Shown here: positions 1-64,000 of the stretch, one piece after another
Numbering within the stretch: position 1 is the stretch's first letter
Layout of the letters: each line of letters opens with the position of its first letter
Assembly (NCBI GenBank): GCA_963848295.1
Contig: CAWKDB010000009.1
Coordinates: forward strand, 1 to 64,000
DNA: 64,000 nt
Direction: 5' to 3'
From: an uncultured delta proteobacterium
Lineage (GTDB): Bacteria; Myxococcota_A; Polyangia; Haliangiales; Haliangiaceae
Translations under genes and position numbers: made by a program
Notes under the pieces: model-generated
Told to the model about the DNA's origin: nothing
What the model saw: the letters and a program-made list of their open reading frames with translations, nothing else
The model's database searches: none

Positions 1-18
1 TAAGCTCAACGTGGGAAA

Positions 19-1659
19 GTGATCGACCAACTCGACGAGAACGCGTTCGCCGCTCTCCTCGACCAAGTACCGCGAGAGCAACGGGCTCAGTTCTCGCAGC
101 TGATGAGGGGCACCACCCGAGCGGATCGAAAACTCAAACTCTGGGCGGAGTCCCACAAGTCGCGCGCGCTTGCGGATGCCAAAACGCTCGATGGCGATTT
201 TGGAGACGAGGATCCCGTTCTTGAGGAAAAGCTCGAGAAGCTTGCGAAGGACCCGCCGAAGAAGGACGAGTCCGCGAACGCGGCTGAGGATAGCGACTCG
301 GAAGACGACGTCACCGAGACGGCCACGGAGACACACCACCATCCACGCACGGCGGCACAGACTCACGCCCTCGATCGTCATAGTCGCCGCGTCACAGCCG
401 TAGAGGATACGTTCGGCGAGGTTGATCAAGAACAGAAGACGCTTCTCGCGAAGGGCAAGAAGCTCACGCTCGACGAGGTCGACGCGATGATCGAACGCAA
501 GGATCTCGAGTATTCGATCGAGCGTGAGCACGACATCGATCTCACCGCTCACGATGAGGATTTCAATGGCGGGCACTACAAGGGGAGCGAGTGGACCGCC
601 GATCAGTTGCGCGAGCTACAGACCCTCCTGCGGCGACTCCCTCCCGAACACGTCGATGGTGACCATGCGTTCACGACCATGAACCGACTCTCGCCTTCCA
701 ACATCACCCAGGCGGGCAATCGAGGCGCCCACACGGCCGATCGGATCGAGGTTTTCGATGGCGCATTCTACCCAGGTGGTGGGCACGATGGCGATCGTCG
801 AGAAATGGTGAGCGACGAATTTCGCAAGCAACATGGCGACAGGGTGACCTCGTTTGAGATGGTCTCGACTCACGAGATCGGACACGACGTCGCAAGACAG
901 AACCCCGAAGCCTTCGCGGAATTTCAGAAGGCTGGCGGTTGGCATGCAGTAGACGCGACGGCGTTGCACGACGACGGTCTAACCGACGAACAGATCCGGA
1001 GCGTCGATCGCAGCGAGCAGACGTCAACGAACCCGAGGTCGGCGGATAGCAAGACGAAGTGGTATTCGCGCAACGTCGAGCCCGGTGGGCCCGCTTACTG
1101 GGCTCAGGACAAGACCGCTACTCCACAGCCATTGCTCGACCTTGACGCCGACGACCATCGTGATCTCACGAATGCTGAGTCTGTCTCCGATGAGTCCAGC
1201 CGCGAAACCTGGAACTATGCCAAGTCGAACCCGCAGGAGCACTTCGCAGAGGTTTACACGAAAGCCGTGAACGCCCCTGAGAAGCTCCATGCCGACCTCG
1301 TCGAGCTCCCACGCGCGGCAGCGCTCGCAGCGCACGCCGACGTCACGCGCCGCGAACAGGCGATCGGGCAACTGGAGAACGCGAAGGGTGATCCGGCACA
1401 ACTCGCGCGCATGCAGGCCGAGCTCGCTGCAGCAAGGGAGCACGCGGTCTACACCGACACTGCGGTCAAGCAACGCGGCGAGCAATTCCGCATCATGCGC
1501 GAAGACGTTTTTCACACCGACCGTGCGGCCTCACAGGCCGTCGCGCGCTTGCGGTTCGCTAACGTGTCGCCCGCGCGTATCACCGCGTTCCAACAGGCCG
1601 CCGAGAAGGCATCGACGCCGGAACAGATCGAGGCGCTCGAGCAAGAGTTTCGAAAGTGA
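19..1659 (+). CDS. Zincin-like HExxH metallopeptidase-domain protein, probably the C-terminal part of a larger polymorphic-toxin-like protein (5' end uncertain)
   Basis: STHEIGHDVA motif plus downstream NPQEHFAEVY (third-ligand-type E motif). A KLNVGK-coding frame runs in from the window edge, suggesting an upstream extension via frameshift. Confidence 0.6.
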   Translation: MIDQLDENAFAALLDQVPREQRAQFSQLMRGTTRADRKLKLWAESHKSRALADAKTLDGDFGDEDPVLEEKLEKLAKDPPKKDESANAAEDSDSEDDVTETATETHHHPRTAAQTHALDRHSRRVTAVEDTFGEVDQEQKTLLAKGKKLTLDEVDAMIERKDLEYSIEREHDIDLTAHDEDFNGGHYKGSEWTADQLRELQTLLRRLPPEHVDGDHAFTTMNRLSPSNITQAGNRGAHTADRIEVFDGAFYPGGGHDGDRREMVSDEFRKQHGDRVTSFEMVSTHEIGHDVARQNPEAFAEFQKAGGWHAVDATALHDDGLTDEQIRSVDRSEQTSTNPRSADSKTKWYSRNVEPGGPAYWAQDKTATPQPLLDLDADDHRDLTNAESVSDESSRETWNYAKSNPQEHFAEVYTKAVNAPEKLHADLVELPRAAALAAHADVTRREQAIGQLENAKGDPAQLARMQAELAAAREHAVYTDTAVKQRGEQFRIMREDVFHTDRAASQAVARLRFANVSPARITAFQQAAEKASTPEQIEALEQEFRK

Positions 1660-2729
1660 ACCGGCGCACGTTCTGCCTCGCGCTCGCAGCGGTCTCCTGC
1701 GGATCGACACCCGGTGCCAGGCGCCGTGTCGCGCACGCACCCCCAGCCACGAAGCCGAGGAGTCCGGTCACCGTCGATCGGGATTCGATCTACACATACA
1801 CCGGCCATAGGAGCCCACTCGCGGTACACGATGACGTCCTCGTTGTCGCCGCATCGGGTGTCCTCGAGCGGTGGGACCTAGTTGCGATGAAGCGCCTCGA
1901 TTCGCTGTCGGTCGCACACAATAGCTACTGCTTCATGCAGGACGGAACGCTGGCGATCTATGCGATCCCGCCAGGTATGGATCACTGTCTCGTTTATCGC
2001 ATCGATCCGAGCGGTGCGGTCGAGACGTTATTCGGGCCCTACGACCCGAAGGTCATCGCGCTCCTCCCGGCCCATGGCACCCGTGACTACTACGGCGTCC
2101 GCGAGGACGATGTGGTGCTGTTCGCCGAGGACCGCGGGCGCGTCGTGATCGCCGCATCCGCGCCCCGGCCCGAGCGAGGTTCGCTGTTTTACAGCCTCGA
2201 TGATGGCCGGATCGTCACTCTGCACACGCAGGTTAATGTGATCGAACCCGGGAAACCGCCGCAGACCTACGCGATGGCTCCGCGAATCCCACTCCACGTC
2301 GCGCCCGCCACAAAGGATCGTTGTTGGTACTCCACCGGCGAGCGAGACGAACGCATTCACTTACTCATCCTGGCGCACCTGACGACACCGACGGTCGTCG
2401 AGCACCAGATCGAGCTCGGTCCGTCGGAGCACATCGTTCATATCGCCTCCTATGGAGACACGCTTGCGGTGTTGGTGTTCTGGACCCGCGCGGGATCGAC
2501 AACACCCGACGATGGCTTCCGGTGGGCCGTACTCGTGTTTGGCGACGACGGCAGCCCGCGCTGGCGAGCCGAGGTCCCACCGGTCCACACTGCCGGCACG
2601 TTCGTCGACCTGAGCACGAAGGGCTTCGTAGCCGTCTCCGAACATCGGATCGTGCTGCGCGGGCTTGGCCGTGTGCTGATGGGGTGGGACGCCAAGACCG
2701 GCACACAAATTCTGCCAGCGCGTACGTGA
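1656..2729 (+). CDS. Lipoprotein, beta-rich/propeller-like; candidate immunity or partner protein
   Basis: MNRRTFCLALAAVSC lipoprotein signal; GTGA overlap with the stop of the upstream ORF. Confidence 0.6.
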   Translation: MNRRTFCLALAAVSCGSTPGARRRVAHAPPATKPRSPVTVDRDSIYTYTGHRSPLAVHDDVLVVAASGVLERWDLVAMKRLDSLSVAHNSYCFMQDGTLAIYAIPPGMDHCLVYRIDPSGAVETLFGPYDPKVIALLPAHGTRDYYGVREDDVVLFAEDRGRVVIAASAPRPERGSLFYSLDDGRIVTLHTQVNVIEPGKPPQTYAMAPRIPLHVAPATKDRCWYSTGERDERIHLLILAHLTTPTVVEHQIELGPSEHIVHIASYGDTLAVLVFWTRAGSTTPDDGFRWAVLVFGDDGSPRWRAEVPPVHTAGTFVDLSTKGFVAVSEHRIVLRGLGRVLMGWDAKTGTQILPART

Positions 2730-2872
2730 TGAAGCGATCCATCGATGGAAGGTAGCCGCGAGTGCGCGCGTGTCCGGTGGTCTACTCTCGTCAGCATGTC
2801 GAACGAGGAGAAAACGAGAGGGCGGTTGACGGCGCCATGGAGGTCTACGGAACGGCGGTAGATAAGGCGCTG

Positions 2873-5086
2873 GCGGACTGATTTGATTGCGGGCTTGCGC
2901 AGTGGCGGTCGGATCCGCAGAAAGGGGAACTTTTCCCGGTCGTGCCGGAATTTCGGAACGGTGGCGATTGTCTTCAGGGCGATGGAAGCTCTCGACCTCG
3001 CCTTGCAGGAGTTGCCGCGGTCATCGAAGTACGAGGTCCGTCGGTTTCGGATGATGGCGCAGTCGTGGTCGATGGCACGATTGCGAACGTGTTCATCGGC
3101 GGCACGCTGATCGGCACGTTCGACGAGGAGGACGATGATCGCGGACCGAGGAACGTCCTCGTGGTGACGCTCGCGAAGTCAGGGCAGCTCCATCTGCAGC
3201 GCCTGGCGGCGGCGTTCGGGCTCGACGACGAGTATGTGCGGCGACTGCGGCGTAAGGAAGAAGCAGGCGGTTTCGGCGCGGTGCTGGGAAAGCGGCAAGG
3301 CAAGAACTCGACGGTGAGGCCGGAACTACGCGCAGCGTGGTTCGCGATGTTCGACGCAGGACAGACGCCCAAGGATGCACACCGCGAGCAGCCGCGGAAG
3401 GGACGACATTCGTACTCGACGGCGTGGCGCATCCACGACGAGTGGAAACGCACCCGAGCTGCCGAGCCGACGAAGCGCACGCTGCCGGCGGAGCCGCGGC
3501 CTCCGAGCGAGGGTCAGCTGGTCTTGTGGCAGACGGCAACCGCGGCAACCGCCGCCGAAGACCTCGTAATGCCCGAAGAGCCGAGCGCAGAGATAGTGCC
3601 GATGACGGCGCAGCCGGTCCGTGGCGGGAAGATGATCCAGCACGTGGGCAGCTGGATGCTACTTGCGCTCGCGGGCGAGCTCGGGCTCCACGAAGAAGCG
3701 CAACATGCGTTCGAGAGCCGAAATCGCGACGGGCTGAGGATTGCGCTCATGCGGTGATCTGCGTGCTTGCTATTAAGCAGTTCGTCGTCGAGGGCGTGCG
3801 ACGACTCGCGACTCCGACGGGGCCTGCGCTACTTCGTGCCGAGCGCGTGCCGACCCCAGTGGCGTGCGCAAGCTCCTGGGGCGGCTGCTCGAGCAGACCG
3901 ACGGTGGCGCGGCGCTCGACGCCCGGATGGCGGCACGCTTCATCGCCGCGGCCCGCAGCGACGACGGCCCCGCCGTCTTCTACATCGACAATCACATGCG
4001 GCCCTACACCGGCCAGCACGTCGTGCGAAAGGGCTGGCGCATGCAGGACAGGCGCGTTCGGCCCGGGATGAGCGACTATTACGTGCACGACGAGGATGGT
4101 CGGCCGCTGTTTCGGGTCGAGGTCGCGTCGCACGACAGCCTGACCACCTGGCTGCCACCGCTGGCAAGCGATTGCGCGAGGCGCTCGGCGAGGGCGAGCA
4201 GATTGTGCTCGCCTTCGATCGCGCCGGCGCCTTTGCGGAGTCGCTGGCGGACCTGCGCGACACGGGCTTCGAGTTCGTGACGTACGAGCGCAAGCCTTTC
4301 CCCGAGCTACCGGCGAGCGCCTTTTCTCCGACGACGATTGCCGGAGACGAGGTGTTCTGCACGAGAGTCGGCTGCGCAACCTCGGCGCGGGCCGCGGTCG
4401 CTTGCGTCGCATCGCGATGCGACGAGGATGGTCGTCAGGTAAACTTGCTCGCGATCTCGAAGCTGCCGGCCGCGCGGCTCATCGAAGATCATGCGGGAGC
4501 GATGGCGGCAAGAGAACGGTTTCAAGCACGGCGTCGAGCGCTGGGGCATCAACCAGCTCGACGGTCGCAGCGTCGAGCCGTATCCGCCGGGCACGATCGT
4601 TCCGAACCCGAGACGCCGTCGACTCGATCGTGCTTGCGCCTCGCACGCGTCGCCGAAGGAGATGCGCGGCGCGACCTCGCGCGCTTCGCACCGACCGACA
4701 AGCGCCACGTCGCGGCCGAAGTGGACCTCGCCGATGCGCTCGAGCGGCAGCACCGCCTCGAGGATCTCCGGCCATGGCTCCCGTCGCATGCCCCAGTAGA
4801 GGAGACCGAGCTCGCCGGCAAGCTCGTCCGCCACGACGGCAGACTCAAGACGATCATCGACGTGATCGCGTAGTCTGTGCGAACGCGGAGTCCGACCTCG
4901 CGTCGATGCTCGCACCGCACTTGCGCCGGCCGCGTGAGGCCAAGAAGCTCGTCGGGAATCTCGCGGCCCCCGGAAGCGTCGCCATCACCGACGAAGCCGT
5001 CCACATTCGGCTCGCGCCGGCCGCGACACCTCGAGCGGAGGGATTAGATTTGTATGATAAGAGGGAATAGGAGATGAAGTGTGTAG
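2873..5086 (+). mobile_element. IS copy 1 (frameshifted, 3'-corrupted copy of the IS at 47754-50074); transposase starts at 2982
   Basis: Near-identical DNA to the 47.7-50.0 kb element. ORF fragments 2942..3757, 3864..4280 and 4491..4799 match the intact transposase. The right terminal repeat is absent. Confidence 0.85.
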
Positions 5087-5178
5087 AGAAAAGGGCACGG
5101 TGCCGGAGCCGCCACGAAGAGCATCGTCGGCTTCCTCCTAGCGCCGCTTCGGCGTCTTGGCGACGGCGGGCGGAGCGG

Positions 5179-5199
5179 CGTGGCAGCAACGTGGCAGCA
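5179..5199. repeat. Tandem direct repeat CGTGGCAGCA x2 (11-bp period); putative integrase arm-type sites
   Basis: Copies at 5179-5188 and 5190-5199, 36 bp from the tRNA-Glu 3' end. Confidence 0.6.
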
Positions 5200-5234
5200 C
5201 ACGCGGAAGAAGCGATCCAAGTAGCCGTAAATAC

Positions 5235-5309
5235 TGGTGACCCCATTGGGACTTGAACCCAAGTTTTCGCCGTGAGAGGGCGACGTCCTAACCGCTAGAC
5301 TATGGGGCC
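5235..5309 (-). tRNA. tRNA-Glu (CTC)
   Basis: Reverse complement GGCCCCATAGTCTAGCGGTTAGGACGTCGCCCTCTCACGGCGAAAACTTGGGTTCAAGTCCCAATGGGGTCACCA: cloverleaf, CTC anticodon, encoded CCA. Confidence 0.97.
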
Positions 5310-5356
5310 GGTGGAGCGCTGCTTGTACCCGTCGTCGTCGCTTGGGTCAAGCTGCT

Positions 5357-5430
5357 TGGTTCGGGGACAAGGATTCGAACCTTGATAGTCAGATCCAGAG
5401 TCTGACGTCCTGCCATTAGACGATCCCCGA
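5357..5430 (-). tRNA. tRNA-Gln (CTG)
   Basis: Reverse complement TCGGGGATCGTCTAATGGCAGGACGTCAGACTCTGGATCTGACTATCAAGGTTCGAATCCTTGTCCCCGAACCA: cloverleaf, CTG anticodon, GGTTCGAATCC T-arm, CCA. Confidence 0.97.
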
Positions 5431-5472
5431 GTGAACCGCCGTGCGCATAGGTAACGGGCGCGCGCCGTTTCG

Positions 5473-5800
5473 TCAAGGGGCTGGTCGCGGGACGAAGAAG
5501 ATCAGGGTCTTGCCGTCCTTGCGGAGGACGTGGACGGCCAGCCACGGCGTCGAGGGCGTGCGGCTGACGAAGCGCGTGAGCTCGACGCCCCGCTCGCGGT
5601 AGGGGCCGACCTGCTCCACGGCGATGCCGCGACGCTCGAGCTCCTTGGCGATGAGATCGGTGGCGTCGCGCAGGCCGCGGCCGGAGACCAGCTGGCCGGC
5701 GGCGTCCTTGCGCGTGCCCGGTGGGAGCCGGAGGTCGGGATCCGCCCACGACTTCGTCGCAGAGATCGAGAATCAGCGCGGCAACCAATCCGTAACGCAC
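5473..5800 (-). CDS. Small secreted hypothetical protein (one frameshift near 5760)
   Basis: Manual reading gives VRYGLVAALIL../..SATKSWADPDLRLPPGTRKDAAGQLVSGRGLRDATDLIAKELERRG...WLAVHVLRKDGKTLIFFVPRPAP*, with high-GC3 codon usage. Confidence 0.55.
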
Positions 5801-5825
5801 CGGAGCGGATGGTAGCATCCGCGCC

Positions 5826-6635
5826 ATGCGCATCGCGATGACCCTGCTCGCTCTCTCCCTGTCTCTGACCGCTTGCAAGAAGAAGGGGGAGGAGCCGCCG
5901 CCCGCCGGCGGATCCGGATCCGCGATGGCGACGGGCTCGGGCTCCGGATCGGCGGCGGCGATGGCGACCGGATCCGGATCGGGATCGGCCGCGATGGCGA
6001 CGGGCTCGGGCTCGGCCGCCGGCTCGGACATGGGCTCCGGCTCGGCCGCCGGGAGCGGGAGCGCGATGGCCGGATCGGGCAGCGCGGCGGGCAGCGGCTC
6101 GGGGAGCGGCGGTGACCTGGCGATGGCGCACCGCGCCGGCATGTGCCCGAGCACGGTGTTCGGCTCGACCACGAAGGCCGCGGCGAAGGACGGCAAGGTG
6201 ACCGTGACGATCACCTCGGACGACAAGGACGCGATCATCGCGATCCAGAAGCGCACCGACGAGTCCCTCAAGGAGAAGGTCGCGAACAACACCGGCGGCA
6301 ACGCGGGCAGCGGGCACGATCAGAAGGGCACGCACGGCGGCGGGATCGGCCTGTGCCCGATCCACGTGCCGGAGGGCGCGACGGCCACGGCGAAGAACGA
6401 GGCGAAGGGCGTCGTCGTCACGATCGCGCCGAAGAATCCGAAAGATGCGGACGCGCTCAAGACCGAGATCGATGGCCGCATCGCGAAGTCGGCGGACTGG
6501 ATGAAGGCGAACATCAAGCCGGGCGACGCCAAGAACCAGGGCGGCGACGGCGGCGGCAAGGGCCCGCACGGCTCGAACCACACCGGTAACGGCAACGGCA
6601 CGGGCAAGGACAAGAAGGGCAGCGCCGCGAAGTAG
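5826..6635 (+). CDS. Gly/Ser-rich lipoprotein
   Basis: LSLTAC lipobox, (GSGSAAMA)n linker, then a Lys-rich domain with Cys/His (MCPS...HGGGIGLCPIH). Confidence 0.8.
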   Translation: MRIAMTLLALSLSLTACKKKGEEPPPAGGSGSAMATGSGSGSAAAMATGSGSGSAAMATGSGSAAGSDMGSGSAAGSGSAMAGSGSAAGSGSGSGGDLAMAHRAGMCPSTVFGSTTKAAAKDGKVTVTITSDDKDAIIAIQKRTDESLKEKVANNTGGNAGSGHDQKGTHGGGIGLCPIHVPEGATATAKNEAKGVVVTIAPKNPKDADALKTEIDGRIAKSADWMKANIKPGDAKNQGGDGGGKGPHGSNHTGNGNGTGKDKKGSAAK

Positions 6636-6658
6636 GCGTCGCGTGTTACCGTAGCGCC

Positions 6659-8455
6659 GTGGCCGCGGGCACGCGTCATCCCGGCTGGGCGCTCGCAGGG
6701 CTGCTCGTGCTCCTGACGGTGCCCCTCGGCGTGTGGGCCTCCGGCCGGTCGAGCGAGGCGCGACAGCACATCGAGATCCTCGCGCCCACGGTGCCGCAGC
6801 CGACGCGGCCGGGCTACGCGACGTCCGATCGCTGCGAGGCGTGTCACCCGTCGCAGTACGAGTCGTGGCACCGCGGCTATCACCGCACGATGACGCAGTA
6901 CGCGTCGCCGGCGTCGGTGCGCGGCAACTTCGAGAACGTGCACCTCGAGGGCGGCGGCTACGACGTCACCCTGTCGCACCGCGAGGACTCGTTCTTCGCC
7001 GAGATGATCGATCCGCTGTGGCAGTACGAGGTCGATTTCGGCCAGCGCGACCCGCACGAGGCGCCGCCGCGCGTCGAGCGCCGGATCTCGCTCGTCACCG
7101 GCTCGCACCACATGCAGGCGTACTGGGTGTCGTCGGGGATCGACAACGCGCAGATGTCGCTGCCGTTCACGTACCTGTTCGACGACCAGCGCTGGGTGCC
7201 GCGCGGCGACGTGTTCCTGCACCCGCCCGACGACCATCGCCACCAGATCCAGGTGTGGAACGTGAGCTGTATCCGCTGCCACGCGACGGGCGGCCAGCCG
7301 CTCACCGGCAGCCAGCCGATCCAGACGCGCGTCGCCGAGATGGGCATCGCGTGCGAGCAGTGCCACGGCCCCGCGGAGAAGCACATCGCCGCGAACCAGA
7401 GCCCGCTGCGGCGCTACCTGCGGCACGTGCAGGGCGGCGGCGACGACACGATCGTCAACCCGGCGCGCCTGCCGGCGAACGCGGGCTCGCAGGTGTGCGG
7501 GCAGTGCCACTCGCTGACCGAGGTCAGCCCCGACATCGAGCTCGGCGAGGGCAAGAAGTACCAGCCCGGCGACGATCTCGAGGCGACGCAGCCCCTGCTC
7601 CGCCCGCTCCACCCGACGCCCGCGCTGCGCAAGCACCTCGCCGAGGATGCGCTGTACCTCAAGAACTACGCCTGGGCCGACGGCACGATCCGCGTGTCGA
7701 GCCGCGACTACAGCGGCATGATCGAATCGAAGTGCATGACGGGCGGCAAGCTGGGCTGCACGAGCTGCCACTCGCTGCACGAGAGCGATCCGAACATGCT
7801 CGTCGCGGACGGCAAGGACGGCGACGGGGCGTGCACCGGCTGCCACCCCGCGATCACCGCCGCGCACACGCACCACGCGCCCGCGTCGGCCGGCAGCCGC
7901 TGCGTGAACTGCCACATGCCGCACACCGTCTACGGGCTCCTGAAGGGCATCCGCAACCACCGCATCGACAGCCCGGTCGTCACCGGCAAGCTCGGCGGCG
8001 ACGAGCGCCCGAACGCGTGCAACCTGTGTCACGTCGACAAGAGCCTCGCGTGGACGGCGCAGCAGCTCGCCGGGTGGTGGAAGCAGCCGGTCGTGGCCGG
8101 CCTGCCCGACGAGCCCGCGGCCGTGACGTGGCTCCTGTCCGGCGATGCGGTGCTGCGCGCGCTCGCCGCGTGGCACCTCGGCTGGCAGCCGGCGAGGCAG
8201 GCCGCGCCGAAGTTCGACGCGACGCCGTATCTCGTCGGCGCGCTCGCCGATCCGTACGCGGCGGTGCGCTACGTCGCGGGCCACGCGCTCGCGAACCTCG
8301 ATCCCGCGAACCAGTTCGACTACCTCGCGCCGCCCGATCAGCGCGCGGCCGCCGCGGCGGCGATCCTGAAGCGCTGGGGCGGCGACGCGCACGCGAGCGA
8401 CATCCAGCGACTCGTCGGCAAGCGCGACGACACACCCGTGCAGGCGATGGAGTAG
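6659..8455 (+). CDS. Multiheme (8 x CxxCH) c-type cytochrome with C-terminal HEAT-like repeats
   Basis: CEACH, CIRCH, CEQCH, CGQCH, CTSCH, CTGCH, CVNCH, CNLCH; N-terminal TM/signal; LADPYAAVRYVAGHAL HEAT-like helix pair. Confidence 0.9.
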   Translation: MAAGTRHPGWALAGLLVLLTVPLGVWASGRSSEARQHIEILAPTVPQPTRPGYATSDRCEACHPSQYESWHRGYHRTMTQYASPASVRGNFENVHLEGGGYDVTLSHREDSFFAEMIDPLWQYEVDFGQRDPHEAPPRVERRISLVTGSHHMQAYWVSSGIDNAQMSLPFTYLFDDQRWVPRGDVFLHPPDDHRHQIQVWNVSCIRCHATGGQPLTGSQPIQTRVAEMGIACEQCHGPAEKHIAANQSPLRRYLRHVQGGGDDTIVNPARLPANAGSQVCGQCHSLTEVSPDIELGEGKKYQPGDDLEATQPLLRPLHPTPALRKHLAEDALYLKNYAWADGTIRVSSRDYSGMIESKCMTGGKLGCTSCHSLHESDPNMLVADGKDGDGACTGCHPAITAAHTHHAPASAGSRCVNCHMPHTVYGLLKGIRNHRIDSPVVTGKLGGDERPNACNLCHVDKSLAWTAQQLAGWWKQPVVAGLPDEPAAVTWLLSGDAVLRALAAWHLGWQPARQAAPKFDATPYLVGALADPYAAVRYVAGHALANLDPANQFDYLAPPDQRAAAAAAILKRWGGDAHASDIQRLVGKRDDTPVQAME

Positions 8456-8457
8456 AC

Positions 8458-8937
8458 GTGGCCAAGAAGTCCGAAGCACCCGTGCCCGCACCCACGCCGC
8501 CGGCCGTCGACGACGAGCTGGTTCGCCGCCACCTCGCGTTCGGCTGGTGGGCCCTCGCCGTGTTCACGCTCGCGGGCCTCGTGCTCGAGGCCGCGCACGG
8601 CCTCAAGCTCGGCTGGTATCTCGACCTGACGAACGCGACGCGGCGCCTGTCGTTCACGCTCGGTCACGCGCACGGCACGCTGCTCGGCCTGGTGAACATC
8701 GCGTTCGCGGTGTCAATCAAGCACGCGAAGCTGTCGCCGGTGGCGCTCCTGCGCGCGTCGTGGGCGCTGCGCGCGGCGACCGTGCTGATGCCGCTCGGCT
8801 TCTTCGCGGGCGGCGTGGTGTTCTACGGCGGCGATCCGGGTATCGGCATCGCGCTCGTGCCGCCCGCCGCGCTGGTGCTCGTGATCGGCATCGTGGCGTT
8901 CGCGCGCGGGTTCTCGGCTACCGACGCGCGACGATGA
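8458..8937 (+). CDS. Four-TM membrane protein with conserved-looking His residues (LEAAHG, GHAHG)
   Basis: C-terminal 159 aa of ORF 6733..8937; GTG start 2 nt after the cytochrome stop. Confidence 0.75.
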   Translation: MAKKSEAPVPAPTPPAVDDELVRRHLAFGWWALAVFTLAGLVLEAAHGLKLGWYLDLTNATRRLSFTLGHAHGTLLGLVNIAFAVSIKHAKLSPVALLRASWALRAATVLMPLGFFAGGVVFYGGDPGIGIALVPPAALVLVIGIVAFARGFSATDARR

Positions 8938-9728
8938 CGCGGCGCTGGCCGCGCAACGCGATGTAGACGAGGTCGTCCGTCGCGGCGAGCGCCGCCGGCT
9001 CCCACGCGCCCGCGCAGATCGTGCGCTGGCGGCCGTCGAGCCAGATCTGGCGGACCACCCCGCGCGCGTGCTGCGCGTCGTGCGTGGCGACGAGCACCGA
9101 GCTGATCCCCGCCGGGCACACCGCGACCGGCCGGTCGATGTCCTCGGCGAGCGGCGCGCAGTAGACCGCGTGGCCGTCGACGAGCTCCACGCGATAGAGC
9201 GCCGCGAGCCCGGTGTCCGCGACCACGAGCGTCGGTCCGAGCTTCGCAATCGCGAGCGGCCGCGCGAACCCGCACGCGACGCCGATGGTCTCGTGCGTCT
9301 CGAGGTCGACGCGCGCGACGATGCCCTCGGTGCCGCCGTCGAGGTACTGCGTCGTGAACAGCGCGTGCGCGCTCGGGTCGTACGCGATGCCCGCGCCGGA
9401 TCCACCGCGGCCCGAGCGCCGAGGTCGCCGACTCGATCGGCTCGGGCGCCGCGCCGATCCGGTACACCGCGCCGGGCTGCGGCCGCGTCGCGAACACGGT
9501 GCCGTCGGGCGCGACCGCGATGCCGCCGACGCGATCCGTGCCGATGCCGTCGCCCGAATCGAGCTGCGCGACGCGCTTTCGCTGCCAGCCGTCGAGCGCG
9601 AGGATCGTCCCCGAGCGGCCCTCGGCGACGTAGAGCACGCCGCGCCGCGGGTCGTACACGAGCGCGCTCGGATCGCCCGAGAGCTGGAGCGGAGGCAGCT
9701 CGTCGTCGAGCTCGAGGGCCGCGGTCAT
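8918..9728 (-). CDS. NHL/SMP-30-like beta-propeller protein (frameshifted)
   Basis: PSALVYDPRRGVLYVAE, GGIAVAPDGTVF and EPAALAATDDLVYIA repeats across ORFs 8823..9761 and 8918..9226. Confidence 0.65.
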
Positions 9729-9741
9729 GATGACAAGGACC

Positions 9742-9757
9742 TGCGATCGGCGTGCCG
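9742..9757 (-). promoter_or_regulatory. Sigma54 -24/-12 promoter
   Basis: CGGCACGCCGATCGCA (GG-N10-GC), 13 nt before the ATG at 9728. Confidence 0.6.
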
Positions 9758-9827
9758 ACATTCCCGCCGCGGGAACCGCGCCAATTCGCTCGTGTCATCT
9801 CGCTGTCGTCGGTGACTCGGGTCCGCG

Positions 9828-10802
9828 CTATGCCGCCCGGACCACCGGGAGGTGGCGTCGGACGACCTCGGCCGGTCCAGATTGCGCACGAAAGTGATCG
9901 AACCGGCTCGCGTGGTGGGCGTACGCGATCGGACAGCGCGCCGTGCACGCCTTCGGCGCATCGAACGCCCGGCGGATGTCCTCGACCGAGTACTCGGCGA
10001 CCGGCTTGCCGCTGCCGTCCATGCGCGGCGCGCACAGGTGCACGAGGCCGTGCTCGCACACGTGAAACGTACGGGCGCCCGCCCGGCACTTCCACGGCTG
10101 ATCGGCGCCATCGACGAGCGCGTGCTGGAAGTCGTCCGGCAGGATCGCGCGCTTGCCCATGCCGCGGATCTCCGCGTACGCGGCGCGCGCGCGCTCGTCG
10201 AGCGGGATGATCGAGCCGTCGGCGTGGCGCATCAGCGAGCACGACGCGTCGAAGCCCAGGCTCCGCACCACGCGCGTGACCTCGACCGCCTCCTCGGGCG
10301 GACCGCCGCCGAGCACCGTGTTGATCCGGACGCGGAACTTCGCGTGCTCGGCCAGGAGGCGCAGCTTCGGCAGGAGCGGCTTGAGCGACTTCTTCGAGAT
10401 CTCGTTCGGGATCGCGTTGTCGATGCTGAGCTGCATGCCGTAGAGGCCCGCCTCGTTCAGCGCGTCGATCCACCTCTTCGTGAGCAAGAAGCCGTTCGTG
10501 TTGAGCATCGGCGTCATGCCGCGCGCGTTCACGTGGCGCACGAGGTCCGCCGCGCCCGGGTGCAGGAGGCTCTCGCCGCCGGTCAGCGTGACGATCACGG
10601 CCCGCAGGCGCGCGATGTGATCGATCCGCTCCTCGAGCGTCGCCATCGCGACCGGCGGCGACACCTTGTCGTACTCGAAGCAGTAGCCGCACGACAGGTT
10701 GCAGCGGCGCGTGATGATGAGGTTCGCGATCATCGGGCGATCCCGATCGAGCGCGGCGGAGACGAGGTTCAGGGCGAGGCGGCCGTCAGCACGAAGCGAC
10801 AT
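9828..10802 (-). CDS. Radical SAM protein with C-terminal Cys cluster (SPASM/twitch-like)
   Basis: CNLSCGYC (CxxxCxxC), TGGESLLHP, NTNG; C-terminal CRAG...C...C...C. Confidence 0.9.
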   Translation of the reverse strand: MSLRADGRLALNLVSAALDRDRPMIANLIITRRCNLSCGYCFEYDKVSPPVAMATLEERIDHIARLRAVIVTLTGGESLLHPGAADLVRHVNARGMTPMLNTNGFLLTKRWIDALNEAGLYGMQLSIDNAIPNEISKKSLKPLLPKLRLLAEHAKFRVRINTVLGGGPPEEAVEVTRVVRSLGFDASCSLMRHADGSIIPLDERARAAYAEIRGMGKRAILPDDFQHALVDGADQPWKCRAGARTFHVCEHGLVHLCAPRMDGSGKPVAEYSVEDIRRAFDAPKACTARCPIAYAHHASRFDHFRAQSGPAEVVRRHLPVVRAA

Positions 10803-10877
10803 GCCCTGGCGAAGTGCATTGGTCGGGCCGCGCGATAACCGCGCGAAAGCTCGTGCGAGAGCGTCCGCTTTTCGACA

Positions 10878-11163
10878 CTACGGCTTGCAGTAGCCCTTGC
10901 CGTTGCACTTCTGACCGGCCGAGCCCACCGGGCAGGTCGTGTCCATGCCGACCGTGCACTTCTGCGAGCACACGTCGTGACCGAGCTGATCGATCGAGTC
11001 CGTGCAGACGCCGCTCGTGCACTCCGTCGACGTGTCGCTCGTGATCGTGCAGGTGGCGCCGAACGCACCGGCGGCGGCCGCCGCGTCGATCGTCGGCCCG
11101 GCGGGCGGCGCGTCGCCCGAGCAGGCGGCGAGCAGGAGCGCGAGGAGGAGGGTCTTGGCCATG
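10878..11163 (-). CDS. Small Cys-rich lipoprotein
   Basis: MAKTLLLALLLAAC lipobox; eight further Cys. Confidence 0.7.
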
Positions 11164-11175
11164 TCCAATCGTATC

Positions 11176-11527
11176 TCAGTGCGCGGTGCAAGCGTTCGGC
11201 GCGGTCGGCTTGCAGATGCCCATGTTGTTGCAGCTCACGGCCGCGCCGTTCTGCGCCGGGCACGGGTTCGAGGAGCTACACGCCTGCGTGCAGATCATGA
11301 AGCCGGAATCCGGTGAAGGCCTTGCAGTCCTGCGACATGCAGCCGGCGTTGCCGAGGCAGTTGTCATAGAGCGCACCGGTGCACGCCGCCCCCATCGGGG
11401 CGTCCACGAGGCCGGGCGCGGCATCGATGACCGAGCCGGGACCATCGTGGGTGGTCGAGGCGTCGGTCGTGGTGGTGCTGCTGGTACACGCCATCAGCAC
11501 GCTGCTGAGGAGCAGGAGTCTGAGCAT
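11176..11527 (-). CDS. Small Cys-rich lipoprotein (one frameshift), related to its neighbour
   Basis: MLRLLLLSSVLMAC... joined to ...ICTQAC...CNNMGICKP; shares the CxxxGxCKP ending with 10878..11163. Confidence 0.65.
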
Positions 11528-11630
11528 ATGCGCCCAGGATCGTCGATCGAGGCGCGTGATGGTGGGTCGCGTCGTTACATGATCGTGACCTGCCCGCACC
11601 TCCCGTGAGCTGCGTTACCGTGCGCCCGTC

Positions 11631-12296
11631 ATGGATCGTCGTCGGACCTGGATCGTGATCGCCGCCTTCAACGAGGGCGGCGCGATCCGCGCCGTGGTCG
11701 AGGAGCTCGTCGCGGCGGGCTGGCCGGTGGTCGTCGTCGACGACGGCTCGCAGGACGACACGAGCGCCGCGGCCGCCGTCCCCGGCGCGATCGTGCTCCG
11801 CCACGTGATCAACCGCGGCCAGGGCGCTGCGCTGCAGACCGGGATCGACTACGCGCTCGCGCGCGGCGCCGAGAACCTCGCGACGTTCGACGCCGACGGC
11901 CAGCACGACGTCGCGGATCTCCCGCGGCTCGTCACGACACTCGACGACGCCGACATCGCGCTCGGCTCGCGGTTCCTCGGGCGAGCCGAGGGCGCGAGCG
12001 CGGGCCGCCTGCGCCTCCTGCGCCTCGCGACGCGCGTCTCGAACCGGCTCTCGGGGCTCGCGCTCACCGACGCGCACTGCGGCCTGCGCGCCTTTCGCGC
12101 GAGCGCCGCCCCCGCCCTGCGGATCTCGCACGACCGGATGGCGCACGCCTCCGAGCTGCTCCGCAAGATCGCCGGAAGCGGGCTCCGCGTGGTCGAGGTG
12201 CCCGCGACCGTGCGATACACGGCGTACTCGATGCGCAAGGGCCAGACCTGGATCCAGTCGGTGCGCATCCTGTTCGACTACGTGTTCCGCCCATGA
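11631..12296 (+). CDS. Glycosyltransferase family 2 (polyprenol-phosphate glycosyltransferase/DPM-like)
   Basis: IAAFNE, VVDDGSQD, NRGQGAAL, TFDADGQH, TDAHCGLRAF. Confidence 0.9.
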   Translation: MDRRRTWIVIAAFNEGGAIRAVVEELVAAGWPVVVVDDGSQDDTSAAAAVPGAIVLRHVINRGQGAALQTGIDYALARGAENLATFDADGQHDVADLPRLVTTLDDADIALGSRFLGRAEGASAGRLRLLRLATRVSNRLSGLALTDAHCGLRAFRASAAPALRISHDRMAHASELLRKIAGSGLRVVEVPATVRYTAYSMRKGQTWIQSVRILFDYVFRP

Positions 12297-13009
12297 CGAA
12301 GGCCCGCACCCTCGAGCGGCTCGTCCCCGACGAGCTGTCCGCGACCGACGCGACCGGTCGCGCCACCCTCGAGCTACACCTCGCGCGCTACGCGTTCGCC
12401 GCGCAGCACGCGCGCCCGGGCCGCGCGCTCGACATGGCCTGCGGCGTCGGGTACGGCACGCGGTTCCTCGCGGATCGCGCGCCCGTCGAGGTCCTCGGCG
12501 TCGATCTCGATGCCGACGCGATCGCGTACGCGGCCGCGCGCTACGGCGGCCCGCGCGTGAAGTTCGAGCAGCACGACGCGCAGGCGTTCGGCGATCTCGC
12601 GGGCTTCGACACCGTCGTCTCGCTCGAGACCATCGAGCACGTGCCCGATCCGCCGCGGCTGATCGAGCGGCTCGTCGCGGCGCTGCGCCCGGGCGGCGTG
12701 CTGATCGCGTCGGTGCCGACCACGCCGTCGGTCGACGTGAATCCACACCACCTGCACGACTTCACCGAGCGCACCTTCGTCGAGCTCCTCGCGCCGCACC
12801 GGCTCGTCGAGATCGATCGCTTCCGCCAGGTCCAGCGCTTCGCGCCCGTGGCGATCCTGCGCCGCACCGAGGTCCGCGCCGCGGATCTGCGCCCGCACCT
12901 CGTGCGCTACTACGCGCTCCACCCCCGCGCCGCGCTGCGCCGCGCGCTCGCCACCGCGCGCTACGGCTTCACGAATCGCTACGTGACGATCGCCTGGCGC
13001 CGGCCCTAG
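12293..13009 (+). CDS. Class I SAM-dependent methyltransferase
   Basis: HLARY, LDMACGVGYG, VSLETIEH; ATGA overlap with the GT2 gene. Confidence 0.9.
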   Translation: MTKARTLERLVPDELSATDATGRATLELHLARYAFAAQHARPGRALDMACGVGYGTRFLADRAPVEVLGVDLDADAIAYAAARYGGPRVKFEQHDAQAFGDLAGFDTVVSLETIEHVPDPPRLIERLVAALRPGGVLIASVPTTPSVDVNPHHLHDFTERTFVELLAPHRLVEIDRFRQVQRFAPVAILRRTEVRAADLRPHLVRYYALHPRAALRRALATARYGFTNRYVTIAWRRP

Positions 13010-13533
13010 AACTGGTTCGGCGTGCCCTTGGTCTGGTGCATGGTCGTCACGAACGCACCGAACACGTCGGGGTTGCGCGCGAACGAGCCGCCGGCCGGGG
13101 AGTCTCCCTCGGCCCAGTCGACGCCATCCGAGAGCAGGTGGTCCGACTTGCGATAGACCCACAGCTCCTCGTCGCCGGCGAGCTTGAACGGGACGGTGGT
13201 GCCATCGACGTCCTGCGCGAAGTACTCGCCCGGCCCGAGGGTGTGCTGCGCGAACGGGACGGCCTTGGTGAAGTCGCCGGCGGCATCCACGAAGATGAAG
13301 TCCGACATCTCGATCGGCGACGCCGTCGCGTTCACGACCTCGAACCAGTCGGGGGTCTCGCTCGCGGCGACCTCGTTCACGACGAGGAGCCGCAGCGCGG
13401 GTGGCGCGTCGACCGCACTCGCGTCGGCGACCGCCGGCGCGTCGATCTGCCCGTGCGGTGGTGCATCGACCGTGGAGCTCGAGGCGTTGCTGCAGGCGGC
13501 GAGCACGAGGACAAGAGCGATACGCATGGTCAT
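13006..13533 (-). CDS. Lamin-tail-domain lipoprotein
   Basis: MTMRIALVLVLAAC lipobox; VVNEV...DWFEVVN...TLGPGEY...FKL...SFARNPD...TKGTPN, an LTD signature. Confidence 0.8.
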   Translation of the reverse strand: MTMRIALVLVLAACSNASSSTVDAPPHGQIDAPAVADASAVDAPPALRLLVVNEVAASETPDWFEVVNATASPIEMSDFIFVDAAGDFTKAVPFAQHTLGPGEYFAQDVDGTTVPFKLAGDEELWVYRKSDHLLSDGVDWAEGDSPAGGSFARNPDVFGAFVTTMHQTKGTPNQF

Positions 13534-14554
13534 TCCCCCGAGGGCTTGAATGCGGCCGTGGCCGAGACGATCAGCATGATCGTGGTGGCCGCGCCGGGAT
13601 CGGTGACGAGCGGCATCGCGGTGCCGCTGGAGGTCGAGCGATCGACCGCGAGCCACACCCGCACGCCGGGCTGCAGCTCCGCGGCGATCGCGCCGCCCAG
13701 GTGGTGTGCTGGCCGCCGTCGAGCTGCAGCGTGGCGCCCCGCGCCGCCACCACCCCGTACGGCATCGGGCGCGCCTCAATCCAGCCCGCGAACGCGTTGC
13801 CGGTGAGCGTCGCATCGCCGGCGATGCCGAGCGCGCGCTCGACCTCGAGGCCGGCGTCGACGAGGTCGAGGTGGAGCGTGGCCATGCCGCCGAACCGGTG
13901 ATCGCGGATGCTCGCCGGCCCAATCGAGCCATCGCGCGCCATCGCCGCGACGCGCAACCCCGGCACCGGCAGGACCTCGCGACGCCGGTCGTGGTCTTGC
14001 CGCGGTTGCGCTCGGGGTAGGACAGGCCCTCGCCGTTCCCGATCGCGACCGTGGCCCGCACGATCCCGAACGTCGCGCGGCCGACGAAGGACGAGATCGC
14101 TCGGGCTGTCGAGCAGCATGCGCTCGCTCGCGGTGCGCGACAGCGGCAGCGTCGGGTCGCCGAGCTCGAGCGTCGCAATCCACGGATCGGCCGCGAGGCC
14201 GGCCATGCCCTCGAGCCGGAGGTCTCCGAGCGCGTAGTTGCCGAGGATCTGCGCGCGCTTGATCCGCGCGACGAGCGAGTCGCCGGCGATGCCGAGCGCG
14301 CCACCTTCGGCGGCCGAGCGGATCGCCTCGAGGCGAAGCTCGGTCGCGAACCGCGGTCCGAGGCCGACCGTCGCGCCGACCTCGCCGCGATCGAGGCGGA
14401 TCTCGGTGAGCTCGTCGCCGGTGCGATGCACGTCGTCGCCGTCGATGAAGGTCTGCAGATCGACCTGGAGCTTTGGCACCGGCGCGACCGAAAAAGCGTC
14501 GTCGGCGTGCGCCGCGGTGCTCGCGAACAGGAGGGCGAGGATCGGTTTGTTCAC
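13530..14554 (-). CDS. Porin-like outer-membrane beta-barrel (frameshifted)
   Basis: Signal peptide VNKPILALLFASTAAHA; EIRLDRGEVG, ARIKRAQI and IGNGEGLSYPERNRGK resemble phosphate-porin-type barrels. Confidence 0.55.
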
Positions 14555-15840
14555 GGCAACACCTGCTGCGCGAGATCGATCATCGAGAGGTCCGCGAAGT
14601 CCTGCGCGAGCTGGGCCGCGTCGGCGGACGCGGTGGTCGCAATCTCGTCGGCGAACGCATCCGCGCGTCCGGCGAGGAGCGGTCCGATCGCATCCTGGCC
14701 GAGGATCCCGTCCTGCGTCGGCGCGTGGGCGTGCGCGTCCGCGAGCCGCGCGGCGAATCGCGCCGCGAGCGCGACCTGCTGATCGCCGGGGAGCGCGCCG
14801 AGCTCGAGGTTGTCGACGCCGCGCTGGTAGTCCTCGCAATCGTGGATCCGCAGCGACAGCGCCCCGACCTCGGCCGAGCCGAGCAGCGTGTCCTCGTCGG
14901 GCCGGACCTGGAGCTCGCGCTGCGTGGCGACGACCCGGATCCCCGGCGTCGACCACCTCGCGGGCTCGAGCTCGGGCAGCCCGGCGATGATCAGGCCGTC
15001 GCGCTCCTCCTTGAGCTCGATCACCGATTCGTCGTCGAGGACGACCACGTAGCGCAGCGCCGCGTAGCTCGCCACGCCGGACCCCAGCCTGCGGGCCTGG
15101 AGCTGCACGGTCCGCGCTCCGCCGCTCCACTGCGCGACCGCATCGGCGATCCACACCGCGGCCTCGGCGCCCACCGGGTCCAGGCGGTTCTCGATCACGC
15201 CGTCGGCCCCGACGGGATCCTGATTGCCGAACGCGATCGCGCGCGTGCCGTCCGGACCGACCGGCGCGACGGCGTCGAGCTCCTTGTGCGCATCGCCGTT
15301 CTTCTTCGCCTTCGCGATGAGGGCGTCGAGGTACGGGTCATCCCCGGTGACCGGGATCCCGTTGATCTGGTTCGCATAGGCGAGCCCCACCGCGCGCGCC
15401 GTGGCCGCGTTGTTCGTGGCGACGAGCATGCCGATCGCGAGGCGCCGCACCTCGAGCTCGTAGGGGCCGTACCCGGCCGAGTCGAAGTCGTTGAAGTCGA
15501 TGACGAACGTCCCGTCCGCGGCGCGGAACGAGCCCAGGTTCTCGGGGTGCGGATCGCCCTGCAGCAGCACGCGCGACGACGCGACGGAGCCGAACGCGGT
15601 CGGCGCGCGCGCCCCCGGCGTCATCGCCTCGCGCCAGTACACGGCGCCCGTGCCGCGCAGCCACATGAACGGCGTGCGCTGCATCTTGAGGAGCTTCTCG
15701 CGCACGAGCTCGGGCTCGCGCAGCGCCCACTCGCGGTTGTCGCTGGCGAGCGTGTCGATCACGAAGTCCTTGCGAGCGTCCGCGAGGTCGCTCGACGCGG
15801 CACACCCGGCGAGGAGCACGAAGGCGAGCCAGCCCGACAT
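14551..15840 (-). CDS. DUF2252-family (kinase-like fold) protein with lipoprotein signal
   Basis: KMQRTPFMWLRGT, QGDPHPENLG, DFNDFD, RRLGSGVAS, IELKEE; N-terminal MSGWLAFVLLAGC. Confidence 0.8.
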   Translation of the reverse strand: MSGWLAFVLLAGCAASSDLADARKDFVIDTLASDNREWALREPELVREKLLKMQRTPFMWLRGTGAVYWREAMTPGARAPTAFGSVASSRVLLQGDPHPENLGSFRAADGTFVIDFNDFDSAGYGPYELEVRRLAIGMLVATNNAATARAVGLAYANQINGIPVTGDDPYLDALIAKAKKNGDAHKELDAVAPVGPDGTRAIAFGNQDPVGADGVIENRLDPVGAEAAVWIADAVAQWSGGARTVQLQARRLGSGVASYAALRYVVVLDDESVIELKEERDGLIIAGLPELEPARWSTPGIRVVATQRELQVRPDEDTLLGSAEVGALSLRIHDCEDYQRGVDNLELGALPGDQQVALAARFAARLADAHAHAPTQDGILGQDAIGPLLAGRADAFADEIATTASADAAQLAQDFADLSMIDLAQQVLP

Positions 15841-15907
15841 CGGCGCGCACTTGACCACCGGCCGGTGACGCGTGGTCACCGCCGGTGACGCGACGGTGAC
15901 ATCTCGA

Positions 15908-17817
15908 TCACTCCCACGCGCCCTGCACGACGAGCGAGATCACGCGGCCGGGGGCGTGAAGCCAGCGCGGGTCTGCGGCGCGAGGTTCAGGAGATCATCG
16001 ACGCGGAGCACCGCGAGGTACTGCTTCGTCGCCTGCCAGGTCGCGGTCGCCTGCACGAGCGTGTAGCCCGGGTTCAGCGTGGTGCCCTGGAAGTTGTCGC
16101 CGAAGTACTCGACGCGCGCGAGCACCGCGAGCCCCGGCAGCGGCGTCGCCTGCACCCAGCCCTCGACCTTGTTGCGCGGCAGGCGCGTGATCGCGTCGCG
16201 GCTCTTGTCGTTGGTCGCGCGCACGTGGCTGTAGCCGCCGCCGAGCTCGACGAGATGGTGCAGCTTCGCTCGCGCGATCACGTCGACGCCGTAGATCGTG
16301 AGATCGTCGACGGGGCCGTACTGACCCTTCAGGTTCGGATCGGCCATGATCGTCCCGGTCTGGAACCGGTAGAACGGCGCGAGCCTCGAGCCGGAGCCGG
16401 TCGTCGCGGGTCTCGATCGCGCGGATCTCGGCGTGATCGGTCATCTCGGGGCCGAGCTTCGGGTTGCCCTGGATCGGGATCGTAGCGCTCGCTGAGGCTC
16501 GGGACCCGCCCCTTGCGGCCGACGCGTCGTCGAGATCTCGGAGACTCCTGGGCCGGCCGGTACTTCACGTCGAGCTTCGCCTCGGGCCACGGATCCGCGT
16601 TCGGCGTGCCGAACGGGAACGCCACGCCCGCCGACGCAGTCGATGCGGATCGGGCCGTGCTCGTACTGGAGGTCGCCGGCGGTCTCGATCTCGGTCGTGT
16701 CGCCGTGCGCGACGAGCTGGCTCGCGCGTGAACGTCGTCGGAGCGTCGGCGCGGTCTCGTGGTCGACCACCGCCGAGGCGGCCCAGCGCCAGTCCTTCGT
16801 GATCGGGTCGCGTCGCGAGCAGCATGCCGCCGGCGCGCGTCGCGGTCAGGTTCTCGAAGAGCGTCGGCTCGTCGAACGATCGGATCCGTGAACGAGCGCG
16901 TGCGCCGGTCAGATGGTGGAACCCAGCCCTCGGCCTGGAGCTGAGCTTGCCGATCCGTCGTCGAGCTTCGCCGAGATCCGCTGGCTGGTCTCGCGATCGC
17001 GTCGAGCGTGAGATCGAGTGGCATGTCGCCCGGGTGCCTGCGAGGTAGTGGCGATCGTCGAGGAAGCCATCGACGACGACGCGGCGATCGCCGTCGCGAT
17101 ACTCGAAGCGCGCCGCGCCGGTGCTCGGTGGCGATCCTCGCTGATGCTCTGCATGCCATCGGAATGGTGTAGTCGTGGCCGCCCATGAGCCCCGATGCGC
17201 TCAGCCGCAGCGCGAGTGTGCTTCGTGAGCGCGCGCGCGCGCCGATGCCGGTCATGCCGGAAGCTCGGCAGCGTGTCGCTCGTCACGCGCGCGATCACGA
17301 TCTGCGGGCCGACCGCGTCGCGCGTCAGGACCTCGATGACGCCGCCCGAGCCGTTGGGGCCGTCGATCGGCGACTGCGGCGTGGTCGACGACGCGGATCT
17401 GGACGATGTCGGTGATCGGGATCGTCGAGACGTCGAACGTGCCGAGTACGGGTCGGTGATCGGGACGCCGTCGATCAGGATCGCGACCTCGCCCTTGCGG
17501 CCGCCGCGGATGTCGATGTTGAAGCCGCCGCGGCCGGCGTCGCGCACGGTGACGTCGGGAAGCAGCGCGAGCGCAGTCGCGAGATCGACGGCGCCGCGCG
17601 CCGCGAGCTGCTCGCCGGTCAGCCGGACCTCGGTGTCGCGATCGAACGGCTTGTCGGGCCGCTCGTCGATAGATCTCGACGGTCTCCGCGAGAGACTGCT
17701 CGAGCAGCTGCTGGTCGGTGAGCCGCCCGGGGCCACGGCGACGCGTCTGCCTGCGGAGTCGGCCACGGATCGGCCGGGCTGTCGCGCTGGCGAGGAGATG
17801 CGAGCGCGGCTTCGCAT
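15908..17817 (-). CDS. TonB-dependent receptor (many frameshifts)
   Basis: Plug motifs LALLPDV...IDIRG...ILIDGVP...GGVIEV; barrel fragments; RVDDLLN; C-terminal LVVQGAWE*. Confidence 0.8.
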
Positions 17818-18457
17818 CAGAGATCGCCGACCGTGCGTACACAACCCCCGGCACCGCCGCCGCCGCCGCCACCGCCGCCGCCGCCCGTGCCGCCGACGTT
17901 GTTACGACCAGGCCCGAAATCGCCTCGTGCGCGAGCGACGAGCCACAGCCGCTGGCGACGGGCGCGTTCGTCGCGTCGACCTGCTCGAAGACGGCGTTGG
18001 TGATGTCGCCGTAACACCGCGGTCGGCATGTCGCCGAACGAGTGGACATTCACGGTGCCCGCGGTCGCGAAATACAGCTCCTGATCCGTCGCGCCGTGAT
18101 GGCCGACCGCACGGACGCAGAGGCCGCACTTGGCCGGGTCGGCATCGTCGCCGGTGATCGTGAACGTGCCGGTGTGGACGTCGCCGCCTGCGAACGCGCC
18201 GTGGTTCGGCCACAGCTCGAGCTGCACGATATCCATCGGACCACTCGGCATGATCCGAGTCGCCGCCACCAGTGCGGCCGCCCATCGAGCCGTTGACGTT
18301 GCAACGCTCGGCGGCGAGCGCCGTCAGGCTGCCAGCGTCGGCCTTGCTCGTCGGCAGCGCGCATCGCGACCGCCGCGCCGTCGGCCGTGTTCATCTCGTT
18401 GGTCGTCGCGCCGCCACCACAGGCGGCCAGGAGGGAAGCGAGGAGAATCACGCGCAT
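17817..18457 (-). CDS. CxxC lipoprotein with poly-Gly tail (paralog A; frameshifted)
   Basis: MRVILLASLLAAC; VQLELW..GAFAG..HTGTF..CGLCVRAVGH; poly-Gly then CVRTVGDL*; TGATG overlap with the TonB receptor start. Confidence 0.7.
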
Positions 18458-18470
18458 GGCGGGGGTGGGG

Positions 18471-18486
18471 AGCAAGCAGCGTGCCC
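18471..18486 (-). promoter_or_regulatory. Sigma54 promoter for paralog A / TonB receptor operon
   Basis: GGGCACGCTGCTTGCT, 13 nt before the ATG at 18457. Confidence 0.7.
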
Positions 18487-18504
18487 CCCGTAACCCCTCT
18501 GGTT

Positions 18505-18528
18505 GCGATGACAGGCCCATGACATCGC
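18505..18528. promoter_or_regulatory. Palindromic candidate enhancer (bEBP upstream activating sequence)
   Basis: GCGATGACA-N6-TGACATCGC between two divergent sigma54 promoters; half-site GCGATGTC recurs at 18607. Confidence 0.45.
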
Positions 18529-18658
18529 TCGGGTTCCCGGGGAGCGAGCCCCCCAATGATCGGCGCATCTTCCCCAGCAGAGTAACGCGATCGGGCCCCG
18601 CTCGCGGCGATGTCTCGGGGTGTAACTCGGATCCGGTCGATTGCGCGATCGGCGGTCG

Positions 18659-18674
18659 CGGTACGCGCCTTGCT
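18659..18674 (+). promoter_or_regulatory. Sigma54 promoter for paralog B
   Basis: CGGTACGCGCCTTGCT, 13 nt before the ATG at 18688. Confidence 0.7.
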
Positions 18675-18687
18675 CGCTGCCGCCGAC

Positions 18688-19403
<716 letters not shown>

Positions 19404-19487
19404 AGATCGCCTGGCTCGATCAGAGGCCGCCCGCGCTTGACCGTTCCGGCCCTCTCTGTCGACGATACGCGCGGGGGTATCCAGACC

Positions 19488-19884
19488 ATGCGCCACGACG
19501 ACGAGATCGAGTCCGAAGAGTCCGAAGAGCACGACGAGAGCAACGGCCACGACCACGCCCACGTTCACGATGACAACACCGCCGTCATCGCGAACCAGGA
19601 GACGATCATCGCCAACCAGAAGGCGATCCTGGCCAACCAGAAGAAGCTCGAGGGCAACCAGAAGAAGCTGGATGCGATCCTCGCGAACCAGAAGAAGCTC
19701 GAGGGGAACCAGAAGAAGCTCGACGCGATCCTCTCCAACCAGAAGACGATCATCGCGAACCAGAAGAAGATCGACGGTGCGAACCAGAAGAAGCTGGATC
19801 GCGATGATCTCGAACCAGGCGAAGATCGAGGCGAACCAGAAGACGATCCTCGCGAACCAGAAGAAGATCCTCGCGAAGAAGTAA
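19488..19884 (+). CDS. His/acidic N-terminus plus (ILANQKK)n heptad coiled-coil protein (frameshift near 19800)
   Basis: MRHDDEIESEESEEHDESNGHDHAHVHDD followed by about 12 IxxNQxx repeats, ending ILAKK*. Confidence 0.8.
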
Positions 19885-20347
19885 GCCGGCGATGTGTCAT
19901 CGCCGACTGCTCCACGACGTCCTCGACGCGCGCGCGCTGGCGGCGTGCACGCTGTTCGAGGGTCTCGCGCCGGCGCCGTGTTGATCCGGCTCGCCGAGCG
20001 CGCCGACGGTGCGCGAGCTCGAGAGCGGCGAGCGCCGCACGACCGAGGACGATGGTGTGGGTCGATCGCCGCGGGGCGCTCGCGGTCGTCGCGCGACCGG
20101 GGACGGCGTCGATGCCACGGCGAGCGTGATGCGGCGCACCGGCGGCACGGCCGGGCCGGCCGCGCGCTCGGCGTCGATCCGCGGATCGCGCGGGCCGACG
20201 CGGCCGGTCGTCGGCGGTCGCGGAGCGCAGCCGGCGCGCTCGTCGGCCTCGGGGATCGACGACGTGCGCGACGTGCTCGAGGAGGACCCGGCGGCGCTGG
20301 CGGCGCTCGCGGACCGCGCTGGCGCGAGCTGCTGCTCGAGGCGCGCC

Positions 20348-23279
20348 ATGAACCGGCGCGCGTTCGCGCTCGGCGTCGCGCATGGTGCTGCTCGGCAGCG
20401 TCGTCGCGGTCGCGCTGAAGACGCTTCGCCGAGGCCGAGTTCCTCGCGGCGTACGGCCGCGCGCAGATGCCGTGGTTGTTGATCGCGAACGCCGGCGGGT
20501 TCGCCGCGGCGACCTCGGCTACGACGCGCTCACGCGCGGCGCGCCGCGGCGCGGTCGTCGATCTCGGCTTGCTCGCGCATGCTCGGCGCGCCGCGGCGAG
20601 CGCGCCGGCGCTGCTCGCCGCGCGGCGCGCGCGCCGGCCGTGCTCGTGGTCGCGCTCGCGGCGGCGTCGCAGGTCGCCGGGCTCGCGCTGTGGAACCGCG
20701 TCGCGGCCTCGGTCGCCGGGCGCGACGCGCGACGCATGCTGCCGCGCGCGGGCGCGGCGGCGACGGCGGGCGGCGGCGATCGCGGGCTCGGCGCCGGCGT
20801 GCTGATTCCGCGGCTCGGCCTCGCCGTCATCCCGTACGCGGCGCCGGCGTCGCGCCGATCGCTGATCGCGTCTCGCGTCGCGCAGGACCGCGCGCTCGGC
20901 GACGCGGCGGCGCGCCGCGGTCAGGCGGCTGCGCCGCGGGCGCGTGGCGGCGAGGCCGCGCCGATGTCGCCGCTGCACCGGCGCTCCTGCGCGGCGTTGT
21001 TCGCGGTCGCCGTGCTCGAAGGCGGTGGTGTCGACGGTCGATCGACCTCCAGTTCACCGCGGCGCTCAAGGCGCGGTACCACGGCGCGTCGCGTCGCCGG
21101 TCGCGCTCGCGCTGTTCTACGGCGGGCACGAACGCGATCGTGTTCGCGCCTCCAGGTCGCCGCGGTGCCGCGCCTGCTCGTGACGCGCAGCCTGCCGTTC
21201 ACGGCGGCGATCCACCCGTCGTCGTGATGCGCGGCGTACGGCGGCGTTCGCCGCGGCGCCCGGGTTCGCGCTGATCGCGCGGCACGCGCACCGCGGATCA
21301 GGTGCTGCGCGTGGCGACCTCGCGCGCGGCGCAGGAGCTCGCGCTGTCGGCGCTGCCGCCGGCGCCCCGCGCGCGCTGGAAGGTGCTGCTGCGCGGCGTC
21401 GCGTGGCCGGTCGGCGCGGTCGTCGCGGCCGCGTACGTGCTGCTCGCGCTCGGCGCCGGCCGCGCTCGCGGCGCCGTCGCGCTCGCGGGCATCGCGATCG
21501 CGATCGTCGCGCCGTGGAGGATCGCGCGCGCGCGTCGCGGCGCGTCGCTTCCAGCCCGCGCTCGCCGCGCCGCTCGGCATCCGCGCGGCGGCGAAGCGCG
21601 CGCGATCCGCGGCGCATCGATCTCGCGACGCTCGAGCGCTGGACCGAGGCGGCGGGCGGCGACGAGGAGGCTGGCCGCGCTGGCGCCGCGCCGCGCTGCG
21701 CCCGCGCGCGCGTCGACGCCGGCGATCTCGCGGATCACCTCCGCCACGACGATCGCGGCGGTGCGCGCCGCGATGTTCGATCAGCTCGCGCGCGCGCCCG
21801 GCGCCGGCGCTGCGCCGCGAGCTGCGCGCCGCGCGTCGCGATCGAGGACGACGATCGCGCGCTCGCGCTGGCGATCGCCGCGCTCGCGCTCGCCGGCGAC
21901 GATCGCCGCGCTCGCGCGCGGCCGAGTCGCGCGCCGGGCTGTCGCGCGAGGTCGACGACGCGGTCGCCGCCGCGCACGCTCGATGCTCGGCGGGAGGGCG
22001 ACGTCGCGGCGCGCTGGCGCGCGCTGTGCGCGCGCGATCCGGCGTGGCGCGCGGCGCTGCTGCCGCGACGCGTCGCGCGATCGCCGATCTCGCCCGCCGA
22101 GCTCGCGCGGCCCGCCGGCGACGCCGGCCACGCCTGCCGGCACGCGCTGATCGCGTCGTCGCGTCGGCACCGGCGAGCGCGCTCGTCAGTCCTCGCCGAT
22201 GCGCTCGCCGCCGGCGAGCCCGCCGCGACCGCGGCGATCGCCGACGCTCGACGCGACCGGCGCGGCGCGCTCGCCGCCCAGCGTCGCCCGCGCTGTCGCG
22301 CGCGCGCGCGCGCCGCGATCGCGCGCGCGCGCTCCGGCGCGCCGGCTGCGCGGCGCGCTCGTCGGGGCGCTGCTCGCCGATCGCGATCCGAGGTCGCGCA
22401 CGCGGCGCTGCGCAGCGCGCTCGCGATCGCGCGCGGCGGCGGCGAGTGCCGGCGCGCGCCATCGCGGCCGCCGCACGAGGCCGCGCTCGCGGCGCTGGTC
22501 GCGCACCTCGACGCGCGCGATGCGGCCGCGGGCTGGTCGGCCGTACGCGCGCACCGAGCTCGACGATCGCGACCGCGGCGCTGCGTCGCGCGGCTGCTGT
22601 GGGCCGGCGCGGTCGACGCCGCCGCGGCGGGCCGCGACCCGGCGCCGCTCGCCGCGACCGCGCGCCACCTGCCGGCGGACGCGAGGCCGACCGCCGGCGC
22701 GCGCTCGATGTCGTCCAGGAGCTGCAGGCCGGCCGCGCCGAGATCCTCGTCGGTGCTCGAGCGCTGGACATGCCGCCGCCCCCGCCGCGACCGGCGGCGA
22801 GGCCACCGCGCTCGCGACCTGCACGATCCGTGGCTCGCGCGGCTCGGCGCCGGCGCGCTCGTCGAGTCGCGAGCCCACGCTCGCCCTGCTCCGCCGCGCG
22901 TCGCTGTTCGCGGCGATCGCGGCGCCCGCGCTCGTCGAGCTCGCCGATCGCGCCGAGCGGCGCGTGATCACCGGCACCCTGTTCGAGCGCGGCGCGGTGG
23001 GCGATGCGATGTACGTCGTCGCCTCCGGCGCCCTGCTCGCGCGCCGCGCGCCGGACGCCGACCCGCGCCGCGTCGAGCTCGGGGGCGTCGATCGGCGAGC
23101 TCGCGGTGCTCACCCGCGCGCCGCGCGCCGCGACCGTCGTCGCCGACGGCGAGGCCGAGGTGCTGGTCATCGATCGCGCGAGCTTCGGCGTCGCCGCGCG
23201 CCGCGCCCCCGAGCTCGTCCTCGGCCTCTCGGCCACCCTCGCCGGCTGGATCGCGCCGGATCGTCCGGATCTGCTCTAG
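20348..23279 (+). CDS. Npt/TLC-like MFS domain + HEAT repeats + cyclic-nucleotide-binding domain protein (heavily frameshifted)
   Basis: AEFLAAYG..QMPWLLIA and TM segments; Ala-rich HEAT fragments; C-terminal TLFERGAVGDAMYVVASG..IGELAVLTRAPRAATVVA cNMP signature. Confidence 0.65.
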
Positions 23280-23374
23280 GTTCACGAGGGAAGCGCGCAG
23301 GCGCGTTCCCCGAGGGACGTCCGAGCCACCGCCGCGCCGGCGGCGACGCGACCGGGCGACGAAGTCGCCGCGGC

Positions 23375-25696
23375 TCAGAACTGGAAGTAGATGAACGGCA
23401 CGATCTTCGTGTGCGAGAGCTCGCGCAGGACGAGCGCCGCGGCGCAGCAGCGACGCGCCCTGCGCCGGCGCGGGGAGCGCGCACGAACCGCATCGCGCAG
23501 CCAGCGGAAGCTGCCGTCGGCGAAGAAGTGGCAGAGGAAGCCGGCCACGAGCGCGAGCGTACAGCATCGGGATCGACGTTCGCGTGATCGGTCTCGAGCG
23601 CGCGCGAGCTGGCGGAGCACGCCGAGCGCGGCGTCGAACGTCGGCGCGCGGAAGAAGATCCACGCGAGGCACACGTAGTGGAACACCAGCACGACCGCGA
23701 GCGCGCGCCGCAGGTAGCCGCCGAGCTTCGCGAGCGTCGCGTCCACGCCGCGCTCCACGACGTCCGCGGCGATCGCGAAGCCCCACACGGCGACGATCAG
23801 CGGCAGCCACGTCCACGACTCCCCGTAGCCGAGCGCCGCCACGAAGCCGATCGCCGGTCGCGCACATCGCGAGCCGCAGCAGCCGGGCGTCCAGCGCGCG
23901 GGCTCGCGCACCGGCTCGTCGGCGAGCGCCGCGCTGCGCCGGAACAGCGTGCGCCACGGGCCGCCCTCGTCGGCCTCGAGGTGCGGCGACGCCACCGGCG
24001 CGTCCAGCACGTCGGCGCCGAGCCACGCGGTCAGCGCGGCCCACAGCGGCGTCAGGTAGAGCCACGCCGCCACGAGCTGCCACCACACGCCGGCGGCGTG
24101 CAGCAGGAGCCGCTGCAGCACGAAGCCGATCACCGCGACGCCGCACAGCCGCGCGACGATGCGCGGGCCGGCCTCGGATCGCGCGCCGTGCTGCGCTGGA
24201 AGTAGCGCGTGACCGCGAGCCCGAAGCCGTGCAGCGCGCCCCACACGATGAACGCCCAGCTCGCGCCGTGCCACAGCCCGCCGAGCAGCATCGTCAGCGA
24301 TCAGGTTCACGTACGTGCGCCACTCGGCGCGCCGCGGTTGCCGCCGAGCGTGATGTAGAGGTAGTCGCGCAGCCAGGTCGACAGCGAGATGTGCCAGCGC
24401 CGCCAGAACTCCTGGAGGTTCGCCGCTGCGATACGGCGTGCGGAAGTTCTCCGGGCAGCTCGAAGCCGAGCACCTGCGCCGAGCCGATCGCGATGTCGGA
24501 GTACGCGGAGAAGTCGAGGTAGATCTGCAGCGCGTAGCCGTACACGCCGGCGAGCACCTCGACCGCCGAGAACCGCTCGGCGCTCTCGAACACGCGGTCG
24601 ACGATCGACAGCGCGAGCGTGTCGGCGAGCGCGATCTTCTTGAACAGCCCGACGACGATCCGGAACAGCGCCGCGCGTCGCGGCCTCGAGCTCGAGCGCC
24701 GGCAGGGCGTCGAGCTGCGGCAGCAGATCCTGCGCGCGCACGATCGGGCCGGCGACGAGCTGCGGGAAGAACAGCACGAACGTCGCGAACTGGACGACCG
24801 AGCGCGGTCGCGCTGCAGCTGCCGGCGATAGACGTCGATCGTGTACGACAGCGACTGGAACGTGTGGAACGAGATGCCGGCCGGCAGGATCAGGTTCAGC
24901 CGCCGCACCGGCAGGTGCAGCACGTCCTGCGTGAAGAAGTCGGCGTACTTGAAGAAGACCAGGATGCCGAGGTTCGAGCACAGGCTCACGATCACGAGCG
25001 CCTTGCGCCGCGCACGGGTCCTCGGTGCGCTCGATCCAGAGCGCCGAGGTAGTAATCGAGGACGATCGTCCCGAGCAGCAGCGCGAGCAGGTAGCGATAC
25101 GGCCCCGGCATCGCCGCCGCCCACGCCTGATAGAACAGGCTCGACGCGACGAACAGCACGATCACGCGGCCGAGCGCGCGCGTCTGCGTCCGCGCTCGGC
25201 GGCGCCGAGCCCGACGCCGAGCACGAGCAGCACGAGCAGGTGCGCCGTAGCGCGCGATCTGCGCCGTCATCGCGGTCGAGCGTGCCCGCGCTCTCGCCGA
25301 TCGCGACCGTCGCGCCGACGAGCGGCGAGCACCGCGACGAGCCCGCGCGCGATCGAGCGCTGCCCGCGCGCCGACGCGATCCACGCGCCGCGCGCCGGCC
25401 GAGCCACATCGCGCCGCCGAGCACGGCGAGCCCGATCGGCCACTCGCCACGGCGAGCCGGCGAGCGGCCGGTCGCACTGCGCGTCGTAGCCCGCCGCGAC
25501 ACCGCGCAGGAGCATGCCGCCGAGCGGATCCCACAGCGCGTCGGGATCCTTCGCGACCAGCACGAACACGAGGTCGCCGAGCGACGACCATGAGCGCGAC
25601 GCGCGCGCCCACCGCGGCGCGCTCCACCGCGACGAGCGCGTAGAGGAAGAATACCGCGATCAGGAAGAGCGGATAGTCGGGACTCGAGAACAGCAT
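23375..25696 (-). CDS. MBOAT O-acyltransferase, AlgI/PatA-like (frameshifted)
   Basis: MLFSS start; [64 protein letters not shown]; ends PFIYFQF. Confidence 0.9.
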
Positions 25697-25699
25697 CGG

Positions 25700-27193
25700 C
25701 TACGTGCGCCCGACCGGGCCCGGCAGCGGCGGCGTCGCCATCGCGTGCGCTGCGGCGGCGCAGCCGGCGACCGGCCGCGACGGCGGCAGGTGCTGCGCCG
25801 CGCGCCAGCGGTCGTAGCTCGCGAGCAGCGCGCCCGACAGCGCGTCGGCCCAGCACTGGTAGCCGAGGTCGGTGAAGTGAACGTGATCCTTGTACGCGAT
25901 CCTGCGGCTCGTGCGTCGACCCACGCGTGCCATCTGGTCGGCGCCGCCCATCGCCGCGAACGTGTCGAAGAACGCGACGTGGTTGCGGATCGCCGCCGCG
26001 TGCTCGACCGCGATGATCTCGCCGAGCACGATCGGGCGTGCGCCACTCGCACTCCGGGATCACGCCGAGCGTCGGGCTTCGCGCTTCGCGTGGTCGCACG
26101 CGCGTGCCGCCCTCGCGCATGCCCATGTCGCGGCGGCCCGAGGATCAGGATCGACGCGGTCGGCGCCGCCGCGCGGATCCGCAGGATCGTCTCGTCGTAG
26201 TAGTGCGCGAGCGCGTCGAGATCGAGATCCGGGTCGTCGGCCTCGTTCGTGCCGTACTGGAGCACGACGAGCCGCGGATCGCGCGTCGCGAGCTGCTCGC
26301 CGATGATCGACCAGTCCCACGAGCGCAGGCTGCCGAGCCGCCGCCCGACGACGCCGAGCGAGTCGACGATCACGCCGGGCCGCAGCCGCTCCATCACGAC
26401 GCCGAACAGGTCGAGCACGCCGCCGCCGCCGTGCTCGAGCGTCAGCTTGTGCGGGCCGTCGGCGACCGGCACGACCTGGCGCGCCGGGTGCGGCGGCTCG
26501 ATCGGCGGCGGTCTTCGTCGACGAGCTGCTGCCACGGCCGTCGTCGACCGCGATAGCGCAGGACGCCGTGATCGGGCGCCGCGTAGTAGAGGATCTCGAA
26601 CTGCCCGACGCCGTGCCGGCCGGGCAGTCGGCGCACGTCTCGACCCACAGCTGCGCGCCCTTCTGCGTGCCCGGTCACCCGCATGCCGACGATGCCGAAC
26701 GGCTCGCTGTCGCCGCGCTGCGCCGCCGACCGCGCGCGTGCCACGCGCCGCGTCGTGCCGTAGTGCACGTCGCGCTGGTAGTAGTGCCGCGTCGGCGGAT
26801 CGGCCGGCGCGCGACGAGCCCGCGCCCGGCGTCGCCGAACCGCGTCTGCAGCGTCGACGCGCATCCGCGAGGTCATCGAGTCGCCGGCGGTGTGCGAGTC
26901 GCCGAAGAACAGCAGCGAGCGCGCGGCCGCTCGGCATCCGCCGCGCTCGGCGGCGGCGAGCCCGGCGAACACGCCGTCGAGCGTGCCCGGCGGCGCGTCG
27001 AGGAAGCCGCCGCATCGTCGGCGCGGCCCGGCGTCTCGTGCGACGCGCCGCCCTCGGCGGTCGCACCGGCATCGCGTCGATCGGCGCGAGCGGCGGCGGC
27101 GCTGCGGCTCGACCGTGCGCGCCGCCGCGATCGCACCTCGCAGCACGCCGCAGCCGAGCGCGCAGCGCGGCAGCCGCTGACCGCGCGACTCAC
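25700..27193 (-). CDS. SGNH/GDSL hydrolase-family protein, PatB/Ape-like (frameshifted)
   Basis: FFGDSHTAGD, LQYGTNEA, DHVHFT. Confidence 0.8.
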
Positions 27194-28599
27194 GTGCAGC
27201 CGCATACGCTTGGCGCCTGCCATCAGCGCGTCGAACACCGCGTCGGCCATCTGGTTCGCGCCGCGCTTCGACAGGTGCTGGAAGTCGCTGCCGATCGAGG
27301 CCGCGCGCGAACCACTTCGCCGCCGAGCCCTTGCCGCCCATCCAGTCGTACGTCGAGAAGAACGCGCAGCCCTGCGGCGTGCGCCGCCTTGCGCTGCGCC
27401 GTCGACGAGCACCGGCATCACCGGGCGCGACGGATACTCGCCGTCCTTCGCCTCGGCCTGATCGGTCGGCGACACGACGAGGCACGACGCCCTCGGGCCG
27501 CGCCTTGCGCATCGGCGCGAGCACCTTCTCGTAGTGCGACTGGTAGAGCTTGGTGTCCTGCATCGCCGGGGCCGAGCCACTGCGCCTCGTTCGCGCCGAT
27601 CATGATCATCACGAGGTCGGCGCCGCGGTGCGCGAGCTCCTCGGTCCAGTGCGCCTGGTCGTTGTTCGCCCAGCTCTTCACGTTCACGCTGACGACGCCG
27701 AGGTTGTCGACGACCGCGCCGCGCGTCGTTCTCGAGGTCGATGCCGAACATCCGCGCGCGGCCCTCGGTCGTGATCTCGAGCTTCTTCGCGCCGTCCGTC
27801 ACGGTCGCGGCGGCGTACCCCGGCGCCTTCGCGTCGGCGCGCGTGTCGGCGCGCAGCACCTCGGTGCCGTCCGCGGCCACGATCGCGCGTGCCGCCCTTG
27901 GGCTGCGCGAGGTAGTAGAGCTCGAGGCGTCGTCGCGGTGCCGGACGACGAGCTTGATCGTGGCCTCGCCGTCGGAGGTCTCCGTGGTCGAGCCGCCGAC
28001 GCCGTACAGGCCGTCCGCGACCTGGATCGTCGAGATCGCGTGCGTCGCCCAGTCGCCGGAGTGCGACCGCGTGATCGCCTCGTGGCCGTTGAAGCGGTGC
28101 GGCGTCGACGACGAAGACGAAGCCGGGCCCGCCGTCGCCGAGCTCGGCCTGCAGCTTGCTCGCGCAGCCGGCCGGGGATCGCGTCGTTCGCGATCACCGA
28201 GTCGCCGTACCACGACGCGCGCAGCGCGCGACCGAGCTTGCCGGCGCGCGCCGCCGCGAGCGCGCGATAGAAGCCATCCATCGCCCAGCGCTTGCAGTCG
28301 GTGTTCGTGCCGTCGAGGCAGGTGTCCTCGAGGAGGCCCTTGCTGCGATCGGGGCCGGGCGCCACGATCGGCACCGCGGACCTGTCGGGCTCGGCGGCGT
28401 GGTCCGCCCCGCGATCGGCGGTGATGATCGGCTTCGCGGCGAACCCCGCGGCGGGAGCGGCGACCGGTGTGCGCTTCGCCACCAGGCGATCCGCGATCGC
28501 CTGGGGCCCGCCGTCGATCACGCAGACCGCGGCGATCAGCAGCACGCAGAACCACAGGATCATGGGCGCGATCGTCCAGCTCCGGTCCGCACCCGACAT
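27190..28599 (-). CDS. Second SGNH/GDSL hydrolase-family protein (frameshifted)
   Basis: WYGDSVIAND, MIGANEA, DFQHLS; N-terminal TM helix. Confidence 0.8.
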
Positions 28600-28692
28600 C
28601 TGGTCGAAGGTATGCGATGCATCGTCGGAGTCAAGTTGGCGCCGGAGCTGCGAGCAGTCTGCGAGATCGACGGCGTGCTAGAGTGAGGGCTC

Positions 28693-29673
28693 GTGAGAGT
28701 TCGAGCTGTCGTGGTGGCGCTCGCGATCGCCGGCTGCGCTCCGCCGCCGCCGGAGCCGGCGTTCGTCACGCCACCGCCGCAGGACCCGCCGGTCACGGAC
28801 CCGGTCGTCGCGCAGCCGGTGGCCGCGCCCGATCCGGGCTCGGTCGGCCAGGTCGTCGACCACGCGGTCGACTTCAAGTTCCAGGGCGGTCAGATCGAGT
28901 TCGACCTGCGCCAGGACGGCGATCGCGTCGTCCAGGTCGCGCGCAACCGCTACATGGTCCCGGTGATGATCCACTGGGAGATCTCGACGCTCGCCAACCT
29001 CGAGCCGACGAGCGCGATGTCGGGCGCGACGCTGCTCCCCGCCGCCGCGAAGCCGCAGGCCGCCGGTGCCGCGGTCGAGCTCGCCCAGCTGCGCATCCTC
29101 GACGGCCGCAAGAACTTCCACCGCGAGCTCGCGTTCCGCGCGCGGTTCGGCGATCCGCGCGCCCAGCCCGCCGACTACGCGTACGGCATCCCGTACCTGC
29201 GCGGCCTCATGTACTCCGTGCTGCAGGGCTTCCACGGCGCGTTCTCGCACAAGGGCTCCAACGAGTACGCGGTCGACTTCGACTGCCCGGTCGCGACCCG
29301 GGTCCTCGCGGCGCGCGACGGCGTGATCGTGGCCACGAACGATGCCGCGCAGGGCTCGGGCACGTCGCCCGAGTTCCTCGAGTACAAGCGCGTGAACTTC
29401 GTCCTCGTGATGCACGACGACGGCACGATCGGCGAGTACCTCCACCTCTCGCCGAGCGGCGTGGTCGTCAAGCCGGGCCAGCACGTGCGGCGCGGCCAGG
29501 AGCTCGCGCTGTCGGGCTTCACCGGGTACTCGTCGACGCCGCACCTGCACTTCCAGGTCATGACGGCCGCCACCGACGGCATCGCCGCGCACTCGTTCCC
29601 GTGGCGCCTCGCCGTCGCGCCCGATCGCACCGAGGCGCCGGTCCAGGGGCGCGCGTATCTGTCGTGGGAATGA
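28693..29673 (+). CDS. M23 family peptidase lipoprotein
   Basis: LAIAGC lipobox; SHKGSNEYAVDF, YLHL, PHLHF. Confidence 0.9.
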   Translation: MRVRAVVVALAIAGCAPPPPEPAFVTPPPQDPPVTDPVVAQPVAAPDPGSVGQVVDHAVDFKFQGGQIEFDLRQDGDRVVQVARNRYMVPVMIHWEISTLANLEPTSAMSGATLLPAAAKPQAAGAAVELAQLRILDGRKNFHRELAFRARFGDPRAQPADYAYGIPYLRGLMYSVLQGFHGAFSHKGSNEYAVDFDCPVATRVLAARDGVIVATNDAAQGSGTSPEFLEYKRVNFVLVMHDDGTIGEYLHLSPSGVVVKPGQHVRRGQELALSGFTGYSSTPHLHFQVMTAATDGIAAHSFPWRLAVAPDRTEAPVQGRAYLSWE

Positions 29674-29689
29674 CGTAAGCTCGACGGGC

Positions 29690-31015
29690 ATGCGCCCCTG
29701 GGGACTCGTCGCGATGCTGTGCGCCGCGCACGCGTCCGCGGCGCCCGTGCCGCCGACGTTCGTGGGCGGGCCGCGCGCGTTCCCGCTGTGGGCCGGTCAC
29801 CCCGCGCAGCTCCGCGTGACGTGGAACCCCGTCGCGGGCGCCACGCACTATCGCGCGACCTGGCAGGGCGTCGATCACGACGTCGCGACGCCCGCGCTCG
29901 AGCTCGCCGAGCCGAGCCCGGGACAGCGGCCGCTCTCGGTCGTCGCGCTCGACGCCGGCGGCCACGCGAGCCCCGCCGCGACGGTCCTGATCGACGTCGT
30001 CCCAATCGTCGCGATCGCGCCGGGCGCGACCGAGAGCGCGCAGACGCCGGCGTTCGCGGTCGGGACGCGGTTCTCGTCGCCGGGCGCGACCTGCGCGCTC
30101 GACGCGGGCGCGCGCGCCGCGGAGATCCAGGCGACCACGCCGGGCCGCGTGTGGCTCGCGTGCGGCGCCTACGCGACGCCGATCATCGTCGCGCCCGTGA
30201 TCGTCGCGACCGAGGCGCCCCCGCTCGCGCGCGAGGCCGCGGCCACGATCCACGTCACGGTCGCCTCCGTGGCGCCGCTCGGCGATCGCCTCGACATCGA
30301 GGCGATCGGCGAGCTCGATCTCGGCGAGGCGCAGCGCACCGAGGGCGGCTTCGATCTCACCGTCACGCCGCGCGCGAAGGCCACGGCGATCGGCCTGCGC
30401 GTCGTCGCGGGCAACCTCCCGATCGGCGGCGTGGACCTCGCGCTGTCCGAGCGTAGCGCGCCGGTCGCGCCACCACCGCCACCGGTGGGCGCGGGCTGGC
30501 TCGCGGTCGATGCGGGCCTCCTCGCCGGCCTGTTCGCCCCGCAGAGCGCGGGCCTCGCGGCGACGAACCTCGGTCACCCGATGGCGCCGGCCGACGCGAT
30601 CGCGACCGGCGGCGCCCTCGCGGGCCACCTCGGCTACTTTCCGATCCCCCGCGCCGGCCTCGAGGCGCAGATCGCGATCATGCCGGGCAGCTACGCGGCC
30701 GGCAGCGGCACCGCGCTCGTCCTCTCCGAGCGGCTCCAGCTCGCGATCCGCGCCGTCGAGGACGGCCGGTTCGGGCTGCGCGTCCTCCTCGGTGCGGACC
30801 TCCTCACGCAGCTCGCCGAGCGCGGGACGTCGCGTCACGCCACCAACGGCGCCGTCCACTACGGCGCGGCCGTGACGCTCGCGATCGCCCGCGACCTGTC
30901 GCTGCGCGTCGAGGCCCTTCACCTGATCACGTCCGCGCGTGACGCAAGCTACGCGAGCAGCCTCCTCGCGCAGGTCGGTGTGGTGATGCGCTTCGGTCGA
31001 CGCGATCGCTGGTAG
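29690..31015 (+). CDS. Secreted protein with FN3-like N-terminus and C-terminal OM beta-barrel-like region
   Basis: Signal peptide; VTWNPVAGATHY; amphipathic beta strands ending VVMRF. Confidence 0.6.
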   Translation: MRPWGLVAMLCAAHASAAPVPPTFVGGPRAFPLWAGHPAQLRVTWNPVAGATHYRATWQGVDHDVATPALELAEPSPGQRPLSVVALDAGGHASPAATVLIDVVPIVAIAPGATESAQTPAFAVGTRFSSPGATCALDAGARAAEIQATTPGRVWLACGAYATPIIVAPVIVATEAPPLAREAAATIHVTVASVAPLGDRLDIEAIGELDLGEAQRTEGGFDLTVTPRAKATAIGLRVVAGNLPIGGVDLALSERSAPVAPPPPPVGAGWLAVDAGLLAGLFAPQSAGLAATNLGHPMAPADAIATGGALAGHLGYFPIPRAGLEAQIAIMPGSYAAGSGTALVLSERLQLAIRAVEDGRFGLRVLLGADLLTQLAERGTSRHATNGAVHYGAAVTLAIARDLSLRVEALHLITSARDASYASSLLAQVGVVMRFGRRDRW

Positions 31016-31025
31016 GATGTCTGGC

Positions 31026-31937
31026 ATGTGCCCGGTGTGCTCGGCGCGTGCCAGCGAGATCGGCGTCCTCTGCGAGGAGTGCCGCGACGAGCTCTCGAGC
31101 CCGATCCAGATCATGCCCGAGCAGATCCAGGTCGCACGCGACCGCGCCCACGCAGACCGCGCTGATCGATCTGTGGGGACGCCCGTTTGGCCTCGATATC
31201 CGGACGCTGATCGGCCGGCAGATCGAGGGCAGCGGGCTCGCGATCCTCGAGGCCTCGCGTGTCGCGCAACCACGCGCAGATCACCCAGGACGCCGGCCGC
31301 TGGTACGCTGAAGCGATCTCGGCTCGGCGAACGGCACCTGGACCGACGATCGCCTCGTCGAGGCGCCGATCCAGCGTCCACGACGGCGACCGGATCCGGT
31401 TCGGTCACATCGCGTTCTACTTCGTCACCGACGTGTCGCGGCTCCCCGAGCCGGTGCTCGGCAGCCGGACGCTCACCGCCACGCTCAAGCCGAGCGACAT
31501 GAGCCGGCGCACCGCGGCCAACCAGGCGCTGACCGCGACCGCCACCACCGATCGCGAGGAGGAGGAGCGCACGAACGTCGGGCTGCCCGACGATGCGCGT
31601 TCCGGCTGCACGAGCCGACGGGCGGCGGCGGCGGGCTGATCGAGGTCGACGGCAAGCAGGTCCAGCTCACCACGACGCAGTTCGAGCTGATGGCGCTGAT
31701 GATCAAGCGCATGGCCGCCGAGGCGCACCAGCCCGAGCTCGTGCGCGGCTTCGTCCGGTCGAGCTCGAGCTGATCGCGGACCTGTCGTGGGACACCCGCG
31801 AGCCGAGCGAGAACCACGTCAAGCAGCTGGTCCGGCGGGTGCGCCGCGCACTGATCAAGTCCGAGATCGGCGACTTGATCGAATCTCGGCATCGTTTCGG
31901 CTATCGTCTGCGCGCGATCCCGAAGACGACTGAGTAG
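31026..31937 (+). CDS. Zn-ribbon + FHA + winged-HTH regulator (frameshifted)
   Basis: CPVC...CEEC; TLIGR..VSRNHA..GSANGT..DGDRIRFG (FHA); LTTTQFELM..VKQLVRRVRRAL..RFGYRL (OmpR-type wHTH). Confidence 0.75.
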
Positions 31938-31948
31938 TCATGCGGTAG

Positions 31949-32890
31949 ATGCAACGCTCATTGTTTCGCGGCCGTCGCTCGCTCGCGCGGCCTCCGCGGC
32001 GTTCGCCGATGATCCCAAGTTCGTCTACGGCAAGCTCGACCGACGTCAAGGACGTAAGAAGGACGTCGAGTGGACGCCTCCGCCGAGGCCGGGCGTCGTG
32101 TTCACGACGGGCAACTCCGAGACCACGACGATCACCGGCGGCTTCCACGCCTCGCGCAGGACCGAAGCGACAACAAGTTCTCGCTCGAGGGCAGCGGTCG
32201 CCTACGCGAAGTCCGGCATCGCGCGACGCTGAACGACCAGAACGGCAACGGCATGATCGATGACCCCGAGCGAGATCGTCGACCGTCGAGTCGATCACCG
32301 CCGAGACCTACAGCGGCAAGGCGCGCTACGACCGCTATCTCGACACGACCGACTCGCTGTACGTCGCCGCGCTCGCCAGCCGCGACGTCCCGGCCGGCAA
32401 GGAGGCTCGTCTTCGGCGGCCAGGCCGGCTACAGCCGCCAGCTCCTACAAGTCGAAGAGTCGCGAGGCGCTCGGCGAGCTCGGCTACGACTACTCGCACG
32501 AGCAGCCTGACCTCGGGCACGGCCGAACGAGAACTCGATCCACTCGCTGCGCGCGTTCCTCGGCCACAAGGGCAAGCTCACCGAGGGTACGGACCTCGCG
32601 ACGTCGGTGGAGGTCCTGACGAACCTCAACACCGAGAACCTGCGCCGACGGCCGCGACAAGGACGGCGGCCCGCTCAAGGACACGCGCGTGCAACCTCCA
32701 CATCGCGATCACGCGCGAAGATCGGCAAGAACCTCGCGGTCGCAGACCTCGATCGACTCGAAGTACGACAACCGGCCCGGCGCCGCATCAAGATCCCCGC
32801 CGGCGTGACGCTCGCGCCGGACTACGTGCCCGAGGCCGACGAAGCTCGACACGATCATGAAGGCGACAGCTCATCTACACCTTCTTCTAG
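31949..32890 (+). CDS. DUF481-like outer-membrane barrel protein (frameshifted)
   Basis: VFTTGNSETTT, RYDRYL, GGQAGYSRQL, ELGYDY, KYDN.P; ends IYTFF*. Confidence 0.65.
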
Positions 32891-32908
32891 CGAGCCGCGA
32901 CGCCCCGC

Positions 32909-33477
32909 TCAGGCGCTTGGCGGCGCGTGGCCGTTCGTGACGACCTTCGTCCCGACTCTCGACCGTCGCGGCGAGCTCCTCGAGCAGCGCGCGCAGCGAC
33001 TTCATCTTCTTCGAGCCGATGCGGCTGGCCCAGCGCGCCTCGGCCGCGGCGGACACGCGCTTGACCTCGGCCGCCCACACCTTGCCCTTGGGGCCGAGGC
33101 GGACGCGCTTGATCACGCCGTGATCGGGATCCGGGAACCGCTCGACCATCCGCATGCGTCTCGAGGTCGTCGATCAGGTCGCCCACGGTCTGCTTGGGCA
33201 GCGAGACCGCAGGACCAGGTCCGACAACCGTACGCCGCCAGCTCGGCGCCGATCGCCGAGAGCAGCTGGACGTGCGCCGGCCGCAGCGCCGGGAACCCCA
33301 GGCGCTCGAGGCGCTGGCCAGCTGGGCCTGCAGGTCGTGCTGGGGGACGTGGAGCAGCGCGCGCAGATCGCGCGTCGCTGCTGCCAGAGCTCGAGGGTCG
33401 TGTCGCTTGTCAGGTCACGGGCTGCCTTCGAGGGATCGCATCACGAACGCGATCGAGCGGAAGCGGACATGCGTCAT
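32909..33477 (-). CDS. MarR-family regulator (frameshifted; ends approximate)
   Basis: GFPALRPAHVQL, PKQTVGDLIDDLE, VERFPDPDHGVIKRVRLGPKG. Confidence 0.7.
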
Positions 33478-33549
33478 ATCAAAACGACTCTCGGATGGGA
33501 ACGGCCGCGCTGCCGGAGAAAGTCGTCCGGTCATCCGGAGTCAGCGCCG

Positions 33550-36500
33550 TCACTTCATGTCGACGATGCCGACCTCGTTCGCGCCGCGGTCGACCGGCGC
33601 GCCGAACACCTTGCGCCACGCCCAGCGCGCGCCGCGCGAGATGTCGTCGAACCACGTGTAGATGACCGGGATCGCGACCAGCGTGAGCAGCAGCGACAGC
33701 GTCTGGCCACCGACGACGATGCTGGCCATCGCCTTCGAGAAGCCCGAGCCGATGCCCTTGCTCGTGATCAGCGGCAGCATGCCGGCGACGAACGCCGCCG
33801 TCGTCATCAGGATCGGGCGCAGCCGGTCCTTGGCCGCGGTCAGCACCGCCTCGGTGCGCGGCAGGCCCTGCCGGCGCAGCCCGTTCGCGTGATCGACCTG
33901 GAGGATCGCGTTCTTCTTGACGACCGCGAACAGCACGATCATGCCGAGCATCGAGAAGATGTTCAGCGAGCCGCCGGTGATCAGCAGCGAGATCATCGCG
34001 AACGGCAACGTGAGCGGCAGCGCGAGCATGATGATCAGCGGGTACAGCCACGACTCGAACTGCGCCGCGAGCACGAGGTACATGAAGACGAACGCGAGGA
34101 CGATCGCGAACAGGAACGCCTTCTGCATCTTGCCGAGCTCCTTGCTCTGCCCGAACGGCTCGACCGTGTAGCCGGCCGGCATGTTGAGCTCGTCGCAGCA
34201 CCTTCGTCGACGCGCGCCGTCGACCGCGGTCTGGTCGAACCCCGGCGACGACGTTCACGTGATCGTGACCGCGCGCTCGCGGCTCTGGCGCGTGATCTTC
34301 GAGGTCGCCGTTGTCGGCGCCGAGCTGGATCACGTCGGACAGCGGCACCTGGCCGAGCGTGCGCGACGGCACCGCGATCAGCGCGAGCGCGCTCGGGTCG
34401 TCGCGGAACCGCTCCGCCGCGCGCAGGAACACCGGGTACTGGTCGCCGCGATCCTCGAACGTCGACGCGTCCATGCCGCCGACAGGACGGCGAGCGTCAT
34501 CGTGATGTCCGCCGGGTCGACGCCGAGCATCGCGGCGCGATCGAGGTCCGGCTTGACCGTGGTCTCGTCGACCGGATCGAGCAAGCTCGAGTCGAGGTCG
34601 ATCACGCCGGGGATCTTCGCGATCTCGGTCAGCGCCTGCTTGCCGATAGCGCTCGAGCTTGTCGAGATCGGGCCCCGAGATCACGTACATGCACGATCGC
34701 GTTCTGGCCGCCGATCGAGAAGTCGTTGACCTGCTGCGCGGCGACGCGCGTGCCCTTCGGCACGTCGCGGCAGGACGTTCTTGCGCACCTGCTGCATCAC
34801 CGTCGTCCTGCGTGCGCACGCGCTTCTCGGGGTCGGTCAGGTGGACGTAGATGTTGCCGACGTTGGCCTGGCGCTGATCGCCGCCGGCCACCGTGACGAG
34901 CGTGCGACTCGACCTCGGGGATCGTCGCGGATCCGCGCGCGCGATGCGCTCGGCGATCAGCGTCGTCGCCTCGAGCGTGGTGCCCTCCGGCGCCTGCAGG
35001 TAGATCTCGAACTGCGCCTCGTCGTTCGGCGGCAGGAACGTCGCCGCCGACCTTCTTGCGACGATCGGCACCGACACGCACGAGCCGATGATCGCGACGA
35101 GCCGACGACCCAGCGGTGGCGCAGGCAGAACGCGAGCACGCGCCGTGTAGCAGCCGCGCGATCGGGCGGTAGAGCGAAGTCGCTGACGCGCTCGAGCACC
35201 GACTTGCGCCGGCGCTCCTGGCCCTCGGGCGGCGGCGGCGGCAGCATGCGCGCCGCCATCATCGGCGTCAGCGTGAACGCGACGATCATCGACACGCCGA
35301 TCGCGAACGCCATCGTGATGCCGAAGCTGAACAGGAAGCGGCCGACGATGCCGCTCATGAACGCGACCGGCAGGAACACCGCCATCAGCGACAGCGTGGT
35401 CGCGAGCACGGCGAGGCCGATCTCCTTGGTCGCGTGGATCGCGGCCGGGAACGGCTTCATCTTCTTCTCGTCGATGAAGCGATAGATGTTCTCGAGCACG
35501 ACGATCGCGTCGTCGATCACGATGCCGACCGCGAGCGCGAGCGCGAGCAGCGTCATCATGTTCAGCGTGAAGTGCGCGATCATCATCAAGCCGAACGTCG
35601 AGATGATCGACACCGGGATCGAGATCGCCGCGATGATCGTCGAGCGCAGGCTGCCGAGGAACAGCAGCACGACGAGCGCCGCGAGCACCGGCGCCGAGCA
35701 CGAGGTGCTCGAGCACCTGCGACGCGCTGCGTGCGGATCTGGATCGAGTTATCGCGCACGATGTCGACCGAGTAGCCCGGCGGCAGGTTCGGCTTGCATG
35801 GCCGTCGACCTGCCGCGATCACGCCGTCGACGACCGCGACCGTGTTCGTGCCGGTCTGCTTGCGCACCATGCAGCGCGATCGCCGGCTCGCCGTTGCGCG
35901 ACGCGGCGGTCTCCGCGTCCTTCTCGCCGTCCTCGAGCGTCGCGACGTCGCGCACGCGCACCGGGTGATCGCCGACCTGGCGCACCACGATCGTCGCCGA
36001 TCTGCGACGCCTCGCGTCGCGCGCGCCCTCGATGCGCAGCGTCGTGTTCGTCGGGCCGGTCTCGATCTGGCCGCCCGGCACGTTGACGTTCGACGTCGCG
36101 ATCGCGTGCTCGACCTCGAGCGCGGACACGCCGGTCGCGGCGATGCGGATCGCGTCGAGCTGGACGTTGATCTGGCGGTCCTGGCCGCCGAGGATCACGA
36201 CCTGGCCGACGCCGCCGAGCCGCTCGATCCGCTGCTTGACCTGCTTGTCGGCGAACCGCGTGAGGTCGCGGGTCGGCACGCCTTCGGGCCCTTGACCGAC
36301 GAGCACGATCACCGGCGCGGCGTCGGGATCGGCCTTGCGGACCTCGGGGCGCGTGCCGGCGGGCAGGTCGCGCAGCACCGTCGCGAGGTGCTCGTTGATG
36401 TCGTTCGCGGCCTTGTCCGGATCGACCTCGAGGTCGAACTGCGCGATCACGAGCGAGACGCCCTCGGTCGACGTCGAGGTCAGCGTGTCGAGGCCCGAGA

Positions 36501-36726
36501 CCGTGTTGACCGCCTCCTCGACCTTCTCGGTGACGTCGGTCTCGACCGCGCGTCGGCGACGCGCCGGGGTACGGCGTGACGATCGTGACGAGCGGGAAGT
36601 CGACCTTGGGGAACTTGTCGACGCCGAGGCTGCTGTAGCCGACGAGCGCCGACCACGACGAACGACAGGATCAGCACGCGTCGCGAAGACCGGCCGGCGG
36701 ACGCAGATACTGGCGAGCCACTGCAC
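33550..36726 (-). CDS. RND efflux permease, AcrB/HAE1 family (frameshifted)
   Basis: [60 protein letters not shown]. Confidence 0.92.
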
Positions 36727-36731
36727 GGCGG

Positions 36732-37822
36732 CTACTCCACGACCTTGGCGCCGTCGACGATCTGGTCGGTGACCTTGCGCGACGACCTTGCTCGCCCTTC
36801 GCCGACGCCCTGGACGATCGAGACCTGCCCTCGCCGGCGGCTCGCCGAGCTGGACGATGCGGCTCCTGCGGCCTCGCCGTCCTTGACGTCGACGAACGCG
36901 TGCCACGACCTTGCCGCGCTTGACGACCGCCGTCCGCCGGCAGCACCGGCCGCGGCGTGCTGACCCGATCCGACGCGCGCCTCGGCGAACATGCCGGGCA
37001 CGAGGTCGGCTGCCCGTGTCGAGCGTGGCCTCGACGATCAGCGCGCGCGATCTTGCCGATCTCGGCGCCGATGCCGCGTGATCGTCGCGCCGAACGTCTT
37101 GCCCGGCATACGCGACCGCGGTGAGCCTCGACGTTCTGGTCCTTCTGGACCGCGCGACCGCCTCCTCGGGCACCGACAGCTCGATGCGCAGCGGATCGTC
37201 GTCGACGAGCGTGAACAGCGCGCTTGCCCGGCGCGACCCACTCGCCCGGCGACACGTCTGCGCTCGGCGACGATCCCGTCGAACGGCGCGCGGACGATGC
37301 CGTCGGACACCGACTTCGACATCATCTCGACGCGCGCCTGCGGCGGCGGCCACCTGACTGGAGCGCCGTCGCGCACTGCGGTGCTCTGCCGGTCGTACTC
37401 GTACTGCGGTGATCGCGCCCTTGTCGAGCAGCGACTTGCGTGCGCTGCGCACTCCTGCTCGGCGAGCTGCTTCTGCGCCTGCGCGTGCGCGACGTTCGCC
37501 TGCGCCTCGCGCGCGCGACAGCGCGGCGCTGCGGACGTCGAGCTGGACGACCGGCTCGCCCATCTTCACGCGCTGGCCGCGCTCGACGCAGCACGTCGAT
37601 GACCTTGCCCTGCGTGTCGGCGGTGACCTCGGAGCGCTGGTTCGGCGCGATCGTGCCGGTCGAGCGTGAGCACGTCGGGCGTCGGCGCCTCGGCGGCCGC
37701 GGCCAGATCGCACCTTCACGGGCGGCGCCGGCGGCGCCTTGGTGGCGCCTCCGGCCGCATCCTCGGGCTTCTTGCAGGCGACGAGCGGCGACGAGGAGCG
37801 GACGAGGGCAGAGCGCACGCAT
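36732..37822 (-). CDS. RND periplasmic adaptor (MFP; frameshifted)
   Basis: Lipobox ..VACKK; ERGQRVKMGEPVVQLD, VRAPFDGIV, PGMFAEA. Confidence 0.85.
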
Positions 37823-37836
37823 GGTGCGCCGGACGA

Positions 37837-37852
37837 TGCACGGCCCCTGCCA
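37837..37852 (-). promoter_or_regulatory. Sigma54 promoter upstream of MFP-RND
   Basis: TGGCAGGGGCCGTGCA, 14 nt before the ATG at 37822. Confidence 0.55.
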
Positions 37853-37927
37853 GTCGGTCCACGCGCAGCCACGGCGGTTAGACGCCGCGGATTTGTATGG
37901 GATTCCCGACAGGTGTCGCGGGTCTTG

Positions 37928-39405
37928 TTAGCGGCTGCGGCGGGACGTCGGCGCCGATCGCGTGGCGCAGCTGCGCCAACGCGACGCGGAGATCGACCCG
38001 CGCGTTGAGCGCCGCGATCCGCGCGCGGGTCAGATCGGTCTCGGCGTCGACGAGCTCGACCGCGGTCGCGCGGTCGGCGGCGAGCAGCTCCTGGCGCACG
38101 CGGTAGCTCTCCTCGGCGGCCTCGAGGCCCTTCTGCGAGGTGCGGAGCGCGTGCAGCGCGAGCGCGACCGCCTGCTGCGCGGCAGCACCTGGACGCGCGT
38201 GCCGCGGACCAGGTTCTCGCGATCGGCGCGCAGCTCGTCGGCCTCGCGCGAGCAGGCGCTTGTTGGTGGTCTGCGAGGTCAGCGTGTCGCCGAGCTGCCA
38301 CGTCGAGCCTGGAGGCCGGCCAGCCAGGTCAGCTTGAACTCGTCGGCCTGCGGGAACGACGCGCGGGTTCGGGTCGCGCGTCGTCGACGCGCCGAACGCC
38401 GACGAGCTGCGGTAGCTGGTTCGCGCGCTCGGCCTCGCGCTGCTTGTCGTCGCGCCTCGATCCCGAGGTCGATCGCGCGGAAGTCGAGCCGCTGCTTGCG
38501 TCGCGATCTGCGACCAGCTCGTCGAGCGGCTCCGCGGTCGCCGGCGCGGCGACGTCGCTGCGGATGTCCTCGCCGAGCGCGAGCGGCTCGTCGTCGGGCG
38601 CGCCGATCAGGAGCGCGCAGCTGCTCCTCGCGCAGCACGCGCGATGCTTCTGCAGCTGAGTCGACCGTCTGCTCGGCCTCGGCCTCCTGCGACTCGACGC
38701 GCAGCAGATCGGCCTTCGACAGCCGCTGCGCGTCGGCGAGCGCCTGCACCTGGCGCAGCGTCGGCCTGGACCTGCGTCGAGCTGGTGCTGCGCGATCAGG
38801 ACCTGCAGCCGCGCGCGCACCCACTCGTAGTAGGCGAGCCGCGCGTCCTCGCCGGCGTCGATCTCGGTCGAGCCGCGGCTCGACCCGCGCGACGTCCTCG
38901 GCGAGCCTGCGCGGCGTCGGACCAGCTTCGGGATAGCGGAGCACGTAGTCGGACAGCGGGCACGGTGAGCGTCGCCTCGAGCGTCGTAGCTGTTCTGAGG
39001 AACGGGATCGATGAACGTCGATGCCGCCGAGCGGGAAGCACGGCGGTCGGGATCGAACGACAGCCGCGTCGTAGCCGACGCTTGCCGCCGATCTGCGGCA
39101 CCTGCTGCAAGCTCGGCCGCCTCGCCCTGCGCGATCGCGACCTCGACCTCGGCGACCTTGCGGCTGGACCGTCGGCGAGGCCGTCGCCGGCGCGCGCCGC
39201 CGCCTGGTCGGAGGTCAGCCCGCCCGCGACGAACAGCGCGTCGAGGTCCTTGTCGAACGCGGCCATGTCGATCGGCCGCGTCCGCCGCGGCCACCGGCGG
39301 CGCCGGCGGCGGCGGAGCGCCGGCGCGCGATGCGCGAGCCAGGACGCGACGTCATGCGAGCGCGGCGAGAAGCAGGGCCGGCGTGCCACCAGCGCCAAGT
39401 GTCAT
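37928..39405 (-). CDS. TolC-family outer-membrane efflux protein (frameshifted)
   Basis: RLAYYEWVRAR, LSKADLLRVESQ, AAEESYRVRQELL..ATAVELVDAETDLTRAR..LRHAIG; upstream of MFP/RND. Confidence 0.8.
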
Positions 39406-39573
39406 GGCCGCGCGACGAAAGCACCGAGGCGTGCCACGTCGCAAGGCCGCGCGTGCGATACGCGGTCGACGTCACGATTCGTCGGCCGGCGGCGTACAGC
39501 TGTCGATCGCCACAGTCCGCGCGACCACGCGGCTAGAGTCTTCGCGATGTCGACGCCGACGCATGATCGACGG

Positions 39574-39589
39574 TGGCACGCCGCTGGCA
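39574..39589 (+). promoter_or_regulatory. Sigma54 promoter for the HK-NtrC pair
   Basis: TGGCACGCCGCTGGCA, 13 nt before the GTG at 39603. Confidence 0.6.
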
Positions 39590-39602
39590 AACGCGAGCGT
39601 CC

Positions 39603-40954
39603 GTGAAGGACGTGCTCGACCCGACGGCCGTCGTGGCGCACGCAGCCGCGACGCAGTTCTTCGACCGGAGGCGCGCACGACCGACGCGCACGACGATCGC
39701 GTGCGGCGTGCTCGTCCAGGTCGCGGTGATCGCGATCTTGTTCCACGCCGACTATCCGTGCTGGCGGATCGCGACGCTCGGCGGCGTGTACCTCGCGTTC
39801 GCGATCGCGCACCGGCTTCGTGATGCGGCGGACCACGCGCGGACCGGGCACGTCGAGACGCGTTCATCGCGATGAACGTCATGGCCGCAGCTGTTCGTCG
39901 TGGCGCAGCGCGACGCTCACCGGCGGCGTGCACTCGCCGTTCGTGCCCGAGCACCGTGCTGCCCGCGATCGTGTCGCTGCTGTTCTTCGGCCCGCACGCG
40001 CGTCGCGCGCTGGATGGCGCTCGGCAACGGCCTGCTCGATCCTCGCGATGGCGTTCCTGCCCGAGTCGGTCGTCGGCCCGGCGCTCGGCGGCACGCGACT
40101 ACGCGGCGGCCGTGCTGGTCGAGCCTGGGCTGGAACCTGTTCATGCTCCACATGATGGTCGGCAAGCTCGCGATCGATCGCGGACCGCACCGGCGAGTCG
40201 ATGGCGTGCCTGCGCGAGGAGCGGCTGACCGAGGCCGAGGCCAAGCTGCAGCGGCTGCAGTCGGTCGGCGCGAAGGTCGCGCACGAGCTCAAGAACCCGC
40301 TCGCGTCGATCAAGGGCCTGTGCCAGCTCGTCGCGCGCACGCCCGAGAGCGAGCGCACGCAGGAGCGGCTCGCGGTCGTGGCGTCGGAGATCAGCCGGAT
40401 GGAGACGATCCTCAGCGAGTACCTGTCGTTCTCGCGGCCGCTCGAGGACCTCGAGCCCGAGGCCGCTCGACCTCGCCGGCGCTCGCGCCGCGACGTGATC
40501 GACGTGCTCGCGGGCCGCGCCGAGCAGGCCGAGCGTGGCGCTCGCGCTCGACGGCGCCGCGACGCACGTGCAGGGCGATCCGCGGCGCCTCAAGGAGGCG
40601 CTGATCAACCTCGTCGCGAACGCGATCGAGGCGACGCCGAGCGGCGGCAGCGTGTCGGCTCGCGCGTGCGCAACGGCGGCGCGACGTCGACGATCGAGGT
40701 CGAGCGACACCGGCCGCGGCATCGCCCCGGACGAGTGATCGAGCCGGCTCGGCACGTCGTTCTTCACGACGCGCCCGAACGGCACGGGCCTCGGCGTCGT
40801 GCTCGCGCAGGGCGTGATCGCGCAGCACGGCGGCACGCTCGCCTACGCGAGCACGGTCGGCCGCGGCACGACCGCGACGATCACGCTGCCCGTCGAGCCG
40901 GCGGCCGCGCCCGAGACCGGCGCCGCGCGCCGCGATGATCGAGGCGCGGGCTAG
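39603..40954 (+). CDS. Membrane sensor histidine kinase (frameshifted)
   Basis: TM region; VAHELKNPLASI (H-box), LINLVANAIEA, DTGRGI, FFTT..GTGLG. Confidence 0.88.
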
Positions 40955-40959
40955 CGCGC

Positions 40960-42356
40960 ATGACCGCCGATGCTGCTCGTCGACGACGAGCCCGGCGTCC
41001 TGTTCACGCTGACCGAGGTGCTGACCGAGCGCGGCCACCGCGTGGTCACCGCGCGCTCCGGCGACGAGGCGCTCGGCAAGCTCGAGGACGCCGACGCGGT
41101 CGTGACCGATCTCTCGATGCCCGGCATCGACGGCCTCGAGCTGATGGCGCAGATCGCGGCAGCGCGATCCGACGCTGCCGGTGATCCTGCTGACCGCGCA
41201 CGGCAGCGAGCGCGTCGCGGTCGCCGCGATGAAGCAAGGCGCGTACGACTACCTCGCCAAGCCGTTCGACATCGACGAGGTCGCGGTCGTGATCGAGCGC
41301 GCGCTCGAGGCGCGCCGGCTGCGCGTCGACAACCGCCGGCTCGCCGCCGAGCAGACGCTCGGCCGCCGCATCATCGGCGCGTAGCGGCCGATGCGGCGCC
41401 TGCTCGAGGCCACGAGCCGCGATCGCGTGCGCGCGACGTCACCGTGCTCGTGCGCGGCGAGACCGGCACCGGCAAGGAGTTCGTCGCCGAGCTGCTCCAC
41501 GCGCAGTCGACGCGCGCGAGCAAGCCGCTCGTCCGGTTCAACTGCGCCGCGCTGCCCGCCGAGCTCGCCGACGCCGAGCTGTTCGGCCACGTGCAAGCGG
41601 CGCGTTCACCGGCGCGACCGCCGGCGCGGCCCGGCTTCTTCGCGCAGGCCGAACAGCGGCACGCTGATCCTCGACGAGGTCGGCGAGCTGCCGCCCGCCA
41701 TGCAGGCGAAGCTCCTGCGCGCGCTGCAGGAGGGCGAGATCCAGCCGGTCGGCTCGGGCCGCATCGAGAAGGTCGACGTGCGCGTCGTCGCGTCGACCAA
41801 CCGCGACCTCGCGGCCGACGTCGAAGGCCGGCACGTTCCGCGAGGATCTCTACTACCGGCTCGCGGTCGTCGAGCTCGTCGTGCCGCCGCTGCGCGATCG
41901 CAAGGACGACATCCCGGCGCTCGCCGAGGAGTTCGCGCGCCGCTACGGCGAGCGGTTCGGCCTCGGGCACGATCGACGCTCGAGCCCGCGCTCGTCGACG
42001 CGCTCGTGCCGCGCCGACTGGCCCGGCAACGTGCGCCAGCTCGAGAACACGATCGCGCGCCTCGCGGCGCTGTCGCGCGGGCGGCGCGATCGGCGCTCGC
42101 CGACTACCAGGCCGCCGAGTCGGCGGCGAGCCGCACGGCGGCGCGAGCCGATCGCAGCGACACGACCGAGCCGCTGCCCGACGCGCGCAACGGCCCCTCG
42201 CTCAAGGAGCAGGTCGAGGCGTTCGAGCGCGGCCTCGTCGCGCGCACGCTCGACGCGACCGGCGGCAACCAGTCCGAGGCCGCGCGCCGGCTCGGCGTGA
42301 TCCGCGTGACGCTGATCGACAAGATGAAGAAGTACGGGCTGGGACCGAAGAGATAA
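40960..42356 (+). CDS. Sigma54-dependent response regulator, NtrC family (frameshifted)
   Basis: LLVDDE..TDLSMP receiver; [38 protein letters not shown]; Fis-type [21 protein letters not shown]. Confidence 0.92.
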
Positions 42357-42381
42357 CGCGGGCTTGGCGGGCGCCCAGATC

Positions 42382-42401
42382 GTTTTCTCCCTGTTTTCTC
42401 C
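42382..42401. repeat. Tandem direct repeat GTTTTCTCC x2 (11-bp period); putative integrase arm-type sites
   Basis: Copies at 42382-42390 and 42393-42401, at the compositional boundary. Confidence 0.6.
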
Positions 42402-42509
42402 TTTCGGGGTCTCGGCGCCGCGCTTGCGAGCTTTGTTTCGTTCGCGGCGGCAAACGGCTCCTGAGCGTCGAGGAGCCATTGTCAGGGCGCGGTTCTAGAA
42501 TCGTCCGTC

Positions 42510-45500
42510 GTGGCACAGCTGGTTGATATCGGGATCCTCACGATCCGGGATGACGAGCACCAGGCGCTGCTGGATGTGTTCCCGGACGAGTTGGCGGACG
42601 GATATCTCAAGGGAAAGCATCGCGAGTATGGGCATCGTCGTGCCGACGCCGGAAAGCTCGGCAGCTACTCGCTCGCGATCCTCAAGCAGCACGAGCAGGG
42701 CAACGGTGAAGCGCAGGACGCTGCGCGCGATCTTCTGGAAGACGTCGAACCGTCCCTGCTGTTGGTCGTCGGGATCGCTGGAGGATTTCCCTCGGATGAA
42801 CTCACCCTCGGTGATGTCGTCCTCTCCACGAGGATCAACGACTACTGCGTGGAAGCGAGAAAAGAAGGAGCTGAGGCGCAATACGCCCTCTCCGGCGGCC
42901 CGATCGACAGACAGATCCAGGGTGGCATCTCGAACCTGGCAGCCCGCACAAAGGATCTCGGTGACTGGACCGCTGGCCTTTCTCAGAAGCCCGCCGTGGA
43001 CTGGATGCGTGAGGGTCAGCTGTACGGACCAGCAAAGTGGCAAGAGGAGCTACGGGAGAAGCTCGATGCTCACTACGGGAAGGACGCTATCCCCAGGCCG
43101 CCGCGCTTCACATCGGGCGTGATCGCGTCGAGCGACAAGCTGGTCAAGGAGCCTGAACTTCTGTTCCCTTGGATCCAGACCGCGCGCAACCTGCTCGCCG
43201 TCGAAATGGAATCGGGCGGCGTCTACCGCGCAGCTCGCGGGCGCTGTCCGATGCTCTCGATCCGCGCACTCAGCGACATCGTCGGTCTCCGTCGGGCAAA
43301 TGCGTGGACGAAATATGCGGCGGAAGCGGCGGCGGCATTTACGCGCGCCTACCTGCGCACGTCCCCCATTGCCCCAAGCGCTAGCAAGCCTACCCCGCCA
43401 GCATCGGGATCACCGCCGAGCAACATCGGCTCGACCACTCACAACGCGCTAAACATCTCGGGCAGCCACGTCGAAGCAGCAAACATCGTCGTTGGTGTCC
43501 AACAGAACTACAACATCGCGTCTTCAGCGCCATCGTTGGATGCTATTGCCAAGCTTGTCGAGCACGGACTACTGGATCCGGCAGCCGAGCAACTCGAATC
43601 CTTGGAGAGGTCCTCTTGGGCCTCGATGAGCAAGGTTGAGAAGTATCGCCATAGAAAGCTGCAGGGACGGGTTCTGGTCTTGCGTGGCCAGCCGCGAGCG
43701 GCCGCCGACCGCTACGATGAAGCGGCTAGCTTCATTCCTGAAGACGAGAAATCACACATCCATAGGATCGATGCGCTCATGCTCCGTGACGACATCGTGG
43801 GTGCACATCAACTCGCCACTCAAGTCGTCGCCCAGTTTCCGAGCCTCATCTTGGCAAGGGCTGTCTGGATACGAAGCGCGCCCACGACACGACTATCGGA
43901 CGACCTCCTGCCGAAGCCTTGGGACGGGCTCGATCCTGACGTTGCAAGTGCTCTTGCCGACCGGCTCATCAACGAGAACCGAGCCAAGGATGCGCTAGAG
44001 GTCCTCCAGCGCGCGCATTCGCCCGGCGTCAACCTCCCCTTCTGGGGCACGTACTCAAATGCGGCACTCAGGTATCAGGAACAACTCGGTAGAGAGAGCG
44101 GCCCGCCTGAACTATTGGCGGAGGGACGCGCTGCCTTGGAGAAGGCACTGAAGTTGTGTGTTGGAGAGGGATTCAGGGACGGCAAGGTCCAGCTTCTCCT
44201 GAACATGTCCTACGTGCACCGCCTCAACGGAGATCTAGACGGAGAGTGGGATTCCCTCCGAGAGGCAGCTGCGATCAGCCCCAAGAACAAAGACGTTCGC
44301 CTCCGAACGGCGAAGGTACTCGTGGACCGAGGCCGCGAGACGGAAGCGATCACGATCTTTGAGAGCCTGCTTGAGGACGGGCCGGACTACGCTCCATTTC
44401 TCCTGGGCGTCTCCTTGGCCAAGCGGAACGCTGAAGGAGACCTAGAACGAGCGGCACAGATGTTTGAGCAAACGGCGACGCTCATCACGCCGAGCGTGCC
44501 CCTTCTGACACTGGATGGAGCCGACGGCTTCGTCCAGGTTTGCCGCGCGATGAAACAGTGGGACCGAGCGCTGGCCGGATGCACTACGTTCGCCCCGATT
44601 CTTGGAGAGTTTCGCTCCAGGGAATTAGCTGCGCGGATACATCTCGAACGAGGTGACAAGGCCTCCGCGGAACGGGTTCTAGCCGATGCAGTTGAGTGGT
44701 GCACAAACCCCGAGCAACAACGAATCCTCGGTCTCCTATCCGCGCACGCGGGAAACTACGAGCGCGCGGTAGTGCAACTCGAGTCTGTCACACCCTGGAA
44801 CGAGTGGACCGAGTCGACGGCTGCCTTACTGAGAGCAGCGCAGGCGACGGACCGCGATGAACTCACGATACGAATCTGCCGCCAGCTGCGGGAATCTGGC
44901 ATCTCGCGCAATTCCGTGATCGATGCCGAGGCGGAGCTCTTCAAAAACGAGGAGAAACGGGAGCTGCGATTGAGCTGGTCGAGCACGCTCTCGCCACGAA
45001 GGAGGACCCGTTCCTGCGGCTGAGACTTCTCGACGCTCGGAGTTTGCGGCTGGTCGTCCGGAGCTTATCGAACGAGATCCCGCTCGCCTCCCAAAACCTG
45101 GCGACGGCGATCCACGTGTCTCGATGATTGCTGTCGGCGTCCTCCGCGCCGCCGGCTCGAACGACGCAGCAATTCGATATGCCTATGACGCGTTTAGAGC
45201 CAATCGCTCGAGTGCCGACGGCTGGCGCGCAATTCTCGAAGCATTCAACCCAGCAACGGGCCCACAAAATCATTCAGAACCTGATCGCGTCAGCGCGGAT
45301 GCCGCCGTATTGGTTCGCGAAGGCCAGAATCGACGCTGGGTCATCGTAGAGCCCCGCGCCCCGGAGATCGAGCATGACGAGCTGGCGCCAGATGCTCCCC
45401 TGGTTGTCGCGATGCTTGGGAAACGTGTTGGTGACGAGTTCGAGGTGGCGCGCAACTTCGCGCTCCCTCGGACGTATGTCATCGAAGAAATTCGAAGCAA

Positions 45501-46751
45501 GTACGTAAGGACGTACCATCGGTGCCTGGAGCAGTGGGAGGAGCAGTTCCCTGGGTTGCCGGGACCAATCATGATCGAGGTCCCGGAGAACCTGGCGGAG
45601 AACATCGAGGAACTCACACATCAGTTGCTACCGGCACTCCAAGCAAACGCGCGCAGGTCCGAGGAGATGTTTAGGCTGTACCAGGAAAAGCCTGTCACGC
45701 TTCAAATGCTCGCTCGTGGTCTAAGATGCTCGGTCTTTGCCGCGATGAGTCAGCTGGCAGCGGACTCGGACGTCGAACTCAGGTGCACGGGCGCAGCCCC
45801 GGAGGAGATCACACGCGTTCTCGAGGCTTTGAACAGCGGCCAGAAGCTGATCGTCGAGACCACGGCCCTGTCCACCCTCCTTCTGATTGGAGACACGGAG
45901 CTCCTTTCCAAGCTCAAGGGCCGATTGCTCGTTGCCCAGGCAACGCTTGACGAGTTGCGTGCACATCGACGCGAAGTGAGCACCCGTGGCGAGAGCTTTC
46001 TGGGCATGCACGACGGCCAGCTGACGATGCGAGAGGTCAATCCGGAAAGCCGAACAAGGTATCTAGACCACGTCGACGAGCTACTCGCGCTCTTGGCCGA
46101 GTGCGAGACCTTCCGCGAAGAACGACACGACGGGATCGCGCCTCACGACTGGGACCGGCTTGTGAACATTGGTGGCGCTGGCGCTGTGGAGTCCATCCAT
46201 CGCGCCATGCGCACCGGCGAAGCAATTTGGTGCGACGACATGGTCTTGGCGTTCGTGGCACATCAACGAGGTGCGCGAGTCGCTTGGACTCAGCTGCTAT
46301 GCCATCACCTGATGCTTCGCTCCGAGCTCGACTTCGACCATGCATATCGGATCAGCGCCAAGCTCGTCGGCTCGCGGTTCGTTACGACGCATACAACCCA
46401 AGGTGTATTTCGAGAGGCGGCTCGCCTTGCGAACTGAACCCCGACAACTGGCCCTTGAACCAGCATCTGCGGCTGTTCGAGGCGGCACCGTGGCCCGACG
46501 CCGCGACCGGCCTGCTTGCCGTGAGTGTACTTCGCGAGTGGTGGCGTCACGCCCCTTCGGACGCATCTGCGAACGGTGTCACCGTTACCCTGTTGGATCG
46601 CGTCGCCCTCAGGCCGAACGGAACCGACGTCCTGATCCCTGCGATCAGTGGGGCACTTGAACGCGCATTCGGACTCGACGTCCTAGGCTATCAGCGCGCT
46701 CGCGGGGCGTTCGATGCCTGGCGTCGAGCGAGGCCCCTTCGTCAGCTGTAG
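42510..46751 (+). CDS. Nucleosidase (PNP/MTA-SAH) - TPR - GreA/B C-terminal - PIN fusion, ~1400 aa, candidate defence protein (frameshifts near 44950-45050 and 46435)
   Basis: [47 protein letters not shown] helices follow. Gre[46 protein letters not shown]. ORFs 42510..45023, 45124..46437 and the 3' part of 46101..46751 bridge by manual reading. Confidence 0.85.
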
Positions 46752-46926
46752 CCCCGTGCTAGTTTTGTCCGATGCTGCGAACCTGTGGAGCAGGTAGTTC
46801 CGCAACCCCAGCCAAGTCGACGTACACCGCGGCGTACTGCCGGTAAACGAGACATCGCGCAACCGGGCACGTACTTTCGGTGGGGATGCGACCGAGCGTG
46901 ATGTAGAGCGGGTGGGCCAGTGAACT

Positions 46927-47682
46927 TCAGCCACCGATCTCTGAGGTCGTGTGGGTCCGGGAGAAGATGAACGCGTGGATGAGCGGCACGAGAGCGTTGT
47001 TCACGCGGTCGGCTAGTAACACCAGCTCGCGGTCAGCTTCCGGCGCTCCGAACTGCAGACCCAGCATCATCATTTTCTGCTGGGCGGCAGCGTCAGCGTA
47101 GAAGAACCGCGTGCCGTCCATGTCGGGGCCGTAGCAATACTGTGCCGTCTGGTTGGCCGGGCCCGGCGTGTCCTTCGCGTCGATGACGAAGTGCTTTTTG
47201 AACCCTTCGCCCAGGTCCTTCGGACCGTAGTGGAACGAGGCGTTATTGCGGATCCGGTTGAGCAGCTGCGCCGTGTTGCCGCTCGTGTCTCGAGCGGCAA
47301 GGAAGAAGTCATCCCAAGCTCTACGGTTCTCTGACCCGAGCGTGGCGAGGAGCTGCCGGAACTCCGTGCCGAGAACGACGGCCTCGTTTTTCTTGATCAC
47401 GACCATGACCTCGTGGAGCACGCCGGCGAGCCACCGATGTATCTGCGTCATTGCGCCGCGCCACTGCCCCGCGTTGGCTGACCAGTCCGTCTTCGCGGGT
47501 CGCCCCATCGCGATCAGGTATTGCTCGAACAGCAGCATCCCCTTCATGTCGTTGAAAGCGAGCGCGAACGCGAGGAACACTTTGCCGAGCTGATCCGAGT
47601 CGTGATGGACGAGGGTACGCGGGTCGACGTCGACCTTCTCAGACAGCTCCCACGGCCGCAGCTCGTTCGGCGAAGCCGTCAT
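46927..47682 (-). CDS. HEPN-motif helical protein, putative RNase effector
   Basis: LLNRIRNNASFHY (Rx5H HEPN-type motif); GGAG RBS before the ATG at 47682. Confidence 0.65.
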   Translation of the reverse strand: MTASPNELRPWELSEKVDVDPRTLVHHDSDQLGKVFLAFALAFNDMKGMLLFEQYLIAMGRPAKTDWSANAGQWRGAMTQIHRWLAGVLHEVMVVIKKNEAVVLGTEFRQLLATLGSENRRAWDDFFLAARDTSGNTAQLLNRIRNNASFHYGPKDLGEGFKKHFVIDAKDTPGPANQTAQYCYGPDMDGTRFFYADAAAQQKMMMLGLQFGAPEADRELVLLADRVNNALVPLIHAFIFSRTHTTSEIGG

Positions 47683-47753
47683 CGTGGACTCTCCGAACAG
47701 GAACTGGGCAAAGGCCCGCTTGAGCCGCGCGAAGGGCACCAATAACGGCGCTG

Positions 47754-50074
47754 GCGGACTGATCTGATCTCGCGGGCTTGCGCAGCTGCGGTCGGATCCG
47801 CAGAAAGGGGAACTTTTCCCGGTCGCGCCGGAATTTCGGAACGGTGGCGATTGTCTTCAGGGCGATGGAAGCTCTCGACCTCGCCTTGCAGGAGTTGCCG
47901 CGGTCATCGAAGTACGAGGTCCGTCGGTTTTCGGACGATGGCGCAGTCGTGGTCGATGGCACGATCGCGAACGTGTTCATCGGCGGCACGCTGATCGGCA
48001 CGTTCGACGAGGAGGACGATGATCGCGGACCGAGGAACGTCCTCGTGGTGACGCTCGCGAAGTCAGGGCAGCTCCATCTGCAGCGCCTGGCGGCGGCGTT
48101 CGGGCTCGACGACGAGTATGTGCGGCGACTGCGGCGTAAGGAAGAAGCAGGCGGTTTCGGCGCGGTGCTGGGAAAGCGGCAAGGCAAGAACTCGACGGTG
48201 AGGCCGGAACTACGCGCAGCGTGGTTCGCGATGTTCGACGCAGGACAGACGCCCAAGGATGCACACCGCGAGCAGCCGCGGAAGGGACGACATTCGTACT
48301 CGACGGCGTGGCGCATCCACGACGAGTGGAAACGCACCCGAGCTGCCGAGCCGACGAAGCGCACGCTGCCGGCGGAGCCGCGGCCTCCGAGCGAGGGTCA
48401 GCTGGTCTTGTGGCAGACGGCAACCGCGGCAACCGCCGCCGAAGACCTCGTAATGCCCGAAGAGCCGAGCGCAGAGATCGTGCCGATGACGGCGCAGCCG
48501 GTCCGTGGCGGGAAGATGATCCAGCACGTGGGCAGCTGGATGCTACTTGCGCTCGCGGGCGAGCTCGGGCTCCACGAAGAAGCGCAACATGCGTTCGAGA
48601 GCCGAAATCGCGACGGGCTGAGGATCGCGCTCGACGCGGTGATCTGTGCGCTCGCGATCAAGCAGTTCGTCGTCGAGGGCGTGCGACGACTCGCGACTCC
48701 GACGGGGCCTGCGCTACTTCGTGCCGAGCGCGTGCCGACGCCCAGTGGCGTGCGCAAGCTCCTGGGGCGGCTGCTCGAGCAGACCGACGGTGGCGCGGCG
48801 CTCGACGCCCGGATGGCGGCACGCTTCATCGCCGCGGCCCGCAGCGACGACGGCCCCGCCGTCTTCTACATCGACAATCACATGCGGCCCTACACCGGCC
48901 AGCACGTCGTGCGAAAGGGCTGGCGGATGCAGGACCGTCGGGTGCTACCCGGCACGAGCGACTATTACGTGCACGACGAGGATGGTCGGCCGGTGTTTCG
49001 CGTCGCGGTCCCGTCGCACGACAGCCTGACCACCTGGCTGCCACCGCTGGCCAAGCGATTGCGCGAGGCGCTCGGCAAGGACGAGCAGATCGTGCTCGCC
49101 TTCGATCGCGCCGGCGCCTTTGCCGAGCCGCTCGCTGACCTGCGCGACACCGGCTTCGACTTCGTGACGTACGAGCGCAAGCCTTACCCCGAGCTACCGG
49201 CGAGCGCCTTTTCTCCGACGACGATTGCCGGAGACAAGGTCGGGCTGCACGAGAGTCGGCTGCGCAACCTCGGCGCCGGCCGTGGCCGCATTCGCCGGAT
49301 CGCGATCCGGACCGAGGACGGTCGTCAGGTAAACTTCCTCGCGAGCTCGAAGCTGCCGGCCGCGCAGCTCGTCGAGATCTTGTGGCATCGGTGGCGCCAA
49401 GAGAATGGCTTCAAGCACGGCGTCGAGCGCTGGGGCATCAACCAGCTCGACGGTCGCAGCGTCGAGCCGTATCCGCCGGGCACGATCATTCCGAACCCGA
49501 GACGCCGTCGGCTCGATCGTGCCTTGCGCCTCGCACGCGTCGCCGAAGGAGATGCGCGGCGCGACCTCGCGCGCTTCGCACCGACCGACAAGCGCCACGT
49601 CGCGGCCGAAGTGGACCTCGCCGATGCGCTCGAGCGGCAGCACCGCCTCGAGGATCTCCGGCCATGGCTCCCGTCGCATGCCCCAGTAGAGGAGACCGAG
49701 CTCGCCGGCAAGCTCGTCCGCCACGACGGCAGACTCAAGACGATCATCGACGTGATCCGCGTCGTCTGTGCGAACGCGGAGTCCGACCTCGCGTCGATGC
49801 TCGCACCGCACTTGCGCCGGCCGCGTGAGGCCAAGAAGCTCGTCGGGAATCTCCTCGCGGCCCCCGGAAGCGTCGCCATCACCGACGAAGCCGTCCACAT
49901 TCGGCTCGCGCCGGCCGCGACACCCTCCGAGCGGCAGGCGATTCAGCATCTCTGTACTGCCATCAACGAGCGCCGACTCACCCTCCCAGGAGATCCGAAG
50001 CGCCTCCCGCTACGCTTCAGCCTCCACCTTCAGTAGATGCTCCGTTATGAACTCTGGGGCACTGGTCAGTCCGC
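47754..50074 (+). mobile_element. IS copy 2 (intact), imperfect 11-bp TIR GCGGACTGA(T/C)C
   Basis: GCGGACTGATC at 47754-47764 and GGTCAGTCCGC at 50064-50074; single transposase ORF; no obvious target-site duplication, so ends are tentative. Confidence 0.8.
47865..50036 (+). CDS. DDE transposase (IS4-clan-like), 723 aa, with N-terminal HTH
   Basis: FYIDNH, LAFDRAG, RWRQENGFK (D-D-E with R-x3-E-x3-K helix). Confidence 0.88.
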   Translation: MEALDLALQELPRSSKYEVRRFSDDGAVVVDGTIANVFIGGTLIGTFDEEDDDRGPRNVLVVTLAKSGQLHLQRLAAAFGLDDEYVRRLRRKEEAGGFGAVLGKRQGKNSTVRPELRAAWFAMFDAGQTPKDAHREQPRKGRHSYSTAWRIHDEWKRTRAAEPTKRTLPAEPRPPSEGQLVLWQTATAATAAEDLVMPEEPSAEIVPMTAQPVRGGKMIQHVGSWMLLALAGELGLHEEAQHAFESRNRDGLRIALDAVICALAIKQFVVEGVRRLATPTGPALLRAERVPTPSGVRKLLGRLLEQTDGGAALDARMAARFIAAARSDDGPAVFYIDNHMRPYTGQHVVRKGWRMQDRRVLPGTSDYYVHDEDGRPVFRVAVPSHDSLTTWLPPLAKRLREALGKDEQIVLAFDRAGAFAEPLADLRDTGFDFVTYERKPYPELPASAFSPTTIAGDKVGLHESRLRNLGAGRGRIRRIAIRTEDGRQVNFLASSKLPAAQLVEILWHRWRQENGFKHGVERWGINQLDGRSVEPYPPGTIIPNPRRRRLDRALRLARVAEGDARRDLARFAPTDKRHVAAEVDLADALERQHRLEDLRPWLPSHAPVEETELAGKLVRHDGRLKTIIDVIRVVCANAESDLASMLAPHLRRPREAKKLVGNLLAAPGSVAITDEAVHIRLAPAATPSERQAIQHLCTAINERRLTLPGDPKRLPLRFSLHLQ

Positions 50075-50398
50075 AGATGCGGACTCGTTGGCTACAGCCT
50101 CGACCTCAGCTTCCTCGACGTCGATTGCAGCGGGCCGCGCTCCCGCTCGCACGAGAGTGGCTGCCTGGTCCCGCGTGACGATGAAGGACTCGGTCTCCTT
50201 GCCGTCGCGATGGACGTGGGCGACGCGGTGGCCGCGAGAGAGGTGGTCTAAACGGCCGCGAGCGTCTGCGGTCGCGACCTCGGGGGTGGCGCCCACGCCA
50301 TGGGCGAAGACGGTGCTGATGCGCACCTCGTGCGCGGGATTCCGGGCAGCGAGGTCGGCGAGCGTGCGCTGGACTCGAGCTTGGGTCTCGGGGTTCAT
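50066..50398 (-). pseudogene. Hypothetical gene truncated by the IS
   Basis: AAGGAG RBS then MNPETQARVQR...; the stop codon lies inside the IS right TIR. Confidence 0.55.
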
Positions 50399-50603
50399 GG
50401 AGTACTCCTTCGGACTGATCGCATGGTGCCAGCGGGGGCTGACATCGGTGTCCCTGCCGATCTCACGGCAGGAGTTCGAGGGCAACCGCAAGTACGGTGA
50501 CGATGATGCACCGACGACGTCGTCGACTGGCGTCCCGCGTGATGGCCGGCGAGTCGCCGTTCGCGTTGACGTACGGAAATGGCGACTCGTAGTAGTATTG
50601 GGA

Positions 50604-51299
50604 ATGGGGCATGGACGGCGCTGGATGGACATCCTGGCAATTGCCGCATTGCTTGCGAGTTGCGGCGCCACCGGCGAGATGGGCGTTCCTGGATCGGAGG
50701 GAGCGCAAGGCTCAGCGGGGTCCCAAGGACCGCAAGGGCCAATCGGACCGGCTGGTCCTGAGGGCCCTGCCGGTCCCTCGACGGGGATTCGCTGGGCGGA
50801 TGCGAACGGAACGCTCGTCCCGGGAGCCTTCGGACTGACGGAGAGGCTGCCCCTAGACAACACGACGTTCTCTGGGACCGAAGGCTATCGAGAGGCTCTG
50901 TACATCGATGGAAATGGCATTGTGTGGCGTTTGGATCCCGGAACTGGGACCGTCTCCGGCGATCCAAGAACCGCAAGTCAGCGGCGCATTGTCAGCACCA
51001 TCTTTGCGATGCCCAACTGTGCGGGCGCACCACTTTTTCGATCAAACTACGAAACGTCAGGCATTCTCATCCCGCGAATCGCAATAACGATCGACCTTCT
51101 CGCCGGAGTGTCGGTGATCGCCCTCAACGACCAACCGACTCTGCAACAGACCCAATGGTGCTCCTTGTACGACCCCGCGCAGAGCGGTTGTCGAACATTC
51201 TCAGGATGCGGTACGACACTCGCGTACCCACAGAGCAGCGTCCACACGCTTACGCCACCAGTACTCAGCGGGCTCGCACCGTTTCATCCGATTCTATAA
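50604..51299 (+). CDS. Lipoprotein with short collagen-like (Gly-X-Y) repeat
   Basis: ALLASC lipobox; about 13 GXY triplets (GATGEMGVPGSEGAQG...GPAGPS); C-terminal Cys-containing domain. Confidence 0.75.
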   Translation: MGHGRRWMDILAIAALLASCGATGEMGVPGSEGAQGSAGSQGPQGPIGPAGPEGPAGPSTGIRWADANGTLVPGAFGLTERLPLDNTTFSGTEGYREALYIDGNGIVWRLDPGTGTVSGDPRTASQRRIVSTIFAMPNCAGAPLFRSNYETSGILIPRIAITIDLLAGVSVIALNDQPTLQQTQWCSLYDPAQSGCRTFSGCGTTLAYPQSSVHTLTPPVLSGLAPFHPIL

Positions 51300-51418
51300 G
51301 GCTAGTGGCTGGGTCTGACGAGTCGCTCAATTCGCGCCGGATGTCCGCAGCCGACTGGAGGTACCATTCGAGCTGATCGACGGTGAGCTTGTCATCGAGC
51401 ACGATCTCGACCGGCTCC

Positions 51419-52571
51419 TCATGCCGCGGTCTGCGCCTCATTCGCGACAGACCCCGTCGCGCTAACGCCGTCTTTCGTCGGCGCCTTGCGCTTCGTCAGC
51501 GCGTAGACAGTCCCTGCGCCCGGTAGCACGAACGACACGCGGTGGTAGTCCTGCTCCCACGCCTCAGGCGCGAGGTGCGCATAGACCTTCTGCGTGATGG
51601 TCACGTTCGCGTGGCCGAGGATCTTCGAGAGGCGGAAGATGTCGCCGCCATCGAGAACCCAGTGGGACGCGAACGTGTGGCGCAGGTCGTGGAATCGCAG
51701 CTGCTCCGGTAGCCCTGCCCGCTTCGCGGCCTGCTTGAACGGGAACCGCACGCCAGGCTTCGAGCGCGGCTTGCCGTCCTCGCCCGGAAACACGAGCTTC
51801 GCGCCGCCACGTTTGAGCGCCAGCTCGCCGCAGGAACGGCACGAGCGTATCGAGGATGGGAATGTGGCGAGCCTTGCCTGATTTCGTCGTGCCGTGGCGA
51901 CCTCTGTGCACCGCGATGAGCCGGCGCTCGAGATCGACGTCGGCCCACTGGAGGTGCAGCAGCTCGTCGAGGCGCATCCCGGTGCCAACGGCGAGCGTCA
52001 CGATCTCGCGGATGCCCTTCGGGCACTCGACCAGCAGCTTCGTGATCTCCTCGCGGCGTCTGGATCCACGTGTAGATCCCTGCGTCCTTCTCCTCGATCC
52101 GCGACACGCCATGACATGGGTTGACCTCGACCCATTCGCGATCGACGAAGTACGAGAACGCCGACGACAGACACGGTGAGGTTGCCGTTCACCGTCGTCG
52201 CCGCGAACTGCGTTGCCTGATCGTCGCGCCACTTCATCACGTGCGGCTTGCGCAGCGACACGATCGGGACGGAGCCGAGCTTGGGCAGGATGTAGATGCG
52301 GATGCGGTCCGTGTAGCCGCCATGCGAGCGCGAGCCACTCGCCTTGAGTGACGCGAGCCACTCGTCGGTCGGCCTGCTTGACCGTGCGATCGAGGTCCAG
52401 CTCGGGCGGCAGCTCGCCCGCGGTGATCTGTTCCTGCGTGACGATGTAGCGACGCTCGGCGATCTTCGCCTCGCGCTCGCTCTCAAAGGTCCCGACGTAG
52501 ACCTTCTTCCCGTCCCGACGGCCATAGACCTGCCAGGCGATCCCACTCTTACCGTCGTACTTTGTGATCAT
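51419..52571 (-). CDS. int: Tyrosine recombinase/integrase with N-terminal arm-binding domain (frameshifted)
   Basis: GKKVYVGTFESEREA N-domain; GTGMRLDEL (R), TKSGK (K), FHDLRH (HxxR), LGH, VYAH (Y). Confidence 0.92.
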
Positions 52572-52645
52572 GACAACGCCTCGTGGGCGCGCGGATCTAC
52601 GCACGCCGAAAAAGGCTCCGTCGCCGGCTTCACGCGGCCGAGTAT

Positions 52646-52743
52646 TCGCCAGAACCTCAACTCACGGAGGTCACCGACGACAGAGCGACGATGGATGAAA
52701 ACTCGACTGGTGATGGGCTCCGTGAGCGTTGAGGTTCTGGCGA
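52646..52743. repeat. Long inverted repeat / RNA hairpin between xis and int
   Basis: TCGCCAGAACCTCAA-CTCACGGAG (52646-52669) pairs with CTCCGTGAG-CG-TTGAGGTTCTGGCGA (52718-52743): 24 bp with a 2-nt bulge, plus inner GTCACC/GGTGAT pairing. Confidence 0.85.
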
Positions 52744-52751
52744 GGACCAGC

Positions 52752-52973
52752 CTACGCGGCGCGGTCATCACCGTCCACCGAGGCCGCATCCTCGTTGGCA
52801 ACACCCACCCGCCGCGACGCGATCCACTCTTCGAGAGCGGCCACGTCGAACACGACGATGCGCGGCGAGATGCGAATGTGCGGCACCATCCGGCGACAGA
52901 CCATGCTCCGTAGCGTGCCGACCGGGATCCCTAGCAGCCGCGCCGCGTCCCGGTAGTTCATGCGCGGCGTCAC
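52752..52973 (-). CDS. Excisionase-like HTH (MerR-like/HTH_17) protein
   Basis: MNYRDAARLLGIPVGTLRSMV...PHIRIS..VVFD..LEEWI; immediately upstream of int. Confidence 0.85.
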   Translation of the reverse strand: MTPRMNYRDAARLLGIPVGTLRSMVCRRMVPHIRISPRIVVFDVAALEEWIASRRVGVANEDAASVDGDDRAA

Positions 52974-53391
52974 GAGGCCGCCGCCTGCACTACGCGCGGC
53001 ACATTGGTGTTGGCCGTGACCGCAGAGTCGACCCGCGCCACGGTGTGCAGTGCATCGTTATCGCGGTTGCCGGACCGGTCGTGTTTCTTATCCTCGTACT
53101 CGGCGAACAGCATCAGCACAAATTGCGCGCCCGAGCCGCTCATCGCGCCGGTACCGACTGCGCGAAGCACGTCGCTCTCGCTGACACCGGCGAGCAAGGC
53201 GCCAAGCGCGGCGAGCGTGCCCGAGACAATCTTCGGTGCCCAACCTTTGCGGGTGAGGATCGCGCCGAGCAGCGCCGAGCCGGCCGCGCCCGCAGCAGTG
53301 AACGCGAGTTGATGCGTCGTGGACATGTCCTCGGCCTGAGGTGCCGCTCCACGTTGCGAGGCTTGTGCTTGTCTTCGTGTTTCTTTCCCAT
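52970..53391 (-). CDS. Small Gly/Ala-rich multi-TM protein (frameshift near 53335)
   Basis: AGGAG RBS then MGKKHEDKHKPRNVE joined to MSTTHQLAFTAAGAAGSALLGAIL...; GTGA-coupled to xis. Confidence 0.65.
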
Positions 53392-53417
53392 GACGAACTC
53401 CTGATGCATGCGCTTCG

Positions 53418-54164
53418 CTAAGCGAGCGTGCTGGTGAGCTTCCCGAACAGTTCCGCGAACCCGACAACGAAGGACTCCTCGATCGTGTCCGCTCGGAATC
53501 GCCCCTTGGGGCGTGCCGGAACGCGACCGAGGTCGCGCTCCAACGCCACGAGTACGAGCGTCACAACGCACAGCAGGTCGCGGCGGTCCAGCTGGGTCGT
53601 CGGTTCGGCGGCGGCGTGCGCACCAAGTCGCCGGAATGCCGCTCGAACGCGTGCAATCGCCTCCCGTTGCCGCGAATCCTTCAGCTGTGCCGCCCCGCTG
53701 GCTGCGACCTCGAGCAGCCAGTCCAGATCCGGCTGGTACCGCTGAAACAACGGGAACCAATCCCCCGCTCCCAGCGCGAGCCCCCACTCCGCGTTCCCAG
53801 CAAGGTTGATCGCGAGTTGCTGCCCCCGAACCCGAGATCGAGGAGCCGCTGGGATGCTCGCGGTGAGCGGCGGAAACCGAAGCGGCGCACGTGACAAGAC
53901 GGGGCCGAGGTCGCGCTCGATCGCCGCGAGCAGGATCGCGAGCGCGAGTTTCAGATCGCGGGTATCGACGCGCGCACCGCCGCCCGCAGCGAGCTCGCGC
54001 AATGCAGCTCGCAGTCGCCCGATCGCCGCAGTCCGATCGGGCGCCGCGCCCTCCGCGATATCGAGCAACCACCCCAGGCTCGACCGGTACTTCTGGAGGA
54101 ACGGCAAGGAGGTGCCGGCAGAGGAGATGGTGAGCCTGGTGTCGGCGTTGAGGTCGATGAACAC
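53418..54164 (-). CDS. Hypothetical protein made of two tandem homologous ~95-aa domains
   Basis: P.(L/F)Q(K/R)Y...L.WLL(D/E).A...AI.R.RAA.R.L...D.RDL......L.A.ERDLG occurs twice. Confidence 0.75.
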   Translation of the reverse strand: MFIDLNADTRLTISSAGTSLPFLQKYRSSLGWLLDIAEGAAPDRTAAIGRLRAALRELAAGGGARVDTRDLKLALAILLAAIERDLGPVLSRAPLRFPPLTASIPAAPRSRVRGQQLAINLAGNAEWGLALGAGDWFPLFQRYQPDLDWLLEVAASGAAQLKDSRQREAIARVRAAFRRLGAHAAAEPTTQLDRRDLLCVVTLVLVALERDLGRVPARPKGRFRADTIEESFVVGFAELFGKLTSTLA

Positions 54165-54295
54165 AGCTTGGTCCTTTCGTCGGGCAATGCCCGGTCATGC
54201 CCGCACGCGGCGAGCGTCATCGCCGCGCGACCAACGCGCGGCGGAACATCAACAGAGATCGAACGAGTCGGCGATCGGTGTCAGCTCGTCAGCAG

Positions 54296-55501
54296 CTACT
54301 TGCCCGGCTTCCCAGTAGTCGTCGCCTCCGTCGGCGGGCTTCCCGGCGCAGTCGTCGAGGTGGTGGACGTCGGCGGCCCCACCAGAGAAGGCCTCGGTGA
54401 CCGCTGAGTCTGGAGCTGTGCGAGGGTAGCGCGCACGGTCGCAGCCGCGTCGGTGACGCTGAGCGCCCTCAGCTCGTTGAACCACGTCGCCTGTTCGGCC
54501 TGGGTCAACTCGCTGGCGATGGTGGCAACGAGCACCTGCTCCTCGCGACTGAGCGCGTTCTTCACCGCGAGGAAGTGCGCCATGCTCACTGCGTCGGTGG
54601 GAACAGCGACAGGAGGCGTCGTCACCGGGGGCGCCGGCGGCTGAACGCGCGGCAGGGGCGCCGGCGGCGCTGCCACAGCCTGAACCACCGTGACCTGCGT
54701 CTGAGCCTCGCGCTCTCGCTGACCCTCGGCGTATGCCTTCCTCATGTCGAGGACCGAACCGAGCGACGGCATCTTGCCGCTGAACTTGTTGATCAGCTTC
54801 GACACGACGTCGGACGCGACCTGCGAGACGATCTTGTTGATGTCGAAGCCCGGGGGCATCGGGAATCCGCCGAACATCGTGGGTGCGGTGCCGTGGGCGC
54901 CTCCTCCGCCTTCGTCATCGTCCTCCTCGTCCTCGTCGTCGTCCTCGTCGCCGTTCTCATTCGCGGCGTTGCGGAGGGCCGACGGCGGGAGGTCGCGCTG
55001 CTTGAGCGCGTAGAGGCCAGTCCCCGTCGCGACGTTCAGCATCGTCGTCATCGCCTCCATCAGCTGGGGCAGCCGATCGACGGCGCGCATCGAGATCTCG
55101 GCGTTCTGCCGCAACGCTTCAGCATTGAGCCGAACCGCTTCGATCACGGCCTGCCCGAGCCCAGCCATCGTGCTGTCGACCCGCGCATCGCTCGTGCGCT
55201 CGATCGCGTGATCGCCCGAGGCGTTGCGCTCTGCCTTGATCACCTGGATGTACGCGGGCGGCACGTTCTCGACGACCTTTCCGTCGTCGCCGATTCCATC
55301 GAGGCGGTACTTGCCGGACGCCGTCACCGCTTCGTGAAGGTCATCGAGGTCCGCCTCGATCGGCAAGGTCAACGGGCGACCCTCGCGCGAATACACCAAC
55401 TCGGGTGCACCGCGCGGCTTGAGGCGCCGCACCCGCCACGTCGTCACCGTCGACGGAACCTCGAACGTGTCCCCACTCATCGTGTACGCCAGCTCGCTCA
55501 T
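54296..55501 (-). CDS. Hypothetical protein (globular N-domain, acidic tract, Pro-rich linker, helical C-domain), first gene of the int operon
   Basis: GAAGGAG RBS; MSELAYTMSGDTFEVP...WRVRRLKPRGAPELVY...GKYRLD. Confidence 0.75.
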   Translation of the reverse strand: MSELAYTMSGDTFEVPSTVTTWRVRRLKPRGAPELVYSREGRPLTLPIEADLDDLHEAVTASGKYRLDGIGDDGKVVENVPPAYIQVIKAERNASGDHAIERTSDARVDSTMAGLGQAVIEAVRLNAEALRQNAEISMRAVDRLPQLMEAMTTMLNVATGTGLYALKQRDLPPSALRNAANENGDEDDDEDEEDDDEGGGGAHGTAPTMFGGFPMPPGFDINKIVSQVASDVVSKLINKFSGKMPSLGSVLDMRKAYAEGQREREAQTQVTVVQAVAAPPAPLPRVQPPAPPVTTPPVAVPTDAVSMAHFLAVKNALSREEQVLVATIASELTQAEQATWFNELRALSVTDAAATVRATLAQLQTQRSPRPSLVGPPTSTTSTTAPGSPPTEATTTGKPGK

Positions 55502-56018
55502 GCAATCTCCTTCGATGAAACTGACTCTACGCGCTCGGTCTGACGTACCGCTCGTGCGTTCAGGTAACCGCCGAGAATGAGGCCGAATCCCGGGATTAGA
55601 CCGCTTGTGTGAAGAACCTGTCCGCCGCGCGGACACACTTGGCGCCCCGTTCCGCGTTCAGGACATCGCTGCACAGGGGTTCGCGCTGCGCCCATCTTGC
55701 CTCGATCTTTCGGCCGCGAGATGGCCGACATTTGGCCTCTGGATATCCTCCGGAATCGTTCGGCGAGCGCGGGCGCAACACCGCAAAACGCGCGCAGCGC
55801 GCGGAAATTCGCGCCTCCTTTGCCCGAGCGATGATTCGCGGTTCTATCTCGGCCCGTGACGCATGATGATCGGGATCGAGATGGAGGCGTTGCGGTGGCC
55901 TACGGCGCTGCGGCTGCACAGCCGGCAAGCTTGGAGTGGCCGGTTCACGCGTGCGTTTCGCAAGTGACCGGCATGATGCCGCTCGCGCAGCGAGCACGAC
56001 TGGAGCTATCATCGGAAC

Positions 56019-56693
56019 ATGCGTTGGGCGTGGCTCGGGTTGCTGACGGCGTGTGGGGGCTCGGAGCCCGCAGTTCCCGCACCCGATGCCGCACAAGCGG
56101 TCGATCTCGACCGCATCGACATCATCGTGTCGTCGCGCTGGGTCTATGTGTTTCCGCAGTACTCGCATCCGTTGACCGCCGAACAGCTCGACATCCCGGA
56201 CATCGGCGGGTGTGGCTCGTTCACGCGGGACTGGTCGTCGAGCTATCCGACCGCGCTCACGTCGATTGTCATGGATGGCATACCGCTGCGATCCGATGCG
56301 ACCTCCGATCCGTTCGTCTCGTTCACGGGCGGCGTCACGACCGCAACCGTGTTTCACGCGACCGACGCCGGCCGGACGATCGACGTTCCGATTCACGCAG
56401 GTCCGTATGTCGGCGCGACGGATCCGGTCGTGACGAGCTCGGATGCCGGCATGACCGTGCAGTGGAACGCGGCTGGTGCGGACTCGGTGTTCGTCGGCAC
56501 CGCGGGTGGCATCTTCGGCCTCTCGGGCTGCCGCGTCTCGGGCACCGAGAGCTCGTACACGTTCCAGTTTCCGCAAGGTGGCCAGGGCGACGTCTATGTC
56601 GAGGCCTTCGCCACGCCCGAGGTGTACGACACGACTATCGGCCCGGTGCGCGTGTTCTACGGCGATGTCGCGACGACGCCGTTCGGGATGTAG
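56019..56693 (+). CDS. Lipoprotein, hypothetical
   Basis: MRWAWLGLLTAC lipobox; TATCAT 6 nt upstream. Confidence 0.75.
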   Translation: MRWAWLGLLTACGGSEPAVPAPDAAQAVDLDRIDIIVSSRWVYVFPQYSHPLTAEQLDIPDIGGCGSFTRDWSSSYPTALTSIVMDGIPLRSDATSDPFVSFTGGVTTATVFHATDAGRTIDVPIHAGPYVGATDPVVTSSDAGMTVQWNAAGADSVFVGTAGGIFGLSGCRVSGTESSYTFQFPQGGQGDVYVEAFATPEVYDTTIGPVRVFYGDVATTPFGM

Positions 56694-56781
56694 CGTTCGC
56701 GATTTACGCCACTCGTCGCAATCGCCTAGATAGATGGTGTGTTCTATCGGTGACCAGCTGGCGTAACATCCACCGCTGCTC

Positions 56782-58063
56782 GTGCAGTTGATCCGATGTG
56801 CCGCCTCGCTCCTCCTCGCCGCCACGGCATGCGGTGGTGGCCCGACACACTCCCCAGCCACGGGAGACGCCTCGACCGCTGGCTCTGGGTTTCTCGTCTA
56901 CACCGAGGCCGGCACTGATCGCGTCATGCGATTGGACCTACAAACGGACGAGAAGGTCGTGATCGATCCAGGTCAGTTCGGATCGCTCGCGATCGCGCCG
57001 GATCGAAGGTATGTCGCGTACGTCGGCACGGACAAGATCCCGAAGGTCGCCGACTTCGCCGGTAGCGTGACGCCGCTCGCAACGGAACCCGCCGGTTGCA
57101 GCGGCACGCCGGTGTGGGGCCCCGGCGATTCGATCTCGTACTGCGTGGACAACAGCAGTGGCTCGGGAACCGTCCTCGTTCCATCGATCGGCGCGCCGAC
57201 CATGTTCTTCGGCGATCAGTTCGCGGTCACTGCGGATGCGTCTCACATCCTCTTCGTCGACCGGCAGCAGCCGGGCGGGCCGAGCCAGCTCGGAGACCTC
57301 ATCGAGGAGACCGCGACCGGTGCCGATCGTCGGGTGTTGCGGTCGGGCATGGCTGATTTCATCATCGCGCTCACGCCAGACGGCGCCAGCGTGTTGGTCT
57401 ACGAGGCACAAGCCGCACCGCCATATCGCGCGCTGCGGATCGCCCTCGCCGACGGCAGCGTACAGCAGGACCTCAGGAGTGTTCTCGATCGCCGGCACGC
57501 TCGCCGGCAGCTCGCCGTTCTCGCCGGACGGGAAGCAACTGCTCGTCTGGACGAACAGCGCGCTTGCGGCACTCGACATCGCGACCGGCACGACGCGAAC
57601 GCTCGCGACGTTCGACACACCGTTGCATGCGCTGGCCGGCGCGTGGATTGATGCGACCCGCATCTTGTACTACCGGCAAGACGATCTGACGCCCCCCGGC
57701 TCCGATGTCGGCATGACGACCGAATCCATCTGGGTCAGCGACGGCACGCCTGCGCAACTCTTCGCTGCGACCGGCACGAACACGCAGTGTGACCTCCGGT
57801 CCGTATCGCTCTCCCAGCAGCTCGCGGCGGCGCGCTGCCCGGATCCGACGCTCATCGACTTCGCTGGGCAGACGATCGTCACACATCCGGGCTTCGACAC
57901 CGTGGGGATCACCGGCGACGGGCGTCTGATCTCGATCGCGTTCGACGGCACCGTCAGCATGACTGGCACCGACACGACGCGTACGCTCGTCGTTGCTGAG
58001 ACGCCTTTCCAGCATACGACGCCGATCGATCTGCTCGATCCGTACGCCGTGTTTGCACCTTAG
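56782..58063 (+). CDS. TolB-like beta-propeller lipoprotein (frameshift near 57470)
   Basis: LLAATAC lipobox; IAPDRRYVAY, LTPDGASVL and FSPDGKQLL PD40-like repeats. Confidence 0.75.
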
Positions 58064-58264
58064 CCAGTGACAATATCCCAGCGGCTAAGCTGTGCGGACC
58101 CAGCGACTCGATCTCGGCCGCATGTGAGCTGAGAGGCGGGTGCGTGTCGCCGCCTTGTGGCCCGCAGCAAAACGCGGCAGGCCCTGTGCGCCGAGACGAT
58201 AAGCGTCAAGGTCTCACCAAGCAACGCACGCTCCACGGCGTTCTCTGAGGGGTTAGTGTTGGGA

Positions 58265-60775
58265 GTGGCCGGCTCGCGCAAGATCTGGTGGTTCGGAGCA
58301 CTCATTCTGCTAGCCGTCGCCGGCGCGATCGTCGGCAACGCGATGACGTGCGGTTCAGGGCACGATGAACCGAGCGCGACGGCACGAGGCTCCGCCGATG
58401 GCAGGAACGCGGCTGTCAGACAGAACACCCACCCGACGTCGGCAAATGCCGCGGAGCCCGAGGACCCACCCGGCAACCTGCGGCTAGAAGGCCAGGTCAT
58501 CGACGAGCAGCAACAGCCGGTGGTGGGCGCCGACGTAACGCTGTGGCCAAGTGAGAGGCATGCGATCAGCGACACGAGCGGCTCGTTCGCGTTCGACAAG
58601 CTGATCAAGCGCAGGTATCAGCTGGCCGCTCGCAAGGATGATCTCTATGCAGGCGTCTCGCGGGTCCGTCTCTTCGAGACCAGCGAGCCGGTAACCCTAC
58701 GAATGCGTCTTGGCGCCAAGCTCGTCGTGCATGTTATGGAAGACCGAGCGCCGATCGAAGGTGCCTTGGTCATCCTGGACGACCAAGCGAGAGCGACGAG
58801 TGACCGTTCGGGCACCGCCACGATCGGCGGCGTTGGCCCTCACTTCCATCACGTCGAGGTCACAGCCGATGGTCGCGCTCCAGCGCGCATGTCGCTCATG
58901 CTCGGAGACGACGCGGGTGGGATCGTCGACCGCACAGTGACCCTTCACCACGGTGCCTCTCTAAGCGGCGTCGTCGTGGGCCCCGACGGGAAGCAGGTGA
59001 CGGATGCGACCGTGCAGGTCGACGCTGGAGAATGGAGCGGACGCGCAACCTCGGACGGAGCCGGAGCGTGGCGCTTCGATGCGCTGGGCGCTGGCAAGGT
59101 CTCGTTGAGCGCAACCTCGAAGGCGCTCGGGCCGGCGCCTGACGTCGAAATCGAGCTCGATGGTGTCACTCCACGTCGGGACATCGTGGTGCACGTCGCC
59201 GTCGATGCACAGCTCATTGGTACGGTGACAGACGCGAGCGGCACACCGATCGCCGGCGCGACCGTGATAGCGAGCGATTCCACGCGTCGGCCGTATCCCA
59301 ATCGCAGTGGCACCGACGGTCGATTCGAGTTCCTCGGCATCAAGGCGGGCACGTACGAACTGGTCGCACGAACGGACAGCCAGGCGTCCCCGTCCACGCA
59401 TGTGACGATCGCAAATGACCAGCGTGCCGAGGCCAAGCTTGTCGTCCAGGACTCGGGCATTGCCGGCACTGTCGTCGACGCCAAAGGCACGCCGATTCCC
59501 GAGGCGCGCGTGAGCGCGATGCCGGACGGCCGCGTCTCGATGGCGAACTTCTCCAACGACATCACCGACTCGCGCGGTCACTTCAATCTCGGCGGCCTGG
59601 AGCCTGGAGACTATCGACTCGACGCCAGCTGGCCCAATCAGACAGACCGGCGCGTCGGTGCGGGCGAGCACGTGAAGGCCGGCAATCGGAATGTCAAGCT
59701 GGTCCTCGAGACTCCTGCAACGGTCACCGGCCGCGTGCTTCTCGATGGCTCGCCCGTCACGAGTTACGGCCTCCTCCTAACGGACCATCCCGAGTTCTCC
59801 TCTAATGGCGCCCCCAGCGGCATTCACGCTGCGGACGGTCGCTTCACCCTGCGCGGCATCCAATCGGGAAGATGGGGAATCGTGCTGATCGCTCCGGGGA
59901 CGGCTCGCAAGACCATCGACGACATCAAGATCGAACAGGGGAAAACGACCGACCTCGGCAACATCGCTCTGTCACACGGGCAACGAATCAGCGGGCACGT
60001 CCGAGACTCCGCGGGATCACTTGTCGCCGGTGCAACGGTGACCTTCGGGCTCATGGTGTCAGGCCTCGACGCGGGGCCGCTCGAACGCTCGTTCCGTGGT
60101 CAGTTCCAGACGACGACAAACGAGGCAGGGGGATACGCCTTTGATGGAATCGCTCCGCTTGGAAACCCTCGTGCGGATCAGATCTCCGCCGCTCATCCCG
60201 ATCGCGGCGCCTCCCCTCCGAGCAGCGTTCCCGTTGGCGATGGCGTTGTCGACCTTGTGCTTGCCGCGACTGGTGGGATCGACGGGACGGTAGAGGGCTC
60301 GGCGGAGAGCCTCGGCATCGTCAACGCGAGCACCACCAGCGATCGCGGGGGCAGACTAACGGCACGCGTCGATCGCTCAGGTGCGTTTCACTTCGATGGG
60401 CTGCCGGCCGGCGACTATACGCTCTCGATGTTTCCCTTGCCCGGACGGACGGGACCAGCGCCGGCGTCCGTGACCGTAGTCGCGAACCAGCGGGCAAAGG
60501 CAAAGCTCGTCGTGCCGAACGGCAACGTCACGCTCATCGTCAAGATCAGCGGTGGCACCTGCACGGGCGTCATGTTGATGCCTCCCGGCGACGGGCCATT
60601 CAGGTGGGGCGACTATCGCGGATTCGCGAGCTGCTCTGGCGACACCGCTGAGTTCGATGGCGTGGAGCCTGGCAGCTATCGAGTATGTGCGGGCGCTGTG
60701 AACTGCACACCGGTGACGGTGTTGCCGGCCCCGGAAAAGCAGACGGTTCAAGTCCAGAACGGCTCAGGGCATTGA
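58265..60775 (+). CDS. Carboxypeptidase-regulatory-like (Ig-like) repeat protein
   Basis: N-terminal TM; repeated G.V.D..G.P..GA.V...TD..G.F...L..G.Y units. Confidence 0.85.
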   Translation: MAGSRKIWWFGALILLAVAGAIVGNAMTCGSGHDEPSATARGSADGRNAAVRQNTHPTSANAAEPEDPPGNLRLEGQVIDEQQQPVVGADVTLWPSERHAISDTSGSFAFDKLIKRRYQLAARKDDLYAGVSRVRLFETSEPVTLRMRLGAKLVVHVMEDRAPIEGALVILDDQARATSDRSGTATIGGVGPHFHHVEVTADGRAPARMSLMLGDDAGGIVDRTVTLHHGASLSGVVVGPDGKQVTDATVQVDAGEWSGRATSDGAGAWRFDALGAGKVSLSATSKALGPAPDVEIELDGVTPRRDIVVHVAVDAQLIGTVTDASGTPIAGATVIASDSTRRPYPNRSGTDGRFEFLGIKAGTYELVARTDSQASPSTHVTIANDQRAEAKLVVQDSGIAGTVVDAKGTPIPEARVSAMPDGRVSMANFSNDITDSRGHFNLGGLEPGDYRLDASWPNQTDRRVGAGEHVKAGNRNVKLVLETPATVTGRVLLDGSPVTSYGLLLTDHPEFSSNGAPSGIHAADGRFTLRGIQSGRWGIVLIAPGTARKTIDDIKIEQGKTTDLGNIALSHGQRISGHVRDSAGSLVAGATVTFGLMVSGLDAGPLERSFRGQFQTTTNEAGGYAFDGIAPLGNPRADQISAAHPDRGASPPSSVPVGDGVVDLVLAATGGIDGTVEGSAESLGIVNASTTSDRGGRLTARVDRSGAFHFDGLPAGDYTLSMFPLPGRTGPAPASVTVVANQRAKAKLVVPNGNVTLIVKISGGTCTGVMLMPPGDGPFRWGDYRGFASCSGDTAEFDGVEPGSYRVCAGAVNCTPVTVLPAPEKQTVQVQNGSGH

Positions 60776-60802
60776 GCGTGCGCGCACGAGGTGGGTAGTC
60801 TG

Positions 60803-61324
60803 ATGCGTGCGTGGCTCCTATGTGCGTTTTGCGCGTGCTGGCATTCGGAAGCCCTAGCGCCAACGCCAACCCGAGCGCTCGTCGCGATCAGGAAGCCGCC
60901 ACCGGCCCACGAACGCGACCTCGACCTCCAGCCGGGTGACGATCCGTCCCAGCTCTCGACCTTTCTGTGGAGGTCGAGAGATCCGATCACTTCGCTCGTC
61001 GACGGGCCAGTGGTAACCGTCGACATCGCCACTGCCACGGTGGACACGCGCTGCGGAACCTCCGCGGAAGATGTGGTTCGCCGCTGGACCGCGTCCGTAC
61101 GCGATCCCGACGGTGAGATGGTGTGGTGTGAGCGAGGGAAGCGCAACGATTACACCCTGTGCATGCAGTGGAACTCGACGCACTCCGAGCTCCTGATGCT
61201 GCTCTTTCGCTACAGCGACCGCTGGCAACTGTCCGCGATGATCACGGGGCCGATCGGCCACGTGGCCGCGTGGCGTAACGGCTCGGCCCTGTTCGCTGCG
61301 TTGTCCGCTGCACGCTGCCCGTAA
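60803..61324 (+). CDS. Cys-containing secreted protein/lipoprotein, hypothetical
   Basis: MRAWLLCAFCACW signal-like N-terminus. Confidence 0.55.
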   Translation: MRAWLLCAFCACWHSEALAPTPTRALVAIRKPPPAHERDLDLQPGDDPSQLSTFLWRSRDPITSLVDGPVVTVDIATATVDTRCGTSAEDVVRRWTASVRDPDGEMVWCERGKRNDYTLCMQWNSTHSELLMLLFRYSDRWQLSAMITGPIGHVAAWRNGSALFAALSAARCP

Positions 61325-61400
61325 TCTCCGAATCAGAGCGGGCTCCACGTCACGCGACACACCGCTGCGCAGGTCGCGCCCCGCGACCACCAACAAGCGC

Positions 61401-64000
61401 CTACCACTTGACGGAAGTGATCGTCGCCCGCAGGCCGCTTGTCATGTTCAACGTCGCTACCGTGCCGACAGCGACGTTATCGGACGCCAGGAACCGCACG
61501 GCGTGTTCCAGTCCGACCGCAGCGACCAGCTGACCATCGAGCTGAGCGATCGAGTCCCCGACCGCGATGCCGGCCACGGCCGCCGGACTCCCGGCCTTCA
61601 CCTTCGTCACGACGACGGCATCACCTCGAACTTCGAGCGTGAGGCCAAACGTGCCGGCGTCTCCGCTACGCGGGGGAACGATCTTCAATGGCCCAGGTCG
61701 ACGCGCTCTCCGGGCTTCGCGGAATAGGGGTACTTGTCGAAACCCATGCCGAGCTGCTCCGGCAGCAGCCCGATCTCGTCGGTCCCCGCAGGCACCCGCT
61801 CGAGAACAAAGCGCCCATCTGCGCCGGTCTTGGCGCCGGTGCCACGCGCGATCACCTGGATGCTCGGCACCGGTTGTTCGGTCAGCGCACTGACAACGAC
61901 ACCGGTCAGCGTTGCATATGGGCCGAGCGTCATCGTGAGCGTCATGGGCTCGCCACCAACGATGACCGACGCCGTCGCTGATCCGTCGGCGCTGGTGGCT
62001 TCACATCGATACTCGCCTCGAGCGAGATCAGAGAACGTGTACTTGCTATCGGCCTCCGCTTGGAGCCCATAGGTGCCGACCGGCCCCGAACAGCTCAGGC
62101 TGACCTTCTGAGCGGGCTTGCCTCCACGCGTGACCGCGATCGTCAACGAGCTTCGCGACACCAGCATGATGGTGACGAGGTCACCCGTCTGGACGCCGCT
62201 CTTGATTCCCCGCGACGCGCCACGAGCACCGTCGGCCATGACCGCGTACGTTCCTGGTCGCAACTTGTCGATCGTGAAGCCGCCGCTCGCATCGGTGCGA
62301 ACGGTGCCGCTCGGGGGCGCATACCCTTTGTATTCGGGACGCTCGACCTCGCGCAGCGCCTGCACCTCCACGCCGCTCGCGGGCTTGCCGTCGGTCCCGA
62401 GCACGGTCCCGCGAATCTGTGCTTCCCGCGTTTCGACGGTGATCGTCACGCCGTCGCGATCACGACCGTCGACGATCTCGACCTCGGCCTTCGCGCTATC
62501 GAAGTGATCGCTCCGGTCGACGGCGTCGAGCTGCCAGGTTCCGTCTTCGAGACCCACGATCTTGAACGAGCCATCCGGTGCGGTCTTGCCGGTACGGTAG
62601 ATGCCACCGCGGCGATACCTCGTCGCGAGCGGCGCATCGATCCGGTTGGTAAAGACGTCGGCGCCGACGACCGGCGCGCCGGTCCGGTCGACGACGCGAC
62701 CCGAGATCGAGCTGCGTGGAGTGAGGTGAACGACAAGCGCCGGTTGATTCGGGCCGCCGATGGATATCAATGCCGAGCCCGAACGGCCGTCCTTGGCCAT
62801 CGCGAAGACCTCGAGGTCGCCCGAGGGCACATCCCGAAGTGTGAACGTTCCCTTGGAATCCGAGTCGGTCCGAGCCCGTCCAATGCTCACCGTATCCTTG
62901 TCGGAGATATCTGCGAGAGGGTCGCCGCCGGCTCTGGCCACTCCGATCTGCGCGGCTATCGGCGGCTCGACACGCCCAAACAGCGTCACGGCGCTGCGCA
63001 TCTCAATCAACGCGCCGGTGACGACCTTGTCGGTCACGTCGATGTCGATGCCAGTCTCGAACAGCATGCCGCGCCTGTCCGCCGACAGGATGTACTTGTC
63101 CGGAAGCGCCCCGACCAGCTCGAAGGAGCCATCGCTGTCACTCTGCGCCGAGATCGTCGTCGGGGCCGAATGAAGGGCCATGGCGGAGATGGTGACGCCC
63201 TCGATGCCGCGCGCATGGTCGTCCTTCGCGACGACGCGGCCGACGATCGAGAACGCCGGATCGACCAGGACGCGCACGTCTGACTGGTGTGCGCCGACGT
63301 CCAGCTCGATGACCGTCGGCGTCACCGATGCGTAGCCCCGGCCACGTGCACTGATCGTGATCGTCCCCGTGTGCAGCCCGCGGAGGATGAACGAGCCATC
63401 TGCCGTCGCCTGCGCTGTCGAGAAATCACCGCTCAGGGTTGCATCGGGCACAGGCTGGTTCGTGTCGCGCGCGATCACCTGTCCCCGGATCTCGCCGCCG
63501 CGGACCAGCACGAAGTCAGCGGTTACGGGGTCGTCGTCAACGGCGACGTTCTGCGAGGCGCCCTGATACTCGGCGTGCGTCACCTCCAGCTGAAACGCAC
63601 CGGACGCCAGGCTCAACTGATAGCGACCGTCGGCTCCGCTGAACGTGACGAAGCTCGCACCGCCGGGTATCGATACGCCCGGACCTGCGCACCCACGATC
63701 GGCTCGTGCTTCTCGGACGCGATCACGCCAGCGACGATCGTGCCGCCTGCTTCCAGCGAAACGTCGACGTCGGCCTGCGAGCTGCCGTCGCTCACCAGCT
63801 CGCGCACGTGCGGCAGATACCCCACCGCAGTCGCGGTCAGCACGTAGCTTCCCGCCGGCACGTCGCTCGCCACCCATCGACCGGCGCCGTCGCTGATCGC
63901 GATGAGCGGCGTGCTCTCCTCAGCGAAGATCGGGCGGTCCATCGCGAGAGCGACGATCGCGCCGACCAGTGGAGCGCCGGTCGTTGCGCTGAGGATACGG
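61401..64000 (-). CDS. Carboxypeptidase-regulatory-like repeat protein with C-terminal PDZ domain (frameshifted; starts beyond the window)
   Basis: Repeats in 61685..63877 and 63613..63942; PDZ FGLTL..VVVTKVKAGSPAAVAGIAVGDSI in 61401..61688. Confidence 0.8.

Follow-up and report, generated by a model that had tools for sequence, protein, structure and literature searches.

A probable single-gene abortive-infection protein with a nucleosidase effector and a TPR-GreA/B-C-PIN core, carried by a Kofleriaceae-like myxobacterium on an integrative element

Proteins that combine TPR repeats with a GreA/B C-terminal domain and a PIN domain (TGPs) were proposed as conflict systems by Kaur et al. (2021, eLife 10:e70394, PMC8195603), with PNPase among the named N-terminal effectors. 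Figure 2-source data 1 of that study contains 20 accessions, 12 with the order PNPase+TPR+GreAB-C+PIN and 8 with an extra HTH. The PNPase+TPR+GreAB-C+PIN architecture is not new, and since it was predicted in 2021 its discovery is not news. The earlier note on this DNA, which presented TGPs as a computational prediction, had the family right and understated the record, in that this exact form appears in Kaur et al. and phage defence by one member, Agp, has been shown. Agp, a TPR-GreAB-C-PIN protein of E. coli ECOR25, protects against phage, loses this activity in GreA/B-C mutants, and is inactive without its partner Bab (bioRxiv 10.1101/2024.11.07.622273). The N-terminus of Agp carries no enzyme and templates a separate Bell-domain killer via a shared BASS11 motif.

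Nucleosidase domains of the PF01048 family are likewise swappable effectors in Cap17 and DtcC, where the catalytic Asp motif is kept and either phosphorylation or a cyclic nucleotide activates the effector (Rousset et al., bioRxiv 10.1101/2023.01.24.525353). A short-pAgo setting is also given for Cap17-clade domains in that preprint, the main text of which contains neither 'PIN' nor 'GreA'. The accessible text of the DefensePredictor paper is not concerned with TGPs. No tested PNP-bearing TGP was found in the largely non-subscription literature searched, and among TGPs only the Bell-coupled member (Agp) had been tried in the literature found. The value of the present gene is as a test object: a one-gene form with an adenine-release read-out and intact relatives (60-69% identity) makes it easier to ask what TGPs sense, whether they contact RNA polymerase, and whether the PIN domain cuts RNA.

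The gene lies in a window of 64,000 nt, the whole stretch of DNA analysed, with the following features.

42316..42439, + strand: left attachment-like repeat, the 3' end of a sigma-54 (NtrC-like) regulator gene and following DNA
42510..46751, + strand: PNP-TPR-GreAB-C-PIN gene, interrupted by four single-base breaks, ~1,413 aa
42510..43364, + strand: PNP_UDP_1 nucleosidase domain, aa 1-285 (Pfam, 45 bits; cut-off 25.1)
43440..43511, + strand: conserved N/G/I/V-rich motif of 24 residues (aa 311-334), preceded by a low-complexity spacer and just ahead of the first TPR helix
43530..45280, + strand: TPR array, three breaks in its last part (TPR_19, 48 bits; TPR_14; others), colinear with relative P0001
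45283..45495, + strand: GreA/GreB C-terminal domain (PF01272 GreA_GreB, 31.3 bits; cut-off 26.9)
45850..46263, + strand: PIN domain of the TPR-GreAB-C-PIN family (PIN-TPR-GreABC, PF20698, 57.5 bits; cut-off 27.8)
46264..46748, + strand: C-terminal region, helical, with the fourth break inside it; 81% identical past the break to P0001 1309-1411
46927..47742, - strand: convergent HEPN-like gene (about 250-270 aa; contains an R-N-x4-H word)
47742..49934, + strand: insertion sequence with a DDE transposase (ORF 47778-50036), 96% identical to window 2862-5038
51419..52604, - strand: tyrosine integrase of the element (PF00589), four breaks; relatives adjoin the same attachment core

The corrected frame runs from a GTG start at 42510 to a stop at 46749-46751 and comprises 4,239 nt, or 1,413 codons, with a GC content of 0.61 against 0.73 in the preceding 20 kb. 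Frameshift-aware alignment to three intact relatives (69, 66 and 60% identity) located the same four breaks with each: a base missing near 44935, extra bases near 45032 and 45048, and a base missing near 46433-46436, with a net change of zero. An indel count from blastn gaps at 78% identity had been dropped in favour of this alignment as alignment-dependent. Start and stop, Pfam matches and intact relatives agree with the coordinates and the four-domain fusion proposed in the earlier note. Its description of three ORFs bridged by frameshifts is upheld as to a single gene and corrected as to the count, two breaks having become four, and the joining of three long ORFs also needs two short pieces of about 31 and 5 codons. 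PNP, TPR and PF20698 are present in the single-ORF relatives P0001 and P0002 (1415 aa), P0005 (1424), P0006 (1343) and P0007 (1444); these intact frames rule out both separate genes and programmed frameshifting.

Membership of the TGP family is indicated by TPR, PF01272 and PF20698 matches over Pfam cut-offs, by folds that agree with them, and by an N-terminal effector, PF01048, that belongs to the variable set described. All three modules of the core had been named by the earlier note and are recovered by profile search. The PNPase form of Kaur et al. has the same domain order in a stand-alone gene, and an alignment of seven relatives matches one of its members, WP_067776912.1, over the whole length (hhalign probability 99.8, E 4.9e-29, 1,184 columns; the window piece gave E 6e-25). 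This protein is only 22% identical to that of the window, and its PNP domain lacks the EME word and is of a different sub-family; the host group of the window is absent by name from the 20 rows. The accessible text of Kaur et al. is limited to prediction and does not mention the linker motif discussed below.

Structural models support the two C-terminal domains. For GreAB-C the model aligns with GreA of E. coli (1grj; 71 residues at rmsd 1.7 A, Z 11.9), and the PIN model resembles the PIN folds 2mdt (Z 9.6) and 1o4w (Z 9.3). For the joint GreAB-C and PIN model, in which both domains were resolved by VIA-align, Foldseek gave nothing under E 0.001, its best rows being GreA, Gfh1 and PIN. Complex prediction of GreAB-C with beta-prime rim helices (from contig C11) scored 0.00 in a run whose controls did not fold, and it counts neither way. 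The PIN acids are E245, E277, E356, D371 and D372 (numbering of ORF 45124-46437), and the first is E rather than D, as the earlier note observed. The same substitution occurs in 30/153 relatives and therefore tells little: the idea of a PIN domain dead because of this E is ruled out, and the suggestion that the domain is regulatory on that account is weak, the other acids being kept (D371 in 147/151 relatives, D372 in 150/151, E356 in 120/151). The PIN domain probably works as an RNase, whether intact or weak, or else serves the sensor structurally. By eye, the equivalent of Agp S628 is apparently Ala here and Ser in P0001, P0002 and P0005, and this position is His in 81/152 relatives. The window clade also departs from the family consensus at 34 (H to W) and 343 (R to W). 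Both observations count against the abortive-infection reading given below.

The N-terminal domain carries E16, E232-M233-E234, R252 and S255-D256, the last six residues being invariant across 93 aligned relatives. As in Cap17, a PNP_UDP_1 domain is combined with SD and EME words, and D256 may be the equivalent of Cap17 D472, judging indirectly from the MTAN alignment. The domain was modelled by AlphaFold2 at pLDDT 93.7, with MTA/SAH nucleosidases as the top Foldseek matches (E 5e-13), and its best PADLOC match was the 'PN-superfamily' effector model (E 1e-15). Pfam, fold and invariant residues accordingly bear out the PNP/MTA-SAH nucleosidase with a full motif set that the earlier note had read from the DNA, and the AlphaFold and PADLOC checks it proposed came out in its favour. 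A housekeeping MtnN is ruled out by scores far under the curated family cut-offs (46.3 of 169 bits for PRK05584; 31.4 of 73.8 bits for TIGR01704). The nearest relatives, at 60-70% identity, serve as effectors in short-Argonaute, CHAT and NLR-like proteins, and the likeness to short-Argonaute and NLR-like effectors is new here. Among the matches listed, 116 such relatives sit on other chassis; a crude word test found an APAZ-like C-terminus in 70 of these, which PADLOC confirmed in 3/3 checked, and one pair lies directly upstream of a short pAgo.

Between effector and sensor, in the same place as the amyloid motif of Agp, lies the 24-residue linker motif, a conserved feature that is new here. 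Identity to four relatives is 54-67% in the motif and 17-38% in the preceding spacer, and by a crude composition score such motifs occur in 11/15 PNP forms versus 7/87 other forms. Composition and conservation suggest that it is amyloid-signalling-like. The earlier note had not remarked on it. Bab/Agp shares the TGP core, the mobile defence setting, and a short conserved N/G/V/I-rich motif directly before the TPR array, on the receptor's N-terminal side, a correspondence that relies on the crude composition score and on conservation. The window protein differs in having its effector fused in cis, and its genome (G000; 85% complete, indel-rich) yielded no motif-bearing partner: a motif HMM run on all six frames found only the PNP-TPR-GreAB-C-PIN gene (E 6e-9; next 0.75), and no adjacent-gene effector with a matching C-terminal motif was seen. 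An insensitive search of only four candidates gave no shorter protein with the motif, and there was no atlas or Pfam match. In length (20-40 aa for BASS1-10), composition and spacing the motif looks by eye like the C02 class of the BASS data set (bioRxiv 10.1101/2020.01.06.895854; PMC8086366), a class taken from its size to be BASS2. Most C02 sequences shown have a central Gln that the window motif lacks, and BASS motifs form pairs in adjacent genes, whereas this one is internal and unpaired.

A tentative reading, rather doubtful at present, is that the motif is an amyloid or beta-solenoid switch acting in cis, such that, once infection is sensed, the TPR-GreAB-C-PIN core would cluster and the motifs would stack, and the stack would force the tethered nucleosidases into an active oligomer. 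If so, amyloid signalling would operate inside a single-chain defence protein and be coupled to ATP destruction, a step beyond the two-gene pairs of BASS and Bab/Agp, and would show how a nucleosidase can be switched on by a sensor with no second messenger. This would account, too, for the presence of such motifs beside N-termini of the nucleosidase and membrane types and their rarity in nuclease forms.

The gene is the first within a 26-kb integrative element, as the earlier note had it; flanking attachment repeats and integrase agree. The right partner of the attachment-like repeat lies beyond the window (G000:C9:68421-68543), and the two are 79% identical over 125 nt, with 45/47 positions identical at the beginning. 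The direct repeats restore the end of the target gene, an integrase is present, and the orthologous sigma-54 regulator gene on contig C11 is free of an insertion; an empty site occurs in a relative. In other genomes a 22-nt attachment core is found no more than about 1.3 kb from related integrases at 6/13 loci. No sigma-70 consensus promoter was found at 42200-47000. The convergent gene at 46927..47742 is possibly a second defence gene, a lead that comes from an atlas neighbour annotated 'putative HEPN AbiU2-like' (score 0.93; recognition did not reach the tool's mark); Pfam, PADLOC and NCBIfam gave no match.

The gene is one gene, with four expected folds and intact nucleosidase motifs; it is mobile and patchily distributed, and N-termini are exchanged on its core. 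The single-gene reading, family assignment and mobile setting made earlier are supported by the intact relatives, PF20698 and the attachment repeats. The locus probably encodes a single-gene abortive-infection TGP with a nucleosidase effector; it sits in the integrative element of a soil bacterium, a Kofleriaceae-like myxobacterium. Infection would be sensed by the TPR/GreAB-C part, through a phage protein or through RNA polymerase engaged by phage; in Agp the integrity of GreAB-C is required (bioRxiv 10.1101/2024.11.07.622273). The protein would then oligomerise, possibly driven by the linker motif, and its PNP domains, once together, would act like Cap17 and DtcC and remove adenine from ATP or dATP; phage production in the infected cell would cease. 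Agp shows no activity without Bab, which means that a TGP core need not be protective by itself.

This reading takes the breaks to be assembly errors, which alignment makes the most likely explanation because intact 1,415-aa relatives exist and seven neighbouring genes on the contig, host genes included and one with none, hold 64 breaks in 10.9 kb (5.9/kb). That the breaks are instead real, and the gene a pseudogene on an ageing element, is very improbable: the element does contain an insertion sequence, and breaks also affect its integrase in the assembly, but break density in the gene is 0.94 per kb, below that of the neighbouring genes, its aligned frames contain single-base breaks only and no further stop codon, and its motifs are intact. 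The substrate is a separate matter. The nucleosidase likely acts as an abortive-infection ATP nucleosidase, and it is rather unlikely that the same system would act on SAM/SAH/MTA, NAD-derived or modified nucleotides, or make a signal, with ATP not drained. The closest solved structures, being MTA/SAH nucleosidases, would fit such a substrate, as would the mere 23-30% identity to PNP domains of other TGP proteins; against it stand the scores far under MtnN cut-offs and nearest relatives in settings described for ATP nucleosidases.

The model published by Kaur et al. puts the PIN domain first: GreAB-C would dock on transcribing RNA polymerase and PIN would cut phage transcripts, protecting a living cell, with the nucleosidase as back-up only. 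The PIN fold with its kept acids and the GreA-CTD fold are consistent with this, but Agp activity independent of Bab was not found in the accessible text on that system and the first PIN acid is E, so that such an order of events seems improbable here. Abortive infection through the nucleosidase is preferred.

Matches to PF20698 occur in 3/61 genomes and the window-type PNP in 12/90 genomes of the genus. Plasmids gave 13 distant matches, with no annotated small upstream gene like Bab at the 4 of these loci opened, and 50,697 phage records gave no match. A single-protein scan of genome contigs found no locus, an alignment-based scan found one (G005), and a scan of metagenome contigs found three. 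TGP relatives carry TIR, SIR2, REase, calcineurin-like and GT4 N-terminal effectors (52/150 matches scanned), and in a quick tree the N-terminus is exchanged within one clade on the same TGP core, a swap that is new here. The gene appears to stand alone: it is flanked by the attachment site and the convergent gene, and at the few loci compared (L001, L008, L009, L087) the neighbours are others.

The region 42510-46751 (+) comprises three long overlapping ORFs of 837, 437 and 216 aa. In the first, Pfam detects PNP_UDP_1 (45 bits against a cut-off of 25.1) together with TPR models; in the second, GreA_GreB (31.3 against 26.9) and PIN-TPR-GreABC, PF20698 (57.5 against 27.8). The nucleosidase, TPR, GreA/B-C and PIN domains named in the earlier note are all recovered by profile search with scores over the cut-offs. 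With the second ORF as query against longer proteins there were seven matches, and five of these are single-chain proteins, 1,343-1,444 aa long, with PNP, TPR and PF20698. The intact relative P0001 aligns colinearly with the entire region, and frameshift-aware alignment finds four single-base breaks, identical with P0001, P0002 and P0005 as guides (69, 66 and 60% identity), whose net shift is zero. Since the same net-zero breaks appear with each guide, the region is one gene of ~1,413 codons split by four breaks; the proposal of three ORFs bridged by frameshifts holds as to the single gene, but the join crosses four breaks and needs two short additional segments. The features discussed here are as follows.

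42316-42439: left attachment-like repeat, covering the final codons of a sigma-54 regulator gene and the sequence that follows
43440-43511: linker motif, residues 311-334, N/G/I/V-rich, following the PNP domain and a P/S/G-rich spacer and ahead of the first TPR helix
~44935: break 1, base missing
~45032: break 2, base extra
~45048: break 3, base extra
~46433-46436: break 4, base missing
51419-52604: tyrosine integrase

A TAGAAT hexamer at 42496-42501 lies 8 nt upstream of the GTG start, near which no clear ribosome-binding site was seen; a consensus scan gave no full promoter, and the transcript is possibly leaderless.

The window is G000:C9:1-64000. The same frameshift-aware method was applied to seven neighbouring genes of contig C9, including an efflux pump, kinase, regulator and integrase, each guided by a counterpart on contig C11 or C2. 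The neighbours carry 15, 17, 0, 6, 14, 8 and 4 breaks, a total of 64 in 10.9 kb (5.9 per kb), against 0.94 per kb in the fusion gene, a comparison that makes assembly error the simple reading of the breaks. That the breaks are real and the copy a decayed pseudogene is very improbable. C9 is rich in single-base indels and collinear with C11:329000-416000 at only 70-82% identity, which suggests that it is probably a contig from a related organism binned with this genome. Where close relatives of the PNP domain carry an organism name, it is Kofleriaceae, from which the host group may be Kofleriaceae-like.

The model of the PNP domain (pLDDT 93.7) matches the structures of MTA/SAH nucleosidases (E 5e-13), and its scores fall far below the MtnN family cut-offs. 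Among 93 aligned relatives E232-M233-E234, R252, S255 and D256 never vary, and E16 hardly does; the catalytic roles of these residues we take from MTAN enzymology, and they are also visible in the alignments here. Against longer proteins the domain gave 397 matches, and the 116 listed after the TPR-GreA/B-C-PIN (TGP) forms are 60-70% identical and joined to CHAT, WD40/NACHT, TIR, deaminase or a further Pfam-unlabelled domain. With these many partners the PNP domain is a mobile module, present in 12/90 genomes of the genus with as many as seven copies in one. An APAZ-like C-terminus was indicated by a crude word test in 70/116 listed relatives and confirmed by PADLOC in 3/3 checked; at L068:984-4228, in genome G016, a PNP-APAZ gene whose PNP domain is 63% identical to the present one immediately precedes a short pAgo (E 4e-148). 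Rousset et al. (preprint) assign short-pAgo- and NLR-linked PNP domains to the Cap17 ATP-nucleosidase clade, a placement that by analogy points to ATP as the likeliest substrate of the predicted nucleosidase; such PNP proteins may be in their Table S4.

The GreAB-C/PIN half matches 1,561 representatives at E 0.001, and a Pfam scan of 52 of the 150 listed matches revealed N-termini of the TIR, SIR2, REase, calcineurin-like, GT4 and PNP types. Identity between the PNP domain studied and those of 8 other TGP proteins is only 23-30%, and PNP-bearing cores stand at several places in a quick tree of 54 cores, which together suggest repeated recruitment of the domain. In the quick tree a core from G005, of the same genus and 53-58% identical to the present one, falls inside the present clade (support 100); it has no PNP and forms the end of a 2,895-aa protein encoded in an EAD1/trypsin/MoxR/vWA operon. 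There (L008:54-13000, G005:C23), EAD-trypsin, EAD1, MoxR AAA and vWA genes precede the TGP-ended protein, a MoxR-vWA ternary conflict operon with TGP as tail; a related integrase lies ~5 kb upstream. At L009:8828-13624 (-), in G041, a 1,598-aa TGP has by eye two nucleotide-cyclase-like domains at its N-terminus, with no Pfam label, and is followed by three radical-SAM-like genes in tandem, which contain His-Glu repeats. In the TGP proteins P0058, P0084, P0109 and P0151 the N-terminus is hydrophobic and membrane-like.

The GreAB-C/PIN model (pLDDT 94.7) matches the C-terminal domain of GreA over 71 residues (Z 11.9, rmsd 1.7) and also PIN folds, with Z of 9.6 and 9.3. The first PIN acid, E here, had led to the suggestion that the PIN may be regulatory. 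The suggestion is weak and the E is no mark of a dead PIN, since of 153 relatives 113 have D at this position and 30 have E, and D371 and D372 are kept in 147/151 and 150/151. E356 is kept in 120/151, and the E277 position is E in 84 of 153.

The linker motif, absent from the earlier note, is 54-67% identical to those of four relatives (spacer 17-38%). Related motifs are present in P0007, P0009 and P0010; in the last, which has no effector, the motif is N-terminal, as it is in Agp of E. coli ECOR25. By a composition score devised after the motif was seen (threshold 0.6, linker position), 11/15 PNP-bearing and 7/87 other TGP proteins reach at least 0.6, against 0.14% of 1,464 core segments and 2/78 of the linkers that follow sister PNP domains on other chassis; P0039 (score 0.55), which by eye is a truncated PNP form, counts as non-PNP. 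With the nine first-seen sequences excluded the counts are 4/8 and 6/85. The association has the same direction in 12/12 settings (p 0.05 to 2e-5, the kin not being independent and amounting to about two lineages on a quick tree of cores), and four PNP-bearing forms are without the motif. An HMM built from the first-seen set missed both the P0079/P0085 type and P0014 and gave P0012 only 2.7 bits, so that these motifs are alike in make-up and only possibly homologous to the first-seen motif. An N/G/V/T-rich motif like that of P0079/P0085 precedes the TPR array in P0084, P0109 and P0058. The linker motif has no match in Pfam, the atlas or the protein database, and no partner motif was found elsewhere in the genome. 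By eye it is similar to class C02 of an amyloid-signalling data set (PMC8086366), but lacks that class's central Gln. In the account of Dyrka et al. (preprint), amyloid-signalling motifs are paired between neighbouring genes, and PNP-UDP is noted as a fungal effector under amyloid control. That the linker motif might be an in-cis amyloid switch is a tentative and rather doubtful reading; a short beta-rich, non-amyloid oligomerisation element would look the same.

TGP proteins with 13 alternative effectors, including PNPase, were described by Kaur et al. 2021 (PMC8195603), who proposed that they dock on RNA polymerase and cleave transcripts, with the effector as a back-up. In Figure 2-source data 1 of that paper there are 40 'PNPase+TPR' string matches, by our count 20 accessions, of which WP_067776912.1 aligns with the present clade over 1,184 columns (probability 99.8, 22% identity); its PNP domain lacks the EME motif. 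The gene is a new member of an already predicted family, in a PNP form for which our literature search, incomplete in its coverage of journals, found no published test. In the Bab/Agp preprint, the TGP protein Agp stops T5 by templating its amyloid motif onto the Bell-domain killer Bab; its GreA/B-C domain is required, Agp showed no activity in the absence of Bab, and a PIN mutant was unstable.

The gene, folds, motifs, mobility and effector exchange are shown by the analysis. The earlier observation is confirmed, and its interpretation is supported in part. The TPR/GreAB-C part would sense infection, upon which the protein would cluster and its tethered nucleosidases assemble and drain ATP/dATP, aborting the infection. 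We regard this course as probable; its trigger, substrate and outcome, and the roles of the PIN and the linker motif, we infer. Action of the nucleosidase on another substrate is unlikely, and PIN-first protection somewhat more so. The value of the gene lies mainly in its testability and in the possible in-cis amyloid switch.

At the TGP gene GC drops from 0.73 to 0.61. The left repeat recurs at G000:C9:68421-68543, the C11 counterpart of the regulator gene is without insertion, and a 22-nt core (0-3 mismatches) lies within ~1.3 kb of related integrases in 6/13 loci, all in further genomes of the genus, with a locus belonging to an unpublished genome excluded. Together with the integrase, these features indicate a 26-kb integrative element targeting regulator gene ends. 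The TGP gene is its first ORF, 153 nt past the regulator stop, and its description as first cargo gene stands. About 9 kb of cargo separates attachment site and integrase, and PF20698 occurs in 3/61 genomes, own genome counted. An integrase family of the genus has as its target the 3' end of genes for sigma-54 regulators (L076-L080, L082, besides the two repeat copies here), and dozens of paralogues of these regulators are present in the genome.

Other cargo at 50037-51299 (+), 54296-55636 (-) and 55856-63877 comprises a collagen-repeat protein, a 446-aa orphan, and lipoprotein-like and repeat-rich secreted-looking proteins; PADLOC gave no match for the three tested. An orphan gene at 46927-47742 (-), convergent with the TGP gene, has an R-N-x4-H word and HEPN AbiU2-like atlas neighbours and is a possible second defence gene. 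A large DDE insertion sequence (752-aa ORF) is present at 47742-49934 and 2862-5038 in copies 96% identical, with further copies elsewhere in the genome at ~74% identity.
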